56,770 nucleotides of DNA from positions 1 through 56,770 of IMG/VR virus record IMGVR_UViG_3300032893_000054; one strand, 5' to 3'. The translations under genes were made by a program, and so were the position numbers. Of this stretch, positions 1-56,770 are shown piece after piece (within the stretch, counting starts at the first letter, position 1; each line of letters begins with the position of its first letter). Source of the DNA: a virus. Taxonomy: Duplodnaviria; Caudoviricetes. Below the pieces are notes generated by a model that had not been told where the DNA came from, made no database searches, and saw nothing but the letters and a program-made list of their open reading frames with translations.

Positions 1-127
1 GCGAACGCCGCTGGTGGCTACAACATCTACCGCACCGTCGCAGGCGGCGCCTCGGGCACGGAGCACTTCGTCGCGACCGTCGCTGGCCAATCCACGGTCG
101 CCTACACCGACAACACCGCCGACGGCT
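1..127. repeat. Terminal direct repeat, copy 1 (circular assembly overlap)
   Basis: Identical to 56644-56770. 127 nt is a typical assembler k-mer overlap, and the reading frame continues across the join. Confidence 0.95.
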
Positions 128-2157
128 CGCTCGGCCCGGCCACGCCACCCGCCTCCGACACGACGCAGGTGTGCCAGTTCTACAATTTCACCTTCCCCTC
201 CTATGGCGCGGGCCAGATCATCAAGACGCTCCCGGCGGACCTCCTGCCCTATCAAGGCGGCGGCGTCGGCGGCGGCACTGGCGGCTCCGGCTCCGGCGGC
301 GGCGGCAACTCCGGCTACAATCCTCCCACTCCCGTCGGCGGCGTGGCGGGCAACCTCTCTCCCCTGCCCCAGATCGTCCAGTTCGTCAACAAGATGATGC
401 TGGCGCTGGGCAACGGGATCACGCCGTACCAGTCCGACGGCACCACGGGCGGCACCACGCAACTCACCAACACGTTCTCCGCCACCTACCCGGCATGGGC
501 AGCCTCGACTCTCTTCAACCAAGGCGACCAGATCCAGGCCACTGTGAGCGCGGTCGCGTATGTGTTCACCGCCAAGCAAGGCGGCGAAACGGGCTCCGGT
601 GGTGCGCCATCCTTCTCCGCGACGCTGGGCTCGACGATCGCGGACAACAATATCATCTGGGTCAACTCGGGGCAGGTCTCCAATTCCCCTCCCCCGCGCG
701 GCGGGGCGCACGCGGAGGTCTACGCGAGCTCGCTCTGGGTGGCCAATACAGGCGTCAGCGAATCCTCGGATCAGCTCGACGGGCCGTCAGCGCTGCGTAT
801 GTCGGACCTCAACAATCCTCTGTCGTGGAATCCACTGAACGCGGCGCAGATCTCCCCCGACGACGGCGACCAGTGCTCCGGCATCAAGGCGTTCACCGTG
901 GCCGAGGCAGGCATCGCGCCACAGAACTTCCTCATGTTCTTCAAGAATTTCTCCACATACCTGATCCAGGGAGTGTTCGGCGCCACCGACTTCTCGATCA
1001 CGCGGCTGCAGACTGACCTCGGCTGCGTGGCGCCGCGCTCTCTCCAGTTCGTCCCGGGCTACGGGATCATGCGGCTCTCTCACCTGGGATTCGCGGTGAC
1101 CGATGGCATCTCCGACAAGTTGCAGGATCCAGAGGCCATCCGCCCGTACCTGTTCCCCGAATCCACCGAGACTGATATCACGCCGATCGACCAAGGCTAC
1201 CTGTGGTTCTCGAAGGGCGCGCAGACCGCCAACCCTCCTATGTATGTGTGCGCGGTGCCGCTGCAGGGACTCGCCGCGACTATCTTCGGCGCGATCTCGG
1301 TCACCGCGGTGTACTCGTCCGGCGGCCCGGCTACCCTCAACGCGGGCAACTATTACATCCGCATCCAGTTCACCACGTCCGGCGGTCAGACCTACACCTC
1401 CGGCGAATACTCGCTGCAGATCGTCTCCGGTGGGAGCCAGTTCTGCCAAGGAATCTACATCACCCTCCCCTCGAACTCGCAGATCGCCTCGTGGCGCGTC
1501 TACGTCGGCTCCGCGTCCGGCCAGCAGACCGAATACACCGCCGTCGCCGCTGGCACGCCGAGCGTCATCCTCAACAACTCTACCTCCTACACGTCCAGCG
1601 ACATCGTAGCCGGGCTGGGCGGCCAGCTCTCGCGCATCTTCTGCTACGACCTCGTGCTCAAGTCGTGGACGATCGTGGACCTCCCGTTCCCGATCTCGGT
1701 GCTGCGCCAGTTCCGCACTCCCGGCTCGATCCCGCTGACCGTGATGGCGGGATTCTCCGACGGCGCGCTCCGCCGCTGGCAGGCTGGCGACTCCACGTGG
1801 GACGCAGGCGCGACCAACGCGGGTGCGGCCTCGACCTCCGTCCAGTGGTCGTTTCAGGACGCTGAGGTATTCGCGGAAGGCGGTACGGTCAACCTCTTCC
1901 ACAACCAGGTGATCATCCGCGGCGACGGCGGTCCCAACTCCATTTCCGTGACGCCGGAACTCGATGGGAACATCCTCGCGACCATCCAGACCGCCCTGAC
2001 CGCGCTCGGCAACAACCAGTACGAGGCCCGCGCGCGCATCCTCCAGACCGCGGAGAACCTGAACCTGACCGTCAGCGGCTCCGGACCTGCCACGGTCGAG
2101 GCGATCGACTACGTGGTCGTGCCGAAGCCTGTGGGCACTCCGGTGGTGATCTCATGA
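1..2157 (+). CDS. Tail nozzle/hub protein (P22 gp10 / T7 gp12-like), 3' part; gene starts at 56203, about 865 aa in total
   Basis: Frame 1 is open from base 1 and in frame with the ATG at 56203 across the join. Beta-propeller-like motifs (LRMSDLNNPLSW, DLGCVAPRSL, IFCYDLVLKSWT). Follows the adaptor gene. Confidence 0.7.
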   Translation, partial: ANAAGGYNIYRTVAGGASGTEHFVATVAGQSTVAYTDNTADGSLGPATPPASDTTQVCQFYNFTFPSYGAGQIIKTLPADLLPYQGGGVGGGTGGSGSGGGGNSGYNPPTPVGGVAGNLSPLPQIVQFVNKMMLALGNGITPYQSDGTTGGTTQLTNTFSATYPAWAASTLFNQGDQIQATVSAVAYVFTAKQGGETGSGGAPSFSATLGSTIADNNIIWVNSGQVSNSPPPRGGAHAEVYASSLWVANTGVSESSDQLDGPSALRMSDLNNPLSWNPLNAAQISPDDGDQCSGIKAFTVAEAGIAPQNFLMFFKNFSTYLIQGVFGATDFSITRLQTDLGCVAPRSLQFVPGYGIMRLSHLGFAVTDGISDKLQDPEAIRPYLFPESTETDITPIDQGYLWFSKGAQTANPPMYVCAVPLQGLAATIFGAISVTAVYSSGGPATLNAGNYYIRIQFTTSGGQTYTSGEYSLQIVSGGSQFCQGIYITLPSNSQIASWRVYVGSASGQQTEYTAVAAGTPSVILNNSTSYTSSDIVAGLGGQLSRIFCYDLVLKSWTIVDLPFPISVLRQFRTPGSIPLTVMAGFSDGALRRWQAGDSTWDAGATNAGAASTSVQWSFQDAEVFAEGGTVNLFHNQVIIRGDGGPNSISVTPELDGNILATIQTALTALGNNQYEARARILQTAENLNLTVSGSGPATVEAIDYVVVPKPVGTPVVIS

Positions 2158-2561
2158 CGACGCGCGTGCATGGCGAGCTCGACGTCCGGCATCCCTACGT
2201 GAATGAAGTCCCGCCGGAGCTGATGACCGGATTCGAGTCCCTCCCCATCGATCCGGAATGGCAGTGGGTGCTGACCGTCGACGGCCGCATCCGCGCGCAG
2301 ATGCTATGCGCCTCCGCGCATGGCATGCTGCTCATCCTGCGCGTCAAAGCGATGCCCGACGCGCCTGCCGCATGGCTCGTATGTTTTATGCGACGTGTAT
2401 TGGCCGACGCACGTGCCCTCGGTATGATTGGCTACGTTAGCTTCCTCAGCGACCGCAACCCGCAGGAAGTCAAGCTGATGCGGATCGTGCAGCGGGCGGG
2501 CGGGCTGCTGCTGCCCCAGTCCGGCGCGATGGTCGCAGGGTCGCTGGAGGTAGGGTACTGA
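2154..2561 (+). CDS. Small virion-assembly protein, possibly GNAT-fold (P22 gp14 / T7 gp13-like position)
   Basis: ATGA overlap with the upstream gene; lies between nozzle and ejection genes; alternating beta/alpha pattern. Confidence 0.45.
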   Translation: MTTRVHGELDVRHPYVNEVPPELMTGFESLPIDPEWQWVLTVDGRIRAQMLCASAHGMLLILRVKAMPDAPAAWLVCFMRRVLADARALGMIGYVSFLSDRNPQEVKLMRIVQRAGGLLLPQSGAMVAGSLEVGY

Positions 2562-2917
2562 TGCCGGAGGGACTGATTGCGCTGCTGCCTGCCCTGATCC
2601 CGGCCGCGACGGCTGGCACCGAGGTCGGACTGCAACTGTCCGGGGCGCTGACTCCCAGCACGTCCAGCGGCCCGACGCAGCAGCAACTCCAGCAACAGCA
2701 GCAACAGCAGCAGCAGGCACTGACCACGCAGGAGCAGGCCGCGTTCAAGCATGCCGCGCCGGACGCGCAATCGCAGACCGGCGGGGCGCTGTCGGACCCG
2801 TCGTTCGCGGCCATGGTGGCGGAACTCTCAGGCTCACCAGCGGACGTGGGCCTCGCGCAGCAGACATTGTTCGGCAGCACGCCGGGCCTATCGTCGAGCA
2901 ACGCAGGAGGATCGTAA
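2561..2917 (+). CDS. Putative internal virion/ejection protein (Gln/Ala-rich)
   Basis: TGATG coupling; hydrophobic N-terminus; poly-Q tract; synteny. Confidence 0.5.
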   Translation: MPEGLIALLPALIPAATAGTEVGLQLSGALTPSTSSGPTQQQLQQQQQQQQQALTTQEQAAFKHAAPDAQSQTGGALSDPSFAAMVAELSGSPADVGLAQQTLFGSTPGLSSSNAGGS

Positions 2918-3531
2918 TGCCGGACGCACTCTCCCAGATCGGATCGTTCTTCACCTCCGGCGCAGGCAAGGCTGTCGAAGGCGGCGCGGCTGCTGGGACC
3001 GGGCTGATCCAGAACCTCCTCGCCAATCGCGAAGCTACGAAGAAACAGAACTTCGTCGAGAGCCTGATCACCAACCCGGCCAAGTTCAGCCAGTACGTCG
3101 CGTCGTTCGAGAAGCCGCTGACCGCTGGCCTGACCGCCGACATTTCGCGGCAGACGGATGCCTACGGCGCCGAGCGTGGCCTCGGCTCCTCCCCTGCGAT
3201 CATGAAGGACGTGCTCGCGCAGGCACTGGCCCCGTACTACCTCCAGCAACAGCAGATGGCGCAGCAGCAGGCGCTGCAGGGGCTCGGGATCTACGAGCAG
3301 TCGCCGACGACGAAGCCGATCGACGTATCCTCGATCCTCAAGGCGATCATGATGGGCGGCAAGACGCCCCTCCCACCCGGGCCGCCAACCGCGGACCCCG
3401 GGACCAGCGTGCTTCAGCCGTCCTACATGCCCGGTAACGCACCGGTGCCGCCACCGTACTTCGATCCTAACGCGACAGGCCAGCTCCCCAGCCCGTCGTT
3501 CGAAGCTGACTCCACGGGGCTATTCTCATGA
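2917..3531 (+). CDS. Putative DNA ejection protein
   Basis: Gly/Ala-rich N-terminus, Gln-rich helices, AERGLGSS motif; synteny. Confidence 0.55.
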   Translation: MPDALSQIGSFFTSGAGKAVEGGAAAGTGLIQNLLANREATKKQNFVESLITNPAKFSQYVASFEKPLTAGLTADISRQTDAYGAERGLGSSPAIMKDVLAQALAPYYLQQQQMAQQQALQGLGIYEQSPTTKPIDVSSILKAIMMGGKTPLPPGPPTADPGTSVLQPSYMPGNAPVPPPYFDPNATGQLPSPSFEADSTGLFS

Positions 3532-4598
3532 GCGCCTTCCTCACTTCCCTCGCCTCCGTCGCCGACCAGTACGGCCAGGCGAAGGAGTCCGCGCGGCAGG
3601 AGAAGCAGCAGATCGCCGAGAAGGCCCAACGCATGGACGTCGAGCAAGCCTATCTACAGTTGGCTCGGCAGGCGGAGGCGCGGCAACGGGAATCGGAGCA
3701 GGCGCGGATCGCTCAAGGCGACATCATCAAGGTCGGCAATCGGCTGTGGTCCGTATCCAAGGGCAAGTTCATCGACCCGCAGCAACCTGACCCGATGATG
3801 CACCTCCGCGAGTTCATAAAGACTCTCCCGCCGGATATCCAGAAGGGAGCCACGGCACGCGCGCAGGCCATCGCGGAGCAGGATCCGAACGACCCCAAGG
3901 GAGTGATCACCGAGGTCATGCGGTACGCGGACGAGGCCCAACGATTGGCACAGGCCGAAGCCAACCGACGTGAGGATACCAAGACGCGCCATCAGGAGCA
4001 CGAAGAGGACGTCAAGAACCAGCACGAGTTCCAGCAGCAGCAACGCCGTGAGCTAGAAGCCTTCCAGCGCAACATGGTCGACTGGCGTCTGCAGGAAAAG
4101 GCCAAGCAGATGAACCCGCAGGAGCGTCAGATCTATGACTCCGTCCGCGGCATGGAGCCCATGATCAATCGCACCGTCACCTTCCTCGAACAGACGAAGG
4201 ACGCATCCGGCAAGCCGCTGAAGGATGAGAACGATCTCGTGTTTGGGAACCGCTCAGCGCTGATGCAGCACTTGCGGTTCAAGGGATACCAGTTCGGCCA
4301 ATCGCAGGAGGCAGCAACGCAGCAGCTCATCAAGAATGCCGCCGCGCTGCAGATCATGGGAGCCGCGCCGTGGCGCAACATCGCTGGACGCTCCAAGTAC
4401 AGCTACGAGGTCATCATCCAGCACCTGCCGCGGCCGACGGACACGCCCGGCCAGCTCTATGACAAGATCACATGGCTACGGGACAACGTGATCCCGGACG
4501 TGAAGCAATCGCTGGCGGGGTATGAGACTCCGGGCGGCAGCGGCAGTGTAGGTGGCGCTGGAGCGTCGGATTCCGATCCTCTAGGAGTGCTCAAGTAA
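3528..4598 (+). CDS. Putative DNA ejection protein (helical, charged)
   Basis: Coupled start; coiled-coil character; ends in DPLGVLK; synteny. Confidence 0.55.
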   Translation: MSAFLTSLASVADQYGQAKESARQEKQQIAEKAQRMDVEQAYLQLARQAEARQRESEQARIAQGDIIKVGNRLWSVSKGKFIDPQQPDPMMHLREFIKTLPPDIQKGATARAQAIAEQDPNDPKGVITEVMRYADEAQRLAQAEANRREDTKTRHQEHEEDVKNQHEFQQQQRRELEAFQRNMVDWRLQEKAKQMNPQERQIYDSVRGMEPMINRTVTFLEQTKDASGKPLKDENDLVFGNRSALMQHLRFKGYQFGQSQEAATQQLIKNAAALQIMGAAPWRNIAGRSKYSYEVIIQHLPRPTDTPGQLYDKITWLRDNVIPDVKQSLAGYETPGGSGSVGGAGASDSDPLGVLK

Positions 4599-6487
4599 TG
4601 GCCACACAGCCTCTTACCGTAGATCAGTTCGCAGCGTCGATCAAGGCTAAGTACCCTCAATACGACTCGATTCCAGACGCGCAACTGGTGGAAAAGATTG
4701 TGGCGAAATATCCACAGTATAAGTCCCGGATCGGTGGAGCGGCACCACAGCCTCCCGGAGTGCCTAGCGCCCCGCCTATCCCGTTCGCCGACCGTGTGAT
4801 CCAACGGCTCAGTGAGAACGCGAAGGGCGTAGCGCAGATGCCTTCCGACATCATCACCGACGCCCGGTCGCGCTACGACGCGCGTCGCGGCAAGGAATTC
4901 GGCCCACTTAATGCTGCTCACTCGGCGTTCGAGGCGGTGGAGTCCAAGGGAGTCGAGCCTGCACTGCAGGGACTCTACTCTGTATCCACTCCGGGGCTGA
5001 TCGGTCGTATGTCGTCGAAGGAAGACCCTGCCATCACCGCCGCTGATCTGGGCACGTTCTTCGCCACCAGCGGCGAGGAGCCTGTCCGTGGTGCGCTTGA
5101 GGGTGGTGCCAAGCTACTCGACAAGATTCTAGGCAAGGTAGGCGGCGCGACCCGCATCCTCGGACAGGAGATGGCTGGGGCAGGTAAGGAACCTGTCTAT
5201 CTAGAGCGCCTGCGTCGATTCGCAGTGGCGAATGAACGCTTGGAGCGCTACAAAGGCGACGTGGATAGCGTGATCAAGGAGAACGCGCAACGACTGCAGG
5301 AACACTCCAGCAAGGCCCGTGAGGCGCAAGCGGTGTACCAGAAGGAACTAGCAGACTATCAGCAAGCCACGGCGGATAAGAAGGCTGCGCATGCTGAGAA
5401 GGTGAAGGTGGCTCGTGATGAGTGGGTGCAGAAGGCCTACGAGGCCAAGCGTCTACAGGCCCAGCACGATAGCGCACAGGCCCAACTCGACACCATTAAG
5501 CGTGGGCAGGAGGCCTACGCCAAGATCGTCAAGCAAAACGTAGACTCTACCTACGCTGCCGTGAAGGGGAGTCTCGATCAGCGCTGGAAGGCGGTCAACG
5601 ACACGGTGGGCACGACCACACCCATAAATTCCGTCGCCGTTCGGGACGCGATCGAAGCGGCCAAGGAAAAGTACCTGATGGGTGCACCAGAGAGCCTGAA
5701 AGTCTTCAACGATCTCACGCGCCAGATGCAAGGCCCGGAACAATTGGACGCTGCGTCTGGAATCGAGCAATCCCTGCGCCCGCTTACGTGGGGCGAGGGA
5801 CGGGTGCACTACTCCGCGCTCGGAGACAAGATGTATTCCGGCGAACTCCCCGGCAACGTCTATCACGCGCTCGGCGCCGTGCGTGATGCGTTGGACAGGC
5901 AACTCAGTGACGTTGCTAAGGCTCGCGGCGCAGGCAAGATGTACGACTCCGTTCGCGCTGACTGGTCGCGCTTCATGGACGACTGGCGCGACATGCGATC
6001 TATCTCAGTCGGTGGCAGCCCCTTAGCCCGCGTGATGCGTGCACAGGATCCCGGCTTCGTCGCGGCGCAGATCACAGGCAAGGCGGGAGAGCGCATGGCA
6101 GCTACGCTGGGCCACTACAAGCAATTCGGAGGCAATCCGGAAGCGGTATCCAAGTACCGTGCGCTGGGCGACCGCGCCAAGAGCGTCCCCAAGGTACGCG
6201 TACCTGCTGCGCCGGGGAAACTGGAACTACCTCCCGAGCCTAAGACAGGCGAAGCGCCAACGCCAAGCACTGTCAAGGCTGCCAAGCTGAAGCCTGCGCC
6301 TCGATTCGAATTACCTAAGGAAGTTGATCCGGTTGAAGTGCGTCGACGCAAGTTGGCGGAGATGGCCGGACGACCGTTCCGATTCTACGATCTGTTCCCA
6401 CCGTACCTGATCGAGCACTTGGCGGTGAAGAGTCCTGCCATCCGGGAGTGGCTGGCCACACAGACCCGACAGGAGTTGAAGCCATGA
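4598..6487 (+). CDS. Putative large DNA ejection/internal virion protein
   Basis: 629 aa, helical; N-terminal AKYPQY duplicated; last gene of the ejection block. Confidence 0.55.
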   Translation: MATQPLTVDQFAASIKAKYPQYDSIPDAQLVEKIVAKYPQYKSRIGGAAPQPPGVPSAPPIPFADRVIQRLSENAKGVAQMPSDIITDARSRYDARRGKEFGPLNAAHSAFEAVESKGVEPALQGLYSVSTPGLIGRMSSKEDPAITAADLGTFFATSGEEPVRGALEGGAKLLDKILGKVGGATRILGQEMAGAGKEPVYLERLRRFAVANERLERYKGDVDSVIKENAQRLQEHSSKAREAQAVYQKELADYQQATADKKAAHAEKVKVARDEWVQKAYEAKRLQAQHDSAQAQLDTIKRGQEAYAKIVKQNVDSTYAAVKGSLDQRWKAVNDTVGTTTPINSVAVRDAIEAAKEKYLMGAPESLKVFNDLTRQMQGPEQLDAASGIEQSLRPLTWGEGRVHYSALGDKMYSGELPGNVYHALGAVRDALDRQLSDVAKARGAGKMYDSVRADWSRFMDDWRDMRSISVGGSPLARVMRAQDPGFVAAQITGKAGERMAATLGHYKQFGGNPEAVSKYRALGDRAKSVPKVRVPAAPGKLELPPEPKTGEAPTPSTVKAAKLKPAPRFELPKEVDPVEVRRRKLAEMAGRPFRFYDLFPPYLIEHLAVKSPAIREWLATQTRQELKP

Positions 6488-6672
6488 GCAAGCGCCGCGC
6501 CAAGAAGTCCGGAGTCAGCAACAAGATCGCCAAGCTCGTCCGCGAAGGGAAGACGCCTGAGCAGGCTGCGGGCGAGGCCTACGGCATGGAGCGCGAGGGA
6601 CGGCTCACGCACGCCGGAGGGTATATTCGCTCGTCCGCCAAGCGCCGCCGCCGAAAGGGATCACGCACATGA
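6484..6672 (+). CDS. Small basic protein (62 aa, MSKRRAKKSG...RRRRKGSRT)
   Basis: AGGAG RBS; ATGA overlaps at both ends; NKIAKLVREGKTPEQAAGEAY resembles small basic phage head-module proteins. Confidence 0.65.
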   Translation: MSKRRAKKSGVSNKIAKLVREGKTPEQAAGEAYGMEREGRLTHAGGYIRSSAKRRRRKGSRT

Positions 6673-9600
6673 TCAAGAGACTGGCATTCCTGTTACTCCT
6701 GCTGTCGGGCATCGCCGCCGCGCAATCCACCGGTATCCTGAGCCCCGGCGGCGTCGGCGTGTCCTGCAACGCGGTCACGGCGGCCTCGGCGAACAACCCC
6801 GGCACCGCCGGCGGCTGCACCTCGTTCAACCTTCTGGCCAGCGGCGGCCAGCTCCCGGGATTCTACACGTGGACGGTCTCGACCACGGGATCCCCATCCG
6901 GCTTGAGCGTCAAGCTGATGGGCTCGGTCGACGGAACCAACTGGACGCAGGTCGATGTCGTCAGCAGCGCTACGACGACCAACGACGGGCCGTATGCGTA
7001 TCGATTCCTCGGCTGCATCGTGGCCACGCTCAGCGGCGGCTCCTCACCGACAGCCACCTGCCTCATCTCGGTCGGCACGTCCGGCACGGGCGGAGGCGGC
7101 GCGGGGATCACGATCACCACGGTGGCTGGCCTAGCGTCCGTGTCCGGCAAGAAGAACGGCACCATCGCGACCGTCACCGACGGCGCTTCAGCGTCAGACT
7201 GCACCACCGGCTCCGGCTCTACCGTCGTCAACTGCCAGTACAACGGCTCCGCATGGTCGCAGGTCGTAGCAGCCTCCAGCGGCTCGACCGCCTTCTCCGC
7301 GCTTACCACGTCCACCAACACTACCGCCACGCTGACCTGCGGCACGGGCTGCGCCATCACGACCTCGGGCTCGGGCACCAACACGGCGACCAACACGACG
7401 GGCGTCAATGGCGCCGCGGTCCCAGCATCGAAGACCATCGTCGGCACGAACGGTAGCAACCAACTGGTAGACGCTTCTAGCGCTACCCTAAACAACAACA
7501 CGAACGGCACCGCCGCCAGCCTCAGCGCGATCCTTGCCAACACTCTGGGCGGCACCGGCGCCAACTCCTCCACCTCGAACGGTGTGGCGCAGGTCTCCTC
7601 GGGCACGTGGTCCTTCTCGACCGGACTGGCGAACGGCACGACCGCGACCACCCAGACCACCGGCGACAACTCGACCAAGATCGCTACGGACGCGTTCGTC
7701 GCATCCAGCATCCTGCCCACCGGCACGCAGGGCTACTCCGTATTCAACACTTCCGGCTCGACCGCCTACGCGCCTTCCTCGGCAGCGGGCGTGGATAGCA
7801 CCCAGTTCAGCGGCACCGACCGTTGCGCAGCGGCGAAGACCGACTGGACGACCAACGGTGCCGTGTCCCCGGTCAACATGGTCGGCGAGCAATCGAACGA
7901 GACGACGCAGCTCCTCACCTGCTCCAGCAACCCGTTCCCGGTCGTCGCGGCGTTCGGCGGCAGCGACACGAACAATGGCGGCGTCTTCTGGCTGCCGCAG
8001 GGCGCGCTGAATCCCGCATTCGGGCTGCAGGTAGGCATGGACGGCGTGCTCATCCAGGGCGTTGGCATGGAGGCCAACAACTCCGTCCGCCAGGGCAGCT
8101 TTATCATTCCGCACTCAGGATGGAGCAGCTTCTCCGCGCCAGCCGCGACCTGCTCGCCGGGATCCGGAGGCGGCGCGGTCTGCACGAACTACAACCCGTT
8201 CCTGCTCGCGCTTGGTCCGGTCGTCGGCTACACCTCGACCTATACGACAGCCAGCGGCCCCTACAACACGAAGATCAAGAATGTCTCCTTCGATTGCCAG
8301 CAGATCGCCGGACTCGGCGGCGTCAGCGACGTGGGGCAGGAACTCTCTGGCTTCGACACCGCGACGATCCTGAACTGTCGCACCGTCAGTTTCTTCCAGC
8401 AGTTCGACACAGCGGATCAGGTAGCGATCCAGCATCTCTACGTGCGCCATCCCAACACCTCCTCGGTTGAGGCGAATACGACCCCCGCCACCGGGCTGTC
8501 ATGGTTCAACGACACCAATGGGAACGTCCTGCTCCAGTGGACGAACTCCCCGACCGCGACTCCAGGCTGCGGTATGACGGTGCTGGTCAGCAACGCTTCC
8601 GCCGGCGGCACGCACTCGAACACCATCAACGGGCCGTGGCAGGTATCCGGCCTCGTCGACGCTTCCGGCAACCTGCTCATCTGCGACCGTACCGCAGGGA
8701 CGGCCAGCGACCTGAGCGGACACTTTAGCGGCACGGCGAAGCAGGTCATCTTCGACACTCCGCTGACCCTCGCCGACTCTCAGTCCACGAACACCAACGC
8801 CATCGCGGAATTCTTCACCACCGGCATGGACGTGCAGGCGACCTCCGCCCGCACCGTGCCGGACATGACGATCACCAGCAACATCACAGACTTCACGAAT
8901 GGTATCTATGCCAGAGTCACCACGTCCGGCACGACGATCACCTACTCCAGCGGCAATCACTGGCTAACCTCTACTTCAGGCACGGTCCATATTAACGGCG
9001 TCGGGTACACGATCTCCGGCACTTGCGGCTCGACCTCAACCTGCACGACCGTCCAGACGCTCCCGACCTATGCGACTCCAGTGGTATTCGACTCCGGGAT
9101 GCAGGCTCCGTGGTGCGAACTCACGGTCAGCGGCAACGCGGTCAGCTACGACGGCACGCACGTGGAAGAAGCCGAGAACGGTATCTGCGTCGGGCTGGAG
9201 CAGCAGACGATCGGCCTGACCATGACGAACGTCAGCCCGGGCGTGTACCTGCAGAATGGCATCCACCTATTCTCCACGTTCGGCGCGTGCCTCGGATGCA
9301 CGTTCCGGCCGTCGCAGGTCTACACGGGCTCGATCTCGGTCTACAACTCCTTCGTAGACGACTTCAATCACAACACGCTCACCTCCGCCAACAATCCCTA
9401 CGTGACCTACATGACGGGATGGAGCGGCATCGTCGGCGACGTGGAAGTGTGGGCGCAGACCTGTTCGGAGATGACGAACGGGTGGTGCAACTCCGGCTCC
9501 GGCAGCGCGGCGACGAAGACGTACTACAACAATGGGGTCGCGCAGATCATCCTCAACGGCACTGGGACCATCGCGCTTTCCGGTTGCGCAGGCATGTACA

Positions 9601-11135
9601 TCAAGGCTGACGGCGGTGGCTGCGGTTCACCTGCTCTCCCGACGGCCACGGCCAGCGGACAGACCTCTGTCGCCACCGGGCCGGGCACGACCTACACCGC
9701 GCAGAATCCCGGCTTCAACGATTCCACGACGGTGAACTCCGGCAGCGCATACACGCTGGCCTGTCCATCTACGACGCAGGGGGACAACGCGCACGCGGTG
9801 CATTTCGCGTCTGGTGCCAACACTTCCCCGCTCATACCCGATTCCACAGCCAGCGGCTGCGCCAGCACGATTTACACAGTATTCATCGATAGCGGCGGGC
9901 CATACACGTTCGGCCGCACCAACTCCAGCGACACGTTCACGACCTACGTGAACGGGTTTCTGGCTACCACGGGCGCGGCCAGCTTTCAGGTCGCCGCCGG
10001 ACAGTACTTCACGATTAACAATGGCGCTACGAACCTGTGGGAGGTTCGGATCAGCGTGGCCATGCCGCTGCTGGCCGCCGACACGTCCGGCTCCGGCACA
10101 GCACAGTCCGCGAATACGATCCCGGTGTTCACGCCTCAATCCGGCAACTGCATCATCTACACCACTACGACCACGAACAGCAGCACCGGGCTGACGGTCA
10201 ACATCAACAGTCTGGGAGCCAAGTCGGTCGCGGTCGCGGGGACATCCGGCTACACCACCACGCTGACTACATCTCCGCACTCGATTCCGGCCAGCACGCC
10301 GATCCCGCTGTGTTACAACGGCACGCAGTGGGGCGCGGTACAGAACGGGTTGCTGCCGACCGCGTCCGGCGGACCCGAGAGTTCGATCACCGCCTCTGCC
10401 GCGTCGAACACGATCGCTGAGAACGCTGCAGGAGACTGGATCGCTCGCAACGGCGTCGAGACCGCCGCGCTCACCGCGCCGTGGTCCTTCAGCGATGCCA
10501 ACTCCTCCAACAACAACACGAACATCGGCCTGCTGGTCGGCGCTACCGGAACCTCCACCGGCGGTATCGGGCTGCTGGTCTACGACGTCAGCGGGACGGG
10601 TGACATCTTCCGCGCCTACAGCGGCGGCTCGGTCACATCGAACGTGTACACAGCAGGAACGCTCGAAGCCAACGTCACTGCTGGCGGCGTGGTCAACGCG
10701 GCGACCGGGTTCCGGATCGCCAACGCCGCAGCCAGCGGGCACTTCCCCTGTGGCAATGGCACTAACTATGTCGATTGCACGAATGTCACAGGCGCGACCT
10801 ATGCTACCGCCACCAAGTGCGCAGCCGCAGGCAGCGCTGCGAATCCTTCTGTAGCCTCCTGCTCGGCAGCGCCAGCAGGCTCGTTCTCCTGCGCCACCAA
10901 CGCCTCCGCCGGAACCTGCACGATCAACACTTCGGCAGTCACCGCGAGCAGCGCGATATTCGTGCAGCCGGATTCCAGCCTCGGGACGTTGCTCTCGGTG
11001 ACCTGCAACACCACCGCAGACACGGCGCTCACCGCGCCTCGTGTATCGGCCCGCAGCGCTGGCACCAGCTTCACGATCACGCTAGGCACATTCTCTACTA
11101 ATCCGCTGTGCTTCAACTACTGGGTGGTGAACTGA
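6669..11135 (+). CDS. Very large fibre/adhesin-like protein with N-terminal signal peptide
   Basis: 1488 aa, S/T/G-rich, about 38 Cys by manual count. Fibre motifs LANTLGGTGA and TTQTTGDNSTKIATDAFV; beta-helix-like middle; starts MIKRLAFLLLLLSGIAAA|QS. Confidence 0.7.
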   Translation: MIKRLAFLLLLLSGIAAAQSTGILSPGGVGVSCNAVTAASANNPGTAGGCTSFNLLASGGQLPGFYTWTVSTTGSPSGLSVKLMGSVDGTNWTQVDVVSSATTTNDGPYAYRFLGCIVATLSGGSSPTATCLISVGTSGTGGGGAGITITTVAGLASVSGKKNGTIATVTDGASASDCTTGSGSTVVNCQYNGSAWSQVVAASSGSTAFSALTTSTNTTATLTCGTGCAITTSGSGTNTATNTTGVNGAAVPASKTIVGTNGSNQLVDASSATLNNNTNGTAASLSAILANTLGGTGANSSTSNGVAQVSSGTWSFSTGLANGTTATTQTTGDNSTKIATDAFVASSILPTGTQGYSVFNTSGSTAYAPSSAAGVDSTQFSGTDRCAAAKTDWTTNGAVSPVNMVGEQSNETTQLLTCSSNPFPVVAAFGGSDTNNGGVFWLPQGALNPAFGLQVGMDGVLIQGVGMEANNSVRQGSFIIPHSGWSSFSAPAATCSPGSGGGAVCTNYNPFLLALGPVVGYTSTYTTASGPYNTKIKNVSFDCQQIAGLGGVSDVGQELSGFDTATILNCRTVSFFQQFDTADQVAIQHLYVRHPNTSSVEANTTPATGLSWFNDTNGNVLLQWTNSPTATPGCGMTVLVSNASAGGTHSNTINGPWQVSGLVDASGNLLICDRTAGTASDLSGHFSGTAKQVIFDTPLTLADSQSTNTNAIAEFFTTGMDVQATSARTVPDMTITSNITDFTNGIYARVTTSGTTITYSSGNHWLTSTSGTVHINGVGYTISGTCGSTSTCTTVQTLPTYATPVVFDSGMQAPWCELTVSGNAVSYDGTHVEEAENGICVGLEQQTIGLTMTNVSPGVYLQNGIHLFSTFGACLGCTFRPSQVYTGSISVYNSFVDDFNHNTLTSANNPYVTYMTGWSGIVGDVEVWAQTCSEMTNGWCNSGSGSAATKTYYNNGVAQIILNGTGTIALSGCAGMYIKADGGGCGSPALPTATASGQTSVATGPGTTYTAQNPGFNDSTTVNSGSAYTLACPSTTQGDNAHAVHFASGANTSPLIPDSTASGCASTIYTVFIDSGGPYTFGRTNSSDTFTTYVNGFLATTGAASFQVAAGQYFTINNGATNLWEVRISVAMPLLAADTSGSGTAQSANTIPVFTPQSGNCIIYTTTTTNSSTGLTVNINSLGAKSVAVAGTSGYTTTLTTSPHSIPASTPIPLCYNGTQWGAVQNGLLPTASGGPESSITASAASNTIAENAAGDWIARNGVETAALTAPWSFSDANSSNNNTNIGLLVGATGTSTGGIGLLVYDVSGTGDIFRAYSGGSVTSNVYTAGTLEANVTAGGVVNAATGFRIANAAASGHFPCGNGTNYVDCTNVTGATYATATKCAAAGSAANPSVASCSAAPAGSFSCATNASAGTCTINTSAVTASSAIFVQPDSSLGTLLSVTCNTTADTALTAPRVSARSAGTSFTITLGTFSTNPLCFNYWVVN

Positions 11136-13396
11136 TGCGGCAGCTCCTCTTCGTCCTTGGCTTCGCGCTACTGTGTCCGTACTCGTGGGCGGTGTCCTAC
11201 GTCTCGGCCTCACACACGGTATGCCTGCAGACGACCGCGTCCGCCGGAGTGGCTTGCACGCTTGGGGCAGCGACGACTGCGGGCAACACCGTCGTCGTGG
11301 GCATGTCGCTCAAGACGCCGACGCGCACCATCACGAACATGGTGGGTTCGGCTGCATCGGCTTTCTTCATGCAGATCACGCCTGTCACGCCGAATGGTTC
11401 CAGCGATGGCGCGGTGATCCTGATCTGCTTCAGTTGCGCCTCGCTCACCACGGTCACGCCGACGTTGAGTGGGACCAGCATCTACGCCCTTTCCGTGGAA
11501 GAGTACGCCAGTGTGGGAGCGATTGGCGGCTGGGTCTCGGCGACGGGAAGCTCCACGACGCCATCCGTGTCCATCACCACGACCGACAGCAACAACTGGA
11601 TCGTGGCGGTCACTTCCAACCTGGGTAACGCAGGCATCCCCACAGCGAACACGGGCAACCTGCGGGACGCAAACCGCACCGGCACGACCTCCAGCCACGT
11701 CGCGATCGGCGCCTGTGATAACACAGTAGCCTCGCCGGGGAGTGTGACCTGTTCCGACACAATTACCAGCGGCGTGTGGGCGGCGGTGGGAGTCGAGCTG
11801 CGCACCGTGTCGACGCCTGTGGCCTGTTCTGCTCCGTGTCCCGCGCTGGTGCAGTATGCCCAGTGGGGATCAAACGACGGCGGGACACCAGAAGCGGCAC
11901 AGTTCATAGGGAGCCTGCCACAAGCCACGCTATCCAATAACCTGCTCGTCTGTGGCACTGGATTCGACAATTCCGACGGGTCACACTCGGTAGCGTTCTC
12001 CAGTTTCACCATCGACGGAACGTCATTCACGGCTGGACCGACCTCGAACGACGGGACGCGCATCCTCGGGTTGTATTACATCGCTGGTATTGCAGCAGGG
12101 AAACAGAAGCTGGACTTGGAGTTGACGGCCACCACGTTCGACATCCAAGTGTGGTGTGCCGAATTCTATGACGTAGCCACATCCACACCTGTAGACGGCA
12201 CTTCTACGAGTGCATCTGGTATCACCGGGCCATTGGTGCAACCGGGAAGTATCACGACGACTGCCGACAACGATCTTATATTTGTGGCGGGGGTGAACGA
12301 CGCTACTCTTAGCGCCGCCCACGTTGCATCAGCCTATTCTCCTGCCGGAGGAAGCGGCGGTACAGGAACGCAGCGGCTGACAATGCTCGGCGATACGCGG
12401 CGGTTCGGCCCTTTCGCGTATTACCTGAACCAGCCGACGCACGGTGCGATCAACCCTGCGATGTATATCGATCAGGCGACGAAAGACACGTGGGGCATCG
12501 GGGCGATCGCGTTCAAGTCCGCCTCCGCTGGTACAGCTCCGTCTGGGATGTATATCGCCCGAGACATCGTAGAAATCCCCAACGCGACGACCTACCGGAT
12601 CGACTCTCCCTGCGTCGGCAACCTGCTGGTCGCGCTGGGTTCCACGCAGCCCTCCCAAGCGAAGATCACGGGCATCACCGACGCCTCGAACAACACTTAT
12701 ACGTGGATCGGCTCCAGCACCACGCAGCCGCAGATCCTGTACGTCGGCAACGCCCTCTGCAACAACCTGAACTACCGTCAGGCCACAATCACGATGAACA
12801 GCGTCGCCGTGGTAGACCCGATCCATATCTACGATGTCGTTGGGGCGAACGCTACTCCGCTGGACACGTCGGTGACGACCAGCACTTCCGGCGCCTCGGC
12901 GTCTGGTGGGCTGGTGAACTCGGGCAGCCAGAATCAGGCGCACTACGCGGTGTCCTCGGTCACCTGCACGAACAGCGCCAACTCGAACTCGGTGATGAAC
13001 TTTACTCCATCCACGAGCAGCGGGATCGCGTTCGTGGTAGAGAACAATGGGCAAGGGCCGGAATGCGGAGCCTCCAGCACGAATAACGTTCCCGACATGG
13101 CGTGGTTCGGCGGTGAAGATGACGCCTGCTGCGGAACGCTGGATTCATCGTCCGGCTACGGACACGTAGCGTATTCGAGCACAAGCGCGTGGACGTGGAC
13201 CTTCAACTGGGCCAACTGCCTAGCGGACACGCCGAACACAGGCTGCGCTTCAGGTACCGGGCCGGGGAACGCTCCGGGGTCAAGCTATTCCATGTCACTG
13301 GCGGCGTTCAAAGCGGCCGGCGGTGGAGCGAGCGGCCACTGTAACGGCTGCGAGTTGTCGCAGGTAGCCATGCCACAGAAAGAGGTGGGACAGTGA
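11135..13396 (+). CDS. Multi-domain beta-sandwich adhesin-like protein with signal peptide
   Basis: ATG at 11135 overlaps the upstream TGA; starts MRQLLFVLGFALLCPYSWA|VS; about three repeated domains, each ending in a W..A.ELR/AFK-type strand. Confidence 0.65.
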   Translation: MRQLLFVLGFALLCPYSWAVSYVSASHTVCLQTTASAGVACTLGAATTAGNTVVVGMSLKTPTRTITNMVGSAASAFFMQITPVTPNGSSDGAVILICFSCASLTTVTPTLSGTSIYALSVEEYASVGAIGGWVSATGSSTTPSVSITTTDSNNWIVAVTSNLGNAGIPTANTGNLRDANRTGTTSSHVAIGACDNTVASPGSVTCSDTITSGVWAAVGVELRTVSTPVACSAPCPALVQYAQWGSNDGGTPEAAQFIGSLPQATLSNNLLVCGTGFDNSDGSHSVAFSSFTIDGTSFTAGPTSNDGTRILGLYYIAGIAAGKQKLDLELTATTFDIQVWCAEFYDVATSTPVDGTSTSASGITGPLVQPGSITTTADNDLIFVAGVNDATLSAAHVASAYSPAGGSGGTGTQRLTMLGDTRRFGPFAYYLNQPTHGAINPAMYIDQATKDTWGIGAIAFKSASAGTAPSGMYIARDIVEIPNATTYRIDSPCVGNLLVALGSTQPSQAKITGITDASNNTYTWIGSSTTQPQILYVGNALCNNLNYRQATITMNSVAVVDPIHIYDVVGANATPLDTSVTTSTSGASASGGLVNSGSQNQAHYAVSSVTCTNSANSNSVMNFTPSTSSGIAFVVENNGQGPECGASSTNNVPDMAWFGGEDDACCGTLDSSSGYGHVAYSSTSAWTWTFNWANCLADTPNTGCASGTGPGNAPGSSYSMSLAAFKAAGGGASGHCNGCELSQVAMPQKEVGQ

Positions 13397-15807
13397 AATA
13401 CCTGACACTCATCCTCGCGCTGTCCTGCGTGGCGCAGGCGCAACTCTGGAATGGGCTGCTATCCAACGCGCGCGCGGGGAACACTTGGTCCACGGCCGGA
13501 GCCGATCCGACGGTAGAATATGCCACCCGAACCACTTGTACCACGCTGGCAGCAGGCTCCACTGCAGCCCAGATCAACACGGCGATCAAGAATTGCGCGG
13601 CGGCACATTTAGCGGATGCCGGAGGAGTCGTAGTGTTGTCGGCGGGAAGTTACTCTATTGGCACGGCTGGCATCGACTTCTCCCACAACAATTGCGGCAC
13701 CGTTTCACAGGGTTGCTCAAACGTTACCCTGCGCGGAGCTGGAGCCGATCAGACAACGCTTACCCTATCCAACTCGACAACCAGTTGTCCGGAGTCGGGT
13801 GGAGTAGACATCTGCATCGCTCCTCAAGGCACAGGGCTAGGATATGACGGATCGACGGACAACATCGCCAGTTGGACTGCCGGATACTCTCAAGGCACAA
13901 CCTCGATCACGATCAACAGTTTCTCGAAAGGGGCGATCGGCAATTGGTCGGTTGGAAGCATTGTGTTCCTCGATCAGATGGATGTAGCGAACACGCCTTA
14001 CCCCACTACCGGACTTCTAATTTGCAATCAGGGAAACTGCGGACAAGGAAACGTAAGCGGAAGGCCGAATCGCTCTCTGACGGAGCCGCAAATCATCACT
14101 TCGGTCTCTGGCTCGGGGCCGTGGACGATTGGCATCAAGCCCGGAATCAGGACGCCGAACTGGTTTACCAATGCGAGCACTTGCGCGAACGGAAGTGGCG
14201 TGGGAAGCTCCAGCCCGTGCAATCCTCAGATATGGGGTAACTCTGGCAAGGCGATCTCCGGCGTCGGGCTGGAGAACATGACTCTGGATCTGTCCAGTGC
14301 TCTCAGTAACTTCTCCGTGGTGCAGTGTTTCGGCTGCTACAACGTGTGGATTCGCGGGATCAAGTTCATCGACACGCACGGAGACACGGAGACCGGGGCG
14401 AACGGCTTCTACAATTTCTGGCCTCTGCAATCCACCAACGTAACGTACCGGGACAACTATTCGCAGAACTCTCCACCAGTCTCGAACTACTATTCCATGT
14501 CCTGCTGGACGAGCGGCGATGAACTTTATGAGAACAACATTGACGTTCACAAACCGTTCAACTTCATGGCGGAGGGATGCATAGGGTCGGTCAGCGCCTA
14601 CAACTTTGCTTTGGATATGTATTACACGCATTGTCACGGTTGCGGTACGGATACAGGCTGGCAACAGAACTCGAACTATCGTCACGGTGGGACGGACATG
14701 CTCGGCCTCTTTGAAGGGAATATCGGGACAGGTGTGATCGGTGATGAGGTGTTTGGAGCCTCCGACCTATACACCTCGTTTCGTAGCTTCTATTCAGGGC
14801 GCGACCCGAACGGCGGTGCTCCAGCAGGAGGAAAGACGGAGCAGACAACGGCGGTCCTTCTGTATCCCCCCAACCGTTTCTGGAACATCATCGGCGACGT
14901 TCTAGGGACACCGAGCTACCACACGACTTACGTCTGCGCTCCTCCGAACGTGTCCGGGAGTTGCGCGAACAACAATGCAGGAAACTTCGTTGCCGATATT
15001 TACTCGCTCGGATATCCGGATGGATATGCGGGCTCCAATGATTCCTACACCAGCAGTAGCATGGTCAAGTGGGCTAACTTTGACACGGTGACGAACGCTG
15101 TCAGGTATTGCAGTCCCGCGGATCCTAGCTTCGCATCGGCACCTTGTAGCAGCACGTCGGAAGTGGCAACCAGTCTTTCGGACGGATTCTCAAACGTTGA
15201 CCCGTATTCTGGCTTAGGCCATACACTGCCCAACTCTCTGTTTCACGCATCGCAACCGTCATGGTGGCCTGCGTCGAAAACATGGCCCATCATCGGGCCG
15301 GACATCACGGGTGGCAATGTCGTGCGCTGCACGAGCGGCACCTACTCCGGGAACGTGGTTCCGAACTCCAGTTATTGTTCTGGAGGCACGAGCGCTTCGG
15401 TAGGAGCAGGCACGGTCTACAGTAACCCCGCGATGGACTGCTATTTCAACACGATGGGCGGGGCGCCGAACGGGGGATTCGAGAATCTGACGTTCAATGC
15501 CGATACCTGTTACCCGACCGGAGCAAGTACCTACATGATCACCGTGTCCTCGATCGTCGGCCACGGCACGATCACCGACTCCCAAGGGCTCATCAACTGC
15601 CCCGGCACCTGCACGACGTCCGCCGCGTCCGGCTCCGACGTGCTCACCGAGTCGCCGGGCACGGGATACACGTTCACCTCGTGGGGCGGCGGGACGTGCT
15701 CCGGCTCGGCGACAACGTGCACCGTCAGCGGGCCAGGGCCGGTCAGCGTGACTGCAACATTCACAGCGAACCCGGTGACACCGGCAGCGGTGCCGTATCT
15801 GCAGTAG
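13393..15807 (+). CDS. Parallel beta-helix (pectate-lyase-like) protein with signal peptide and C-terminal InlB/Flg_new-like repeat domain
   Basis: Starts MKYLTLILALSCVAQA|QL; INTAI..GGVVVLSAGSY..NVTLRGAGADQTTL; C-terminal PGTGYTFTSWGGGTCSG..CTV..VTATFT. Confidence 0.7.
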   Translation: MKYLTLILALSCVAQAQLWNGLLSNARAGNTWSTAGADPTVEYATRTTCTTLAAGSTAAQINTAIKNCAAAHLADAGGVVVLSAGSYSIGTAGIDFSHNNCGTVSQGCSNVTLRGAGADQTTLTLSNSTTSCPESGGVDICIAPQGTGLGYDGSTDNIASWTAGYSQGTTSITINSFSKGAIGNWSVGSIVFLDQMDVANTPYPTTGLLICNQGNCGQGNVSGRPNRSLTEPQIITSVSGSGPWTIGIKPGIRTPNWFTNASTCANGSGVGSSSPCNPQIWGNSGKAISGVGLENMTLDLSSALSNFSVVQCFGCYNVWIRGIKFIDTHGDTETGANGFYNFWPLQSTNVTYRDNYSQNSPPVSNYYSMSCWTSGDELYENNIDVHKPFNFMAEGCIGSVSAYNFALDMYYTHCHGCGTDTGWQQNSNYRHGGTDMLGLFEGNIGTGVIGDEVFGASDLYTSFRSFYSGRDPNGGAPAGGKTEQTTAVLLYPPNRFWNIIGDVLGTPSYHTTYVCAPPNVSGSCANNNAGNFVADIYSLGYPDGYAGSNDSYTSSSMVKWANFDTVTNAVRYCSPADPSFASAPCSSTSEVATSLSDGFSNVDPYSGLGHTLPNSLFHASQPSWWPASKTWPIIGPDITGGNVVRCTSGTYSGNVVPNSSYCSGGTSASVGAGTVYSNPAMDCYFNTMGGAPNGGFENLTFNADTCYPTGASTYMITVSSIVGHGTITDSQGLINCPGTCTTSAASGSDVLTESPGTGYTFTSWGGGTCSGSATTCTVSGPGPVSVTATFTANPVTPAAVPYLQ

Positions 15808-15826
15808 GGACTTATAGGAGGCGGTA

Positions 15827-16144
15827 ATGGATCAACTGATTGGAATGCTAGGGCAGTTCATCATGGCGCACCCACACTGGGCGATCGTGGCGCTGGTGGG
15901 GAGCTGGGTGCTGTCGAATGTGGTCAGCGCCATGCCGTCGCCGGACCAGGGAAGCGGCAAGGGGTACAAGTTCCTGTTCACGCTGGGCCACGGGATGATG
16001 GGATCGCTGGGACGGGTGATCCCATGGCTGCGGCTGCCGTCGGACCCGTCGCGCAAGGATCCATCGTTCTTCGGCAAGCCGGACGCGACGGGGGGTCAGA
16101 GTATAGCACAACCTCCGACTCCTCCCGAGGCACCTAAGCCGTAA
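15827..16144 (+). CDS. Small membrane protein, holin candidate
   Basis: AGGAGG RBS; hydrophobic helix WAIVALVGSWVLSNVVSAMP followed by an amphipathic segment; follows the fibre genes. Confidence 0.5.
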   Translation: MDQLIGMLGQFIMAHPHWAIVALVGSWVLSNVVSAMPSPDQGSGKGYKFLFTLGHGMMGSLGRVIPWLRLPSDPSRKDPSFFGKPDATGGQSIAQPPTPPEAPKP

Positions 16145-16202
16145 TTCCTGAAAGTGTAACAAGAAGTGGCAGCCGTCATTCGTCTGGAGAGGAAAGGGTA
16201 AA

Positions 16203-16757
16203 GTGATGACGTGGGGCCTCAGCCCGAAAACGTGGGAGTGGGTTGGTTACTTGGGCTGGTGCTTCTCTATCTACGCAGCCTATCTGTTCGTGTCGACGAT
16301 CTTCGGCGGGAGCAGGCCGAAACACGCCGAATCGTGGATGAAGTTTGTGCAACGGTTGTCGAAATGGAGAGATCGGCTGAAGGAGAAGGGTAGGGCGCAT
16401 CAGGTGGCGATTGCGAACCTCATCGCGCTCCTGTGTCTGGTGATCATCGTCGGCGGGAGCTGGGGCAAGGCCTTCCCGGTGGTCGAGGAGCACAACGTGA
16501 CGATTCTGGCGCGGCTCGGGGATGGAGATTTCGCGTACCGTAGCGACGAGGAGCCAGGCGGAGGCGAGTTCCGGCCGTGCACGACGGACGTGGAGGCGGG
16601 CGTGGACGTGCTCAACCTGCTGAAGGGCGCGGTAGGGTACACTGCGGAGCACGCCCGGTGGGAGGAACGAGGGACGTGCAAGAGCATCCGGCGCGCGGAT
16701 CTGGGATTCTGGTTCAGAGATGAAGCGACTAACTTCGAATACAGGAGAGCACAATGA
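16203..16757 (+). CDS. Membrane protein (two hydrophobic segments plus soluble domain)
   Basis: Hydrophobic stretches at about aa 12-33 and 68-82. Confidence 0.55.
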   Translation: MMTWGLSPKTWEWVGYLGWCFSIYAAYLFVSTIFGGSRPKHAESWMKFVQRLSKWRDRLKEKGRAHQVAIANLIALLCLVIIVGGSWGKAFPVVEEHNVTILARLGDGDFAYRSDEEPGGGEFRPCTTDVEAGVDVLNLLKGAVGYTAEHARWEERGTCKSIRRADLGFWFRDEATNFEYRRAQ

Positions 16758-16939
16758 GCAACGGTGGTCCCCCCAACAAATTCCCGCAACAGGTTGACCT
16801 GACCAACGTTCCACCCGGCCAGCGCGCTGCCGTGCTGGGCGCGGCATGGCAAGACTACTACGACGTTTACCATCAGTGGCCGAACACGTGGGTCACGGTG
16901 GGCGATATCATATACCTCGGAGGCTACGGACGGCCATAA
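16754..16939 (+). CDS. Hypothetical protein
   Basis: AGGAG RBS; ATGA overlap. Confidence 0.55.
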   Translation: MSNGGPPNKFPQQVDLTNVPPGQRAAVLGAAWQDYYDVYHQWPNTWVTVGDIIYLGGYGRP

Positions 16940-16976
16940 CCCACAACCCTCATCTCCGCTCAGAGACGAGACAACG

Positions 16977-17669
16977 ATGATCATCGATCCGAATAACGAG
17001 TTCAACTCCGCGTGGTTCGTGGCGCCGTGGAACCCCGGCATCGGGCCGGTCCAGCCGAACGTGGCAACGGTCACTCCCGCGTCCGCCGGCAACCCGAACC
17101 TGCAAGTGTATATCGACGGGCCGAGTGGTTACAGCAACATGCTGGCGGCGCTGCATCGGCCGTTCATGCCGCTGTCGAACCTCGGCAACCTGTCCAAGGT
17201 GGCGTTCTCGTTTTCCTTCAACCTGATCACGGACAAGAACATCGGCCTGCTGCAGGCGCTGGAGTTCGAGGTGCGTCCGGTGTTCATCGACCAGCACGGT
17301 CGGTGCTGCAACGTCAACAACTGCATGCAGATGAATTTCGTCAATCCCAAAGGCGCGATCCAGGCGTATGCGAGCCCCACGAACGTGTGGGCGGACACAG
17401 GCATCAGGATACCGCCGCTCGAGCCCAAGGAGACGTACCCGATCCAGGTGAACTACGTGACGGACATGCTGAACGGATTCAACAGCACGCCGTCGGTCAC
17501 CATCATGGGGAAGACGTATCCACTGCCGGCGATGTTCCAGAACGTGCCTGCTCCGATCATGAGCCCGCCGTGGACCAGCGCCATGTACATGCAGATTCAG
17601 ATGGACTTGGCCAAGGCGGGCGGCAAGGTGATGACCGAGTACAACGATATGAACATAAATTGGAACTGA
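16977..17669 (+). CDS. Hypothetical beta-rich protein (possibly lectin/glycoside hydrolase-like)
   Basis: 230 aa, GC3-rich codons, QALEFE motif; the fold is a guess. Confidence 0.55.
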   Translation: MIIDPNNEFNSAWFVAPWNPGIGPVQPNVATVTPASAGNPNLQVYIDGPSGYSNMLAALHRPFMPLSNLGNLSKVAFSFSFNLITDKNIGLLQALEFEVRPVFIDQHGRCCNVNNCMQMNFVNPKGAIQAYASPTNVWADTGIRIPPLEPKETYPIQVNYVTDMLNGFNSTPSVTIMGKTYPLPAMFQNVPAPIMSPPWTSAMYMQIQMDLAKAGGKVMTEYNDMNINWN

Positions 17670-17682
17670 AAGAGGAGGGCGT

Positions 17683-18051
17683 ATGCGTCGTCGAGTAGCG
17701 ATAGCAGTGCTCGGGTGTGGCATGGCGCTGGGGGCGGGATGCCATTCCAGTGCAATCAAGGCTCCGGTGCCGATCTCCGGATCCGTCAACCAGTTCGACT
17801 CTGACACCTACCGCGGGCTGATGGATGCCGAGGCGGCCATCAACTCACTCAAGGCGGATATCGCTGTGGGCAGGCTCACGGAGACGCCGACGATCAAGAC
17901 GGCGCTGAACCAGGCCATCACGGACTACAACGCCGCGAACGCGCTGTGGCAGGCGTACCACGCGACCGCGGGCGCCACGCAGCAGGCGGCGGTACAGGCC
18001 GCCATGACCAAGCTGAATGGAGACGTCACCGCGATCGGAGGTGCCAAGTGA
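17683..18051 (+). CDS. Lipoprotein (possible spanin-like lysis protein)
   Basis: GAGGAGG RBS; MRRR plus hydrophobic core plus lipobox LGAG|C; helical remainder. Confidence 0.6.
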   Translation: MRRRVAIAVLGCGMALGAGCHSSAIKAPVPISGSVNQFDSDTYRGLMDAEAAINSLKADIAVGRLTETPTIKTALNQAITDYNAANALWQAYHATAGATQQAAVQAAMTKLNGDVTAIGGAK

Positions 18052-18383
18052 ACTGGGTCACACTCATCACAGCGTTGCTCCCGGTGGCCGTCAGCGCGAT
18101 CCCATCGCTGTCTGCGGCTGTCAAAGAGATCATCATCGATATCAGTACGTCCCTTGGTGCGGTCTCGGCCTCGGGTGTGCTGACCGCCCCCTCCGCCTCG
18201 TCAGCGCTGGTGGCGCTGAGTGGAGTGATTGCGGCGTTGAAGGCGCAGCCGGGGATTCCGGCAGCCACGCTGCAGTTGATCGACGCTCTGGACCGGGCAG
18301 CGCAAGCCGGGCTGGCAGCGGATCAGGTGGCGCAGCAGGGCGTGGATCCGACGAAGGTGCAGCCGATAGCACCGTTGCCGTAG
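18048..18383 (+). CDS. Hydrophobic Ala-rich membrane-associated protein
   Basis: GGAGG RBS; GTGA overlap; starts (M)NWVTLITALLP. Confidence 0.6.
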   Translation: MNWVTLITALLPVAVSAIPSLSAAVKEIIIDISTSLGAVSASGVLTAPSASSALVALSGVIAALKAQPGIPAATLQLIDALDRAAQAGLAADQVAQQGVDPTKVQPIAPLP

Positions 18384-18394
18384 CGATCGGGGCG

Positions 18395-18429
18395 TGCAGG
18401 AGCCGGCGCATCCGTGCGTTGACTCCTGC
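18395..18429. terminator. Hairpin between the convergent late and replication operons
   Basis: GCAGGAG...CTCCTGC stem extended by G-U pairs around a TCCG loop; no clear U-tract. Confidence 0.4.
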
Positions 18430-18455
18430 CACCATCACCTCCCCACGATAGGTCA

Positions 18456-21203
18456 TCAGCCAGTCGCGCATGCGGCCTTCCTCGGCTTCACGTCCACCTC
18501 GTGCATGTCGGCCCAGTTCGGCCCCACATTGCACTCGGCGTCGATCCACAGCCCGTCCGGCGCTATCGTCGGATGCCGGAGCACTTCCGAGGGCCGGATG
18601 AGGATGGGATATACTTCACGCACGTGCTCGTCAACCATGGCTGCTGGGAAGTGGAAGACGAGAGAATCGTGTACGTTGTTCGACAGTCCGTACTTCTCGT
18701 TGAGGCCAGCTTTCTCCAGTAGCTTGATGTGCTCTCGGATGTAGCCAAACGCAATATTAGACAGGTGGTAAGAGATGGCCTCTTCCGCCTGATCCCCGTG
18801 AGAGTAAGCAGCCTTCTTATAATCCCACCGAAAGACCTCATAGAAGCGGCGAATGTGCCCATATTGTGTCCTCTGGAATTGCTGCTCGTGCGCGAGCTGC
18901 TGGACCTTCTTGTGCCACTCGAAGACGCGCGGGAACAAGGATTCGACGACGTCGAGGAATTCCTGCGCCTCCTTCTGGCCACTGAAATCCTCCATGTGCT
19001 TCTCGTAGAGTCCGCGCGCCTTGAGCCCGTTGCCGATGCCGAGGATCGCGTGCTTCATGCGGGCGTCGCGGATGTGCTTCCACTCGGGATTGGACTTCAG
19101 CCATCGACACTTGGCGCGGATCTCCCCGTCACTATAGTCACGTAGTAAGTCGATAGCATGCCACAGTCCCAGCTTGTGTCCGGTAACGATAGAGTGCATG
19201 TCGATCCGGGCGCAGCGTATATAATTTGCATCTTCGGCCAAGAATCCAAGAGTAAGCACGTGACAGGACTTGTAATCCCACTCTGATAGAACATACCCCT
19301 CCTTCGCCGCGATCATCTTGCGTACCGCCTTCGCCAGCCGACCGTGCTTGGGGAAGTTCTGGATGTTCGGATTGCGGGACGAGAGCTGGCCTATTCCTGT
19401 ATCAAAGGTGAACGTCGTATGTGCGAAGCCGTCCGCGTGTGGCTTGAATCCTTCTATGTACGTGCCCCTCATTTTGGACAGTTCGCGATACTCGATCACC
19501 TTCAGGTAGAAGTTGTCACCGGTGCGATTGGCTAGGCGGACGAGTTCCTTCTTCGCTGTCGTGTCTTTGTCGTTGCCTTCGTCGTCTTGCTTGCGGGACT
19601 TGGGGCGCTTGTGACCTTTGGCATCCATGTAAGCGAGAAGCTGTAATCCCGAGTTAGCGTTAAAAGGCACGACTCGACACCAGCGCGTGACGCTTCGTCT
19701 ACAAGGTTCACCAGTATCCTTTTCAACTTCTGTGACTGTGAAGGTACGTTCAACAAGGCCTGTAGTGTCGTTCGGCGTCCGGATATACCCGTAGTCATAG
19801 TTTCCTTTCTTACCGCGTCGCGGCTCCAGTCCCAGCACTTCCTCCGGCACCCTCGACTGGAGTTCCGCGTCGAGCTCCTGCTGCGCCAAGTCGAATTCCC
19901 CGTCTAGCTGCAGCCGGGTGGCGTCATCCACAGGCAGCCCGCGGCGCTCCATGGCGGCGAGGATCGGACGCACCTGCTGCACCTGACCCACGTAACCGCT
20001 CACGCAGTCCCCATCAGCGTCGTACGGAGAATCGTAGATCTGGTCCCGCCGCAACTGTTGATCGAGGAACGTATACAGCCGCAGCGTCGCATCCACGTCC
20101 ACGCAGCCGTAGAACTCCAGGTTCGTCGCCGCTAGATGCTTCCACGGGAACGGGAACTGCACGAACTGGGCACAGAACTGCAGGTGCGCGGGGAGATCCG
20201 GCTGCCAGTGGTGGAACATCTGCAGGGTATCGTGGATCACGCCGCGGGGGCGGAGGTCTAGTCCTTCGCGGGCTCCGCAGGCTTCGAGGACTTTGTTGTC
20301 GAAGAGCCACACGTTATGCCCGAACTTGGCGTTGGACGATCGAAGAACTCTCTGAACAACGCTTCGATACGCTCCTTCCCAAGGGAGCGCAATTCCTTCT
20401 CCAGCGCCCGCGCTGAATTGCACAAGTCGTAGGCGGGTATCAGTAAATCCATCTCGGGCATCTTCGTCGAGTGAGGCTGACTCGTAAGTCTCGATATCAT
20501 AAGAGACGACAAGCGATTCATTGTCTTCAACTCGCCGAGCAAACGCTTCCGCCTCATCGATACTTGGGTGCGTTTGATACCGTAGCGTCGCATACGTCTC
20601 CTTCCTTTCCGGATCAATATTCCACAGCCACTCCCTGTCCCGGCCCGCGGCCACGTTGACCGCTTTCATCACGGTGCGGGACAGGAGGCCTTGGTAGGAG
20701 GCCTTGCCGCGGCGGATGAAGGCGGGATGGTAGCAGCCGACCGTCGGTATCCCGTCCGGCCCGGGCAACGTATACCCGCCCAAGTGTGACACGCCCCTCG
20801 CCTCCCCGGTCATCCCTGTGAGCTCCCTGAGCGCCGTGTCGCCCAGCGCGAGGATCGCCCGGGGGCGGCGCTCGGCGATAGCCGCGTCGAGGTTCGGGCG
20901 GCAGTGGGTCAGCGCGGACCACTCCCACGGTGCACCGGTGAGCCAGTTGTTGCGCGGGCGGCAGCGGAGCATGTTGGTGAGAGAGAACTGCTGCCGCGAG
21001 AGGCCCATCCGCTTGAAGGTACGTTCGAGGAGGGAGCCAGCGGGCGCGTAGGGGCGCAGGGGGAGCTGGTCGCGTGCTTCCATTTCACCAGATGCTTCCG
21101 CGACGACCATAACGCCGAGCGATCCGGAGCCTTCGACGCGGGAGAAGTCGGTGCCGTGGGAGTAACAAGGACAGTCGGTGCAGGATGGAGGCTTGCTACG
21201 CAT
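18456..21203 (-). CDS. Family A DNA polymerase with N-terminal family-4 uracil-DNA glycosylase-like domain and 3'-5' exonuclease
   Basis: UDG: CTDC, AEASGEME, TNMLRCRP, YHPA. Exo I/II/III: YDIET, GHNVWLFD, YGCVD. Pol: LSSRNPNIQN, WDYK, DMH, K..ILG, VHDS. Confidence 0.9.
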   Translation of the reverse strand: MRSKPPSCTDCPCYSHGTDFSRVEGSGSLGVMVVAEASGEMEARDQLPLRPYAPAGSLLERTFKRMGLSRQQFSLTNMLRCRPRNNWLTGAPWEWSALTHCRPNLDAAIAERRPRAILALGDTALRELTGMTGEARGVSHLGGYTLPGPDGIPTVGCYHPAFIRRGKASYQGLLSRTVMKAVNVAAGRDREWLWNIDPERKETYATLRYQTHPSIDEAEAFARRVEDNESLVVSYDIETYESASLDEDARDGFTDTRLRLVQFSAGAGEGIALPWEGAYRSVVQRVLRSSNAKFGHNVWLFDNKVLEACGAREGLDLRPRGVIHDTLQMFHHWQPDLPAHLQFCAQFVQFPFPWKHLAATNLEFYGCVDVDATLRLYTFLDQQLRRDQIYDSPYDADGDCVSGYVGQVQQVRPILAAMERRGLPVDDATRLQLDGEFDLAQQELDAELQSRVPEEVLGLEPRRGKKGNYDYGYIRTPNDTTGLVERTFTVTEVEKDTGEPCRRSVTRWCRVVPFNANSGLQLLAYMDAKGHKRPKSRKQDDEGNDKDTTAKKELVRLANRTGDNFYLKVIEYRELSKMRGTYIEGFKPHADGFAHTTFTFDTGIGQLSSRNPNIQNFPKHGRLAKAVRKMIAAKEGYVLSEWDYKSCHVLTLGFLAEDANYIRCARIDMHSIVTGHKLGLWHAIDLLRDYSDGEIRAKCRWLKSNPEWKHIRDARMKHAILGIGNGLKARGLYEKHMEDFSGQKEAQEFLDVVESLFPRVFEWHKKVQQLAHEQQFQRTQYGHIRRFYEVFRWDYKKAAYSHGDQAEEAISYHLSNIAFGYIREHIKLLEKAGLNEKYGLSNNVHDSLVFHFPAAMVDEHVREVYPILIRPSEVLRHPTIAPDGLWIDAECNVGPNWADMHEVDVKPRKAACATG

Positions 21204-21579
21204 AGATCACCACAAGAGAGTCAAACGGAGCACTGTTCTTGGTTCCCGAAAACTTCAGCCTACCACGCAGAAACCGTATCTCCGTAGCGAAGGGCAGCAC
21301 TTGCTCGTGAAACCACTTAGTACCTGTACGTGATGGCAAGAGGAACACGGACACCTCAGCCACCTTACGCATCTCCAAGAACTCTGTAATCTTGTTATAA
21401 GGCGGATTGCAAAACACGCGATGTCCACGCCATTTTTCAACGTCCAGCCCATCCATAGAATACAGGGGATTGGGATCAGTATCTAACTTGAACTCTTCAT
21501 AGAGTTTGGCTCGAATGTCTTCGGGCGTAGCCCAGTGAACGGATTCCTTAGAGAAGATGCCCTTTACATTCATAACCAC
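21196..21579 (-). CDS. Phage N6-adenine DNA methyltransferase (Dam-like, short)
   Basis: WATP, VFCNPPY, LLPSRTGTKWFH, IRFLRGRLKF, APFDS; AT-richer than its neighbours. Confidence 0.85.
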   Translation of the reverse strand: MVMNVKGIFSKESVHWATPEDIRAKLYEEFKLDTDPNPLYSMDGLDVEKWRGHRVFCNPPYNKITEFLEMRKVAEVSVFLLPSRTGTKWFHEQVLPFATEIRFLRGRLKFSGTKNSAPFDSLVVIYA

Positions 21580-22961
21580 GGCCTCACCCTCTCATCCACC
21601 GCGCACTGCTTCACATACCGCTCCCGCTGGCCCACCACGCGCAATCCCTCCAGCGTGCGGCATCGAGACATGGCCACGTAGAGCATCGCCGGGGAGCCGA
21701 AGAAGTGGTCACGGATATCGATCTGGCAGCGATCCAGACTGAGCCCCTGACTTTTATGACAAGTACTCGCGTATGCCAGCCGCACGGGCCATAGCTCGAC
21801 TTGCCCCTCCGCGAACCGCCGCTTGTCCGGCATCCAGTGCGGCCGCGGGCACCACTCCCCGTGCCCGGTCGCGCCCAGCCCCTTCGCCCATCCCTCTGGC
21901 TTCGACTTGGTGCCCACGTCGCGGACCACGCGCGGGACGTCGACCAGCGACCCGTTGCGGACTAACTCGACCCACAGGTGGGAGGCGTCGGAGCCCTCCG
22001 CCACGTGGCCGCAGTCCCCGTTCGCGTACACGAGGTTGCGGTCCTCGTCGTAGCGGTTGGCGAGGAGCATGACGTAGGCGCCCTGCTTGAGTGTCACCCG
22101 GTCGGGCACCTGCTTCCACTCGCCGCGCTGCTTGCCCCAGCGGCGATTGCCCAGCGTGAACGTGCGTCCGGGGAGGCGGTCGAGGGCCATCCCGTTATAC
22201 CTGTCTACTTGGTCGTTCTTGCTGACGATCGTGGTGCCATCGAAGTCGAGCGATAGCGCCGAATGCCACTCCAGCCCCTCCTGCGCCAGCACCTGCGACG
22301 CGGCATCACCATTCCCACTCCGGGTGAGGTTGAGCGCGTTCAGGAACGGCCCGGCGTCCTGGCGCCATACCTTGGTGAGTCGCGTCGTGTGGGCGTCGAA
22401 GCGGTGCCACTCGTCGGACTCGAACGCCCAGCGCGCGCGGACAGGAGGGAGCTGCGCGAAGTCGCCGACCAGCGTCAGGCCGATCGGTGGCTGATCGGAT
22501 ACGAACGAATTGGCCTCCAGCGCCGCGCGGACGAGGATGGACAGTTGTTCCCCGTCCATCATCGACACTTCGTCGATCACGATCCGGCGGTAGTCGTCGC
22601 GCAGCTCGCGCAGGCGGCGGACGAGGGAGCCATTGAGGTACGAATCGCGCAGGGAGTCAGTGTCGAAATAGCGCAGGAGGGAGTTGAGCGTGGTGGTGCC
22701 GAGGTTCACGGCGGCGATGCCAGTCGTCGCGGCCAGCACGCCTGCGGAGGGGTCTGCGGCTATCCGTTCCCGCCAGTGGAAGGTCTTGCCCGAGCCGGCG
22801 ACGCCGCAGGTGAACTCGCAGGGCACCGTGGCTTCCCCTGCTCCCGGCTCCACTTCCACCGGGTCTGCCAGTGGATCCATGAGTGGTAGGAGATCAGCCC
22901 CTGACGGCTCCTGCGCTGCCAGTTCGCCTTGCTGAGGTTTTTGCATATCCTGCATTGCCAT
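21570..22961 (-). CDS. Pif1/RecD-like SF1B DNA helicase
   Basis: GVAGSGKT, ATTGIAA, IDEVSM, GDFAQLPPV, LTKVWRQ, LAYASTCHKSQGLSL, YVAMSR. Confidence 0.92.
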   Translation of the reverse strand: MAMQDMQKPQQGELAAQEPSGADLLPLMDPLADPVEVEPGAGEATVPCEFTCGVAGSGKTFHWRERIAADPSAGVLAATTGIAAVNLGTTTLNSLLRYFDTDSLRDSYLNGSLVRRLRELRDDYRRIVIDEVSMMDGEQLSILVRAALEANSFVSDQPPIGLTLVGDFAQLPPVRARWAFESDEWHRFDAHTTRLTKVWRQDAGPFLNALNLTRSGNGDAASQVLAQEGLEWHSALSLDFDGTTIVSKNDQVDRYNGMALDRLPGRTFTLGNRRWGKQRGEWKQVPDRVTLKQGAYVMLLANRYDEDRNLVYANGDCGHVAEGSDASHLWVELVRNGSLVDVPRVVRDVGTKSKPEGWAKGLGATGHGEWCPRPHWMPDKRRFAEGQVELWPVRLAYASTCHKSQGLSLDRCQIDIRDHFFGSPAMLYVAMSRCRTLEGLRVVGQRERYVKQCAVDERVRPWL

Positions 22962-23059
22962 TTCCTCCTACTGGTGAATATCACGTTGTCCGGGGTCAGC
23001 GTATGACCGTGGATACAGGCCGCCGGGATGACGAGGGCGCCCACTGCCCTGCGGGGCAT
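22760..23059 (-). CDS. Small Zn-binding protein (C-x2-GH...C-x2-C motif), overlapping the helicase 5' end
   Basis: CIHGHTLTPDNV...QCRIC resembles the Zn module often appended to phage HNH endonucleases. Confidence 0.45.
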   Translation of the reverse strand: MPRRAVGALVIPAACIHGHTLTPDNVIFTSRRKWQCRICKNLSKANWQRRSRQGLISYHSWIHWQTRWKWSREQGKPRCPASSPAASPARARPSTGGNG

Positions 23060-23269
23060 CTACGAGTGTGTAGGGGCGTAGCAGATCCCCTCCTCCATGG
23101 GCGGCGCGTCCATCATCTCGGCATGGAGTTCGCACAGGTCATGCCCGTGCCCGTCTGCGTCCTGCCAGAGCCCGACCGCGCGGCGGCGGCAGACCTCGAT
23201 CCGCTCGCACGGCGGAGCGGTCAATCCCTTGCTGTAGTAGCGCTGAATCCAACGAAGCGGCGTTGCCAT
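23060..23269 (-). CDS. Small Zn-finger-like hypothetical protein
   Basis: AGGAGG RBS; C..C...LC..H pattern. Confidence 0.5.
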   Translation of the reverse strand: MATPLRWIQRYYSKGLTAPPCERIEVCRRRAVGLWQDADGHGHDLCELHAEMMDAPPMEEGICYAPTHS

Positions 23270-23401
23270 ATCGGACTCCTCCTGCTCGGATTGTGGTGCT
23301 GGGACAGAAAACGCAGAGGGCCACTCCCAGCCTTGGGCGGCCCCCTGCGACGGCCCTCCCGGTCAGGCTGTCACGCGCTGGGGGAGGGCCGATGGCGATG
23401 G

Positions 23402-24151
23402 TCACTTGGCCGCGCCAGTGCCCTGCGTGGCCTGCGACTCCTTGAGCGAGAACGGAGCCACCAGCCGCGCTTGCGCCCGCACCTGTTGCTTGCAGACTTG
23501 GCACTGCACCATGGGATCGTGCACGCCGGGCGTCTTGGTCGCGGCGAACCGATGCATACCCTGCAGGATCGGCCGCGGCTGTCGCTCCCCGCGCTTCTTC
23601 GCCACCTCCTGGCAGTGCTGGCACTCGGCCGACCACGCGGTCTCGTAGATCAGTTCCGGTTCCGACGCCAGCACCTGTAGCAGCGTCTCCATGACCGCCT
23701 TCTGGGTGGGGGAGGGGGGAATCTTGCCGCCCAGCTTCAGGATCATGGTGGCCGCCTGCGACGTGCCCTTGCGCTGGTCGACCAGCGTCTTGACCCAGTA
23801 GTCGGTGAGTTGCGTCCCGTCGAAGTCGCCAGAATGGTCGATCACCGAATACTGGATGTTGGTCGCGAAGAACGGCCGCCCGTTGTCCATCTTGGCGCGG
23901 GAGAAGACCGCATACCGTTGCTGCTGCCCGCGGTCGTCCTTGATGTCGAACTGCTTGGCCTTCATGCGCCATTTCCCGTCGGGCAGCGGGGGCAGGACCG
24001 CATACGCATCCGCCTCCGGGTCGATGGTCAGGACTTCGGAGGTCAGCCGGGGGTCGTTAGGGTCGATCAACTGCTGCGGCTCGCTACCGGATGAGGGCTG
24101 AGCGTCAGCAGGTGCGTCTGTGTTCATCACTTCACCAAATGCTGCTGTCAT
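23402..24151 (-). CDS. ssDNA-binding protein candidate (DUF669-like OB fold) with Zn ribbon
   Basis: PLPDGKW motif after an acidic N-terminus; directly downstream of the AAA_24 ATPase; CQHC/CQVC pairs. Confidence 0.5.
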   Translation of the reverse strand: MTAAFGEVMNTDAPADAQPSSGSEPQQLIDPNDPRLTSEVLTIDPEADAYAVLPPLPDGKWRMKAKQFDIKDDRGQQQRYAVFSRAKMDNGRPFFATNIQYSVIDHSGDFDGTQLTDYWVKTLVDQRKGTSQAATMILKLGGKIPPSPTQKAVMETLLQVLASEPELIYETAWSAECQHCQEVAKKRGERQPRPILQGMHRFAATKTPGVHDPMVQCQVCKQQVRAQARLVAPFSLKESQATQGTGAAK

Positions 24152-24160
24152 TGTTGTCTC

Positions 24161-25186
24161 CTATTTAGTTGATACTGTCGTTGTAGCCTTGCCGCGCCCT
24201 AGCTTCTCGTCGGCGCGCTGACGCCAACCTTGTAGTGTGTCCGCCTGGCCGGCGGCCAGTTCGTCCACCGTGGCCAGATAGCGGTCGAGCCCACCGGAAT
24301 CGTCGGACTCGAAGTATCCGCCCGGGAACCGCCGCTCCAACTCCTTCACCTTCTCCGGCGTCACACGCGGCTTGGCGGGGAACAGGATCCCGGTCGCAGG
24401 GTCCGGATGCTTCTTGTAATAGAACCGGACCACCGTGTCCAGCAGTTTCTGGTCGACCAGCTTGGACTTGTCCGTCGGGTCTGGCACCTTCTCGATGCGC
24501 TCGATCGAGTAATCCTGCGCGTGAATCAGGTCGCCCACCCATGAGCCGCATTGCGATGTCGCCTTCTTGCCGGAGATCGCAGGACCGTAGATCGTCGAAC
24601 GGTCGTCGTCTTCGGTCTTCGACTCCAGCGCGGTGTAGAGGACGTAGCGCAGAGGGAGGGAGTTGAAGTTCATCACCAGGCCGTAGAGGAAGTTCTGCAC
24701 GAAGCCGTAGTCGCCGCGCGTGGAGGACATGAACGATTCCTGCTGCGACACGCCATCAATGACCACTTGGTTGTAGAATCCGCCCAGCTTCGCCCGATCC
24801 TCGCCGCCCACGTTCTTATTGGTGTCGGGGAGATAGCGCATCGCGGCCGAGGTGATCGACGTCCAGCCTTCGACAATCATTCCGCCGATGAGATCGTAGT
24901 TGAGCCGGGTGAGTCCTTGCGCGCTGTAGGGGTCGGCCAGGTCCTTCGGCCAGTAGCCTTGCGACACCTTGCGCAGGATAGCCAGCGGCACGATCGTGGA
25001 GTCGCAGAAGAACGGCACGATCATCCCTGCGTCGATCTCGGGCTGGCACGGCCCCCAGCCGCCGCCATCCATGGAGAGGAGCGCGGTGGCCTTGCCGGTG
25101 GTGCGTGCGATGTAGTGCGCGAACCACTTGCCCTGGGTCGTCTTCCGCGATCCGGTAGAGCCGTAGACGCAGCCGCTCCTAGCCAT
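24161..25186 (-). CDS. AAA_24 / Sak4-like ATPase (recombination)
   Basis: N-terminal VYGSTGSRKTT (variant Walker A), IVEGWTS (Walker B-like), DYG, YGPAISGK. Confidence 0.75.
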   Translation of the reverse strand: MARSGCVYGSTGSRKTTQGKWFAHYIARTTGKATALLSMDGGGWGPCQPEIDAGMIVPFFCDSTIVPLAILRKVSQGYWPKDLADPYSAQGLTRLNYDLIGGMIVEGWTSITSAAMRYLPDTNKNVGGEDRAKLGGFYNQVVIDGVSQQESFMSSTRGDYGFVQNFLYGLVMNFNSLPLRYVLYTALESKTEDDDRSTIYGPAISGKKATSQCGSWVGDLIHAQDYSIERIEKVPDPTDKSKLVDQKLLDTVVRFYYKKHPDPATGILFPAKPRVTPEKVKELERRFPGGYFESDDSGGLDRYLATVDELAAGQADTLQGWRQRADEKLGRGKATTTVSTK

Positions 25187-25391
25187 TGACCGTCTCCACT
25201 ATCGATGGCGATGGAGTCACGCGCGGGGACACCGTGGCCCGCTTCTTCCGCGGGGTCGCTGAGGGCTTGCGCTCTTTGGGCGCGGGACGCTCCAGCAGCA
25301 GATAGTCCGCGCCTTGCCCCACTACCTTGGCGCCGGACAGGTTGGTCTTGGGATCGACACCGATGATCACTTTCACATAAGGACTTCTCAT
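25179..25391 (-). CDS. Hypothetical basic protein
   Basis: Coupled to both neighbours by overlaps. Confidence 0.55.
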   Translation of the reverse strand: MRSPYVKVIIGVDPKTNLSGAKVVGQGADYLLLERPAPKERKPSATPRKKRATVSPRVTPSPSIVETVNG

Positions 25392-25531
25392 TGCACCACC
25401 GCCTTTCTGAGTAACACGAGAACCAGATTGTGAAGCGTGCGCTGCTCCTTCTGGGCTCTGAGGATCAGCATCTTGTAGAGGGCGTCGTCAGGCTTGATGT
25501 GGAGCGTGTTGTTGTTTGGCTTGCGCTTCAT
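25388..25531 (-). CDS. Ribbon-helix-helix (Arc-like) regulator, 47 aa, absent from the ORF track
   Basis: Manual translation MKRKPNNNTLHIKPDDALYKMLILRAQKEQRTLHNLVLVLLRKAVVQ; ATGA overlap with the next gene. Confidence 0.7.
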   Translation of the reverse strand: MKRKPNNNTLHIKPDDALYKMLILRAQKEQRTLHNLVLVLLRKAVVQ

Positions 25532-25541
25532 GACGGACCTG

Positions 25542-25569
25542 AGTGTACATCAGTGGTAAAAATTGTCAA
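25542..25569 (-). promoter_or_regulatory. Sigma70-like promoter for the replication operon
   Basis: TTGACA-16nt-TACACT on the minus strand, 10 nt before the RHH start. Confidence 0.55.
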
Positions 25570-25625
25570 GCATAAAATATCAGAATTTGATGCAATGTCT
25601 GGTGCCGTCTACTGAGACCAGAGCT

Positions 25626-26033
25626 TTACGTTCCGTCCTTTTTGGGAATTCTAGCTTCTGCGTCCCGGATGGCAAACGCGCAGGCCACTGAGCGGGACTC
25701 GGTTATGAATCCATCGCACTGCTTGTGGACTTCATCGACGGAGACGCGTTCCTCGCGCAGCCGCTTAAGCATGTAGGCGATTGCGTCATCAAATGCGTAA
25801 TGGAATGTGGCGTTATATTGAATCTCCTCCGCAGTGTGCCAAGCCTTCTGCTCCTTAGCCTTCGGCGGCTCTCCGCTTGGCTCCAGCGTGACCGGAGTGC
25901 GCGAACCGAGATGCGGCGCGTAGTCAAACGAGCAGAATGTCGTACTGTTAATATCGGCGTTCGGGTTACATGACCAGACGTTCGCTTGCTGCCCTACCGC
26001 TGCCAGTACCAGTGCCAAAGCGAAAGAGGTCAT
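25626..26033 (-). CDS. Hypothetical protein with hydrophobic N-terminus
   Basis: GAGGAG RBS; MTSFALALVLAAVG. Confidence 0.55.
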   Translation of the reverse strand: MTSFALALVLAAVGQQANVWSCNPNADINSTTFCSFDYAPHLGSRTPVTLEPSGEPPKAKEQKAWHTAEEIQYNATFHYAFDDAIAYMLKRLREERVSVDEVHKQCDGFITESRSVACAFAIRDAEARIPKKDGT

Positions 26034-26263
26034 CGGGTTGGCTCCTCCGCGCAATCCCAAGCGAACAATCCAGAGTTGCCTTTCTTTGTGGTGCTGGCAT
26101 CCATGAACCAGTAATCACTTTGCGCGAAAATGCAATCGTCCTGAGGTGGGATCGGCTTATAAGTCCACACGTACTGCCGTCCAGTTGGAAGCGGAATATA
26201 CCAAGCCGCATATCCAGCCAAAAGTGGTGTAACCAGAACTAACAATATTAGCCAGCGCGTCAT
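26030..26263 (-). CDS. Hypothetical protein with signal/TM segment
   Basis: ATGA overlap; hydrophobic N-terminus. Confidence 0.5.
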   Translation of the reverse strand: MTRWLILLVLVTPLLAGYAAWYIPLPTGRQYVWTYKPIPPQDDCIFAQSDYWFMDASTTKKGNSGLFAWDCAEEPTR

Positions 26264-26357
26264 TTCCGCCCCTCGTTCATGGCCTCTCCCTCGCTTTTTA
26301 CAACACGTACCACGTAGGGCTGATGTGCCGCGACAATGTAATCACTAGGCGTGTTCT

Positions 26358-26582
26358 TCATGGCAATCCTCCAGTCTCCCCGCGACCAATTTGGATGTCG
26401 TCGAATCCTGTGAACTTGGGTATAGCTGATCTACGCAGAACACACATATTTAACCGCCACATCTCATCGAGATAATCCAATGACTCATCTGTCGGCGCTT
26501 CAGGTATCCATACTTGGATAAGGCTATCGTGGCCTGACGTGCAGCCGATCTGGTACAAGCGCAATATAGGTTTCGTCGCCAT
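26358..26582 (-). CDS. Hypothetical protein
   Basis: Purine-rich RBS; member of the small-gene array. Confidence 0.5.
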   Translation of the reverse strand: MATKPILRLYQIGCTSGHDSLIQVWIPEAPTDESLDYLDEMWRLNMCVLRRSAIPKFTGFDDIQIGRGETGGLP

Positions 26583-26676
26583 TGTCCCTTCCTCCCTCAG
26601 CCCTCACTGCGATACGAAATATGAAACCAGCACAGCACCCGCCCGCACCAACCGACAATCGGTCGTGAACCGCGTG

Positions 26677-26931
26677 TCAGTGATGGTTGAACACGCTTGG
26701 ATCACATCTTCGACATTTGTAAACCATTGCCACCGTTACGCGAACCATCTGTAGACCGCAACGGGAACAGTTCGATTCCAATTTGGTCGCACCCGTGGCA
26801 CACGGTCGATTAACTTGAAATCCGTCGTCAAACCGAAGCCAGTGTCGCAAGATCCCATCGCCGTAGATGTCCTCCGCCTTTTTCCAGTGGCGCACATCTT
26901 GGCATCTAGCGCAGACTTTTCGGATATCCAT
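26677..26931 (-). CDS. Cys-rich (multiple CxxC) hypothetical protein
   Basis: CARC, CSRC, CRRC. Confidence 0.5.
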   Translation of the reverse strand: MDIRKVCARCQDVRHWKKAEDIYGDGILRHWLRFDDGFQVNRPCATGATKLESNCSRCGLQMVRVTVAMVYKCRRCDPSVFNHH

Positions 26932-27334
26932 GACAATCCTCACGTTGACATGCCTGTCCCTCTCCACAGTCGCAACTAGTCGTTTCTTCTAAATCTTGAA
27001 TCTGCTCGCATACAATGCACACACTATGCCAGCCGATATCATGCGGTGGATGTAGCTGGCGCAGCAATCGCGCCGCAACAGTCAGCCGCGACTGGGGATC
27101 AAGTTCCTTTGTAAGCGGGTTAAACGGGATACGCACTTTCTTTGATGTTTGATGGCGAGCTACCTTGCAATCATTCGGACAGGTGCAGGGTCCGTCTGGG
27201 TCTTTGCCATAACTACTCATAATCCCCTCACTTTTTTGGGGTTTCATGTGTCGTACTGACGTTCGTTCTTTTGACCCCCAGTACCCATCATGCCAACCTC
27301 GACCCTTAAAGTTCTGTCTGCGGAAACGGCTCAC
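26906..27334 (-). CDS. Cys-rich hypothetical protein (start uncertain)
   Basis: GTGA overlap upstream; CTCPNDC, CIVC. Confidence 0.45.
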   Translation of the reverse strand: MSRFRRQNFKGRGWHDGYWGSKERTSVRHMKPQKSEGIMSSYGKDPDGPCTCPNDCKVARHQTSKKVRIPFNPLTKELDPQSRLTVAARLLRQLHPPHDIGWHSVCIVCEQIQDLEETTSCDCGEGQACQREDCHGYPKSLR

Positions 27335-27519
27335 AACTGTTTCTCGGCTTTCTTGACCGCTTCATCATTCTGGCGATTCAGTTCGTCGTATTTCGCCTGA
27401 ACCTCTGGGCTCGCTTTGTCGTAGGCCGCTTGCATGTCGGCATCGGTTCCGTAGGGATAGACGCCTAGCAACTTGCGCATCTCATCCAAGATGGCGATGT
27501 GCTTCTCTTCCCAGTTCAT
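27331..27519 (-). CDS. Hypothetical helical protein (MNWEEKHIAIL...)
   Basis: GGAGGAAACAATG start context. Confidence 0.55.
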   Translation of the reverse strand: MNWEEKHIAILDEMRKLLGVYPYGTDADMQAAYDKASPEVQAKYDELNRQNDEAVKKAEKQL

Positions 27520-27592
27520 TGTTTCCTCCATTGAGTACAGCGGGAATCGGCTGCCATCCACTTCAGGAATTGAGGCTTACTAAGGCTCATAA

Positions 27593-27931
27593 TCAATCGA
27601 CGTCTCCGCATTCTGTGGACTCAGTGAAATCCTCAAAGCACTCGTTAGGTGAATTTACGGTCATCCACATCGACATGCACGTCTCGCAGCCTTCGCGATC
27701 TCCCACGGCACACACCATGCCTTTTTCGCCGAACAATCCGGTCTGGTCATTGATGATCTCTCCGTATCGCCGAACGCTGCGACTCTTGTAGCACCCGTAT
27801 CCATAACTCGACATCTTCTGATCTTCGTGCCACTCGCCGTAAACTGCATACCCATCAGGATGAGCGCCACAGCCAGTCAGAAATGGGGAGGTGGAGAGAA
27901 GCAAGAAGATGAGCAAGAATTGTGGCTTCAT
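27593..27931 (-). CDS. Putative lipoprotein, Cys-rich
   Basis: MKPQFLLIFLLLSTSPFLTG|C lipobox. Confidence 0.6.
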   Translation of the reverse strand: MKPQFLLIFLLLSTSPFLTGCGAHPDGYAVYGEWHEDQKMSSYGYGCYKSRSVRRYGEIINDQTGLFGEKGMVCAVGDREGCETCMSMWMTVNSPNECFEDFTESTECGDVD

Positions 27932-27944
27932 GATTGATTGATAT

Positions 27945-28051
27945 TCCTAGAAATGCTGTAAAACCTGTCGCGATCTTCTACGAAATTCGGGCATGGGCTA
28001 GGCTCCTTCTCCTAGAAATGCTGTAAAACCTGTCGCGATCTTCTACGAAAT
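27945..28051. repeat. 42-bp exact direct repeat (27945-27986 and 28010-28051) separated by the linker motif
   Basis: TCCTAGAAATGCTGTAAAACCTGTCGCGATCTTCTACGAAAT occurs twice, period 65. Confidence 0.95.
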
Positions 28052-28214
28052 AAGGCTTTTCTGCTTCGATCAGAATGTCATCACCTTCGTCGCTTTCGTA
28101 GTACAGGTCTTTGCTGTCAGGCACTCCGAAGAATGCCCGGAGGTTGCTGCCTTTATGTTCGCCACGCAGTAGAGCGTAATTCGTCTTGTTGTGCTTAATA
28201 TTTGCTATTTGCAT
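27978..28214 (-). CDS. Possible ubiquitin-like (beta-grasp, multi-ubiquitin-type) protein, 78 aa
   Basis: GGAGGAAACAATG start; pattern I.HN...Y......G..L...FGVP...DLY.......D.LI......V...DRFYS. Confidence 0.45.
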   Translation of the reverse strand: MQIANIKHNKTNYALLRGEHKGSNLRAFFGVPDSKDLYYESDEGDDILIEAEKPYFVEDRDRFYSISRRRSLAHARIS

Positions 28215-28237
28215 TGTTTCCTCCGTTCGGGCATGGG

Positions 28238-28462
28238 CTAGGCTCCTTCTCGTATGGGCACAAATTCGTAATCTTCGGAAGCGTCCGATTCGCCAGTCGT
28301 GCATGTGAAACACAGTCCACATCCTCCGTATCTCCATATAGGCTGACCACATTGGCACTTTCCACGAGATTTGGCGGCCCTCCGTAATTCCTTCAGGGTA
28401 CGCGTGTCACCTTGTTCCTTAGCTTGTTCTGGCGTTATGAAACCATAGAAATTGTTGGGCAT
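28238..28462 (-). CDS. Zn-finger-like hypothetical protein
   Basis: CQC, GLCFTCTTGESDASED; starts and ends in linker copies. Confidence 0.65.
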   Translation of the reverse strand: MPNNFYGFITPEQAKEQGDTRTLKELRRAAKSRGKCQCGQPIWRYGGCGLCFTCTTGESDASEDYEFVPIREGA

Positions 28463-28465
28463 GGG

Positions 28466-28756
28466 CTAGGCTCCTTTGCCTTCGTATGGTGGTGACAACC
28501 AAATATCCATGCAATCGAGGCAGGTGTAACACTTTGACCAGATGCCCTCGACTAAAGCGGATTCGTATCTCGCTTCCGTGCCTGCCGGGATTTCGTGCGG
28601 ATGCCCATTTAAAATCGGAGGAGGTACACAGGTAGCAGGCTTGCGCGTCTTGACAATTCTTACCTTGCGCAGCCGAATATCCGTTTCCCCGTCACCCCAC
28701 GGATAATTGAACGGATCGTGCCACAAGTACGTCGGGTCATTTAGGCGGTTTGTCAT
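28466..28756 (-). CDS. Zn-ribbon hypothetical protein
   Basis: KTRKPATC...IPAG...CLDC; ends in the linker. Confidence 0.65.
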   Translation of the reverse strand: MTNRLNDPTYLWHDPFNYPWGDGETDIRLRKVRIVKTRKPATCVPPPILNGHPHEIPAGTEARYESALVEGIWSKCYTCLDCMDIWLSPPYEGKGA

Positions 28757-28762
28757 GGTGGG

Positions 28763-29074
28763 CTAGGCTCCTTTGGGCGCGGCCTTCTCTGGTACGGAAT
28801 TGGTTCCTCCAGAATCGCGCGACGAACTCGTGTACCGGATCGTTCCGATAGCACCCGGTATTGGCTGTGGCGTTGCTTGCGGTAGGGACGAAACCCCAAA
28901 TGCGTGATTGATGACTCGGCAGACCACTTCGTAAAATATTCGCGCCGAAGCCTCATCTACGCTGTAGAACAGTCCGCAAACCGCCTGCCCGTAAGTCGTA
29001 GGATCAGTGCCGCGAAGTTCAACAATCCACTCTTTACCAGGCTTGCTAAGTTTTATTAGTTCCTGTGCATTCAT
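28763..29074 (-). CDS. Hypothetical protein
   Basis: RBS; ends in the linker (KGA-stop). Confidence 0.55.
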   Translation of the reverse strand: MNAQELIKLSKPGKEWIVELRGTDPTTYGQAVCGLFYSVDEASARIFYEVVCRVINHAFGVSSLPQATPQPIPGAIGTIRYTSSSRDSGGTNSVPEKAAPKGA

Positions 29075-29093
29075 TTCTGCGTCTCCCTCGCCC

Positions 29094-29327
29094 TCAAACT
29101 TCCGTGTCTAGTGAAATCGGGTAAGTTGTATGTCCGTGAACACAGACTCGCACTGGCCGACCGAAAAGAACTCTCAACCGTTCCTTCCATGTCAGACGCC
29201 AGTACGAAGCTATGAATCCGTCACCGTCGCTTATCGGCAAGCCGACAATCGGCCCGTCAGTCTCTTCATCCCAGAACGGCGGAGCGCCTAGAACTCTCGT
29301 TGTGTGTGGAAGTGATATTGGTTTCAT
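29094..29327 (-). CDS. Hypothetical protein
   Basis: LGAP..WD....LP...SYWRLTWKERL pattern; RBS. Confidence 0.65.
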   Translation of the reverse strand: MKPISLPHTTRVLGAPPFWDEETDGPIVGLPISDGDGFIASYWRLTWKERLRVLFGRPVRVCVHGHTTYPISLDTEV

Positions 29328-29545
29328 CGCGTCTCCTTCGATCTCTCGGCCTCAGCGATCACTTGATTTGCTTCATACTTCGCTATTGCGAACGTGGCAC
29401 ACGTTCCGTTATCGTGCCCACGCTCCCAGTAAACCGACCACGCCCATCTCTGTAACGGCGAAGGGGCGCCAAAAATCTCCGCATTGGCTTCAGAAGACGA
29501 ATAGAAATACAGCTTCGGCTTCTTGCGCGTCCACGAGCCTTTCAC
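29324..29545 (-). CDS. Hypothetical protein
   Basis: Coupled overlaps at both ends. Confidence 0.5.
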   Translation of the reverse strand: MKGSWTRKKPKLYFYSSSEANAEIFGAPSPLQRWAWSVYWERGHDNGTCATFAIAKYEANQVIAEAERSKETR

Positions 29546-30198
29546 TGGGATTCTCCCTTCGATCTCTCGGCGGTCGGCGGAGCCAAGAACGGACGAAGAA
29601 GTATCTGAATCCGCCTCAGCGCAAACTCGGCATCCTCGCCATCTTCAACTTGATTCTCGCCACTGCACCATTTGTCAATTTCGCGTGCTACGGCTATCCA
29701 CGGTGACTCGACCGAAGAACGCGCCGCCTTCGCCTGCCAGCCTAGCCAGTAGTGCTGCACGTGGTCTAATACATAATCTCCATCCTCGTCGCGTTTGAAC
29801 CAATCGGCCTCCAGAGGCATGGCATCAGCTTCATACCATTCCTCAAACTCCGCTCGTTCGTCCGTTGGCTCCGTACCTACGTCCGTCGCTCTCCGATTTA
29901 CGATCTGATCGCCGTCTACGTCCAGCGGCTCTCTTCCGCATTCCGGGCAAGGCTCGATCAGCATTTTGCCGTGAGAGCAGTCCGTCGCTGGGCGCATCGC
30001 CTCCGATTGTTGCTCGATATAATCGGCTAGAATCACGTCCACATCTTCGGGATGCGGCGGAACATGCAAACTCGGTGCAGGCTTCCCGTTGTACACGGCC
30101 CCGTGGTACTTACGAACGGCCTCGCGTGCCATTTCGTGCGTAACAATCCTCTTACCTGCTTGCGGCGTCCGAGTTGGCGCTGTCCTCTCAGTAGACAT
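29542..30198 (-). CDS. Mosaic multi-domain hypothetical protein
   Basis: AAGGAA RBS; ERAEFEEW...WLGWQA module typical of phage early proteins. Confidence 0.6.
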   Translation of the reverse strand: MSTERTAPTRTPQAGKRIVTHEMAREAVRKYHGAVYNGKPAPSLHVPPHPEDVDVILADYIEQQSEAMRPATDCSHGKMLIEPCPECGREPLDVDGDQIVNRRATDVGTEPTDERAEFEEWYEADAMPLEADWFKRDEDGDYVLDHVQHYWLGWQAKAARSSVESPWIAVAREIDKWCSGENQVEDGEDAEFALRRIQILLRPFLAPPTAERSKGESQ

Positions 30199-30559
30199 AA
30201 ATTCCTTTCTTTGCTACAAAGCACGTCCCCGAAGTTTGTCCCGGTGGGATGGGGCCCTACCCGCGTACTATCGTGATGTGGCCAGATGGACAAACGAACA
30301 CCTTTCCCGCAGGAGAGCCATGCGGAGCGCTATCGGGATGAGCCATGTCCGGTATCGAGCAAACGGAACAGTACACTCGATAACTTTGCCCCGGTTTTGT
30401 CTTTACGCGAGAGCCGTTTTTCTTGCCGTGTCGATCAGTCTTTCCTTTGATTCTGATGTCCACCACTCACCACCTTCTCCTACGCTTGGGGGTAGGGACC
30501 CATCCCACTGAATTGACCAACAGCAAAACTGTTTAGCAAATAAGGGCTGTCCTCTCAGT
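30179..30559. repeat. Cassette bounded by 14-bp direct repeats, with internal 19-bp inverted repeats
   Basis: DR GCTGTCCTCTCAGT at 30179-30192 and 30546-30559; IR at 30244-30262 and 30490-30508 (1 mismatch). Confidence 0.85.
30257..30466 (-). CDS. Small basic Zn-ribbon protein inside the inverted repeats
   Basis: AGGAGAAGGTGG upstream; CSVC...CPSGH. Confidence 0.5.
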   Translation of the reverse strand: MVDIRIKGKTDRHGKKNGSRVKTKPGQSYRVYCSVCSIPDMAHPDSAPHGSPAGKVFVCPSGHITIVRG

Positions 30560-30560
30560 C

Positions 30561-32147
30561 TCACTCATGGCTCCGGGCCTCCTTCTCCATCACGTGATTC
30601 GGCTCGCGCCGGCGATACAGCCCAGATCCCAGTGGATCGCGCTGCAGGTCTTCCGAGCCCCAGCAGATCTTCGACATGGCGCAGGTGGAGGGGTACTCGC
30701 AGGCCTTCCGAGTCTGGCTGAAGTGCTGATTCAATAGGCTGCGCCGCTCGCCCTCATCGGTTGTGGATTCCAGCTGCGCCACGGCCTCAGCCACGCGCCG
30801 CTCCTGGTACTCGGTCTGCTCCACCCAGTTTCGTAACTCTTCGTCTTGCCGGAACACAGTGATCGGCGGAACGAATACCGCGTCCAGAGGATGCTGGGCC
30901 GTGTAGCCGACCGCCTGCGCGCGCGACTTCCATCCCACGGGACGCGGGTCGGCGCCGGTGGTCGAGTCGTAGGCGGACATGGTCTCCTCGGCGTCGTCAA
31001 GCGCGTCGATCCACGCACGGACGCTGCCACCGTGCTCCCACACCGGCTCGCCGTGCCAGTTGGACGCGGACAGTTTGGACGTCGATCCGTCCTCCAGATG
31101 GTAGTCCCACGACCACGCCTGATCGCCGACGTTGAATGCCGATGCGTTCTTCCCTCGCGATGGCGTCGAATGGGCCACGAAGCGGCGGATCAGGTGCGAG
31201 CGCTGGGACCACACGTTGAGCCCGAACCGCTGGGAGAGTTCCTTGTCCTGCCACCTACTGCCCTTGAGCAGATATTCGTAGCGGATGCCGAGGATCCGGG
31301 GTGGGGCGGGTACTCCCCCGAGGAAGTTGACCACAGGCAGCACTTCGGCCGCGGTGTAGCCTGCCGGGACATTCAGCAGCCCTCCGGCTTGGCGCATCTC
31401 CTGCCACCATGCCGCCAGCCGCCGCTCCACCTCCACGCCCTCGCTCAGCCCCTGCATGTCGTGCTCGGCATCGCGGGCCTTGCGGATGTCCCACGACGCT
31501 GCCGTCTTGAATGAGAGGAGGTAGAGGGAATTGTCGTTCCGGTTGCGGAGGAGCGCGTCGGGGCGGGACATGAAGCGGATCGCAGGGACTACCGTCAGAT
31601 TAGTACCGTGTACTCCTTCGTAGAGTTCCCAGTCCCCCTCCCGCTCCACCTCCAGCACCTCGTACTCCTCCAGCAGGGGACGGAGGCGGCGCCTAGAGTA
31701 AGCGCGGACGAGTCCCTCCACCAAGCTGGCTTGCTCCTGCCACAGCCAGTCATCGAACTGGGCTGACGCGCTGTCCCGCTGCTTGGCCAGCGCCACGAGG
31801 GACGGATCGTCCGCGGGGAGGCCCAGATCGGCCGCCGTAGCCAGCATCTGCGACTCCAGCGACTGAGGATCGACGGTGGTCATCGCGGTGAGCTCGGTGG
31901 TGTCGAGCGCCAGGGCGCGGCGGTGGGTGGCAAAGTCAGCAAGGGCAGCGGCGACCGCAACGTCCTCGGTATCGCCCAGCAGGAGATGTTCGAGGCCCAC
32001 GTGGACGGAGCCGCCGACACACAAGGCTAAAGGTTTGCGTGCTGGTGCAATTCCTGTCCCGTTCTGGTGATACTCCAGAAATCTCAAACGCGGACACCGT
32101 TGGTATGTCTCCGTTCTCGACCGATCAGTCCACACGATGTCAGGCAT
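30561..32147 (-). CDS. PD-(D/E)XK Cas4/RecB/AddB-like exonuclease
   Basis: YQRCPR, GGSVH, EVERE, RPDALL, SFKT, and C-terminal CEYPSTC...C (Fe-S staple). Confidence 0.75.
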   Translation of the reverse strand: MPDIVWTDRSRTETYQRCPRLRFLEYHQNGTGIAPARKPLALCVGGSVHVGLEHLLLGDTEDVAVAAALADFATHRRALALDTTELTAMTTVDPQSLESQMLATAADLGLPADDPSLVALAKQRDSASAQFDDWLWQEQASLVEGLVRAYSRRRLRPLLEEYEVLEVEREGDWELYEGVHGTNLTVVPAIRFMSRPDALLRNRNDNSLYLLSFKTAASWDIRKARDAEHDMQGLSEGVEVERRLAAWWQEMRQAGGLLNVPAGYTAAEVLPVVNFLGGVPAPPRILGIRYEYLLKGSRWQDKELSQRFGLNVWSQRSHLIRRFVAHSTPSRGKNASAFNVGDQAWSWDYHLEDGSTSKLSASNWHGEPVWEHGGSVRAWIDALDDAEETMSAYDSTTGADPRPVGWKSRAQAVGYTAQHPLDAVFVPPITVFRQDEELRNWVEQTEYQERRVAEAVAQLESTTDEGERRSLLNQHFSQTRKACEYPSTCAMSKICWGSEDLQRDPLGSGLYRRREPNHVMEKEARSHE

Positions 32148-32370
32148 CGTCCCTCTCCCCCCGCGTCAGCTCGGCCACGCGCTCGGGCGCCGTCGTGAGG
32201 AACGCCACCGTGCTCGATCCGGCTTCCTCCCGCGTGATCGCGCCTACATCCTGCAGACACTCCGTGTAGGCCTGCAGCTGGCCCATCTGGTAGGCGCGTA
32301 TCAGCGCCACGCGGACGCCGTAGAGGGCGGATTCGACTTCCAGCTGGTTGAGCAGTGTGTCGTCCATCAT
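32140..32370 (-). CDS. Hypothetical protein
   Basis: GAGGT RBS; downstream of a promoter. Confidence 0.55.
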   Translation of the reverse strand: MMDDTLLNQLEVESALYGVRVALIRAYQMGQLQAYTECLQDVGAITREEAGSSTVAFLTTAPERVAELTRGERDDA

Positions 32371-32389
32371 TGTGGTCACCTCGCCCATC

Positions 32390-32418
32390 ACTCTACCGCG
32401 GACGTGGGTAGTTGTCAA
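32390..32418 (-). promoter_or_regulatory. Sigma70-like leftward promoter
   Basis: TTGACA-17nt-TAGAGT. Confidence 0.65.
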
Positions 32419-32445
32419 GCATTAAAAATTTAGAATTGTGGGGAA

Positions 32446-32475
32446 TTGACAATTATTGGCTTGTCGCGGTATAGT
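32446..32475 (+). promoter_or_regulatory. Sigma70-like rightward promoter, back-to-back with the leftward one
   Basis: TTGACA-18nt-TATAGT; AT-rich spacer between the two -35 boxes. Confidence 0.6.
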
Positions 32476-32500
32476 AGCCTTCGTGCATACTCCTGGAACC

Positions 32501-32752
32501 ATGATAGCCATCGAGGACTCGCGGCCAAAGGGCGGTCGTCCGCTGGGCGAGTGGGGAAGGATCGTCCAGGACCTGCTGGATGCCGAAGCCGCCGGAAAGC
32601 GCTGCCACGTCATCGAGGAGCGCAAGCTGACCCTGAGCCAGCGCAACCGTATCCGTTGTGCCGCTGCGTATCGCAAGCGCGCAATCCACATATCCACATC
32701 ACCGATTGGTTGCCGTATATGGTTGGGGGAGCACAAGCCGACTAAAAATTAA
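32501..32752 (+). CDS. Small basic putative DNA-binding protein
   Basis: First ORF after the rightward promoter; GGRP and basic helices. Confidence 0.5.
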   Translation: MIAIEDSRPKGGRPLGEWGRIVQDLLDAEAAGKRCHVIEERKLTLSQRNRIRCAAAYRKRAIHISTSPIGCRIWLGEHKPTKN

Positions 32753-32883
32753 CAGTTGACGGGATTGACATTCTAGCGTAGTTGTGGAAGGGTTACCCAT
32801 AAGGGCCATTGGCCCCCGTGCCGACGGGTACATCTTAGGGGGACTGGGCCGGGAACCCATCCCCCGTAGCTTCCCGGAGCTAA

Positions 32884-33999
32884 ATGTCAGACGCCATTTC
32901 TCCACTCGCCAAGCAAAAACTCATCCTCGCGCTTCTAGCCCAATCCCCCGACCACGCCCGCAAGCATTCCCAGTTCCGCGACTGCCTGCACCACATCCAC
33001 CATTACATCTCCCGGCTCTACTCACGCACCAAGACGCCTGAGACTACCCACATCCGATGTGCGCTCAAGACGAAGTGTCCGAAGTGTATGGACCCGATCA
33101 ACGTGACTGCGGCCAGGCGGATGGATTTCCGCACGATCCTCAAGACCGCACGCAAGCTGGGCGGAGGCGAGACCGGGGAGCATTGCAAGGTGTGGGTGCT
33201 GTCCGGCCAGCTCCCGCATCGGCTCAGTGGCCGAGATCTCGGGCGGATCCTTGGGCGCAAGGATCGTGGGGCATCGCCGGCCATGACCGGAGCATGGGCT
33301 GGGGAGTCAGTTTGCGGACCATTTAGGGCTATTGTTTATAGTAATAGCCCTAAAGAGTCCGCAGCCTTTGTTTTCAACAGTTTAGTTTTTGGGGCTCCAG
33401 AGGCCGAATTGGACGAGGAACGACTCACCAAAATGGGTATCGCGGTGACCCGATTTCACGGTAAGTTAGGGGCAGCATGGCAGTTATACCTCGAACGGTG
33501 GGCCACGGCGCAGATTACCCAGTCCATGCCGGAGCAGATCGTCGAATGGATGACCCGGCGCGGGAGACAGTTTGAAGCGATCGGAGCGTTGCGCGGCGTC
33601 CGGGTGCGCGAGCGCGAGGAGCATCTCGACAAGCTGCATGAGACCATGGGAGAATCGACGCGGATCGGATTCTTCACTCGCTTGGAGCAGGCGGACTCAG
33701 TGATAACCCGTATTGCGCTCAACCTGCCGCTCATGGCATCTAATCTGTTGAACCGTCCAATCAGCAGCGAGGAGTACGAAAGGATCATGGCCATGGTGAA
33801 ACCTCAAGTCAGAACCGCGCTCACTCCGCCGATAGATCCTAGCGAGTTACAGGATTACGCGCCCATGTCGCCAGGAGAGCTCCGCCAGCGACTGGAGGAA
33901 TTGCGAGTGCAGCAGGAACGTATGCTCCAAATGTTGGCGGACAAGGAACGCGACTCCACATCGAACCGCGTGGTTGGGATTCCCGGCAAGGTGATGTGA
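32884..33999 (+). CDS. Replication-initiator-like protein, resembling a diverged rolling-circle (HUH) Rep
   Basis: FRDC...CALKTKCPKC Zn motif and RGRQFEAIGALRG resemble Rep_1-type proteins; no intact HUH motif. Confidence 0.45.
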   Translation: MSDAISPLAKQKLILALLAQSPDHARKHSQFRDCLHHIHHYISRLYSRTKTPETTHIRCALKTKCPKCMDPINVTAARRMDFRTILKTARKLGGGETGEHCKVWVLSGQLPHRLSGRDLGRILGRKDRGASPAMTGAWAGESVCGPFRAIVYSNSPKESAAFVFNSLVFGAPEAELDEERLTKMGIAVTRFHGKLGAAWQLYLERWATAQITQSMPEQIVEWMTRRGRQFEAIGALRGVRVREREEHLDKLHETMGESTRIGFFTRLEQADSVITRIALNLPLMASNLLNRPISSEEYERIMAMVKPQVRTALTPPIDPSELQDYAPMSPGELRQRLEELRVQQERMLQMLADKERDSTSNRVVGIPGKVM

Positions 34000-34030
34000 T
34001 ATCCACAGGGTAATCACAGGCTGTGGATTA
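33999..34030. promoter_or_regulatory. Cluster of DnaA-box-like 9-mers forming an inverted repeat
   Basis: ATATCCACA (33999), GTAATCACA (34010), TGTGGATTA (34022). Confidence 0.4.
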
Positions 34031-34447
34031 CCGCCACGCCTCCACGCACGCCAGCGCCATCACCGCCGCGATCCCGGCCAGCAGCAGCGCGCCGGCCAGC
34101 GCATCCGCCAGCGCACGCAGGCGCCGCGCCCGGGCAGCACGCTCGCGCCAGGCGGCCATCATCGCAGCCATCCGTACAGCAGCATGGCCAGCCTGAGAAT
34201 CCCCGCCTCGATCAGCAGCGCCATGGCCAGCCCGCGCCATGCGCTGCCATCCACGACCGGCGGCTGTTGCAGCTCCGCCCACTCCGTTGCGTCGTCGTAC
34301 CGCGCCAGCACGATGCCAGCGATCTCCCGTCTGCGATCCATGCTGCCCCAAGTCATCGACATGCGTATACGCCTCCCCGCGTCCGCCCATCCGACCACGC
34401 CAGCACGCCATGGAGGTATGCCAGCGTCGGCAGATGCGCGAGGCGAA

Positions 34448-35179
34448 TCAGACCGCAACCGCCGAATCCTCTGGCACCGCTCCTGCCACCTCCGATGGCT
34501 CTGGCACCTCCGCGAACGGATCAGGAACGGACGCCACTTCATCGAACGGATAAGGGCGATTCTGGATGTCGCCGCCGCGCATGGGCATGAGAATCGCGGT
34601 CCAGTGCTGATTCGTGGCACTATCGAATGCGTCCAGACGTACCGCTTCCTGTGGACTCCAGATGCTCAGTTCCACGTAATTGGACTGCTCATACACCTTC
34701 GCCGATTTCGCGAGTTGCTCCAAGTAGGCCGCGCTCAGCCCGATGCGCATCTTCGGTTGCGTCCGCTTGAAGAGCATTTCCCATTGCGGGAACTGGCCCG
34801 TCACCTTGCGGATCGTCATCGGATGCGTGGTCGCCAGGTCCGTCGTGACCGCTCGGATGTTCCCATCCGCGTCCACGCCTACCTTGGCATGATTGAGGAT
34901 CGGAATGCTTTCCTTCTTGGGCGTCACCTTCGCCAGTGCCAGCGCACCATCGCTACCGAGCAGGAACGATCCCACCTCCGTCGCTTCCGGCTCTCCTGCC
35001 ACGTTCGGATACGACGCCAGTTCCTGCTTCGGCGTGTCCACGCGGACAAGGTAATGCCCGTTTGTGACTACGGTCTCTTTCTCAGTGACCTGCATCGCGT
35101 TCAGCGTGTAGCGACTCTCCTGCTTGTCGATCAGGTTCGCCACTGCCAGATTGTGATGGTTCAACAGTACGTGTTTCAT
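34448..35179 (-). CDS. DNA polymerase III beta-clamp-like protein (partial, about two domains)
   Basis: SRYTLNAM, VVTNGHYL, GQFPQW, SAAYL, ILMPMR. Confidence 0.7.
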   Translation of the reverse strand: MKHVLLNHHNLAVANLIDKQESRYTLNAMQVTEKETVVTNGHYLVRVDTPKQELASYPNVAGEPEATEVGSFLLGSDGALALAKVTPKKESIPILNHAKVGVDADGNIRAVTTDLATTHPMTIRKVTGQFPQWEMLFKRTQPKMRIGLSAAYLEQLAKSAKVYEQSNYVELSIWSPQEAVRLDAFDSATNQHWTAILMPMRGGDIQNRPYPFDEVASVPDPFAEVPEPSEVAGAVPEDSAVAV

Positions 35180-35286
35180 TGGGATTCGCCTCTTGCGGTT
35201 AACGTTCGCCAACGGGATAAACTCTATGCGGCGCTCCGGTTGTGCGCGGTTGCGCCTTACTCTTGGGACTCTCCCCTCCAGCCTGC

Positions 35287-35571
35287 CTACGCTGCGATCT
35301 TGTGGATAATGCGTTTATTCTCCTCGATGGCATCCAGAGCAAATCGAACCATGTCACAGAATTCGCGTGCATTGTGTCGGCTCTGCCCAAATGGTTGCCT
35401 AACGCCACCTTGCTCGTTTATGACTTGCTCGATGTTACCGCCGCCGTAAACGCCATTCCAATCAAGGCGATAAGCTCCGACATCGTTGTAGTGGTTCGCT
35501 ACTCGTCCACCGATTGCGGCTATCAATCTATCGAATGCAGCGATTGCATCATTGCGCGTATAGCGTTCCAT
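35287..35571 (-). CDS. Hypothetical protein
   Basis: AGGAGG RBS. Confidence 0.65.
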   Translation of the reverse strand: MERYTRNDAIAAFDRLIAAIGGRVANHYNDVGAYRLDWNGVYGGGNIEQVINEQGGVRQPFGQSRHNAREFCDMVRFALDAIEENKRIIHKIAA

Positions 35572-35885
35572 AAATCCTCCTAAGTTGTTGAATTCTTTGG
35601 TTTACGCGGCACGTCCCAATCATACCGCTTAGACTCCCAACAGGACGCCCGGCGCGCGGCCAGGCGGCCGATGGTGGCCTAAGCCTGCCTGTCCGGTACC
35701 ACCTGCGGATGCTGGCCGCGATTCGCCGATTGCACGCGCGCCATCGCAGCACGACGGCATTCGTAGCATAACCAATCGGCCGGGTCATCCGCGTGCAGGA
35801 TGCTGCGCACCTTGCCGCATCCGCCTTGACATTGCGTGTCTCGTGTCATTGTCCTGTCCTCCGTAGCACTCTCAACCACGTGCCT

Positions 35886-35914
35886 ACTATCTCACTCATT
35901 CCAACAGTTGTCAA
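35886..35914 (-). promoter_or_regulatory. Sigma70-like leftward promoter
   Basis: TTGACA-17nt-GATAGT. Confidence 0.55.
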
Positions 35915-36001
35915 GCGGAAACTACTAACAACCTCACAATTCCTGCTATCCTGTTGACCCTGCTACGAAGATAGTTGACGCGCCATGCTATCCTTGCTCC
36001 C

Positions 36002-36436
36002 ATGACCGGACAGATGGCCGCATCGATACGCTCACGCCTAGGCGTAACGCAATGCGATCTGGCCGCGTATCTCGGATGCTCGGAGCGCACGATTCGCCGC
36101 ATAGAACGCGGAGAAACCATTCCTCTGCCGATCTTCCAGCGATTGCTCTGCCAGCGTGCGGCGACAGCGGCATTGTCGGCAGCACAGCCGTCGGTAAAGA
36201 CGTACCGCATTAACGCGGCATCGATGTGGCGATATCTGGGTAAAACAGGCGGATGGCAGCGCTGGACGTGGGGAGAACGTGGCCGCTGGTTGCGCTGGAA
36301 ACGGTTCTACGAACGCGTGCGCCAGGAGGAGCAGCTGGGGCTCGCCCGCGTGGAGTACACGCTGCATCGCCGTGACTACCAGCGCCCACAGCCAGCCGCC
36401 GACTTGCTCGCCTCTGCGCCTGACCTCGACGTGTAA
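36002..36436 (+). CDS. XRE-family HTH regulator
   Basis: IRSRLGVTQCDLAAYLGCSERTIRRIERGE. Confidence 0.8.
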   Translation: MTGQMAASIRSRLGVTQCDLAAYLGCSERTIRRIERGETIPLPIFQRLLCQRAATAALSAAQPSVKTYRINAASMWRYLGKTGGWQRWTWGERGRWLRWKRFYERVRQEEQLGLARVEYTLHRRDYQRPQPAADLLASAPDLDV

Positions 36437-36657
36437 CATTGATACTCATCGATGTAACAATGTGACATCGCTCCTGGCCGCGGCCGGCTTGGCGTTTCTC
36501 CTGTCCAGCACGAATAGTGGTATCCAAGTCACTTTGAGCCGAGCCCCCGTCGATGGAACCGCCGGGGAGGGGATGTGCGTGGGCGTATACCCCCACGTAA
36601 AATAAATTTCCGTTAGATGTGTACAAAGCGTACACGAGTATGGTATACGTTCCTGTG

Positions 36658-36813
36658 ATGAGCGTTTCCCCGAGCATCACCATCCGGCTGCCGGAGTGGG
36701 TCATGGCCAAGGTGCGGCAGATCGCGGCGCTGGAGAGTCGCACGGTCGGCGCGGTGATCCGGCTGCTGGTGATGCGTCAGTTGGGATCGTCGTCGCGGAA
36801 GGAGCGGGAATGA
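36658..36813 (+). CDS. Ribbon-helix-helix regulator
   Basis: ITIRLPEWVMAKVRQIAALESRTVGAVIRLL. Confidence 0.75.
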   Translation: MSVSPSITIRLPEWVMAKVRQIAALESRTVGAVIRLLVMRQLGSSSRKERE

Positions 36814-37304
36814 CCGAGCGCAACCTCATATCACCTATAGAGGCGCTAGAGTTCCTCTCCCGCGGCGACGAGCGCTACCGCTGGGCCGCTGACGTGGCCA
36901 TCGTGCACGCGCTCCGCGATATCGCTGAAGAGTTGCGCCGCATCCGTGTCATACTCCACCACGAGTTCGTTCCACACATCTCACTCACGAGGATCACCAT
37001 CATGCCGAAGACAGTCGCACCCGGTCAGACCGCCACCGCCCACATCACCGCCGCCAAGTCCGACGGATCAACATACACGATCACCACCGCCGACTCCGTG
37101 TCGCTCGCTGCCGCTGTCCCCGGCGACGTCACCTTCGGCGCGCCCACGTTCAACGCTGATGGCTCGTGCGACATCGTGGTCACCGCGGTCAACGCGGACC
37201 CGGGCGACGCGATCACCGCCACTGTCGACGGAGTGACGTCGCAGCCGGACACGCTGACGATCTCGGCGCCCGCGCCAGCCACCGTCACCGTCACACTACA
37301 GTAG
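36810..37304 (+). CDS. Protein with C-terminal Ig-like domain
   Basis: AAGGAG RBS; Thr/Val-rich beta strands (ITATVDGVTS). Confidence 0.6.
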   Translation: MTERNLISPIEALEFLSRGDERYRWAADVAIVHALRDIAEELRRIRVILHHEFVPHISLTRITIMPKTVAPGQTATAHITAAKSDGSTYTITTADSVSLAAAVPGDVTFGAPTFNADGSCDIVVTAVNADPGDAITATVDGVTSQPDTLTISAPAPATVTVTLQ

Positions 37305-37311
37305 GAGAGCG

Positions 37312-37806
37312 ATGAAGTCACTCACCGAGTCCCCGGCGCTGCTCACCGTCCACGAGTCGGCGCCGGGCCACTACGTCCTTCGCGTGCGGGACACCTCGCT
37401 GCGCCCGCTCATCGTGGGCGTGACTAAACTCCTCCCCGACGCGGAATCGTTCGTGGTGGTGACGCCGTCGGACATCAAGGTGTTCTCGGCGAACGGAGAC
37501 GGACCCGCGGCGGCGGCGGAACCCGCGGCCACGCTGGACCCGGAGATGCAGGCCGCGATCGCCGAAGCCGAAGGCGTCGACACCTCCGCGCCACCGCAAT
37601 CCGAGGTCGTGGGCGACACTCCCCAGGGCACCAAGGTGGTCCGGCGCAAGAAGCCCTCCTCGGTGGCCAACAAAGCCGAGCCCTGCGGCCGCTGCACCGG
37701 CACCGGCGTGATCCAGATGATCCTCGACGGCGGCGGGACGGGCGAGGCCGCGTGCCCGGTGTGCAAGGGATCGGGGACGATGAACCGGTTTGGAGTGAGT
37801 AAATGA
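37312..37806 (+). CDS. Hypothetical protein with DnaJ-type CxxCxGxG Zn finger
   Basis: CGRCTGTG...CPVCKGSG. Confidence 0.7.
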   Translation: MKSLTESPALLTVHESAPGHYVLRVRDTSLRPLIVGVTKLLPDAESFVVVTPSDIKVFSANGDGPAAAAEPAATLDPEMQAAIAEAEGVDTSAPPQSEVVGDTPQGTKVVRRKKPSSVANKAEPCGRCTGTGVIQMILDGGGTGEAACPVCKGSGTMNRFGVSK

Positions 37807-38102
37807 CACCTGACGACATCCCCTCCTGCGTGTGCACGGCCCATCCGAAGGGCGACGATCTCAAGAAGTACATGGTCGTCGTCGAAGAGACGCCGGAGCA
37901 TGTCGTATGGTGCTGCCAGCGCTGCACCGAGATCTCGCACGTGTCGACGATCCAGGTGCGCACGCTGAAACGCGGCCGGGAGAAGGCGGCCCACGCGGTC
38001 GCCGAGCGCCGGCGCACGATGGACCCGCGCCTGCTGCGCATGCTGCACGCGCGCAAGCGTGGCGGGATGACGATCCGAGAGATGGAGGACCAGCGACGAT
38101 GA
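37803..38102 (+). CDS. Hypothetical Zn-binding protein
   Basis: Coupled overlaps; CVC, CQRC. Confidence 0.6.
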   Translation: MTPDDIPSCVCTAHPKGDDLKKYMVVVEETPEHVVWCCQRCTEISHVSTIQVRTLKRGREKAAHAVAERRRTMDPRLLRMLHARKRGGMTIREMEDQRR

Positions 38103-38371
38103 CGACCAAGAAGATTATCGAACAGGCGGCGGAGAACATGGTCGCGGATCGGCTCAAGCTGGCCGCCGACCGCATCCGCGCCTCCCGTGCCGTCCCCGAC
38201 ATCGCGATCTGCGATGCCATCGGCGATGCCGCATGGTTCCGCGAGTACTGCAACATCTGCCTGCAGTCCCCCATCGCCAACTCCTTCCTCGGCTGCATCC
38301 TGTTCGGATGGCAACTCTGCGAGGAGTACAAGCGACTGGAAGGCAAGAACGAAATCATCTATCGCGCATAG
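38099..38371 (+). CDS. Hypothetical protein
   Basis: GGAGG RBS; ATGA overlap. Confidence 0.55.
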   Translation: MTTKKIIEQAAENMVADRLKLAADRIRASRAVPDIAICDAIGDAAWFREYCNICLQSPIANSFLGCILFGWQLCEEYKRLEGKNEIIYRA

Positions 38372-38381
38372 GAGGACTTAC

Positions 38382-38591
38382 ATGATCTGCTGGCTGGTTG
38401 GACACAAGTTCAAGGATGTTACAACCAATGTGGATTGGTTTATTGATGAGCGGACGGGCATTGATCCATCGACGTTCGATGCCAATAACGTGCATCTCTG
38501 TAACGCTAACTCTCCTGTTCCTGCAGCCGTGCATAGTGGAGTTACCTTAATTTGTCTTAGATGTGGTGATGTAAGGAGGCTACATGCCTGA
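38382..38591 (+). CDS. Small Zn-ribbon protein (C..GHK...C.RCG), AT-rich insert
   Basis: AGGAGG RBS; MICWLVGHKF...CLRCG. Confidence 0.65.
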   Translation: MICWLVGHKFKDVTTNVDWFIDERTGIDPSTFDANNVHLCNANSPVPAAVHSGVTLICLRCGDVRRLHA

Positions 38592-39021
38592 ACTAGAGTT
38601 GACCCCACATCCGGACGAGCAACGATCGCTGGCAGAGTTGCGATCCGAGTTCCGTGCCCAGCACCTCGCCGACTTGCGTTCCCAGTACGCAGGCTACCAC
38701 CCCGTCGGCTGGGCCATGATCGGCGATCCGGAGATGTCCCGGTCACAATTCACCGCGCACGAGTGGTCCGAGCAAATGTTGAGATGGCTGGACGCTCCCT
38801 GCACGCAGGACTTCGGCCTTCCAGCGGTCCCTGCTGCCACCGTCGACCGCCTGTACAAGCTGGCCGAGGAGTCCCTGCTCCACGAATCCGCGACGTGGGA
38901 TTCCAGCGTCGATGGCGTCACCGACCACGACGCCCCGCCGTGCGCCGACGTACTGACGATGACGGATGAACAACTCTGTACGTACATTGACCAAGCGATC
39001 GAGGCTTCCGCAAATGGCTAA
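38584..39021 (+). CDS. Hypothetical acidic protein
   Basis: AAGGAGG RBS. Confidence 0.6.
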   Translation: MPELELTPHPDEQRSLAELRSEFRAQHLADLRSQYAGYHPVGWAMIGDPEMSRSQFTAHEWSEQMLRWLDAPCTQDFGLPAVPAATVDRLYKLAEESLLHESATWDSSVDGVTDHDAPPCADVLTMTDEQLCTYIDQAIEASANG

Positions 39022-40546
39022 GTTCAACATCTCCCGCATCGTCCCCGAAGGTTTCATCCACTCCTCCGGGTTCCTTGAAGTCATCGACTCGCTCGCGTGG
39101 TCCCTCGCTGCTCTGGAGCACGATGTCAACGTCACGCAGAACTGGTTCTCTGAGTCCAAGGAGCACAATATCCTGTTCGGCGCTGAACTGGTCGCCGACT
39201 TCCAGCGCCTGCCGCCCGGGACCATCATCTTCAACCTTGAACAGCCGTCCCATCCGCGCCTCGACGTCGTCCGCCGAATAGCTAAGGAGTCTGATGCCGT
39301 AATATGGGACTACTCTCACCGCTCGGTCGCTGACTGGCGTGATCGAGGCTTTACCAACGTTTATCACGTCCCTATTGGTTACACTCCCAACCTGACTCGT
39401 ATTCCACACCTCGCTCCCGACTACGACGTCTTCTTTTGCGGTTGGCCTACTCCGCGCCGCGTGGAACTCCTGAATTCCCTCCGCGCCGCCGGCCTGCGTG
39501 TGTTCTTCTCCGACGCCTGCTACGGCGGGGGCCGTGACAACGCGATCGCCCGCTCTCGCCTCTGCCTCAACGTGCACCACGACGGCCGCGACCGCTTCGA
39601 GATCGTGCGCTGCTCCTACCTGATGGCCAACTCGCACGCTATCGTCACCGAGGTTTCCTCCGATGACGACGAATACGCGGACCTGCAGGGGATCGAGCGC
39701 GTACCCTATCGCCTGCTCACTGACTTCACCATGTCCCTGCTGACCAACGACCGCCAACTCCAGGACATGCAGATGCAATCCCTCGTGTCGATCAAGAAAC
39801 GCAACTTCGTCGAATCCGTCGACGCGGCGCTGAAGGACTGGCAACCCGCGACGCCATCCACCGCGCCGGTCATGTCGAAGCCGCTCGCCCACGCCATGGC
39901 CAGCTCCGAGCGCAAGCGCGACTATCTGTCCGCCGCCCGCGTCCTCCCCCGCGCCATCCCGACCGGCGCCCGCGACCCGCGCGTCGCAGCCCGCTACCAG
40001 GCCGCCCTCCGCCAGGGCGACATGAAGGACTTCGTCGAGTGGATGGCACAGCACGCCAAGGGCAACATCCTCGAGATCGGCGTGCGCGACGGCGCCTCCA
40101 CCTCTGCATTCCTGACCGGCCTCGAACTCGCAGGCGGCCACCTCTACTCCGTCGACGTGCAGCCCTGCGGCCACCTGTTCTCCGGCCATCCCCAGTGGAC
40201 CTTCATCCACCTCAACTCGATCGAGTTCCAGAAGGTGATCGCGCAGATCCCCTACGAGCTGGACATCATCCTGATCGACGGCGACCACTCCAAGGTGGGC
40301 GTGCTGACCGACTGCGAGTACCTGCGCCAGCTCCGCCCCGGCGGCATGGCCCTGTTCCACGACATCGCGCCGGAGCCTAACTCGACCAACGATCCCACGT
40401 GGCCGGGTGACGCGGTGAAGGAGGTCTACGAGTCGCTGTGCCGCGGCATGGCGGAGCACGGGTGGACGAACGAAATCCTGCCGGGACGCTACGGGATGGG
40501 AGTGCTGCGCCGCCCGCAGCCGCAACCAGCAGAGGTGAGCGCGTGA
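39014..40546 (+). CDS. Glycosyltransferase (GT-B-like) fused to class I SAM methyltransferase
   Basis: YDVFFCG..TPRR, SRLCLNVH, FEIVR; C-terminal ILEIGVRDGAST, YSVD, ILIDGDH, LRPGG...FHD. Confidence 0.8.
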   Translation: MAKFNISRIVPEGFIHSSGFLEVIDSLAWSLAALEHDVNVTQNWFSESKEHNILFGAELVADFQRLPPGTIIFNLEQPSHPRLDVVRRIAKESDAVIWDYSHRSVADWRDRGFTNVYHVPIGYTPNLTRIPHLAPDYDVFFCGWPTPRRVELLNSLRAAGLRVFFSDACYGGGRDNAIARSRLCLNVHHDGRDRFEIVRCSYLMANSHAIVTEVSSDDDEYADLQGIERVPYRLLTDFTMSLLTNDRQLQDMQMQSLVSIKKRNFVESVDAALKDWQPATPSTAPVMSKPLAHAMASSERKRDYLSAARVLPRAIPTGARDPRVAARYQAALRQGDMKDFVEWMAQHAKGNILEIGVRDGASTSAFLTGLELAGGHLYSVDVQPCGHLFSGHPQWTFIHLNSIEFQKVIAQIPYELDIILIDGDHSKVGVLTDCEYLRQLRPGGMALFHDIAPEPNSTNDPTWPGDAVKEVYESLCRGMAEHGWTNEILPGRYGMGVLRRPQPQPAEVSA

Positions 40547-40764
40547 GCAGCAACATTAGCTATCGAGTTCGCTTGAAAGATAATCCCGACGAGATTCGTA
40601 TCGACGCGGAAGACGTTAACCTAGACTGCCCTTGCAGCGAGTTCAGCGGCGAGAGCTTGGAGAACATGACATGCTCGCACGAGAAGGCGTGGTTCAACTT
40701 CACGAAGGAGTCGATAACGGTAGCGGCAATCCCATACGCACAGATCGTCTACATAATCGACTGA
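40543..40764 (+). CDS. Hypothetical protein
   Basis: GAGGT RBS; GTGA overlap. Confidence 0.5.
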   Translation: MSSNISYRVRLKDNPDEIRIDAEDVNLDCPCSEFSGESLENMTCSHEKAWFNFTKESITVAAIPYAQIVYIID

Positions 40765-40885
40765 TCCGACAAGTGGTCGAATGGTATGTCCATGCGCGGC
40801 GTGTGGAACGAGAACGATGGCATCCTCGCAATCGTGGAGGGAATGCGCATCAGCGCAGAGTGCATGCGCGTAAGGTAGTAACCGA

Positions 40886-41782
40886 ATGAGAATCCTCTAC
40901 CTGAGTGACCACGGCGATCGCGCCGACTACCTGCGCGATTGCCTGTTCCACGGCCTGCGCACGCTGCTTGGCCCGGACGTCGTCGACGCGGATCGGCTGG
41001 ACGTCATGTACTCTGACTTCCCCGCTAACCACTCAATCTACGGTCGCGGCTTCTCCCTCTACCGCCTCCTGCCCGAGATCCCCGTGGACCGCACCGACAT
41101 CACCGGCAAGATCCGCACCCGCTACTTCGATCTCGTGATCTACGGGAGCATCCACCGCTGCCAATCCTTCCTACGCCTCGTCGCTGACACCTACGACGGT
41201 CGCAGCGTGTGTGCGATCGACGGGGAAGACCATCCGGGATATCTGCAGGGGTTAGGCATGCGCTACTTTAAACGCGAGCTTCATCACCCGCAGCCTGGCT
41301 GCCATCCCATCTCGTTCGCCATCCCCAAGGAGAAGATCCGCCCGCACCCCGCGCCCAAGACGCGCATCATGGCCCCCTGCGATCCCATCGACCGCACGAC
41401 CTACATCTACACGACCGAGTCCGCCTACTATCAGCAGTACGCCGAGTCCTACTACGGCCCGACGATGAGGAAAGCAGGATTTGATTGTATGCGCCACTAT
41501 GAAATCCTGTCCCAGTGGTGCATCCCCTACTTCCGCGTGCTGGAAGACCTCCCTGCTCCCATCTGCACCACGCTCCCGCGGCCGGAACTGAACCTCGCCA
41601 AGACGCTCATCGAATACTGGGCGCAGGACCGCTCGAACGACCGCATCCGCGCGCTGCTGCCTGCCCTGTGGGAGTCCCTCATCGATCCCGTGATGGCCGC
41701 CGTGCGCAGCCGCATGACCACCGAATCCCTCGCGACCTACGTGCTTGACACGATCGGCGTCCGCGCCAAGGAGTATGCCTGA
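40886..41782 (+). CDS. Putative glycosyltransferase (GT-B-like)
   Basis: MRILYL, IDGED, YFKRE, KAGFDCMRHYEIL...CIPYF. Confidence 0.65.
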   Translation: MRILYLSDHGDRADYLRDCLFHGLRTLLGPDVVDADRLDVMYSDFPANHSIYGRGFSLYRLLPEIPVDRTDITGKIRTRYFDLVIYGSIHRCQSFLRLVADTYDGRSVCAIDGEDHPGYLQGLGMRYFKRELHHPQPGCHPISFAIPKEKIRPHPAPKTRIMAPCDPIDRTTYIYTTESAYYQQYAESYYGPTMRKAGFDCMRHYEILSQWCIPYFRVLEDLPAPICTTLPRPELNLAKTLIEYWAQDRSNDRIRALLPALWESLIDPVMAAVRSRMTTESLATYVLDTIGVRAKEYA

Positions 41783-42773
41783 GATGGACATCACCATCGA
41801 CCCTGCCCAGCTCTCCCGCTGCCGGTTGTGGATCCTGATCCCCGCCGCCGGCGACCGCATCCACGCGACCTTCGCCGCCTGCCTGATCAAGCTCCTCGGC
41901 ACCCTGCGCGTCCATGGCGTCTGGTACGAGCTCCGCTTCCTCCCCGGCGACTCCCTCGTGACCCGCGCACGCAACAACCTCGCTGACATCTTCCTCTCTC
42001 AATCCTCCTCCCCGGACACCGACTTCTCCCTGTGGCTCGACTGCGACATCCTGTTCAATCCAGACGATGTCCTCCAGCTCCTCGCCCTCGACCGTGACTT
42101 CCTCGCCGCGCCGTACACGCGCAAGGGCCTGCACTGGGACCGCATCATCGCGGCCTCGCAGCTCGGCTGGACCGCCGCCCAGATCTCCGCCGTCTCGGGC
42201 ACGCCCAACGTGAACTGGATCGCCAATCCCGTCCGCATCTTCGAGCCCATGCCGGTGCTCGAAGCCGGCTCCGGCTTCTGGTTAGTCAAGCGCAAAGTGT
42301 TCCAGCACCTGATCGACTTTGGCGCAGCCCCGCGCTACCGCCGCACCGTGGACGAGACCGCCCACTACGGCCGCGACTTCGCGCACGACTTCTTCCGCGT
42401 CGGCGTGTGGCCGGAAACGTCCGAGTACCTCTCCGAGGATTGGTGGTTCTGCCGCGAGTGGCGGCGCCTCGGCGGCACGCTCTACTGCTGCTTCTGGATG
42501 AAGACGCAGCACCTCGGCCTCTACCCGTTCCAGATGGACATGACCGCGATCTCAGCGCTACTCTCAGCGACAGGGGGATACATCAATGGCGAAACGCAAC
42601 CCGGCAAGCAACGCAGCAACGGCGACGCTCGACCCGGTGGAGAACATTCCACCATCACCGATGCAAACAGAAACGGAGACGGAGCTGCTGGACTCAGCGC
42701 CCTCCTCCAATCCCTCGCCGTCCCGCCCCATGAAGCAGCAGTCCCGCGCGATCCAGGCCCGTTGGGCGACTGA
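41775..42773 (+). CDS. Glycosyltransferase (GT-A fold)
   Basis: ILIPA, SLVTRARN, WLDCDI (DxD), GSGFWLVKR, YLSEDWWFC, H.G. Confidence 0.8.
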   Translation: MPEMDITIDPAQLSRCRLWILIPAAGDRIHATFAACLIKLLGTLRVHGVWYELRFLPGDSLVTRARNNLADIFLSQSSSPDTDFSLWLDCDILFNPDDVLQLLALDRDFLAAPYTRKGLHWDRIIAASQLGWTAAQISAVSGTPNVNWIANPVRIFEPMPVLEAGSGFWLVKRKVFQHLIDFGAAPRYRRTVDETAHYGRDFAHDFFRVGVWPETSEYLSEDWWFCREWRRLGGTLYCCFWMKTQHLGLYPFQMDMTAISALLSATGGYINGETQPGKQRSNGDARPGGEHSTITDANRNGDGAAGLSALLQSLAVPPHEAAVPRDPGPLGD

Positions 42774-43176
42774 GTCCGCGACCGAGGCAGACCTGCGATC
42801 TCACTTCGAATCGCTGCCCCTCGACCGCGCGCTCGCGCTCCTGGCGGTGATGCGGCGCAACTGTACCACCGCCGGCGAGATCATCAACTCGCGCATCAAC
42901 GCGCCCGGGGACCAGCGCTGCGCCACCTGTGGCACCACGCTCGCCGACTTCAAGAAGCGCGGCAAGCCGGACTGGTGGCTGAACCGTCCCTACTACGACA
43001 AGGACGACCGCAACATCATCCACGTCGCGCACTATTGCTCCGCCGCGTGCGTGTCCCTTGAAAACAATAAGACTCAGGGCGTCCGTGGCATCGCCGACCG
43101 CGGCATGCTGCCCGGCGATAATCCGAAGAACCACCCACGCACGCACCCGGCGCAGGCCGCCGCGGCCAAGGAGTAG
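42586..43176 (+). CDS. Hypothetical protein with CxxC...YCSxxC Zn motif
   Basis: GGGGGA RBS; CATCG...HYCSAAC; overlaps the GT 3' end. Confidence 0.6.
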   Translation: MAKRNPASNAATATLDPVENIPPSPMQTETETELLDSAPSSNPSPSRPMKQQSRAIQARWATESATEADLRSHFESLPLDRALALLAVMRRNCTTAGEIINSRINAPGDQRCATCGTTLADFKKRGKPDWWLNRPYYDKDDRNIIHVAHYCSAACVSLENNKTQGVRGIADRGMLPGDNPKNHPRTHPAQAAAAKE

Positions 43177-43181
43177 CCGCC

Positions 43182-43430
43182 ATGGACCGCCCTGTACTTT
43201 ACCGGGTCGAAAGCGCGGAGCACGTGGTCCGGGTGATGCTTGGGCCGCTGTCCGTCATGGAGGTGTGTGAAGTCTGCTACCGCCAAGGGGTGATCGCGGC
43301 TGTCCACCCTGCCGCGCAGGCGCACGCGGGCAGCCCGCACTTCAAACCTTATCAGCCGACGCCGGAATCCCTGCGACGCACCGCGGATCGGATGGAGCAG
43401 GAGCTGAAGCGGACGGGGGAGACAGAATAG
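43182..43430 (+). CDS. Hypothetical protein
   Basis: AAGGAG RBS. Confidence 0.55.
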   Translation: MDRPVLYRVESAEHVVRVMLGPLSVMEVCEVCYRQGVIAAVHPAAQAHAGSPHFKPYQPTPESLRRTADRMEQELKRTGETE

Positions 43431-43432
43431 CT

Positions 43433-43978
43433 ATGGAACCTACTAGCATTGATTGGGCACAATTAGCGGCTTACATAGACGGCGAAGGTGCGATCATTAT
43501 TCTGCGTCGAGCTGGGTTGATGGGATACAAAAATCCTTACTATCAACTTCGACTAGTTGTGTCGAACACCGATAGGCGACTCATCGACTGGATTGTGGCT
43601 ACGTTTGGTGGACATATTAGCACACGAAAAAATGGATACGGCTTCCATCCCTATTGGGAGTGGAGAACTCAGAGCGGTAACGCTGAAGCTATCTTGCGTG
43701 GCTGCTTACCCTACTTCCACATAAAAAGGGAACAGGCTGATATAGCGTTGCAATTTAGAGACACCTTTAACAAGCGTGGACTTAATGCAGGCATACCTCC
43801 GGAAATAGTAGCCCTCCGCGATTCTCTTGGGGAGGGGCTTAAATTATGCCGCAAGCGATTCTTGGCGGAGCGTACGACGCTGCAGGATGCAGAACAGATG
43901 AAAAGGGCTAACCACATAACGAATCTCAATGCCTTGAAACGGAGACACAACACACGTGTTGAATCTGGACAACTTTGA
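43433..43978 (+). CDS. Single-motif LAGLIDADG homing endonuclease
   Basis: LAAYIDGEG, VSNTD..LI.WI...FGG, LPYFHIKREQA; AT-rich. Confidence 0.88.
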   Translation: MEPTSIDWAQLAAYIDGEGAIIILRRAGLMGYKNPYYQLRLVVSNTDRRLIDWIVATFGGHISTRKNGYGFHPYWEWRTQSGNAEAILRGCLPYFHIKREQADIALQFRDTFNKRGLNAGIPPEIVALRDSLGEGLKLCRKRFLAERTTLQDAEQMKRANHITNLNALKRRHNTRVESGQL

Positions 43979-45719
43979 GAAGTTTTGTGCGCGCCTAAAA
44001 ATAAAGCATCGTGATCATGGAGGAATGGTCCCGTTCCTGTTCAACCCCTCCCAGCGCAAGATCATGGAGAAGGTGCGGCGCCACCAGTCCAAGCGCCGCC
44101 ACCTGTGGCTGATCTTCCTCAAGGCCCGCCGCCTTGGGATCTCCGTGTGGTCCTCGGCGCTCTCGAACGCACACTGCCTGCAGAAGGTGAATGCCAATGC
44201 CAAGCTCGTCGCCCAGCTCTCGGAAACGTCCAAAGCCATGTACGACCAGTGTGGGGAGTTCGCGGACCAGTTGCCAATGCGCCTGCCGCCCAGAACGCAA
44301 CGTGAAATGTACTTTCCACATTCTGGTGGAATTTCTAAACTCTCACGCGCCACAGCTAAGACAGTCATCGGAGGTAGGGGACTTACTCACTCTTTCCTCC
44401 ACCTCACGGAAGCCGCGTTCTATCCGGGCGAGGACTCATTTATATCGCTACTCAACACAGTATCAGCGGCTGATCCAGATAATGTAGTCGTCATCGAAAC
44501 CACCGCTAACGGCATTGAAGGCCCCGGCCAGGCCTACCACGACTACTGGAAGGCCGCCGAAACCGAGGACAACGAATTCCTCGCGATCTTCCTCCCGTGG
44601 TGGGAAGACCCGGCCTCTCGCCTGCCCGACGCCCTAGCCGAGGACGCCCCTGCCGACGACTACGAGCGCTGGCTGATGTCCGAGTTCAAGTGCTCCCGCG
44701 GCCAGATCGCGTGGTTCCGCTCCACCCTCGAAACGAAGTGTGGCGGCTCGATCTACAAGTGGCGTCAGGAGTACCCCGCCACGCCCGACGAAGCCTTTAT
44801 CTCCTCCGGCGAGCCCATCTTCGATCACGAGGAACTCGAATACATGCGCCAATCCTGCTGCGACCCGATCGCGCTCGGCGATATCCTCGGGCCACCCTCG
44901 GATATGTTCTTCATGGAGCGCCGCAACGGGCCGCTCGCGCTCTGGGAGAAGCCGCAGCCCCTGACCCACTACTTCGTCGGCGTCGACGCGGCCAAGGGCG
45001 TCGAAGAGGGAGACTTCGCAGCTATCGTCGGCTGGAACGCGGAGACCGGTGAGCAGGCATTCCGCTACGCTGGCCGCGTGGGCCCGGAAGCCCTTGCCGA
45101 GAAGGTGAACTATCTATGCCGCTGGTACAACAAGGCGATGGTGAACGTGGAGGTGACCGGTGGATGGGGATACATCGTCGTCAAAGCGCTGCGCGACCAG
45201 TTCCACTATCCGAACCAGTACCTATGGAGGTCTCGCGATGACAAGCCGGACACCAAGCCGCGTCAGGCTCTGGGCTGGGAGACTACTGACCGCACTCGGC
45301 AAATGCTGTTTAACGTATTCCGTACGGCTCTCAGGAACTCCCTCCCAAAGCACTACGGAGATGGAGTTCCGGTACAGAGACGGGAGATCATCGTTAAAGA
45401 TATTCAACTCTACTCTCAGTGCTCCAAGGCCCAATCCGACATCGGCTTTCGCTGGCGCGTCCTCAAGGGCCACGACGACATCGCCATGGCCGCGTGGCTC
45501 GGCTGGATCGCACTGGCTCACTACCACATCCCGCATCCGGACGTGCGCCTCGTAGCCTCCACGATGGAGCAGCGCGAGCCGCGCCTCCCGCTCACCGTCC
45601 AGGACTCCCCTGAAACCACCGCCGCAGGCGTGATCGGCATGACCTCCGAGCGTCACCTGCGCCGCGTGCTAAACTACGGTCGCAACCGCGCTGGCGACGA
45701 CCGACTGAAAGGGATCTGA
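43956..45719 (+). CDS. terL: Terminase large subunit
   Basis: FNPSQ, LKARRLGIS, HLTEAAF, ETTANG, QEYPA, VGVDAAKG, HDD. Confidence 0.93.
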   Translation: MLNLDNFEKFCARLKIKHRDHGGMVPFLFNPSQRKIMEKVRRHQSKRRHLWLIFLKARRLGISVWSSALSNAHCLQKVNANAKLVAQLSETSKAMYDQCGEFADQLPMRLPPRTQREMYFPHSGGISKLSRATAKTVIGGRGLTHSFLHLTEAAFYPGEDSFISLLNTVSAADPDNVVVIETTANGIEGPGQAYHDYWKAAETEDNEFLAIFLPWWEDPASRLPDALAEDAPADDYERWLMSEFKCSRGQIAWFRSTLETKCGGSIYKWRQEYPATPDEAFISSGEPIFDHEELEYMRQSCCDPIALGDILGPPSDMFFMERRNGPLALWEKPQPLTHYFVGVDAAKGVEEGDFAAIVGWNAETGEQAFRYAGRVGPEALAEKVNYLCRWYNKAMVNVEVTGGWGYIVVKALRDQFHYPNQYLWRSRDDKPDTKPRQALGWETTDRTRQMLFNVFRTALRNSLPKHYGDGVPVQRREIIVKDIQLYSQCSKAQSDIGFRWRVLKGHDDIAMAAWLGWIALAHYHIPHPDVRLVASTMEQREPRLPLTVQDSPETTAAGVIGMTSERHLRRVLNYGRNRAGDDRLKGI

Positions 45720-45720
45720 C

Positions 45721-46194
45721 ATGGCCCCCCGCAACCCCTTCGCCTTCCTCGACTCCGAGTCCCCCCGCAACCGGATCTATCTCTTCCTGCTCGCCCTCCT
45801 GCGCAAGCAGCCTTCCGGCGAAGTCACACTCTCCCTCGAAGACCTGACCTCAGTCGAAGAAGGCGCCTCCTTCCACACAATACCCGATGACAAAGGCACC
45901 TCCCTCGTGCTACGATTCGCCCGAAGGGGCGCTGAGGCGTACTTCCTCACGCCGGAGGATCAGCCATCTCCGCCAGCGACGAGACGAACGGCTCGAACTA
46001 CCCAGTTGGCGGTCCCACCGTCACCGGAACTGGACTCTTCGTCACCTCCCCGCCACGCGATCCACGACGACCTCGACCTCGCCCTGCGCGAGGAGGAGAT
46101 GGCGACGCGCATGACCACAGCGCAGCGCCAGCGGACCCAGCAGGCCCGGGCCGCAGCCGGAGCGATGCCGTGGCGCACGGAACGCCCCCAGTAA
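45721..46194 (+). CDS. Hypothetical protein
   Basis: In the operon after terL; consistent codon usage. Confidence 0.6.
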   Translation: MAPRNPFAFLDSESPRNRIYLFLLALLRKQPSGEVTLSLEDLTSVEEGASFHTIPDDKGTSLVLRFARRGAEAYFLTPEDQPSPPATRRTARTTQLAVPPSPELDSSSPPRHAIHDDLDLALREEEMATRMTTAQRQRTQQARAAAGAMPWRTERPQ

Positions 46195-46487
46195 CCGGCG
46201 ACGCCGCAGCCGACCGCCTCACAGCCCTCCAAGTCTTCGAGCGCCTCTCGCGCGCGTTCGCGACCGGCTTCGACGAGTCCGAACCGCAGGCCTACGGCAA
46301 CCTCCTGCGCGACCTCATGGACAACTCCGCCCTGCTCGTCTCCGGCGGCCTGATGTCGGCCAAGGAAGTCCTCGACAAAATTGAGGATCTCCAACAACAC
46401 ATCCGCAAGTCCGGCACGTCTGGCAAGTCCATGACCGACATCTTCCAGTCGTGGCTCAACGATCCCACTCCCCCGGAGGCTGCCTGA
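46170..46487 (+). CDS. Hypothetical helical protein
   Basis: GC3-rich frame; TGATG coupling downstream. Confidence 0.55.
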   Translation: MAHGTPPVTGDAAADRLTALQVFERLSRAFATGFDESEPQAYGNLLRDLMDNSALLVSGGLMSAKEVLDKIEDLQQHIRKSGTSGKSMTDIFQSWLNDPTPPEAA

Positions 46488-46672
46488 TGCCTCAGCTCCA
46501 ACGCGTAGTCGACTATCTCGCTCGTACGATGGACGGCGACCACGACCGCTTCCACGCTTACCAGATATGCAAGACGCTGGAGTACAGCCTCGACTCCCCG
46601 ACTCCAGCCACCCGCGCCGCCTTCGCTGACGCTCACGCATGGTGGCTGCAGCACACGCGGAGGGCCGCCTGA
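46487..46672 (+). CDS. Hypothetical protein
   Basis: GGAGG RBS; coupled. Confidence 0.55.
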   Translation: MPQLQRVVDYLARTMDGDHDRFHAYQICKTLEYSLDSPTPATRAAFADAHAWWLQHTRRAA

Positions 46673-46863
46673 TGTCGCGCCTCATCGCCCGCCACGGCGT
46701 CATCGAGTGCCCGGTCTGCGACGTCCGTCTGCTCACGCTGATCGAGTGGGACCGCCGGCTGGCCCTGATGCAGCATCCCGTGACTCCGATGTGCTGCTTC
46801 GGTAACCTCAAGTTTCGAGTCAACCGCCTGAACGGCGACGCGGAGATCATCCATGAAGCGTAA
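46672..46863 (+). CDS. Small Zn-ribbon protein
   Basis: GGAGG RBS; CPVC. Confidence 0.55.
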   Translation: MSRLIARHGVIECPVCDVRLLTLIEWDRRLALMQHPVTPMCCFGNLKFRVNRLNGDAEIIHEA

Positions 46864-46964
46864 TCCCCAGAAGTACACCTTCCACCGCGCTGCATCTCGT
46901 CCCCGAGGGCGCAGCGGTAACGGTCGTGTCTCGGCGCCAGCACGCCACCGGAGGCGGTACTGAG

Positions 46965-47147
46965 ATGCCCCGCCCCGTCCCACTCCCCTCCACCGACTAC
47001 GGCTCCCCCGACGAGGAGACCAACCGCGTGTTCCGCCGTAAGCAGGGCACGCTGCCCGGCACGCGCGTCGGCATCCCCGGGCGCTCGGACTCGCCACAAC
47101 GCAGCGACGGCTCATGGAGGCCCGGTCCCATAAAGCGCAATGGCTAA
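46965..47147 (+). CDS. Hypothetical protein
   Basis: GGAGG RBS; overlaps the portal start. Confidence 0.45.
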   Translation: MPRPVPLPSTDYGSPDEETNRVFRRKQGTLPGTRVGIPGRSDSPQRSDGSWRPGPIKRNG

Positions 47148-48822
47148 CCTCGCCCTCATCACGTCGCGGAAATCGGCAGACTACTACTCCCCCATCTCGA
47201 AACATTTAGACGAGTGGCAGCGCCTATCCCGCGACTACCGCGACCAGAAGCTCGGCAAAAACTGGTTCGACGAGGTCGAGGCCTTCTACCAACTGACCGA
47301 GGGCGGCGACCCGCTCCCTTCCTTCCGCCCGCAGGTGCGCGTTCCCCAGCTCCAAGTCCTGATGATGCACGAGGCCAACGACCTCTCGGAGACCTCCCCG
47401 CGCCCCTACATCGTAGACATCGAGCGCGGCCAGCGCGACTCCGAGCGGGAGAAGGCCCTCCAGGCCGCATGGCGACTCGCCCAAGTCAACTATCACTCCA
47501 TGTTCACCACGCTCATGTCGCTCTTCAGCGGCATGTGCCCGATGCAGGTCGGCTACGACCCGGACGCGCGCCAGGGACGCGGCGCCGTGTGGACCAAGAT
47601 GCGCGATCCCCGCACCTTCGACTGCGACCCGGCTGCCGACTATACCTGCAACTGGTCGTGGATCATGTTCGAGGATCGCGAGCATCTCGAAAAGGTGAAA
47701 TCCGATTGGGGCGCCGCCGCCTCCCAAGTCCGTCCGCGTGTCTCCGGCAAGTCCGTCTCTCCGATGCTCGGCGACTCCGCCTACGGCGTTGACATGCCCT
47801 CCGGCCCGATGTCGATGGTGCCCGGCCTCCCGCGCGGCCACGCGATCCCCTCCGACAACCGGGTCCGCGTCCGGCGCTGCTACCTGCTCGACTACACCCG
47901 CGAACAAGTGGAGTCCCACACGCTCCCCTCCGGCGCGATGGTGCCTGCTGACTTCTCTTGGCGCTACCCGAACGGCCGCATGATCGTCGAGTGCGAAGGC
48001 TACACGCTGTTCGACGGCGACAACCCATACCCGCTGCGCATGTTCCCCGCGGTCCCCTTCTGGTCGACCCTCCCCCTCTACGGCGTATGGACGGTCCCGG
48101 CGATCCGCTACTCCAAAGACCTGCAGAACGTGGCTGAGCGGCTCTACACCAACGTGTTCGAGAACGTCGTCCGCCTCAACAATGGCGTATGGTTCATCGA
48201 CGAGCGTACGGGCATCGACCCGGAATCCTTCGGTGGCATGCCGGGCGAGGTGCAGATCATCAACGCCAACTCCCCCGCGCCGACAATGGTCAGCCCACCG
48301 CAGATGCCGCAACAGATGACGCAGTTCCCCCAACTCCTCCTCGACAAACAGAAGGAGCTCCAAGGCTTCACCGACGCGCGCGCGGGCAAGCCGGGCGCAG
48401 GCAACATCTCCCCGGAACTGTTCGACTCCTCCGTGATCCGCTCGCAAGGCGTGACCCAGCTCCGCGGCCGCCTGAACTCTGTCTCCTACCAGCGCCTGGG
48501 CGAGCTCCTGTTCTACACCATGGCCCGCTTCCAGCCGACGCAGACCATGCACACCAAGACCTCCGCGGGCTACGACGCGATCAAGTGGCAATCGACCAAC
48601 CGTCCGGACCAGTTCGACTTCGAGCTCGACACGGCCTCGATCCTCCCGTTCTCGCAGGCCATGCTGCGCAAGATGGCGCCGGAGCTGCGCAAGGCTGGCC
48701 TGCTCGACGTGCACACGACTCTCGAAACGCTGGAGTTCCCCGACGCCGAGAAGATCGCTACCAACCTCGAACAGGAGCAGGCCCTCGCCGCCCTCGCGAA
48801 ATCCAAAGGAGCGCGCAAGTGA
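47140..48822 (+). CDS. Portal protein (podovirus-type)
   Basis: 560 aa between terL and scaffold; DPRTFDCDP, NPYP...FP.VPF, KDLQ, SELFD-like helix pattern. Confidence 0.85.
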   Translation: MANLALITSRKSADYYSPISKHLDEWQRLSRDYRDQKLGKNWFDEVEAFYQLTEGGDPLPSFRPQVRVPQLQVLMMHEANDLSETSPRPYIVDIERGQRDSEREKALQAAWRLAQVNYHSMFTTLMSLFSGMCPMQVGYDPDARQGRGAVWTKMRDPRTFDCDPAADYTCNWSWIMFEDREHLEKVKSDWGAAASQVRPRVSGKSVSPMLGDSAYGVDMPSGPMSMVPGLPRGHAIPSDNRVRVRRCYLLDYTREQVESHTLPSGAMVPADFSWRYPNGRMIVECEGYTLFDGDNPYPLRMFPAVPFWSTLPLYGVWTVPAIRYSKDLQNVAERLYTNVFENVVRLNNGVWFIDERTGIDPESFGGMPGEVQIINANSPAPTMVSPPQMPQQMTQFPQLLLDKQKELQGFTDARAGKPGAGNISPELFDSSVIRSQGVTQLRGRLNSVSYQRLGELLFYTMARFQPTQTMHTKTSAGYDAIKWQSTNRPDQFDFELDTASILPFSQAMLRKMAPELRKAGLLDVHTTLETLEFPDAEKIATNLEQEQALAALAKSKGARK

Positions 48823-49019
48823 CTCCCCCTGCCCTACCGCATCCCGATTGGCGCGGCCAGTGGCTCTCGGTCCACGATCTCGCCGCCATCATAGGCAAGT
48901 CCTACTTCAACGTCTACCACTTGATCCAACAGGACACGCAGGGCCTCTCCATCCTGCGCTGCGGCGGCCGCATCTGGGTGCGTATCGATCCCAGCATCTA
49001 CGACGCGCTCGTCTCCTGA
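48819..49019 (+). CDS. Winged HTH (HTH_17/excisionase-like) protein
   Basis: WLSVHDLAAIIGKSYFNVYHLI...GGRIWV. Confidence 0.6.
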   Translation: MTPPALPHPDWRGQWLSVHDLAAIIGKSYFNVYHLIQQDTQGLSILRCGGRIWVRIDPSIYDALVS

Positions 49020-49099
49020 CCATTCCCCCTGCGTCCCCGCGTCGTATGTTTTAACCGTTATCCTTTACACTCTCCCGCTCCGTCCTCCATGCTGTCAGC

Positions 49100-49342
49100 G
49101 TGCAACCGGGACTGGAAATCCTCGAACTCGATCCCAGCGGATCCGACTACGTCCGTGCGCGTGTAGCGCTTCATGGCCGCCTTGCGATCCCGTTCGAGTT
49201 TCCCAAGTCCGATTACGTTGAAACATTCCGCCGCCCGGACGCTCTCGAAGCGTTCCTCGCGCGGCAGGCCGAGACCCTGCTCGAACGCTACGGTGACGCG
49301 CGTGAGCAACGGCCCGAGCCGATGGACGAATTTGTTGCGTGA
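49100..49342 (+). CDS. Hypothetical protein
   Basis: GTG start 6 nt after a TTTACA-18-CATGCT promoter-like site. Confidence 0.55.
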   Translation: MQPGLEILELDPSGSDYVRARVALHGRLAIPFEFPKSDYVETFRRPDALEAFLARQAETLLERYGDAREQRPEPMDEFVA

Positions 49343-49398
49343 CCGGCGGGCGATGCTCTTCTCTCCCCGCACGGAATATACGAGAGGAGGTAATACAC

Positions 49399-49434
49399 AT
49401 GGCACGTCGGAAACGTCACTCGAAACGCAAGTAG
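49399..49434 (+). CDS. 11-aa basic micropeptide MARRKRHSKRK
   Basis: Very strong RBS GAGAGGAGGT 7 nt upstream of the ATG. Confidence 0.55.
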   Translation: MARRKRHSKRK

Positions 49435-49504
49435 TGGTGGATTGAGATTCAACCGGAGCGGGGCCAACGTGGTGCCCGCTCCATCACTGACGGAGGTAGC
49501 GACA

Positions 49505-49675
49505 ATGGCACCAGAGCGTATGGGCAAGTCATTCGATGATTCCATGCTCAAGTCCCCACTGACCGTGGGACGGCCCAAGAACGAACCCGGCCCGGAAACG
49601 AACAATGTCCCGGTGGCCAAGCCCGAAGACCCGCTGAAGTTCATCCCCATGAACTCGCGCAAGTCAGGAAGGTAG
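49505..49675 (+). CDS. Hypothetical protein (56 aa)
   Basis: GGAGGT RBS. Confidence 0.6.
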   Translation: MAPERMGKSFDDSMLKSPLTVGRPKNEPGPETNNVPVAKPEDPLKFIPMNSRKSGR

Positions 49676-49681
49676 CTCACC

Positions 49682-49816
49682 ATGCGAGGACATCACAAGC
49701 GCGGCAAGTCCCTGAAGCCGGGTGGCAAGTTCGGATTCAAATCCGCCCACATCCCGATGAAAGGCCCGCGGCGGACCAAGAAGATGCACGGACGGCGCGG
49801 AGGGGTACGCTCCTAG
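49682..49816 (+). CDS. 44-aa basic Gly/Lys/Arg/His-rich protein
   Basis: Manual translation MRGHHKRGKSLKPGGKFGFKSAHIPMKGPRRTKKMHGRRGGVRS; AGGAAGGT RBS. Confidence 0.6.
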   Translation: MRGHHKRGKSLKPGGKFGFKSAHIPMKGPRRTKKMHGRRGGVRS

Positions 49817-49820
49817 TCCC

Positions 49821-50228
49821 ATGGCCACTCCCCCGGTCAACCTGCCAGCCATGCGAGCATCGCAGATGATCCAGCAACTCGCACAGCGTGGCCCTTCTGC
49901 TGGTGGCGCTTCCCCCGAAGCCGCTGGGCAGCAATTCTCACAGCAACTGGCAGAACTGAAGGGCGCTGATCCGCAGCTCCTTGTCAAAGGGGCTGAGCAG
50001 ATGAAAGCTATGGCGACTGCGATCTACGTGCGCACTTCGTTCCAGGTTCCCGAGGCCGCGCGCCACATAGCACAGGCTACGAAGTCTCTGGACGCTGCGA
50101 TCAAGGCGCTCCAGCAAGCCGCTGGCACGGTCAACACAGTATCGGCCCCGATCGTCAACAACGCCGGCATGCCTCCCACGCAGATGGGCGGCGAGCAGCA
50201 GCCCGGCGGAGAAGGGATGGTAGCGTAA
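49821..50228 (+). CDS. Hypothetical Ala/Gln-rich head-module protein
   Basis: GGAGG RBS; TAATG coupling to the scaffold gene. Confidence 0.65.
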   Translation: MATPPVNLPAMRASQMIQQLAQRGPSAGGASPEAAGQQFSQQLAELKGADPQLLVKGAEQMKAMATAIYVRTSFQVPEAARHIAQATKSLDAAIKALQQAAGTVNTVSAPIVNNAGMPPTQMGGEQQPGGEGMVA

Positions 50229-51070
50229 TGGCAAAGAAATGGAAGGATATTCTCAAGGACTCTCAGGCCTTCCCCGATGACTTCGTCGTCGCGCTCAAGA
50301 TCGACGGCAAGGACGAGACTCTCTCCCTCGGCGAGATGCGTGCCTACGACCGTGAGACCGAGGGCGCTCTGACCCAGCGCCTGACCGCCAAGGAGCAGGA
50401 AGTCGCCAAGCGCGAAACCCTCCTCAACACCGCCTCGATCGAGTTCGGCAAGGTGGTCGAGCGCGTGGCCGAGAACGCTGGCCTCTCCGTCGACGACCTG
50501 CTGGCGGGGAAGACGCCTACGAAGCGCTCTGTCGCCGCAGCCGCGGACCTCGATGAGAACGATCCTCTCGTCGGCAAGCTGGTCAAAGAATTCAACTCCC
50601 TCAAGTCCACCCTCGCGACCCAGTCCGAGGAGATCGGCAAGTTGCGCAAGGAAGCGCTCGGCCCGATGCTCAACACGTACCTCGAAGACTACTACGAGTC
50701 CACGTGGGACAAGCTCTCTCCCTCCCTGCCCGAAGGCGCGTCCGTGACCCGCGACGCGGCCATCAAGTACGCGCAGGACAACGGCTACAAAGACAAAAAG
50801 GGCCGACTGGACCTCTCGAAGGCTGTGAAAGACCTGACCTACGACGCGCGCGTACAGGCCGACGCGAAGAAGATCGCCGCCGACCTCCGCAAGAAGGCCG
50901 ACGACGAGCGCATCCTGGCCAACGCGCCCAAGCCCTCCGGCACGCACCTGAACCAGAAGCCGGATAAGTCCATCCTGAACGCCCAAGGCCGGGTGAAGTC
51001 GATCGACGAGGCCCTGATGGACGCAGCCAACGATACCGACCTGTGGCGCGGTATCGCCGGGAACGCATAG
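50228..51070 (+). CDS. Capsid scaffolding protein
   Basis: Charged and helical; KIDGKDETLSLGEM motif; directly upstream of the MCP. Confidence 0.65.
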   Translation: MAKKWKDILKDSQAFPDDFVVALKIDGKDETLSLGEMRAYDRETEGALTQRLTAKEQEVAKRETLLNTASIEFGKVVERVAENAGLSVDDLLAGKTPTKRSVAAAADLDENDPLVGKLVKEFNSLKSTLATQSEEIGKLRKEALGPMLNTYLEDYYESTWDKLSPSLPEGASVTRDAAIKYAQDNGYKDKKGRLDLSKAVKDLTYDARVQADAKKIAADLRKKADDERILANAPKPSGTHLNQKPDKSILNAQGRVKSIDEALMDAANDTDLWRGIAGNA

Positions 51071-51143
51071 CCCCGGACGCAGTCAGCCGCACCAGTAGAT
51101 TCGCAGCCGGAGTCACTCCCGGCCGCACTCAAGGAGCCTTATC

Positions 51144-52133
51144 ATGGCGAACAGCGTAGTGGGACTCGGACTGGCGACACCTCCTGTCCAGCTCTCGAAC
51201 ACCGTCAACGCGATCTCCCAGAAATACATTGTCCCGGTACTCGGCGACAACGTATTCAAGCCCTCCCCCGTATTCTGGGGCTTGACGCGCGACGGCAAGA
51301 AATTCGGAGCAGGCGAACTGGTCTTCCCCGAAATCAACCAGGAAGAGCTCCCCGGCGGCGCCTACTACGGCGACCAGCTGCTCGACACTTCGGTCGTCGA
51401 CTCGGTGCAGCCTGCCAACCAGCCGTGGAAGCCGTACCGCCAGCCGATCGTGATCCCGATCACGGACGTGATCCTCAATCGTGGCGGCGCGGGCAACCTC
51501 GACATCATCAAGCTCAAGTACCAGACGGCCTCGGGATCCTTCCTCCAGAAGCTATCCCGCGCCCTGTGGCACACCTCGCCGCAGAACACCCCCCTCGACG
51601 TCGATGACATCGACTCCTGGCTGGGTCAGACCACGAACAACATCGCGGGCATCAACCGCAACCTCGCGGCCAACGCCTTCTGGCAGCCACAGGCGAACCA
51701 ATCGAACACCTCCGGCGCGCTGACGCCGACCACCGCCGAGATCGCGTACCAGGCGGTCACGTTCGGCTACGACGAGCCGGACATGATGATCATCGTGCAG
51801 AACCGCTACGCCGGGTTCAAGGGCAACTTCACCACGCTGGTGCGATTCGGCCAGGGCATGCAGGACGAGGAAGCGTTGCAGGTTGGCTTCCGCAACCACT
51901 TCCTGTTCAACAACGCCATCGTGGTGCCGGACGTATTCTGCCTCAGCAACAGTGCGTACTTCCTGAATTCGAAGTATATGTTCCCGGTGTTCCACGAGGC
52001 GGACTACTTCAATGTGGATCCGTTCGTGAAACCCAGTAATCAAAGGGTGCTCGTGAGTACCATGTACTTGACATGGAACGTTTCAAATATATCTCCCAGA
52101 ATGGGCATTAAAATCACTAACATAACGGCCTAG
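51144..52133 (+). CDS. Major capsid protein (HK97 fold)
   Basis: 329 aa after the scaffold; DNVFKPSP, YYGDQLL, IAGINR...FWQ, EPD, YFLNSKY. Confidence 0.85.
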   Translation: MANSVVGLGLATPPVQLSNTVNAISQKYIVPVLGDNVFKPSPVFWGLTRDGKKFGAGELVFPEINQEELPGGAYYGDQLLDTSVVDSVQPANQPWKPYRQPIVIPITDVILNRGGAGNLDIIKLKYQTASGSFLQKLSRALWHTSPQNTPLDVDDIDSWLGQTTNNIAGINRNLAANAFWQPQANQSNTSGALTPTTAEIAYQAVTFGYDEPDMMIIVQNRYAGFKGNFTTLVRFGQGMQDEEALQVGFRNHFLFNNAIVVPDVFCLSNSAYFLNSKYMFPVFHEADYFNVDPFVKPSNQRVLVSTMYLTWNVSNISPRMGIKITNITA

Positions 52134-52157
52134 GTCGTTATTCAGTTCTTTGAAAAC

Positions 52158-52186
52158 TTGACTATTTTTCACTTCATGCTTAACAT
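52158..52186 (+). promoter_or_regulatory. Promoter carried by the endonuclease insert
   Basis: TTGACT-17nt-TAACAT, then a GGAGGT RBS. Confidence 0.55.
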
Positions 52187-52203
52187 GTAACTCGGAGGTA
52201 ATT

Positions 52204-52695
52204 ATGCCGAGACGTGGACCAGATCATGAAGTGGACTACGAAGCTATAAGCCAGATCGATTGGGCAAGGATTGCAGCCTACATCGACGGTGAGGGTTGTA
52301 TTCGGATTCACCAAAACAGCCCACACACGAAAACCGGAGAGATTTACCACGGGGTTCTGATCATCGTAGCTCAGCGGGAGCCAGCACTCCCGGAGTGGCT
52401 TGTAGCAACATTCGGAGGCTTTCTCTATCGCTCTAAGGCGCAAGAGGGAAAGACGACGATGACGTACTGGCGGGCCTCTACCGTTCAGGCTTGCGAAATC
52501 CTGAAACGGTGCAGACCTTACATGATAGTCAAGGGAGCACAGGCCGACATAGCCATTGAGTACAGGGAGACTACTGGAGGGACCGGGAGAAAGGTTCCTG
52601 AAGAGATCAAACTGAGGCGACAGGCGCTAAGGCTTAAGTTGGATGCTTTGAAGCATGGTCACAAGGCTAAGGTAGAAATCGAAAGCTCGGTGTGA
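52204..52695 (+). CDS. Single-motif LAGLIDADG homing endonuclease
   Basis: IAAYIDGEG, WLVATFGG, PYMIVKGAQA. Confidence 0.88.
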   Translation: MPRRGPDHEVDYEAISQIDWARIAAYIDGEGCIRIHQNSPHTKTGEIYHGVLIIVAQREPALPEWLVATFGGFLYRSKAQEGKTTMTYWRASTVQACEILKRCRPYMIVKGAQADIAIEYRETTGGTGRKVPEEIKLRRQALRLKLDALKHGHKAKVEIESSV

Positions 52696-52705
52696 GGGAC
52701 AGAAA

Positions 52706-53161
52706 ATGATCATCAACACGATTAAGAAATGGTACGCGGGTGGCGGCTCCCCGACCGTGTATTTCAGTAATCAGAACTTCAACATCACCAATGGCAACAC
52801 GACCGTCTCCTGCCCGGTCGGTGCGAACGTCCAGACCAACCAGTCGGGCATCGGGCCGGTGACCGTCGGCATGGTGCGCGTCAAGACGGAGCAGTGCGGC
52901 AGCTTCGTCAACACGGGCAACACCTACCCGAACGCGCAGATCGCCCGCGTGATCGCCATCACCGGGGACGACGCGGCCTCGAACACGGTCCTGCTCTACA
53001 CCGGGGACACCAACATCGCGGTCGCCAACGCGAATTTCGACATCATCTACGAGTTCTCGTGCGACCTCGCGCTGGCCAACGTCAACGTGATCATCAACGT
53101 GCTCAACGTGAACTCCACGGGCAACGCGGTGATGTCGGTGGAAGTGGCTGCCGGGCCGTAA
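52706..53161 (+). CDS. Putative capsid decoration/cement protein
   Basis: Beta-rich, Asn/Val-rich; adjacent to the MCP once the HEG is discounted; followed by a terminator. Confidence 0.5.
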   Translation: MIINTIKKWYAGGGSPTVYFSNQNFNITNGNTTVSCPVGANVQTNQSGIGPVTVGMVRVKTEQCGSFVNTGNTYPNAQIARVIAITGDDAASNTVLLYTGDTNIAVANANFDIIYEFSCDLALANVNVIINVLNVNSTGNAVMSVEVAAGP

Positions 53162-53204
53162 CCACCAGCCCAACATTTGTCGCTGCTGTACCTGTTAGGG
53201 GAGA

Positions 53205-53238
53205 GCCGAAGTCGGCGCGAGTCGGCTTCGGCCATTTT
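53205..53238 (+). terminator. Rho-independent terminator
   Basis: 12-bp stem GCCGAAGTCGGC/GTCGGCTTCGGC, GCGA tetraloop, then CATTTT. Confidence 0.7.
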
Positions 53239-53254
53239 CGTTAAGGAGGATTCG

Positions 53255-53362
53255 ATGGCATACCGTCACAAGCCCCGCGGCCCCAAGGAACGCAAATACA
53301 TGGGCAAGCTCTACCGCTTCGCCGACAAGATGAAGCGTGGGCGCAAATCCAAGCGAGCGTAA
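53255..53362 (+). CDS. 35-aa basic protein MAYRHKPRG...KRGRKSKRA
   Basis: TAAGGAGG RBS. Confidence 0.65.
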   Translation: MAYRHKPRGPKERKYMGKLYRFADKMKRGRKSKRA

Positions 53363-53368
53363 CCGCCT

Positions 53369-54889
53369 ATGTCCCGACGACTCTTACTCCTCGTCGCCTT
53401 CGCCCTCGTGTCCGCCGCCGTCGCGCATGCGCAGTCCGGCACCACGACGGTCACGGCTGTGGTCCGTGACGCCAACAATGCCATCTACTCGAACTGTCAG
53501 TGGTCGGTCGTGTTCGTGGGCGAGAACACCACTCCGGGCGCCGGGCCCTACCTCCCTGACTCCTACACCCAAGGCCAGCAGGGCGTCTGCGACGGCTCCG
53601 GCAACCTTGGCCCGATCCAGCTCGGCGACAACATCAACACGATCACTCCGGTCCCCTCTCAATGGTCCTTCTCCATCTGCTCCGGAGTCGGCTACCCGGG
53701 TGGCGTCCGCTGCAAATCCAACATCCTGATCACCATCACCGGGACGTCGCAGGACATCTCCTCGACGCTCCAACCGCTGCTCCCCCTGCTGCCGATCCTG
53801 AACGGGGGATGCCTGAACGCGGTCTGCGCCTCCCTGTCTGGCAACAACGCTTTCACCGGGTCCAACACGTTCACCAATATCGCCTCAGCCACGTTCAGCG
53901 GCGCGGCCACCTTCAACAACCTGACCACGTTCTCAAACACCGGCAACTTCACCAATGTCCTGCCGATCACCAACGGTATGACCTCGATCATCTCCGGCTG
54001 CAACCCGAACACGAACTTCGGCGTGCAGGGTGGCAAGGGATACACGAACGCCTTCGTCGGCTGCACCGACATGCCGAACGGCGCGACCAACCAGCAATCA
54101 AACGGCGTGGCGGCCTATGTCACCACGGTCGCCGACTCGCGCGTGATCAACCCTGGCGTGATCGGCGGCGGCCCGAATGCGGTCGCCTTCTACGGCACCA
54201 TGGAAGTCAACGGGAACTACGCCGCCGGGTGGGCCAGCAACCTAGTCCTCGCTTGCGGCGGCGGGGCCTCCACCACCGCCATGAAGTGCATCGGTAACGA
54301 GACCGACGTGCAGTACAACGGCGGCAACAGCCTTCTAGGCACCGCCGGAGCCATAGAGCCGATGCTGATCACCGGCAATGCGATCGGTGCGGCGATCCCG
54401 GTCAACGCGACGCACCCCGCGCTCAACTCCATGTACCTTGGCATCCAGACCGGCGTGACCTGCTCCGGCTGCCCGGCAGGCTCCGGGCCGTGGCCGTATG
54501 GGTACTCCGCCTACCGCGGTCTCAGCCAGCGGGCGTTCTTCGCGGGCGCTACCTGCTTCACCAGCTACCCGTGCGGCTCGCAGAACTTCACCATGGAGTC
54601 CTACGACGCCTCCGGCAATCGGCGCGAATCGAACATCGGCGCGACGCAGGACGGCGATATCTACCTGTTCCCGCAGGCTGGGTCCAACCGGGTGCTGGAG
54701 ATCCCGGGCGCTGGCGGCGGCCTCACCTTATCCCAGATCAACGCGCTATCGAACCTCGTGAACGGCATGGTCGCCTTCTGTGGCGACTGCACCAACACTC
54801 CCGGTGGCCACACTGCAGGCGCGATCTGCGCTGGCTCGGGTACGGGCGCGATGGCGGTACGCGAGAACGGTCAATGGAACTGCTTCTGA
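53369..54889 (+). CDS. Fibre-like protein with N-terminal signal peptide
   Basis: Starts MSRRLLLLVAFALVSAAVAHA|QS; N-terminal beta-sandwich, NAFTGSNTFT shaft repeats, C-terminal NGMVAFC.DC...NGQW knob. Confidence 0.7.
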   Translation: MSRRLLLLVAFALVSAAVAHAQSGTTTVTAVVRDANNAIYSNCQWSVVFVGENTTPGAGPYLPDSYTQGQQGVCDGSGNLGPIQLGDNINTITPVPSQWSFSICSGVGYPGGVRCKSNILITITGTSQDISSTLQPLLPLLPILNGGCLNAVCASLSGNNAFTGSNTFTNIASATFSGAATFNNLTTFSNTGNFTNVLPITNGMTSIISGCNPNTNFGVQGGKGYTNAFVGCTDMPNGATNQQSNGVAAYVTTVADSRVINPGVIGGGPNAVAFYGTMEVNGNYAAGWASNLVLACGGGASTTAMKCIGNETDVQYNGGNSLLGTAGAIEPMLITGNAIGAAIPVNATHPALNSMYLGIQTGVTCSGCPAGSGPWPYGYSAYRGLSQRAFFAGATCFTSYPCGSQNFTMESYDASGNRRESNIGATQDGDIYLFPQAGSNRVLEIPGAGGGLTLSQINALSNLVNGMVAFCGDCTNTPGGHTAGAICAGSGTGAMAVRENGQWNCF

Positions 54890-54901
54890 CAGGAGCGATC
54901 G

Positions 54902-56179
54902 ATGTCACTGGTTGGTGAACTGATCCTGAGCGCGCGGGAGCTAATGGCGGACCTGCCACAATCCTTCCCTACGCCCTCTATCCTGAACGTCGCCACCGCG
55001 TCCGGGCTGCTGCTCTCGGTGGGCACGTGGTACATCCGCATCACCATCATCACGCCATTCGGCGAGACCGCGCCGTCGAACGAGCGCAGCATCGTCACCA
55101 CGACGAACAACCAGAACGTCTCCGTCGCCGTCGGCGTCGCGGGCGAGGGCGTCAACACGCAGGTGCTGGCGGTACGCATCTACTTCAGCCAGCAATCCCA
55201 GGGCCAGGTTACCTATCAGCAGATCAGCCCGTTCCCGGCGAACGGCATCGTTACTACCGTCGACGCCAACACACAGCCGGACGCCTCACTGCTGATCGTC
55301 AACGGTGCGCCACCTTCCCGTTCCACCGCCTACCTCCCTGACACGGACGGCCCGGCGTTCGGCGCCTACGCATTCTACCGCGCGCTGAACCAGGCCCTCT
55401 CGTGGGCCGCAGCCAAGAACCGTGGCGGCCTGCCCGACTTCGGCGCTGCGGGCACGATCAACGGGCAGGGGAACTACGTGATGCCGGGCTGGTGGCGCAA
55501 GATCGACTCGGCGTGGTTCGACGGCTACCCGCTCGGGCTCCTGCAGAAGAACAATGTCTACCGCCGCAACCCGGTCCCGGGCTACTCGGGCATGCTGATC
55601 GTATTCCAAGCCACCGACCGGCTGATGCTCGAGGCGTGGCCGCAGCCGAACCGCACCTCCGGCCAGACTACACTCTCGTCCGGGATGGGATCGACGGACA
55701 CGGTAGCCAATCTGACCTCCTCCGCTGGCTACGTCCTCGGCTTCGGCATGACCCAGATCGACTCCGAGATCGTCTACTTCTCCGCCATCAACGGCAACCA
55801 GCTGACCGGGCTGCAGCGTGGCATGTGCGGCACCACGCCAGCCTCGCACTCCACCTCCGCGCCGGTGACCGAGCTGAACCTCATGATTTCCGGCTACCGC
55901 GTGCCATCGACGTACTCCGTCGGCCAATCCGCGAAGACTCTGTACCTCCCTCCGGGCTGGGACGAAGCGCTCGTCTCCTACATGCTGTACCGATTCCGCA
56001 AGGCCGAGCAGGACGAAGCGGGCGCGAAGGCCGCCTACGCGGAAGCCACCGAGAAGATGTCTGGCCTGAGCGCCAACCGGATCATCGCGGGGCCGCGCCA
56101 GATCTCGCCCTACGCGGCCATCGGGCCTGAAGTCGGCGCCGGATTAGGGACAGCCTTCGGTGGCGTGATAATCCCTTGA
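54902..56179 (+). CDS. Head-tail adaptor (P22 gp4 / T7 gp11-like) with inserted beta domains
   Basis: ELILSARELMAD, ALNQAL, WPQP, LPPGWDEALVSY...A...Y. Confidence 0.7.
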   Translation: MSLVGELILSARELMADLPQSFPTPSILNVATASGLLLSVGTWYIRITIITPFGETAPSNERSIVTTTNNQNVSVAVGVAGEGVNTQVLAVRIYFSQQSQGQVTYQQISPFPANGIVTTVDANTQPDASLLIVNGAPPSRSTAYLPDTDGPAFGAYAFYRALNQALSWAAAKNRGGLPDFGAAGTINGQGNYVMPGWWRKIDSAWFDGYPLGLLQKNNVYRRNPVPGYSGMLIVFQATDRLMLEAWPQPNRTSGQTTLSSGMGSTDTVANLTSSAGYVLGFGMTQIDSEIVYFSAINGNQLTGLQRGMCGTTPASHSTSAPVTELNLMISGYRVPSTYSVGQSAKTLYLPPGWDEALVSYMLYRFRKAEQDEAGAKAAYAEATEKMSGLSANRIIAGPRQISPYAAIGPEVGAGLGTAFGGVIIP

Positions 56180-56202
56180 TAACAAAGGAGTTATCCTAGT
56201 AT

Positions 56203-56770
56203 ATGGCCAAGCCGATCCTCCACTCCCGCTGGCTCCGCGGCATCCAGGCTGGCTTCGACCGCTACTCGCAGCCGAAGGGATCGATCGCCCGGGCCTCGTG
56301 CATCGTGCTGACCCGGCGCGGCGCGCTCAAGACCTGCGACGGCACACAGCTCATCACGGAATACAACTCCGCGCTCCAGTCCTCGTTCGGCCCGATCACG
56401 GAGGTGTTCCTGTTCCAGCCGACCGGCGCCGACGCGGCCTACTTCGGGATCGCCAAGGATCTCTCGACGCACATCGGCGCGCCATCCGGGCTCGGCGCAG
56501 CGGCCGGGGCAGCAGGCGTTCTCACGGGCACCTACAAATACGTCATCACCGGCCTCGACGGCGCGGGCGGGGAGACCACCAAGTCCAACGAAGCCACGGT
56601 CTCTCTCACCGCGCAAAAGGGATCCCTCTCATGGACCGCGCTCGCGAACGCCGCTGGTGGCTACAACATCTACCGCACCGTCGCAGGCGGCGCCTCGGGC
56701 ACGGAGCACTTCGTCGCGACCGTCGCTGGCCAATCCACGGTCGCCTACACCGACAACACCGCCGACGGCT
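56203..56770 (+). CDS. 5' part of the tail nozzle/hub gene (continues through the join to 2157)
   Basis: AAAGGAG upstream; MAKPILHSRWLRGIQAG...RRGALKTCDG; open to the window end and in frame with base 1. Confidence 0.75.
   Translation, partial: MAKPILHSRWLRGIQAGFDRYSQPKGSIARASCIVLTRRGALKTCDGTQLITEYNSALQSSFGPITEVFLFQPTGADAAYFGIAKDLSTHIGAPSGLGAAAGAAGVLTGTYKYVITGLDGAGGETTKSNEATVSLTAQKGSLSWTALANAAGGYNIYRTVAGGASGTEHFVATVAGQSTVAYTDNTADG
56644..56770. repeat. Terminal direct repeat, copy 2
   Basis: Identical to 1-127. Confidence 0.95.

Follow-up and report, generated by a model that had tools for sequence, protein, structure and literature searches.

Secretion leaders and paired cysteines on the fibre and tailspike-type proteins of a soil podophage suggest folding outside the cytoplasm

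Results

Genome and gene map

The window, that is, the whole stretch of 56,770 nucleotides analysed here (IMG/VR record IMGVR_UViG_3300032893_000054), is a complete podophage genome of 56.6 kb with a T7-like gene order. Its unique length is 56,643 bases and its terminal repeat is 127 bases long; because the repeat sits within the nozzle gene, that gene is split across the window ends. The phage is short-tailed, comes from soil and probably has a host among the Acidobacteria. The features on which the analysis turns are the following.

1-2157, + strand: nozzle gene, 3' part (865 aa in total; 8 Cys, no leader)
2561-6487, + strand: four genes for internal (ejection-type) virion proteins in the position of T7 gp14-16, assigned by synteny only
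6669-11135, + strand: p1, fibre protein of 1488 aa (ORF and translation)
10800-11132, + strand: C-terminal module of p1, about 105 aa, Pfam K1-lyase_C (HMM)
11135-13396, + strand: p2, 753 aa from ATG (ORF and translation)
13393-15807, + strand: p3, 804 aa, start codon GTG (ORF and translation)
15827-16144 and 16203-16757, + strand: two small membrane-protein genes right behind p3, holin-type candidates judging solely from position and hydrophobicity
17683-18051, + strand: ORF with a lipoprotein-type leader and a lipobox-like Cys, a spanin-type candidate judging solely from its position
51144-52133, + strand: major capsid protein (MCP), phrog_9953, 1 Cys, no leader
53369-54889, + strand: p4, 506 aa, directly upstream of the adaptor gene
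54902-56179, + strand: head-to-tail adaptor, SU10_adaptor-like, 1 Cys, no leader
56203-56770, + strand: nozzle gene, 5' part, which resumes at window position 128

The three large consecutive ORFs of p1, p2 and p3 are present in the ORF list as the first-pass annotation had them, and together with p4 they total 10,665 bases, in line with its figure of over 10 kb and equal to 19% of the unique genome. Overlaps of 1 base between p1 and p2 and of 4 bases between p2 and p3 suggest translational coupling; the p2 frame is also open from a GTG at 11108. The internal proteins encoded at 2561-6487 contain no cysteine and no Sec-type leader, and they matched no family in Pfam and PHROG scans; for the one at 4598-6487, a single-protein search of viral contigs returned no relatives.

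Leaders of p1 to p4 and their conservation

Leaders were sought in the 56 called ORFs with an in-house rule, not SignalP, that combines Kyte-Doolittle hydrophobicity, charge and the -3/-1 rule. The signal peptidase I layout was taken as a basic n-region, an h-region of 7-15 residues and small residues at -3/-1, about 15-30 residues from the start. All four of p1 to p4 have this Sec layout under the in-house rule, and the only other ORF with an n-h-c leader is the lipoprotein-type one at 17683-18051; the cores of these five leaders span 9 residues, have a mean Kyte-Doolittle value of 2.8-3.3 and lie within the first 15 residues. The leader of p1 (6669-6722) has 18 aa and is followed by Gln, that of p2 (11135-11191) 19 aa followed by Val, that of p3 (13393-13440) 16 aa followed by Gln, and that of p4 (53369-53431; H9 = 3.33) 21 aa followed by Gln. 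The earlier reading of the p1 to p3 N-termini as leaders with a basic n-region, a hydrophobic core and a small-x-small site is thus borne out by the scan, as is the statement that the capsid, adaptor and nozzle proteins have none; the portal and internal proteins likewise lack one. Two further ORFs have a hydrophobic stretch that does not fit a leader, at 2561-2917 with an acidic n-region and at 45721-46194 where the stretch begins only at residue 19. The rule's background was 2/32 ORFs of Myxococcus phage Mx8, 0/23 of phiKMV and 1/118 adaptor homologues.

Two other export routes were rejected. A Tat signal would combine an S/T-R-R-x-F-L-K motif with a long n-region and a weakly hydrophobic h-region; inspection by eye found no RR in p1 to p3, and p4 has SRR, yet its leader is short and very hydrophobic. 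Type IX secretion cargo, which would call for a C-terminal sorting domain of the Por_Secre_tail or CHU_C type and a Bacteroidota host, does not suit p1, since its C-terminal module matches K1-lyase_C alone, with no T9SS family at E <= 1 in 23/23 module members, and the genomes matched by the module are those of Acidobacteriota.

A survey of related phage contigs, proposed beforehand as a check, found the leaders kept in homologues. The rule flagged 14/16 matches of p1, 10/14 of p4 and 98/150 of the p3 matches listed, the adaptor homologues serving as control. All eight p1 relatives inspected (8/8) start with a leader. The p1 C-terminal module is present at 36 viral loci, with 7/36 frames leaving the contig; by eye, 28/29 complete frames begin with an n-h-c leader, and that of L032 is long and atypical. 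In a wider survey of 1217 distinct ORFs of at least 200 aa from 153 viral sequences, 195 carry leaders, and 149 of these 195 have Gln at +1, a figure inflated because the cleavage-site score rewarded Gln at that position. Across homologues the sequence of the leader varies and its character is conserved.

Cysteine content and parity

The earlier estimate of about 38 cysteines in p1 proved exact (2.6%). The totals for p2, p3 and p4 are 21, 29 and 18, and one cysteine each of p2 and p3 lies within the leader, so that after the leader the four proteins hold 38, 20, 28 and 18, all even numbers. Among other virion proteins, MCP and adaptor have 1 each, the portal 5 and the nozzle 8. The description of these cysteines as closely paired holds in part: some pairs are 3-8 residues apart (224/228, 786/792, 874/877 and 932/940), and others are far apart.

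Parity follows the leader in the 153 viral sequences. The mature cysteine count is even in 171/195 leader-bearing ORFs and odd in 24/195. Among ORFs that contain cysteine, it is even in 167/191 with a leader versus 310/681 (46%) without one (Fisher odds ratio 8.3, p 3e-27), and the median cysteine content is 2.18% versus 0.70%. Parity was also tallied on separate sequence sets, and it is weaker in the p3 family, with even counts in 68/98. In the C-terminal module of p1, two Cys pairs are nearly invariant, and the two members of a third are either both retained or both missing. Even counts and covariation of pairs are what is looked for in a disulfide-bonded extracytoplasmic protein.

Architecture of p1 and p4

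The N-terminal domain of p1, about 120 aa, is common to P0009 and to the fibre-slot ORFs of two related loci (L094, L097); a stalk rich in Thr/Ser/Gly and a body common to P0002 belong to the same protein. LGGTGA and DNSTKIATDAFV, which the first-pass annotation called classic fibre motifs, are both found in p1. Neither the 100-residue motif stretch nor full p1 has a tblastn match in 50,697 GenBank phage records. Scanned alone, the C-terminal module matches PF24146 K1-lyase_C with 35 bits (E 2e-8, gathering cut-off 27), and so do 23/23 aligned module members (alignment A1); the match is absent when full-length p1 is scanned. Family scans (Pfam and PHROG) that took in full-length p1, p2 and p4 plus ten sub-pieces yielded nothing apart from Flg_new_2 in p3, and the module profile, run against PDB sequences, picked up only antibody light chains at chance level (E >= 0.13). 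The module was confirmed in five bacterial genomes, 5/5 of them Acidobacteriota, all five of which also encode Thioredoxin_4 (DsbA-like) proteins. These matches link the phage clade to Acidobacteriota.

Behind its leader the p4 protein has a conserved transthyretin-like domain (residues ~22-145, with four conserved Cys) that is followed by a variable body; similarity among its relatives extends over about 140 residues from the N-terminus and is lost beyond that point. The full model is poor (pLDDT 39.5), residues 24-143 being the usable part. The fold that the N-domain matches is a very common beta-sandwich, with a best Z of 8.6, and phage fibre N-domains match at Z 6.7-7.1, a range that the tool labels a possibly common arrangement. 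Co-folding of the adaptor and three p4 N-domains (residues 22-165), run without controls, gave a score of 0.00, which is uninformative either way.

In most matches this p4-type anchor domain stands straight behind the leader, and in leaderless relatives, encoded at the equivalent gene position in related phages, it stands straight behind the Met; the leaderless homologues begin at the residue after the predicted cleavage site. The identical start of the anchor with or without a leader suggests that the leader is an add-on, removed to give an equal mature start. Three leaderless relatives of the anchor domain (L130, L067 and P0031) have no cysteine; in others, all with truncated frames, there are 8 (L114) or 9 (L123/L124), so cysteines are not strictly tied to leaders, and disulfides could also form after release. 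In both p4 and the p1 N-domain, the first 120-140 mature residues are common and the remainder divergent, within a structural operon, as in a modular fibre.

Could the N-terminal segments serve something other than Sec export, as a membrane tether, oligomerisation helix or pro-piece of proteins that assemble in the cytoplasm and whose cysteines oxidise after release? Classical tailed-phage assembly is cytoplasmic, and the cysteines of some leaderless relatives are in keeping with such a reading. Signal peptides predicted on some phage capsid proteins have also been ascribed to prohead protease cleavage in a study of prophages (PMC10367356). We nevertheless regard it as quite improbable that p1 to p4 are not exported, since the segments show a complete n-h-c layout, including small residues at -3/-1 and mostly Gln at +1, vary in sequence and keep their character, stop exactly where leaderless homologues start, are accompanied by even cysteine counts and are seen in no other virion protein.

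p2 and p3

The closest Atlas clusters of p2 consist of viral proteins about 250 aa long, and p2-like genes adjoin p3-like genes at related loci (L049 and L050/L051). The body of p3 is modelled as a right-handed parallel beta-helix like that of tailspike depolymerases (pLDDT 79, pTM 0.85). The model has 51 PDB matches at E <= 0.001 with phage tailspikes at the top, the best being 7w1c (E 3e-10) and others 9k4a, 4ru5, 4ru4 and 4y9v; TM-scores to tailspikes are modest (0.3-0.44) and identities 9-12%. BFVD tailspikes match as well, and a C-terminal InlB B-repeat lies at residues 722-793. The entry 7w1c is a Klebsiella phage tailspike, a K1 capsule lyase whose K1-lyase_C domain is common to the p1 C-terminus and whose fold is near p3; phi297 gp61, LKA1 gp49 and AP22 gp54 are also beta-helix tailspike depolymerases like the p3 model. 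To our knowledge, these tailspikes lack a signal peptide and are assembled in the cytoplasm. They possess an N-terminal particle-binding domain, whereas the model and relatives of p3 show no separate N-terminal domain, the mature chain entering the beta-helix directly. No recognisable anchor domain was found in p2 either.

No tblastn match to p3 was found in the 50,697 GenBank phage records. Its family comprises 3767 metagenome clusters and occurs in only 2/151 Acidobacteriota genomes searched and in none of the five examined (0/5), which points to a family carried by phages and not to a housekeeping family of the host; capture of a host housekeeping exoenzyme was rejected on these counts.

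Gene order and fibre identity

The podovirus clade contains more than 100 adaptor relatives. The order in 80 adaptor-clade loci is terminase, portal, scaffold, MCP, (fibre), adaptor, nozzle, internal proteins and fibre; the first ORF behind the internal proteins has a leader at 17 loci and none at 4, by our own count over the adaptor-clade listing. The T7 gp17 fibre and the P22 gp9 tailspike also have their genes behind those of internal core proteins. These appendages join last, on the finished head and tail, in the case of P22 also in vitro, but they are leaderless and attach in the cytoplasm. A PHROG scan and phage tblastn found no sequence relation with either. Membership of the T7-like (Autographiviridae) gp17 fibres was rejected: there is no PHROG or Pfam fibre match, only the gene order is T7-like, and no RNA polymerase was found among the large ORFs scanned.

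The assignment of p1 to p4 as fibre or tailspike-type proteins is supported in silico, and no other recognisable receptor-binding candidate was found in the genome. Several ORFs remain unannotated, for example 16977-17669 in the late region, so that a leaderless receptor-binding protein elsewhere in the genome is possible.

Discussion

Export and oxidative folding of p1 to p4 are well supported in silico by the conserved leaders, the even cysteine counts, the fibre or tailspike type of the proteins and the lack of another receptor-binding candidate in the genome. To judge from secretion signals and paired cysteines, the host-recognition gear of this phage probably folds outside the cytoplasm. 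A literature search, with most subscription journals outside its coverage, turned up no account of Sec leaders on the fibres of tailed phages; in a paper on Tunturi viruses, which are Acidobacteriota phages, a search by term found no mention of signal peptides or tail fibres.

The nearest likeness is Cellulophaga phage phi18:3 (NC_021794), a cultured podovirus. Its gp085-087 are encoded by three consecutive large late genes directly upstream of the lysis genes, have an n-h-c leader before Gln in 3/3 cases, as in p1, p3 and p4, and are assigned by the record to the virion or tail on the basis of MS/MS. None of nine other MS-listed phi18:3 proteins checked has a leader (0/9). The host belongs to another phylum, Bacteroidota, the phage is distant, neither p1 nor p3 having matched it in a sequence search of the phage collection, and the cysteines of gp085-087 are few (0, 1 and 3); co-purifying envelope material could be the source of the MS detection. 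The literature search found no paper discussing these leaders. Among other systems, pIII of filamentous phages (Inoviridae) is a receptor-binding virion protein with a Sec leader and periplasmic disulfides. Unlike the tailed phage described here, with which there is no homology, Inoviridae are extruded through the envelope without lysis. The exported phage lipoproteins (spanins, Llp and Cor) use host Sec before lysis. So do the signal-peptide and SAR endolysins of tailed phages, according to a published account (PMC7143992). Endolysins and these lipoproteins differ from p1 to p4 in being lysis or exclusion factors, not virion appendages, and in being small and not rich in cysteine.

An alternative that we consider unlikely accepts export and disulfide bonding and places p1 to p4 outside the virion, as free or envelope-bound depolymerases and adhesins that act on the capsule, EPS or LPS of the infected cell for receptor destruction, superinfection block or path-clearing for progeny. 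True receptor binding would then reside elsewhere, for example in the nozzle with inserted repeat domains, which is large (865 aa) and has extra domains. Such a role suits p2 and p3 best, as neither has a recognisable anchor domain; the beta-helix of the p3 family begins right behind the leader, and p2 and p3 occur as a pair. A precedent comes from Porphyromonas gingivalis prophages, in which five genes of unknown function have predicted Q-rule leaders that leave Gln at +1, in line with export practice in the host, and are read as host-surface modifiers; there these proteins have no link to fibres or virion assembly, and the host is one of the Bacteroidota (PMC10367356). Against a non-virion role, p4 and p1 are built like virion fibres, with a conserved anchor and a variable body, and occupy fibre slots of a conserved structural operon; related phages have a leaderless anchor domain in the same gene slot; leader-bearing proteins were detected by MS in virions according to the phi18:3 record; and p1 to p4 take up almost a fifth of the genome.

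It is slightly more improbable even than the absence of export that the proteins are routed two ways, with an exported share acting on the envelope and a cytoplasmic share, left by slow or saturated export, joining the particles. Other systems offer examples of a phage depolymerase that exists both free and bound to the virion, and under dual routing a fibre-like build and an enzyme-like p3 would no longer be at odds; nothing direct speaks for it. Its difficulties are that no internal start codon stands right behind the leaders of p1 to p4 and that a fold which depends on disulfides would not form correctly in the cytoplasm.

On balance we lean toward the reading that p1, p4 and probably p2 and p3 are receptor-binding fibres or tailspike-type polysaccharide depolymerases made as Sec preproteins, for which we propose a two-compartment route. 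In this model the leader would carry each chain across the inner membrane, where signal peptidase I would cut it off to leave Gln as the new N-terminus in three of the four proteins. In the periplasm the chains would fold and oligomerise, and all their cysteines would be paired by Dsb-type oxidoreductases of the host. In the meantime DNA-filled heads with adaptor and nozzle would be assembled in the cytoplasm, as usual. The two pools would join once the inner membrane is breached by the holin, or else at lysis; attachment at or after lysis is what the synteny of the fibre slot across the clade, the anchor domain with or without a leader and the phi18:3 record argue for indirectly. The fibres would dock through N-terminal anchor domains of the p4 type and the p1 type; p2 and p3, which have none, may be carried on other fibres or act as free enzymes.

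It is plausible, if a little short of probable, that a large guild of soil phages, the podovirus clade, builds its particles in two compartments, with heads and tails made in the cytoplasm and fibres processed by Sec and Dsb that snap on after holin action. If so, intracellular particles would be fibreless and non-infectious before lysis, and host Sec, signal peptidase and Dsb would be essential host factors of these phages and possible targets of defence. The export and disulfide machinery of the host would thereby become part of phage host range, and the stapling of fibres by disulfides would be an adaptation to soil that is acidic and rich in proteases. The same route may account for the failure of such fibres in cytoplasmic expression, in structural work and with engineered receptor-binding proteins. 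For annotation, a signal peptide would be no argument against a virion protein. A periplasmic branch would be added to the textbook, all-cytoplasmic morphogenesis of tailed phages.

Results

The first-pass annotation had described Sec-type leaders and abundant paired cysteines on large proteins in the tail-fibre position, mainly p1, p2 and p3, and every sequence detail that it gave, from leaders and cysteines to ORFs, was present on re-reading. Using a rule that combines a basic start, a strongly hydrophobic core within the first 15 residues and a small-x-small site, our own script found a leader, among the 56 called ORFs, only in these three proteins, in a further fibre-slot protein (p4) and in a lipoprotein ORF. 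Total cysteines in p1-p4 number 38, 21, 29 and 18; one lies inside the leader of p2, likewise of p3, and the mature proteins, counted after the predicted cleavage site, hold 38, 20, 28 and 18, every one an even number. Among the other virion proteins the capsid and adaptor have one cysteine each, the portal five, the nozzle eight and the internal proteins none. As controls, the same script flagged 2 of 32 ORFs in the high-GC phage Mx8, neither of them a virion protein, none of 23 in phiKMV and one of 118 adaptor homologues. The occurrence of leaders and cysteines together on the fibre-slot proteins is confirmed and lies far beyond chance. Because the p1/p2 and p2/p3 gene junctions overlap (TGATG and GTGA), p1, p2 and p3 are probably translated as a unit.

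Principal features of the genome (start or range, strand where noted, identity)
43956, terminase (family scan)
47140, portal (family scan)
51144, major capsid protein (phrog_9953, family scan)
53369, fibre-slot protein p4
54902, SU10-like adaptor (family scan)
56203, wrapping to 2157, nozzle
2561-6487, four internal proteins
6669, fibre-slot protein p1
11135, fibre-slot protein p2
13393, fibre-slot protein p3
18456-21203, minus strand, family-A DNA polymerase with UDG-type domain (family scan)

The late gene order is T7-like: portal, scaffold-like protein, capsid, p4, adaptor, nozzle, four internal proteins, p1, p2 and p3. A 127-base terminal repeat (56644-56770 identical to 1-127 of the 56,770-base IMG/VR virus record) falls within the nozzle gene, and because this gene is open from the window end through to its start, the sequence is a closed, complete genome; the "direct terminal repeat" resembles an overlap left by circular or permuted assembly rather than a physical genome end. 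The N-terminal domain of the polymerase belongs to the uracil-DNA-glycosylase superfamily (Pfam UDG, E 6e-16), and family scans also assigned a Dda-like helicase, a Sak4-like protein, a PD-(D/E)XK nuclease and a methyltransferase. Neither a tRNA gene nor a recognisable endolysin family was found anywhere in the genome. Directly downstream of p3, at 15827-18051, two small membrane proteins and then a lipoprotein-type ORF are candidates for a holin-spanin cassette. GC content drops from about 0.61 in the rest of the genome to 0.51-0.53 at 26000-30000, where hardly any ORF satisfies the third-position GC test; the stretch may be foreign DNA, or an early or regulatory part of the genome. The phage has no close cultured relative: its capsid protein matches two Myxococcus phages alone, Mx8 and Mx9, with 25% identity.

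Leaders recur among relatives of the fibre-slot proteins. Most of the 16 relatives returned by a p1 search have in common only the last ~105 residues (the C-terminal module; 64-88% identity), carried on unrelated bodies of 840-1971 residues; P0009 differs in that the N-terminal domain is the common part, and in P0002 it is the p1 body. All eight p1 relatives inspected have a leader ending before Gln. The module is present on 36 viral contigs, in seven of which its frame runs off the contig; by eye, 28 of the 29 complete frames have a clear leader, and L032 has a long, atypical one. Relatives of p4 agree over ~140 residues after the leader and diverge beyond. The p3 family comprises 3767 clusters at E <= 0.001 (403 at E <= 1e-30) and was found on 41 further viral contigs. 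Its listed members mostly open with a leader, after which the mature start is conserved; the script flags 98 of the 150 listed, and many of those missed are fragmentary or have gene calls that are too long.

For the adaptor 119 relatives were identified, and in the 80 viral loci taken the gene order is the same as in the window. A leader is present on the first ORF beyond the internal proteins in 17 of the loci that extend that far and missing from it in four, by a hand count from the listing that includes the near-duplicates L162 and L167. Two of the leaderless cases resemble non-coding frames, one is of no known type, and the fourth (L130:19443-20780) is a cysteine-free p4-type fibre with its Met directly at the anchor domain, as we term the N-terminal domain of p4. 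A profile of this domain matches 27 frames; in most it starts straight after the leader, and in L130, L067, L114 and L123/L124 it lies at the start codon with no leader. Since the domain begins at one or the other place, the leader is an extra segment ahead of an otherwise equivalent mature protein, and the same anchor domain would also serve fibres whose assembly has to be cytoplasmic. The coupling of leader and cysteines is not absolute, because L114 and L123/L124, in truncated frames, are leaderless yet hold 8-9 cysteines. The leaderless, cysteine-free anchor domains of L130, L067 (5008-5695) and P0031 constitute natural controls for this coupling.

Cysteine parity was assessed in three sets of viral loci, tested separately and then merged without duplicates (153 sequences; 1217 ORFs of at least 200 residues, 195 with a leader). 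Of the 195 leader-bearing ORFs, 171 have an even mature cysteine count; when ORFs without any cysteine are set aside, the even share is 167/191 with a leader versus 310/681 without (odds ratio 8.3, p 3e-27). Leader-bearing ORFs have a median cysteine content of 2.18%, leaderless ones 0.70%. In 149 of 195 the residue after the predicted site is Gln, a share inflated by a site score that favoured Gln. When the C-terminal module is aligned, two cysteine pairs show little or no variation, and a third has both positions filled or both empty. Such parity and pair covariation suggest disulfide-bonded proteins. The largest examples seen are two consecutive leader-bearing ORFs at L061:379-14840, the first with 2046 residues and 52 cysteines, the second with 2739 residues and 82 cysteines.

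Scanned alone, the p1 module is a K1-lyase_C domain (35 bits, cut-off 27; 23/23 members match), a domain that forms the C-terminus of a Klebsiella phage tailspike. For p3 the model is a right-handed beta-helix (pLDDT 79, pTM 0.85) whose top PDB matches are phage tailspike depolymerases, led by 7w1c (E 3e-10) and followed by 9k4a, 4ru5, 4ru4 and 4y9v, with TM-scores of 0.3-0.44 against such enzymes; it also matches viral models named tailspike or depolymerase. The p2 protein resembles viral proteins of ~250 residues, and p2-like genes adjoin p3-like genes in other phages. The main rival to the two-compartment assembly model discussed below is that some or all of p1-p4, p2 and p3 in particular, are enzymes that are exported but stay free. 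For p4 the fold is confident in the N-terminal domain only, a transthyretin-like beta-sandwich (best Z 8.6); its scores against fibre or neck-fibre N-terminal domains of Ur-lambda, cyanophage A-1(L) and phage XM1 (Z 6.7-7.1) concern a common fold and are not discriminating. That p1-p4 are exported, disulfide-bonded proteins of fibre type is well supported in silico, and we hold it to be very probable. Leader-bearing ORFs of ~210-260 residues stand beside large fibres in many loci (L049, L050/L051, L036, L055, L056, L088 and others) and may represent a conserved small partner of exported fibres; p2 looks akin to viral proteins of this sort.

The most conserved module peptide gave five confirmed matches in 185,579 species genomes, all in Acidobacteriota (Acidobacteriaceae MAGs and Terriglobus albidus DSM 26559). 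One match shows the same frame as a viral contig (L020, L039), which points to a provirus. DsbA-like Thioredoxin_4 proteins are encoded in all five genomes and a plant-type glutaminyl cyclase in one. The p3 family was detected in just 2 of 151 Acidobacteriota genomes searched and, save for an InlB-type repeat, in none of the five with the p1 module. In these Acidobacteriota-linked phage proteins the leader is as a rule followed by Gln at +1, a pattern also seen in three host-like ORFs of the T. albidus locus L041. The published "Q-rule" is described as specific to Bacteroidetes, and a term search of its paper returned no mention of Acidobacteria.

Discussion

The literature searched yielded no published description of Sec leaders on tailed-phage fibres. 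A P. gingivalis phage paper (PMC10367356) reports Q-rule leaders on five genes of undefined role, which it interprets as modifiers of the host surface, and a term search of the first paper on Acidobacteriota phage isolates returned neither signal peptides nor tail fibres. The only experimental hint that leader-bearing proteins become part of tailed-phage particles comes from Cellulophaga phage phi18:3, whose record annotates gp085-087 (L175:6892-12584) as virion proteins from MS/MS. All three have a Sec-type leader ending before Gln, and none of the nine other MS-listed proteins checked has one. Phage phi18:3 is distant from the present phage and its leader-bearing proteins are cysteine-poor. 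A Sec-type leader is also found on its gp091 (168 aa), encoded near the endolysin.

P22 tailspikes and T4 fibres are established cases of appendages that attach late and spontaneously. On the simplest reading, a two-compartment route, the fibres would be exported by Sec, lose their leaders to signal peptidase I and fold in the periplasm with disulfide formation. They would join particles built in the cytoplasm once the holin has opened the inner membrane, or at lysis. We regard this full model as the best explanation and as somewhat probable. It applies to known kinds of protein, tail fibres and tailspikes, but would imply an assembly route that has not been described.

Follow-up and report, generated by a model that had tools for sequence, protein, structure and literature searches.

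A phage family A DNA polymerase fused to UDG and exonuclease domains, with a predicted alternative nucleotide pocket conserved across its lineage

Several groups of phage family A DNA polymerases (PolAs) fused to a UDG domain have been described. UDG-fused PolAs have been shown to excise dU from the template (PMC13697223). The SP15-like enzymes (YerA41 and phiLo; Missoury et al., 2026) carry an active-type UDG on a replicative PolA, and they cut dU out of the template before reading through the abasic site. At about 1300 amino acids, these proteins contain two large inserts plus a C-terminal domain; their steric gate is canonical, their O-helix has Phe, and they co-occur with PolX and a ligase (PMC13697223). 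The N4-like enzymes (cluster 17; Czernecki et al., 2023) consist of an N-terminal family-4 UDG-like domain, an exonuclease and PolA; they have Phe at position B3, and the N4 UDG lacks its catalytic residues (PMC10201439). The SPO1-like phages, a third source of UDG-PolAs, have thymidine-modification genes (PMC10201439). Leu at the position of Pol I F762 is a recognised natural variant of PolA, found in the Leu-B3 subfamilies (SPO2-like, KPP25-like, APEX, CHEAP, phiJL001-like and phiVC8 DpoZ), which by the text description otherwise keep the catalytic and conserved motif positions (PMC10201439). In that text, Phe at B4 is given as unique to DpoZ, Ala for Thr is the sole change in the TGR motif, and neither His at A2 nor Gln in TGR is reported for any Leu-B3 cluster (PMC10201439).

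The fusion described here was found in a window, the whole stretch of DNA analysed, that is a 100%-complete soil-type phage record of 56.8 kb with a 127-bp terminal repeat; its host may belong to the Acidobacteriota. Our main reading is that the fusion serves as the phage's proofreading replicase and represents a new subfamily of the known UDG-exonuclease-PolA fusions with an alternative pocket and ordinary dNTP selectivity (probability about 0.6). That the gene encodes a functional replicase of a new subfamily is, taken alone, very likely. The gene and its domains are as follows.

18456..21203, minus strand: whole gene (P0001), a UDG / 3'-5' exonuclease / family A DNA polymerase fusion of 915 aa (ORF list and translation, Pfam, PHROG, AlphaFold2)
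20634..21203, minus strand: family-4 UDG-like domain, approximately residues 1-190 (Pfam UDG, phmmer, conservation)
20034..20591, minus strand: 3'-5' exonuclease domain, approximately residues 205-390 (motif alignment, conservation)
18489..20006, minus strand: polymerase domain (thumb, palm, fingers), approximately residues 400-905 (hhalign, Foldseek)

In a Pfam search, the 915-aa protein matched PF00476 DNA_pol_A at 92.9 bits (cut-off 34.3) and, over residues 28-167, PF03167 UDG at 59.2 bits (cut-off 24.3). It also matched the PHROG 17 DNA polymerase (E 1.3e-56). The family A polymerase profile summed in frame to 96.8 bits over the window in the genome search, and this PolA was the single DNA polymerase detected there. 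The AlphaFold2 model (mean pLDDT 93.5, pTM 0.91) was confident across the whole palm and fingers. Compared by Foldseek with Klenow, Bst and KlenTaq, the model has a Klenow-like exonuclease and a right-hand polymerase fold (target-normalised TM 0.73-0.80, probability 1.00, E down to 1e-24), and the polymerase domain aligned with canonical PolAs at an hhalign probability of 100. Scores against the bacterial Pol I equivalogs of NCBIfam fell below their cut-offs (PRK05755, 77.9 bits against 720; TIGR00593, 61.7 against 600), as did the score against the DpoZ model (29.3 bits against 500).

The predicted UDG domain appears to carry the family-4 feature set. In addition to the Pfam match, four candidate Fe-S cysteines (C8, C11, C81 and C101), the Glu of motif A (VVAE, E36) and the His-Pro of motif B (H159-P160) were recognised, each of them at least 90% conserved among 94 sequences. 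The domain aligned to Thermotoga TM0511 and the Sulfolobus UDG by phmmer. It scored 69.6 bits against the family-4 UDG model TIGR00758, below the subfamily cut-off of 125.3; the UDG part is a divergent fused domain. The exonuclease motifs (Exo I D236-x-E238, Exo II D302 and Exo III Y365-x3-D369) aligned with those of E. coli, SP-10 and JP1, and D236, E238, D302, Y365 and D369 are invariant in 94/94 sequences.

The first-pass annotation, which covered positions 18456-19480 (residues 575-915, the palm and fingers), had called the pocket completely rewired on the basis of a by-eye alignment to E. coli Pol I. The motifs concerned are the following.

19377..19394, minus strand: IGQLSS, equivalent of the TGR motif, with Q606 for R668 (phmmer, family HMM, hhalign)
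19260..19277, minus strand: motif A, DYKSCH, with D643 = D705 (catalytic), K645 for S707 and H648 for the steric-gate E710 (phmmer, family HMM, hhalign)
19026..19070, minus strand: motif B / O-helix, RDARMKHAILGIGNG, with R712 = R754, K717 = K758, L721 = F762 and N725 = Y766 (hhalign)
18756..18785, minus strand: motif 6, EEAISYHLSN, with E807 = R841, S811 = N845, S815 = Q849 and N816 = G850 (concordant HMM and hhalign registers)
18663..18671, minus strand: motif C, HDS, with H845 = H881, D846 = D882 (catalytic) and S847 = E883 (HMM, hhalign)

These equivalences are based on three alignments, of sequences and profiles, and not on a superposition of structures. phmmer against KlenTaq placed GQLSS on GRLSS and DYKSCH on DYSQIE, and the family HMM against E. 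coli Pol I (numbering checked) gave the same registers. Profile-profile hhalign (probability 100) was concordant in pairing E807 with R841, S811 with N845, S815 with Q849, S847 with E883, L721 with F762 and N725 with Y766. The family HMM could not align the motifs of the distant T7 gp5 (E 0.018; 19.9 bits), which was dropped as a residue reference. All of the substitutions originally named (R668Q, E710H, F762L, Y766N, R841E, N845S, Q849S and E883S) were reproduced by the three independent alignments, and alignment with other PolAs did not place canonical residues at the altered sites. The residues said to be kept, D705, D882, K758, H734 and H881, were likewise recovered as D643, D846, K717, H670 and H845. 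hhalign added two changes to the original list, S769 to K728 and F771 to R730. It also aligned R712 with R754 in a shifted position, with one extra residue ahead of K717, within an O-helix that spans residues 706-724 of the AlphaFold2 model. The R-x4-K spacing of this helix is unusual and counts against reading the enzyme as an ordinary replicase.

The description of the pocket as completely rewired holds for the eight substitutions, which are real, but not for the metal ligands and triphosphate-binding residues, which are canonical. By the alignments, the chemistry core is canonical: both catalytic Asp residues, both His and the Arg and Lys of the O-helix are retained. What has been exchanged as a set is the second shell, whose normal task is to sense sugar and minor groove: TGR has become xGQ, the steric-gate Glu is His, B3 carries Leu, B4 carries Asn, Phe or Leu, and motif 6 reads E..S/A...S/A-N in place of R..N...Q. 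In terms of family A hallmarks, D643/D705, D846/D882 and K717/K758 are all present, whereas the TGR Arg (Q606), the steric-gate Glu (H648), the B4 Tyr (N725) and the motif 6 Arg, Asn and Gln (E807, S811 and S815) are missing. For two of the eight, F762L and E883S, the change is a common one among natural enzymes. Ser or Ala at the E883 position also occurs in the SP-10, MW202455 and N4 polymerases by alignment. The biochemically active Tt72 polymerase of a Thermus phage likewise has Ser there (PMC9324360), so S847 is compatible with activity.

The altered residues are not peculiar to this phage. The family is large and uncultured: one collection yields 459 matches and a second, at E<=1e-30, yields 732 representatives of 50% clusters. 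Among 267 relatives, down to about 33% identity, Q606 is Gln in 256 and H648 is His in 253, a degree of conservation that far exceeds chance. The catalytic positions are retained at similar frequencies (D643 and D846 each Asp in 259/267, K717 Lys in 253/267, and the motif C H845 His in 256/267). Position 721 (F762) is Leu in 222/267, E807 is Glu in 232/267 and N816 is Asn in 212/267. Further counts in the same 267 relatives are as follows: position 725 (Y766) is Asn in 123, Phe in 94 and Leu in 31; position 815 (Q849) is Ala in 134, Ser in 84 and Gln in 33; and position 847 (E883) is Ser in 190, Ala in 41, Glu in 11 and Asp in 9. In the set of 94 sequences, which are 31-82% identical, Q606, D643, H648, K717, H845 and D846 are invariant (94/94). 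Among IMG/VR loci, Q606 was found in 39/43 and H648 in 40/43; of the exceptions, two loci are truncated, two carry disrupting inteins and one encodes a distant canonical polymerase. Inteins interrupt or flank the altered motifs (two examples examined), one of them splitting GQLS|S, as would be expected if the active site is essential. The Y766 and Q849 positions co-vary in 6/7 independent pairs, with 0 in the opposite direction (median p about 0.03). Co-variation of C647 with N725 is not claimed: the raw count is 112 C-N pairs, yet only 5 independent pairs remain on the tree (3 concordant, 0 discordant, 2 without change; p 0.25). The pocket changes are a hallmark of the lineage and not a product of decay. 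The earlier proposal that concerted change alongside intact proofreading speaks against decay is supported: the family-wide conservation of the altered residues, the invariant exonuclease and the occurrence of this enzyme as the sole polymerase found in 36/36 related records reflect selection.

How does the enzyme relate to the described UDG-PolAs? Among GenBank phage proteins, the family HMM scores highest with those of MW202455, an uncultured spring-water phage (206.9 bits, mostly over UDG and exonuclease), and of the SPO1-like phage SP-10 (113.3 bits). Both share the domain order seen here (family-4 UDG, 3'-5' exonuclease, PolA), the UDG catalytic motifs and the motif C sequence HDS. Their pockets are canonical (TGR, DYSQ(I/L)E, F..YG and R..N...Q), unlike that of the 915-aa polymerase. 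Single-subunit RNA polymerases resemble the present enzyme in having no Glu at the gate and a Ser following the Asp of motif C. Kinship with these enzymes was set aside, given that the canonical SP-10 and MW202455 polymerases also have HDS and that the invariant exonuclease and the UDG point to DNA synthesis. Identity to the SPO1-like UDG-PolAs is only about 23%. The enzyme was not placed among them: its UDG motifs are kept but its pocket is non-canonical, and thymidylate-synthase-like genes were found in 0/36 related records, in contrast to the thymidine-modification genes of SPO1-like phages (PMC10201439).

The N4-like enzymes share the domain organisation and a similar neighbourhood of an SF1 helicase, an exonuclease and a Sak4-like protein. 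However, N4 gp39 scores only 71 bits against the family HMM, and the N4 polymerase has SGR, the steric-gate Glu and HDA where the present enzyme has GQ, His and HDS. Furthermore, the UDG Glu and His are kept here, B3 is Leu instead of Phe (PMC10201439), and no counterpart of the N4 primase was recognised; the enzyme was therefore not assigned to cluster 17. When N4 replication proteins were searched against the window by tblastn, only the polymerase and one marginal helicase match were recovered. Membership of the SP15-like group was rejected on length (915 aa against about 1300 aa; PMC13697223) and on the finding of an ATP-dependent ligase in 0/36 related records, and membership of DpoZ on the score given above and on PF00709 (0/36). 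Fold, metal ligands and triphosphate-binding Lys, Arg and His are common to Klenow, Bst and KlenTaq. Bacterial Pol I is 17-20% identical and differs at R668, E710, F762, Y766, R841, N845, Q849, E883, S769 and F771, in the additional residue between the O-helix Arg and Lys, and in thumb and fingers insertions. A description of a subfamily with Gln at R668 and a His gate was not found in the literature searched.

The genomic context is that of a replication and recombination module. PolA was found in 36/36 related records (26 of them at least 90% complete), in a single frame in each, and PolB in 0/36. The conserved neighbours in the window are listed below.

21570..22961, minus strand: PIF1/RecD-like SF1 helicase, adjacent to the polymerase (Pfam PIF1 and AAA_30)
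23402..25186, minus strand: two conserved neighbours, a 249-aa protein and a 341-aa Sak4-like ATPase (PHROG 124, Sak4-like, E 4.6e-07; Atlas structural match)
30561..32147, minus strand: 528-aa PD-(D/E)XK nuclease, fourth conserved member of the module (Pfam PDDEXK_1, E 1.6e-4)

In 32/43 related loci the helicase has a homologue no more than 10 kb from the polymerase. The 249-aa protein and the Sak4-like ATPase each occur in 30/43 loci, and the nuclease, which has an Atlas feature score of 0.98 to viral PDDEXK_1 clusters, in 28/43. The 249-aa protein weakly resembles DUF669 in an Atlas structural match (TM 0.40/0.67), which serves as a lead only; the Atlas feature search gave no usable match for it.

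In the main reading, the polymerase would carry out DNA-templated polymerisation of dNTPs by the usual two-metal route. The imidazole of His648 would pack on C2' and assume the steric-gate role, and Gln606, probably with Asn816, would provide shorter minor-groove hydrogen bonds. The invariant exonuclease may offset any kinetic checking that has been lost. The N-terminal Fe-S UDG would scan the template for uracil ahead of the active site, as in the SP15-like enzymes (PMC13697223). The SF1 helicase, Sak4-like ATPase, an SSB-like protein and the PD-(D/E)XK nuclease would be its partners in a recombination-type replication. Klenow mutants at R668, E710, Y766, N845 or Q849 are damaged in catalysis or fidelity (PMC10520511; PMC3715850), and ordinary behaviour of the 915-aa polymerase thus requires compensation.

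The same Klenow data can be read in another way. E710, Y766, F762, R668, N845 and Q849 set sugar selection and fidelity checkpoints in Klenow (PMC10520511; PMC3715850), so the rebuilt pocket may alter sugar or lesion handling. This would involve either relaxed rNTP discrimination, with RNA or unusual starts, or bypass of abasic sites made by the enzyme's own UDG. The template-side R841, S769 and F771 are changed too, and the co-variation of the Y766 and Q849 positions fits such an explanation. The UDG catalytic motifs are kept, and the SP15-like precedent couples excision of template dU to passage of the abasic site (PMC13697223). No primase family was recognised in the window and related records (Prim-Pol 0/36, Toprim_2 0/36, no N4 gp43 homologue), and a non-standard start of synthesis is therefore possible. 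Many phages, however, replicate without encoding a primase, and a His side chain could still block the 2'-OH. The SP15-like (PMC13697223), SP-10 and MW202455 enzymes combine an active-type UDG with a canonical pocket, which argues that UDG fusion does not require rewiring, and an ATP-dependent ligase for the downstream repair of SP15-like phages was found in 0/36 related records. Altered sugar or lesion handling is on balance unlikely.

The pocket could instead be fitted to a non-canonical nucleotide in the phage DNA (a modified pyrimidine, 2-aminoadenine, deazapurine or one not yet known), as the first-pass annotation had also suggested. SPO1-like and SP15-like UDG-PolAs come from modified-thymidine phages (PMC10201439; PMC13697223), the MW202455 polymerase, the closest GenBank phage polymerase, adjoins thymidylate-synthase and pyrimidine-hydroxymethylase genes, and a base modified on its minor-groove side might be accommodated by a pocket that has lost both minor-groove readers. 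Few of the 44 ORF translations were named by the Pfam and PHROG scans, and most phage genes have no family assignment, among which an unknown nucleotide pathway could hide. Genomic support for the idea was nevertheless not found. Thymidylate synthase/hydroxymethylase (PF00303), PurZ-like adenylosuccinate synthetase (PF00709), TGT/DpdA-like proteins (PF01702) and dUTPase (PF00692) were each found in 0/36 related records by the same profile method that recovers PolA in 36/36. A 526-aa methyltransferase-domain protein of the window occurs in only 6/36 records and a Dam-like gene in 3/43 loci. SP-10, MW202455 and DpoZ, all from modified-DNA phages, keep a canonical pocket (alignment; PMC10201439), and the DpoZ model score is far below its cut-off. 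We consider a pocket of this kind improbable. Least probable of all, and very much so, is a degenerate and inactive polymerase domain, retained only as a scaffold on which the UDG and exonuclease act, with phage replication left to the host. It would account for the joint absence of several near-universal PolA residues, at which single mutations cripple Klenow (PMC10520511). Nevertheless, conservation of the catalytic Asp, both His and the Arg and Lys of the O-helix extends down to about 31% identity, and the replacement residues show little or no variation, a pattern that decay would not produce. Inteins target the altered motifs, confidence in the model is high over the whole palm and fingers, and a dedicated helicase, SSB-like protein and annealing module are present.

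The Glu steric gate, the TGR Arg and the motif 6 Asn and Gln are regarded as fixed in family A polymerases, and they are the usual engineering targets for the acceptance of ribo-, 2'-modified and xeno-nucleotides. Hundreds of sequence clusters exchange all of them together and still act as the only replicase that complete phage genomes encode, which shows that this pocket can evolve further than the enzymes studied so far would indicate. The recently described UDG-polymerase fusions are also extended to a lineage without sign of thymidine modification. It is conceivable, although we hold it doubtful, that a large Pol I-type replicase lineage gave up the Glu gate and both minor-groove readers in order to select or tolerate substrates differently, for instance ribonucleotides or the abasic sites of its own UDG. 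If so, ribonucleotide extension or insertion would permit primase-free replication, and His648, Gln606 and Asn725 would represent a second naturally evolved solution to the PolA nucleotide pocket. The three sub-types at the Y766 position, and the members with or without the Q849 residue, provide a natural set of variants for study, and the family may yield polymerases of useful substrate range.

The polymerase was identified from the ORF list and its translation as a single reading frame:

18456-21203, minus strand: UDG / 3'-5' exonuclease / family A DNA polymerase (PolA) fusion of 915 aa

Pfam placed a UDG-superfamily domain on residues 28-167 of this protein at 59.2 bits against a cut-off of 24.3 and scored DNA_pol_A at 92.9 bits against 34.3, and in PHROGs it matched the phrog_17 DNA polymerase (E 1.3e-56). 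The NCBIfam equivalog cut-offs were all missed (Pol I, 77.9 vs 720; family-4 UDG, 69.6 vs 125.3; DpoZ, 29.3 vs 500). An AlphaFold2 model built from 94 aligned relatives reached a mean pLDDT of 93.5 and a pTM of 0.91. The Klenow, Bst and KlenTaq structures matched this model with target-normalised TM scores of 0.73-0.80, and identity was at most 22% among the 50 best matches listed from a predicted viral structure library. Family-4 UDGs of Thermotoga and Sulfolobus align to the N-terminal domain, in which C8, C11, C81, C101, E36 of motif A and H159-P160 of motif B are each at least 90% conserved (94-sequence alignment). In phiLo, the Glu and His matching motifs A and B are described as catalytic, and the enzyme is described as excising template dU and then bypassing the abasic site, mostly with insertion of dA (PMC13697223). 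Since this counterpart excises template dU, the UDG domain of the present protein is probably active and would read the template.

Residues 575-915 correspond to positions 18456-19480, where the first-pass annotation had claimed a rewired nucleotide and template pocket with eight substitutions and five retained residues relative to E. coli Pol I. The K-12 record sequence served as reference, its numbering was confirmed, and the motif coordinates in the window were confirmed through translation. The register was set by phmmer against KlenTaq (GRLSS pairs with GQLSS, and DYSQIE with DYKSCH), by aligning E. coli Pol I to family HMMs, which gave matching registers, and by a profile-profile comparison in hhalign between the 94-sequence alignment and six reference polymerases (probability 100). 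The aligned equivalences agree across the three methods. All eight substitutions and all five retained residues were reproduced, and this proper alignment placed no canonical residue at the eight sites.

Alignment-based equivalences (E. coli Pol I; 915-aa protein; residues among the 267 tallied proteins where counted)
R668 (TGR motif); substituted, Q606; Q 256/267
E710 (steric gate); substituted, H648; H 253/267
F762 (B3); substituted, L721; L 222/267
Y766 (B4); substituted, N725; N 123, F 94, L 31
R841 (motif 6); substituted, E807; E 232/267
N845 (motif 6); substituted, S811
Q849 (motif 6); substituted, S815; A 134, S 84, Q 33
E883; substituted, S847; S 190, A 41, E 11, D 9
D705; kept, D643; D 259/267
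D882; kept, D846; D 259/267
K758; kept, K717; K 253/267
H734; kept, H670
H881; kept, H845; H 256/267
Position 816 of the protein; N 212/267

By hhalign, R754 is also retained, as R712 with one additional residue ahead of the Lys, and three further changes are found (S707 to K645, S769 to K728 and F771 to R730).

The nearest cultured or deposited phage polymerases share about 23% identity with the window's protein. In contrast to the latter, SP-10, N4, Agrobacterium phage JP1, MW202455 and E. coli Pol I all retain the steric-gate Glu and the Arg of the TGR motif, which reads SGR in N4. Motif C reads HDS in SP-10 and MW202455, as here, HDA in N4 and HDD in JP1; because of this variation, and because the active Thermus phage Tt72 polymerase is described with Ser at the E883 position (PMC9324360), E883S is not special. 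Leu at F762 has likewise been described as a well-known variant (PMC10201439). Not all of the substitution set can therefore be called unusual: its unusual core is that the TGR Arg, steric-gate Glu and B4 Tyr are gone, together with the Arg, Asn and Gln of motif 6. In the text of Czernecki et al. (2023; PMC10201439), PolAs are divided into 19 clusters with crucial residues described as strictly conserved; the single TGR-motif change mentioned there is Ala for Thr in one cluster, Phe at B4 is called unique to DpoZ, and UDG-PolAs beyond the N4-like cluster are left unclassified. Judged from the text of that study, the present family could have members among these. SPO1-like and SP15-like UDG-PolAs have since been defined, with a gate described as canonical (Missoury et al., 2026; PMC13697223). 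The literature search for this subfamily returned no PolA in which the gate is His or the TGR motif contains Gln. Among GenBank phages, the family HMM scored highest on the UDG-PolA of an uncultured spring phage (MW202455.1, locus 1-5337), which is immediately downstream of annotated genes for pyrimidine hydroxymethylase, thymidylate synthase and ligase and has a canonical pocket except for HDS.

The altered pocket was found to be a property of the family. A first collection gave 459 matches at E<=0.001 among 3067 candidates; most of the best 120 listed (50-88% identity) combine UDG and PolA in about 900-1000 aa, and their contigs measure 55-65 kb. Representatives of 50%-identity clusters, searched exhaustively, gave 13,955 matches at E<=0.001, 732 of them at E<=1e-30, with the best 150 listed (33-74% identity). 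The tally of 267 comprises the listed proteins of both searches, query included. For the 94-sequence alignment, 125 sequences of fitting length and coverage were thinned to below 75% pairwise identity (31-82% identity to the query). Q606, D643, H648, K717, H845 and D846 are invariant in it, as are D236, E238, D302, Y365 and D369 of the exonuclease, which bears out the earlier claim of an intact proofreading domain. Among 43 related IMG/VR loci, Q is present at 39 and H at 40; of the loci that deviate, two are truncated, two have an alignment broken by an intein-sized insert and one encodes a distant canonical polymerase (R and E). No intermediate form was seen. On a FastTree tree of the 94 sequences, built with motif columns excluded, Leu in place of Y766 accompanies a kept Gln at the Q849 position (6/7 independent pairs, 0 opposite, median p about 0.03), and the association of C647 with N725 was not significant (p 0.25).

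Intein-sized inserts of 141-420 aa occur in relatives at a few conserved hot spots, equivalent to residues about 255, 338, 591-612, 679 and 740, and many family members hence reach 1200-1400 aa. The insert of one relative (P0020) lies precisely inside GQLS|S, a position that marks this motif as functionally critical, and that of another (P0091) directly follows NPN. The window's own polymerase gene has no such insert. A LAGLIDADG Pfam domain was observed in one relative. Several relatives carry zinc-ribbon-like Cys-x2-Cys ... Cys-x2-Cys inserts (alignment A1 of relatives, columns about 160-215 and 1072-1100), one within the UDG domain and one just past polymerase motif B, both absent from the window's protein.

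The window is an entire virus record, with a completeness rating of 100% and direct terminal repeats, and encodes terminase, portal, major head and tail proteins. Features outside the polymerase gene are:

1-127 and 56644-56770: exact direct repeat of 127 bp at both record ends
21196-21579, minus strand: Dam-like N6-adenine methyltransferase gene (Pfam PF05869, E 5.3e-10)
38966-40546, plus strand: 526-aa protein with C-terminal Methyltransf_24
40886-42773, plus strand: two proteins of unassigned function, one of them phrog_1574, after the 526-aa protein and shortly before the terminase region

The repeat fits either a terminal repeat or a circular-assembly overlap. Across the window and 35 related virus records (36 in total, 26 at least 90% complete), PolA is present in 36/36, with one copy in the window, and family B polymerase in 0/36. 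Within 10 kb of the polymerase lie a PIF1-like helicase (32/43 loci), a 249-aa protein with weak structural likeness to DUF669 (30/43), a Sak4-like ATPase (30/43) and a PD-(D/E)XK nuclease (28/43), which together form a recombination-type replication module. A primase was not recognised in the 36 records although the module of helicase, Sak4-like, SSB-like and nuclease genes is conserved: Prim-Pol and Toprim_2 were each found in 0/36, and a homologue of the N4 primase (gp43) was absent from the window. ATP-dependent ligase was likewise found in 0/36. Between the Sak4-like and PD-(D/E)XK nuclease genes, a block of lower G+C (25600-30560; 0.51-0.53, against about 0.61 elsewhere) holds a run of small minus-strand ORFs; these look like variable early genes because they lack Pfam matches and have no counterparts flanking the polymerase in related loci. 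Polymerase gene fragments assigned to Acidobacteriota (Terracidiphilus) and Solirubrobacterales MAGs weakly hint at a host range in these groups. In an uncultured Acidobacteriota MAG, a 2.5-Mb contig carries a stand-alone 203-aa ORF (L054:3004-3615) with 56% identity to residues 192-384, the exonuclease domain alone, and neither UDG nor polymerase sequence adjoins it. This ORF may have been captured or be a remnant, and hints at Acidobacteriota as host phylum.

What the altered pocket does can be weighed against these data. The best guess is that selectivity is ordinary (probability about 0.6). A shift towards ribonucleotides or abasic sites is less likely. The suggestion that the pocket is adapted to modified nucleotides fared poorly and is improbable: thymidylate synthase/hydroxymethylase, PurZ-type, TGT/DpdA and dUTPase were each found in 0/36 records, the 526-aa methyltransferase-domain protein is limited to 6/36, and the Dam-like gene, which has an 8-base overlap with the start of the polymerase gene, is near the polymerase in only 3/43 related loci. 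Decay of the polymerase domain, which the first-pass annotation had already argued against, is very improbable, given that Q606, H648 and the catalytic residues are invariant in the 94-sequence alignment and the altered residues near-constant across the family.

The 915-aa protein is probably the active replicase of the phage; His648 may take the steric-gate role, Gln606 and Asn816 may provide substitute minor-groove contacts, and the UDG domain would survey the template. The polymerase is the conserved, sole, proofreading UDG-PolA of its phage, in which the chemistry core is canonical and the sugar and minor-groove second shell has been replaced across the whole lineage. Judged by its sequence, it represents a new subfamily of the known UDG-PolA kind.

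Follow-up and report, generated by a model that had tools for sequence, protein, structure and literature searches.

We examined a window comprising the whole 56,770-nt record of an uncultured wetland phage, in which a series of small genes on the minus strand is joined by repeated copies of a short linker, here designated J. The fourth copy of J is located between two copies of a 42-nt repeat, designated A. The array lies in a hypervariable stretch of accessory genes, within a long minus-strand operon of early, non-structural genes, and its features and the backbone genes on either side are listed below.

30561..32147, minus strand: 528-aa nuclease with a borderline PD-(D/E)XK_1 match; part of the conserved backbone, on the upstream side of the variable region
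28763..29074, minus strand: A1, a 103-aa ORFan (MNAQE...SSLPQATPQ...AAPKGA, stop) with its TAG within J
28759..28786, minus strand: J1, linker copy 1, with the long left arm GGCCGCGCCCAAAGGAGCCTAGCCCA; it closes A1, and A2 begins 3 nt on (CC ATG)
28466..28756, minus strand: A2, a 96-aa Cys-rich ORFan ending ...EGKGA, stop; weak phrog_19515 match; TAG within J
28457..28478, minus strand: J2, linker copy 2; it closes A2, and its ATG is the A3 start
28238..28462, minus strand: A3, a 74-aa Cys-rich ORFan ending ...REGA, stop; TAG within J
28226..28254, minus strand: J3, linker copy 3; it closes A3, and its ATG opens a 9-codon leader
27978..28214, minus strand: A4, a 78-aa ORFan with its own ribosome site GGAGGAAACAATG, ending ...SRRRSLAHARIS, stop
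28010..28051, minus strand: A, copy 1, an exact repeat that makes up the final 42 nt of the native A4 frame, to ...SISR
27986..28014, minus strand: J4, linker copy 4, identical to J3 over 26/26 nt and out of frame to A4
27945..27986, minus strand: A, copy 2, the identical 42 nt followed by the native end ...NINQS, stop, with an ATGA overlap with the lipoprotein start
27593..27931, minus strand: lipoprotein-like gene, 112 aa, with a signal peptide and LTGC lipobox seen by eye
24161..25186, minus strand: 341-aa Sak4-like protein with a weak PHROG match; part of the conserved backbone, on the downstream side of the variable region

The linker word AAGGAGCCTAGCCCA was found in four exact copies, all on the minus strand (27994-28008, 28234-28248, 28462-28476, and 28759-28773; exact word count), compared to a chance expectation of 0.05. 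Four or more copies were reached in 0/100 shuffles, and a search of the whole 56,770-nt record returned no fifth copy. Between J copies 3 and 4 the identity extends for 26 nt, or for 29 nt if one mismatch is allowed, and 20 nt are common to copies 2, 3, and 4. Leaving aside the terminal 127-nt overlap, the record contains no direct repeats longer than A and J; the next in length is 18 nt. The four minus-strand copies, the 26-bp identity of the last two, and the exact 42-bp repeat around the fourth had all been reported in a first-pass annotation and were recovered here at the same lengths. The same annotation had described the array as joined by a ribosome site, stop, and start, with gene ends KGA, KGA, and EGA, and this also held: A1, A2, and A3 close with PKGA, GKGA, and REGA, each with its TAG inside J.

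The linker combines a ribosome site with the stop (TAG) of the gene before it and the start (ATG) of the gene after it. The Shine-Dalgarno (SD) site reads AAGGAG or GGAG, the ATG follows 8 nt past GGAG, and the upstream gene closes in ...GA and stop. Linker length ranges from 13 to 28 nt around an invariant core, GGAGCCTAGCCC(A), and the positions outside the SD site read CCTAGCCC. When this genome was combined with seven related contigs, a total of 21 exact cores and one variant were obtained from the eight sequences. The upstream ORF ended in GA and stop at 19 of these 22 copies, and the J ATG opened a real ORF in 15, the remaining 7 opening a leader of 7-22 codons. Within the array, the J3 leader (28205-28234) reads into A4's own ribosome site, and the J4 ATG opens a 15-codon leader (27947-27994) with its stop 15 nt ahead of the lipoprotein ATG. 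No promoter-like or terminator-like sites were detected on the minus strand of 27900-29100, and the sole inverted-repeat pair within 27400-29400 falls outside J. This arrangement suggests that the SD site, TAG, and ATG of J would chain the small genes by translational coupling.

We then considered the genes themselves. No Pfam family was matched by the cassettes of the array or of the related contigs, and A1 matched neither Pfam nor PHROG. Its start, middle, and end blocks were found again in other ORFs. We considered whether the array genes are paralogues and rejected this after a by-eye look; the J-terminated ORFs differ from one another, except for an A1-like set with start, middle, and end blocks in common. 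The A2 homologues found elsewhere close ...EGK or ...EGR(G) and so lack the terminal GA. Those in viral_contigs (L040-L045) have A2 as the only gene in common with this genome and carry no J. For A4, labeled 'Ubl-like' in the first-pass annotation, an AlphaFold model built from a 2-sequence alignment (pLDDT 56.4, pTM 0.39) was too poor for a fold search, and the label is at most putative. The lipoprotein-like gene had no family match in Pfam or PHROG, its label coming from inspection only.

Outside this genome, 17 further exact J cores were identified between other small genes in seven wetland metagenome contigs (L049, L058, L062, L064, L107, L124, and L144), all possibly from one campaign and thus representing few independent populations. 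Five of the contigs carry 2-4 cores, L049 carries one core and the variant, and L144 carries one. By comparison, J was single-copy in 50/50 prokaryote-genome loci and 109/116 metagenome loci, the other seven metagenome loci being these contigs. The gene orders between cores vary among the relatives: A2-J-g76 in L064, J-A3-J-g76 in L049, and A2-J-(69-aa gene)-J-(lipoprotein-like remnant) in L107, and the MSWHYKFF gene stands behind a 51-aa gene in L124 and a 101-aa gene in L144. The 26-28-nt arm of J1 also occurs in L058 (twice), L062, L064, L107, L124, and L144, each time behind different genes, and at least 14 different ORFs end in J. The first-pass annotation had anticipated relatives with different gene sets between J copies, and these were seen in all seven contigs, so that an invariant gene order does not apply.

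The shared cassettes are 95-100% identical in nucleotide sequence, including A2 in L064 and L107 (95-100%) and A3 in L049 (98%). The remaining ORFs of L049, L064, and L107 had no match in this complete genome; the backbone genes of these contigs include FtsK-like, VWA, endonuclease VII, and PD-(D/E)XK nuclease genes. Of 38 internal breakpoints in similarity, 15 fell no more than 25 nt from a J core, a zone that makes up 3.8% of the sequence; the pairs are not independent. The other 23 lie away from J, several of them at other linkers as judged by eye and uncounted. When positions 26500-30500 were compared by blastn with 50,697 phage records, no match was returned, and the J 15-mer gave 17 single matches in viral_contigs, none related to this genome. 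The breakpoints point to cassette recombination at J, with gain and loss not told apart in direction.

The two A copies are identical at 42/42 positions and lie 65 nt apart on either side of J4, and past the second copy the sequence reads ...SRNINQS and stop, with the TGA overlapping the ATG of the lipoprotein-like gene. The layout is best given as 42 + 23 + 42 nt; a 32-nt period returned by Tandem Repeats Finder over the same span fits less well and was discarded as spurious. As a result of the J4 insertion, the last 10 residues of A4 have been rewritten. It had been proposed that collapsing A-J-A would restore the native A4 end, and an independent A4 homologue, P0011 (65% identical; encoded on a 628-nt contig), does end ...FYSVSRKINQS, as the collapsed reading predicts. 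A-J-A is best read as a derived insertion of 65 nt at the boundary of A4 and the lipoprotein-like gene, where the two genes formerly overlapped (ATGA).

Flanking duplication was found at J4 only, or 1 of the 21 exact cores; the variant is without it, and the flanks of the other 20 cores share 10 nt or fewer. The left flank of J4, GAGAA, occurs elsewhere only at J3 among the 22 copies. Since J4 carries these private flanks and matches J3 at 26/26 nt, it looks like a local copy, and the new joints of A-J-A each show 1-2 nt of microhomology. An allele without the J4 core and with a single A copy, followed by GAGAAG, was encountered in another sample (run X2) and as the protein P0012 (encoded on a 3,031-nt contig), in which A4 is placed behind a different upstream partner. 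This allele is either a 60-nt deletion derivative, with GAGAAG as a J4 remnant, or an older allele, which would have supplied 6 nt of microhomology. Neither a 25-nt A probe nor the A4 protein matched anything in viral_contigs.

Similarity breaks off at J, other genes stand between the J cores, and the backbones are unshared. For these reasons we regard it as probable that J is a translational-coupling junction that doubles as a short homology for gene-cassette swaps, with A-J-A as the scar of a new linker copy. Comparison of the contigs indicates that J serves as shared short homology for whole-gene gain, loss, and re-pairing among co-occurring wetland phages with different backbones, where general phage recombination functions probably act rather than a dedicated integrase. 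At A-J-A, the neighboring J3 would have been copied with its private flanks together with a 42-nt duplication of the A4 end, through replication template switching or through illegitimate duplication followed by deletion, either of which is consistent with the 1-2 nt microhomology, although so short a match at the joints also weighs against this account. The first-pass annotation had offered microhomology-driven template switching as the simpler alternative to gene capture, and it is the better reading of A-J-A. For Red-beta recombination, a minimum of approximately 30 nt is quoted by De Paepe et al. 2014 (PMC3945230), who deal with the relaxed homologous recombination that phage recombinases carry out. 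Because the 13-28 nt of J fall below this value, homologous exchange at J alone would be inefficient. Selection for intact genes could also concentrate the surviving breakpoints at junctions.

A related possibility is that J is foremost a regulatory site held identical by selection, for instance a start-associated sequence that the ribosome, or a factor of phage or host origin, recognizes, and that the breakpoints at J are a by-product of only those rearrangements surviving that keep a gene intact with its signal. The form of J is compatible with such a site, being asymmetric, in one orientation, with AGGAG a few nt before the ATG, the upstream stop inside, and non-structural genes only, and 21 of the 22 copies have the same core between flanks that differ. 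The J 17-mer is also a conserved natural gene junction of Aminicenantes-type bacteria (36/116 metagenome and 17/50 genome loci), which indicates that it is workable in cells. However, many sequences satisfy a ribosome site with this spacing, and the other junctions of the same operon use ribosome-site sequences different from J. The cassettes beside J are, moreover, near-identical across otherwise unrelated backbones, which argues for recent exchange rather than long selection at each junction, and no binding factor is known. We consider a primarily regulatory role possible but doubtful, and it is compatible with the coupling-and-swap reading rather than exclusive of it. The capture of J from a host was also considered and set aside, as the Aminicenantes-type matches are an ascertainment effect of searching for an exact 17-mer and provide no host evidence.

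The origin of A-J-A could also involve recombination at J between two genomes, each having gained one piece of the A4-lipoprotein region by a separate illegitimate event (A4 to the end of A followed by J in one, and J followed by A and the lipoprotein gene in the other). In this form, the overlapping donor fragments proposed in the first-pass annotation would be brought together by ordinary recombination. Exchange at J between genomes is frequent, the alleles differ past A (native ...NINQS compared to GAGAAG in P0012 and X2), and A4 moves on its own, as its different upstream partner in P0012 indicates. However, three events would be needed instead of one or two, and neither parental arrangement was found in any contig, be it J-A-lipoprotein lacking A4 or A4-A-J with a different gene behind it. 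The restriction of the GAGAA flank to J3 of this same genome and the complete identity of the A copies further argue against a two-genome origin, which we judge to be unlikely.

We also assessed the assembly of A-J-A, using contigs and unitigs from four runs. The structure spans 107 nt, which is under the 127-nt terminal overlap of the record, and this overlap probably represents the assembly word length. In run X1, the probable source, the 42-nt A unitig had a depth of 33.5 compared to 11.4 for its flank. The joint from A to the J4 left flank was also present in a contig from a different sample, translated as P0012. Together, the span, the unitig depth, and this second-sample joint argue against misassembly. 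An artefact fusing two strain variants would draw on the co-occurrence of several array variants in the same samples, and among the run X1 unitigs listed none spans J4, the evidence being at contig level. However, if the overlap is the word length, all words across the structure were read; the approximately threefold depth of A, its joint to the J4 flank in an independent sample and protein, and an A-to-J edge that arises from no simple variant graph without real reads make such an artefact very improbable.

It had been suggested that the phage encodes a Cas4-like nuclease; the nuclease part stood as a borderline match of the 528-aa protein to PD-(D/E)XK_1 (E 1.6e-4; 22.1 bits, the cut-off being 22), and the Cas4 part did not, as no Cas4-family match was found in the genome. 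The 341-aa protein had a weak partial match to phrog_124 (E 4.6e-7; residues 156-217 of 341) and no Pfam match. With PolA as a probe, 18 relatives were recovered from viral_contigs, and the nuclease used as a probe of the same set returned none. The nuclease gene was present in 10/18 of the PolA relatives and the Sak4-like gene in 16/18, with 1.0-4.7 kb of unrelated DNA between the two. J and the array genes were found in 0/18, so that these relatives are informative on the backbone only. The complete genome had no match to tyrosine integrase PF00589 (the control matched in 14/14 genomes) or to Cas1 and the Cas4 family (PF01867, PF01930; controls matched), and when 38 ORFs from the related contigs were scanned with Pfam, 0/38 matched a recombinase family.

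The first-pass annotation had likened the array to repeats with gene-sized spacers, in which J was duplicated at each insertion and the nuclease and the Sak4-like ATPase could mediate the process. On such a reading, a dedicated acquisition machine similar to CRISPR adaptation or an integron would use these two proteins to insert pieces the size of a gene, with a further J arising at every insertion. The resemblance to repeats with gene-sized spacers, the position between the two genes, and the whole-cassette differences at J among relatives all fit, but this reading is very improbable, because only 1 of 21 cores has a flanking duplication, in which the target A rather than J was duplicated and J4 is a local copy of J3, no Cas1, Cas4-family, tyrosine integrase, or recombinase match was found, the only nearby inverted repeat lies outside J, and the two candidate genes belong to the backbone of relatives that all are without a J array. 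Microhomology-driven copying is the likelier origin of A-J-A.

The array was compared with known systems of gene rearrangement and gene-start repeats, of which those of T4-type phages and of cluster K mycobacteriophages come nearest. The promoter-early stem-loops (PeSLs) of T4-type phages are described in relation to gene shuffling by Arbiol et al. 2010 (PMC2839356; see also Comeau et al. 2014, PMC4122927). PeSLs are elements of ~100 bp combining a sigma-70 early promoter, a stem-loop terminator, and an SD site, and mini-circles were demonstrated by inverse PCR (PMC2839356). Like PeSLs, J is a short, conserved expression cassette found next to ORFans in a hyperplastic region; both bound indels and replacements between close relatives, involve no integrase, and supply expression signals to whichever gene lands beside them. 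The J array likewise occupies a variable stretch between conserved backbone genes, with the clustering of breakpoints described above. In contrast to the promoter and terminator composite of PeSLs, the 13-28 nt of J contain neither of these elements, lie inside one operon, and would act in translation if at all. The two groups of phages are also unrelated to each other.

Start-associated sequences (SAS) of cluster K mycobacteriophages, with the consensus 5'-GGGATAGGAGCCC and copies spread over half a genome, were reported by Pope et al. 2011 (PMC3203893). Where that report takes up their role, SAS are discussed as a translation signal of unknown function and not as a recombination joint, and approximately half of the copies have an extra 17-bp inverted repeat, termed ESAS (PMC3203893). 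Both SAS and J are asymmetric repeats on a 13-nt scale with AGGAG in one orientation, a few nt before the ATG of non-structural genes of different families, with the upstream stop sometimes inside. SAS lie 3-7 nt before the start, and in J the AAGGAG precedes the ATG by 8 nt, and conservation continues up to the ATG itself. The core of J does not follow the SAS consensus, its copies are in tandem within 0.8 kb, it lacks the ESAS repeat, and cassette exchange is documented at it; the 4-kb region around the array was, as noted, unmatched among the phage records.

The modular theory of lambdoid phage evolution, as reportedly set out by Susskind and Botstein in 1978 and Clark and colleagues in 2001, includes boundary or 'linker' sequences. 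J is similar to these lambdoid linkers as a short conserved gene-boundary sequence with clustered mosaic joints, for which a phage annealing protein is the likely catalyst, and differs in that one genome has four exact copies of it in succession, in that it includes the coding ends of both neighbors, and in that one copy bears a duplication scar showing how a new copy arose. Integron arrays share with the J array a single direction, small promoterless genes of mostly unknown function, a recurring site, and content that varies among relatives. However, no IntI-type tyrosine recombinase match was found beside the J array, J has no attC-like hairpin symmetry, and it overlaps the coding ends of its neighbors; attC sites are also much longer than J. 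The array also differs from a CRISPR-like locus in having no Cas1 integrase and no repeat duplication per insertion. The J array is a clear case of a known mode of phage-genome reshuffling and reveals no new kind of machinery.

The recombinase-free shuffling of small accessory phage genes, which often serve host take-over or counter-defense, is poorly documented at base-pair resolution. This locus provides a clean natural example, with one joint of stop, ribosome site, and start encountered in 22 places across eight sequences and near-identical cassettes in different backbones. The origin of one linker copy can also be reconstructed, as an independent homologue keeps the pre-insertion gene end, and J may offer a natural design for scarless gene linkers.

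Several other short blocks of the region behave like J. Two further linker types were located as follows.

29335..29350, minus strand: third linker type, GCCGAGAGATCGAAGG (...AERSK...), at the g73 end; a second copy is at the g218 end, 29556-29571
27517..27529, minus strand: second linker type, GGAGGAAACAATG, at the g76 start; the same 13 nt are at the A4 start, 28212-28224

A more speculative extension, to which we give limited credence, is that the wetland virus community has a 'junction grammar' in common, made up of J and its sister blocks. Such a grammar would permit scarless swaps of genes, and even of protein halves, across unrelated backbones, with new joints made by copying a neighboring linker into an overlapping junction and A-J-A as the first linker birth to be caught. 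If this were true, linker spread would be an active and self-reinforcing process that converts fixed operons into shuffling arrays, and not only something that selection passively left behind. Among the sister blocks is one that lies in frame within genes and encodes SSLPQATPQ. In L049, L064, and run X3, the J3 leader is fused to g76 exactly at GGAGGAAACAATG, with 695 nt skipped and 13 letters shared.

The linker J was found as AAGGAGCCTAGCCCA in four exact minus-strand copies, against 0.05 expected by chance, and none of 100 shuffles reached four. Copies 2 to 4 have 20 nt in common, copies 3 and 4 are identical over 26 nt (29 nt with one mismatch), and an exact 42-nt repeat, A, lies on either side of copy 4 at a spacing of 65 nt. 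Apart from the terminal overlap, J and A are the longest direct repeats of the genome. These exact matches and the shuffles confirm the four linkers and the repeat reported in the first-pass annotation, and the reading frames that it gave for the array are those found in the window:

28763-29074, minus strand: A1, 103 aa, ends ...PKGA, its TAG inside J
28466-28756, minus strand: A2, 96 aa, ends ...GKGA, its TAG inside J
28238-28462, minus strand: A3, 74 aa, ends ...REGA, its TAG inside J
27978-28214, minus strand: A4, 78 aa, with its own ribosome site 20 nt past J3
27593-27931, minus strand: lipoprotein-like gene, lipobox LTGC as read by eye
28759-28773, 28462-28476, 28234-28248 and 27994-28008, minus strand: J1 to J4, exact matches
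27945-27986 and 28010-28051: the two copies of A

A2 and A3 start at J's ATG or 3 nt beyond. In A4, J4 is read out of frame and the protein ends ...SRRRSLAHARIS; the frame past the second A copy would end ...SRNINQS, and its TGA would overlap the lipoprotein-like gene's ATG. The order AAGGAG, 8 nt and ATG, with the upstream TAG in between, probably couples the translation of consecutive genes. The array sits in a long minus-strand operon whose start, near 32,400-32,530, is marked by divergent promoter-like sites. Within the array itself neither promoter-like nor terminator-like sites were detected, and its small genes are without family matches. The record is a complete IMG/VR virus genome (56,770 nt) whose ends overlap exactly by 127 nt (1-127 and 56644-56770); this overlap most likely closes a circular assembly and is less likely a biological terminal repeat.

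Metagenome contigs were scanned with a 17-mer (J plus TG), which returned 116 loci. It was noted that this 17-mer, AAGGAGCCTAGCCCATG, is a conserved single-copy bacterial gene junction (...DERKGA-stop/MNLFKRIEG...), accounting for 36 of the 116 metagenome loci (L046-L161) and 17 of the 50 loci found in 185,579 prokaryote species genomes (L162-L211); the other metagenome loci were mostly single, unrelated gene starts. J was single-copy at all 50 genome loci, and relatives of any window ORF were encoded at none of them. Genome-scan records with the ...DERKGA-stop/MNLF... junction were mostly titled Candidatus Aminicenantes, which is uninformative on the phage host because exactly that 17-mer was the query. 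Seven contigs were related to the array (L049, L058, L062, L064, L107, L124 and L144), with 17 exact J cores and one variant in total and two to four cores in five of them. The genes flanking J differ among these seven relatives, which supports and extends the reading of the locus as a cassette array:

L064: A2-J directly onto the neighbouring window gene g76
L049: J (variant)-A3-J-g76
L107: A2-J, 69-aa gene, J, truncated lipoprotein-like start
L062: 51-aa gene (MRCKARTE...), J, 73-aa gene
L124: 51-aa gene (MRCKARTE...), J, 100-aa gene (MSWHYKFF...)
L144: 101-aa gene, then 100-aa gene (MSWHYKFF...)

The lipoprotein-like start behind J in L107 (8216-8300; MKFFLIFLLLSTS...) ends after 22 codons, either as a remnant or as a very small peptide.

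At least 14 different ORFs terminate in J, and across the window and the seven contigs 19 of 22 copies end the upstream ORF as ...GA-stop. J's ATG opens a real ORF in 15 copies; in the remaining seven it opens a leader of 7-22 codons that runs into a second ribosome site. In L058, the core at 1336 has the long left arm, GGCCGCGCCCAAAGGAGCCTAGCCC, with no ORF reading into it, and A2 homologues of other phages lack the GA supplied by J and end ...EGK or ...EGR(G). These two observations show J to be a unit copied as DNA and not a convergent peptide tail. Fifteen of 38 internal match ends (blastn matches of at least 80 nt and at least 90% identity) lay within 25 nt of a J core, a neighbourhood making up 3.8% of the sequence (binomial P = 3e-12, for pairs that share cassettes and so are not independent). 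Shared cassettes had 95-100% nucleotide identity, and all other ORFs of L049, L064 and L107 were without a match in the complete window genome; the backbone genes of these contigs include an FtsK/SpoIIIE-like ATPase, a VWA protein, an endonuclease VII and a 345-aa PD-(D/E)XK nuclease. The same alternative joints were present in Logan contigs from three further wetland runs; in one example the J3 leader is joined to g76 via a shared 13-nt word, GGAGGAAACAATG, in a 695-nt skip with the 13 letters common to both sides. These comparisons show J to be a site of gene-content change between near-identical sequences in different backbones; selection for intact genes may be a further cause of surviving joints clustering at junctions.

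The exchanges probably arose by short-homology recombination through general phage functions. Candidates are the 528-aa nuclease (30561..32147), whose PD-(D/E)XK match is borderline (E 1.6e-4), and the 341-aa protein, whose Sak4-like match is weak and partial (phrog_124, E 4.6e-7). With its 13-28 nt, J does not exceed the minimum of roughly 30 nt given for Red-beta (PMC3945230). The dedicated capture machinery with a Cas4-like nuclease that had been proposed was not supported: tyrosine integrase, Cas1 and Cas4-family proteins had no match in the complete genome, with controls matching; recombinase families were found in none of the 38 ORFs of related contigs; and the supposed Cas4-like protein amounts to the borderline PD-(D/E)XK nuclease. 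The locus is neither an integron array (no tyrosine integrase match in the genome) nor a CRISPR-like array (no Cas1 or Cas4-family match).

The A-J-A structure around J4 is real with high probability. Three points speak against an assembly artefact: at 107 nt it spans less than the 127-nt terminal overlap, presumably the assembly word length; in X1, probably the source run, the 42-nt A unitig had a depth of 33.5 against 11.4 beside it; and an independent contig from X2, a run of another sample, carries the joint of A to the J flank. The collapsed form predicts an A4 end of ...FYSISRNINQS. P0011, a 73-aa protein from a separate 628-nt contig, is 65% identical to A4, is its sole homologue beyond A4's own 90% cluster among 5.8 billion clustered proteins, and ends ...FYSVSRKINQS. 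This independent homologue bears out the claim that collapsing A-J-A restores a contiguous A4 end, and because of it the uninterrupted end is taken as the ancestral one; the 65 nt, made up of 23 nt of J and 42 nt of A, were inserted. The 26-nt identity of J4 with J3 includes the left flank GAGAA, found in none of the 20 other copies, and the right flank CCCGAA; since it extends into these private flanks, J4 appears to have been copied from J3, 240 nt upstream, unless the two have been homogenised. The new joints show microhomology of 2 nt (GA) and 1 nt (A), in favour of the microhomology alternative already raised. The insertion is derived and local, is probably of the microhomology type, and gave rise to an additional copy of the linker. 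At J4 the flanks share a word of 42 nt; at the 20 remaining exact cores they share none longer than 10 nt, and no J copy besides J4 had a flanking duplication, which argues against a dedicated capture process and against A-J-A as the usual origin of J-flanked cassettes. We read A-J-A as a one-off templated insertion. A double template switch could have produced it; so could an illegitimate tandem duplication of 240 nt, with the second A4 body lost afterwards.

The 506-nt X2 contig joins 27945 to 28006, with a single A copy, GAGAAG, AATATC... and the first lipoprotein codons, and the J4 core is absent from it. Its translation, P0012 (159 aa, in A4's 90% cluster), reads MNAQE...SSLPQAT, A4, ...SISMRRRSINHEATILAH..., with A4 fused directly behind the intragenic SSLPQAT block, a fusion which shows that A4 also moves on its own. 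Because GAGAAG matches J4's private left flank and the conserved stop is lost, this allele is most simply derived from an A-J-A ancestor by a 60-nt deletion; less simply, it may be an older allele whose sequence supplied 6 nt of microhomology. Under either reading, it independently shows that the A-to-J-flank joint is real DNA.

Several other recurrent blocks behave like J. GGAGGAAACAATG stands at the starts of both A4 and g76, GCCGAGAGATCGAAGG (...AERSK...) ends the neighbouring genes g218 and g73 and ORFs in L049 and L064, and ACTGAGAGGACAGC (MSETERTA...) is found at the g218 start and in a second copy directly past the nuclease stop, flanking an insert of about 350 nt. The start block ...GAGACGCAGAAATGAATGCACAGGA (MNAQE...) is also recurrent, and a 30-37-nt in-frame SSLPQATPQ block of A1 is 94-100% identical in at least five otherwise different ORFs, with two occurrences in L058:

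29335-29350 and 29556-29571: GCCGAGAGATCGAAGG, ends of g73 and g218
30179-30192 and 30546-30559: g218-start block, with unrelated sequence between (30200-30545)
29059-29090: ...GETQK-stop/MNAQE... block, A1 start
28862-28898, minus strand: SSLPQATPQ block inside A1
L058 789-823 and 2049-2085; L064 4646-4684; L049 1177-1206; L124 342-375 and 518-542; L144 (reversed) 91-129: SSLPQATPQ block elsewhere

The SSLPQATPQ block looks like an intragenic joint for swapping protein halves, and in the g218-start/nuclease region a duplicated junction block encloses a second insertion. It was also noted that the g218 start (MSTERTA...) is partly duplicated right after the stop of the 528-aa nuclease as a tiny ORF, MSETERTALIC, and that in L049 and L107 other genes likewise begin with MSETERTAP. 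The AERSK and GETQK-stop/MNAQE blocks are 97-100% common to L049 and L064, with other genes in between.

J is in keeping with the long-standing concept of linkers in modular phage evolution, and the array is a variation on already known phage genome plasticity, not new machinery; its main value is a base-pair-level record of the birth of a linker joint and of cassette exchange between unrelated backbones. In form, J most resembles the start-associated sequences known from cluster K mycobacteriophages, an asymmetric repeat of 13 nt that contains AGGAG, lies a few nucleotides before the ATG of non-structural genes and sometimes holds the upstream stop (PMC3203893), but it differs in sequence, in its unrelated phage and in its tandem placement. 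Its behaviour matches the model for the PeSLs of T4-type phages, which PMC2839356 describes as conserved expression cassettes beside ORFans, at which insertions, deletions and replacements distinguish close relatives, with no integrase. J is nevertheless not a PeSL, since it has no promoter, no stem-loop and a length of just 13-28 nt.

Eighteen IMG/VR relatives were retrieved with the UDG-fused family A polymerase (40-78% identity). Their backbone order is kept as 528-aa nuclease, variable stretch, 341-aa protein (24161..25186 in the window), 249-aa protein, helicase and polymerase, with the nuclease seen in 10 of the 18 and the 341-aa protein in 16. The DNA from the nuclease to the 341-aa protein measures 1.0-4.7 kb in the ten relatives with both, against 5.4 kb in the window; A1-A4 and the lipoprotein gene are absent from this interval in those ten, and the J core from all 18. 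Because the relatives keep the backbone order without the array genes and J, the array is the accessory and rapidly changing portion of a replication-recombination module that is otherwise conserved. The window polymerase (18456-21203) is a uracil-DNA glycosylase domain fused to a family A polymerase. Some of these polymerase relatives, which lack J, show short repeats of their own in the variable stretch (L029 2520 and 2708; L024 3870-4220; L026 1096 and 4906): an RBS/start word, GGGAGGCTCGCAATGA, twice in L029, a C-terminal/RBS word, AAGGCGTCCGCAGAGAA, in two copies, and a promoter-like word containing TTGACA, also in two copies.
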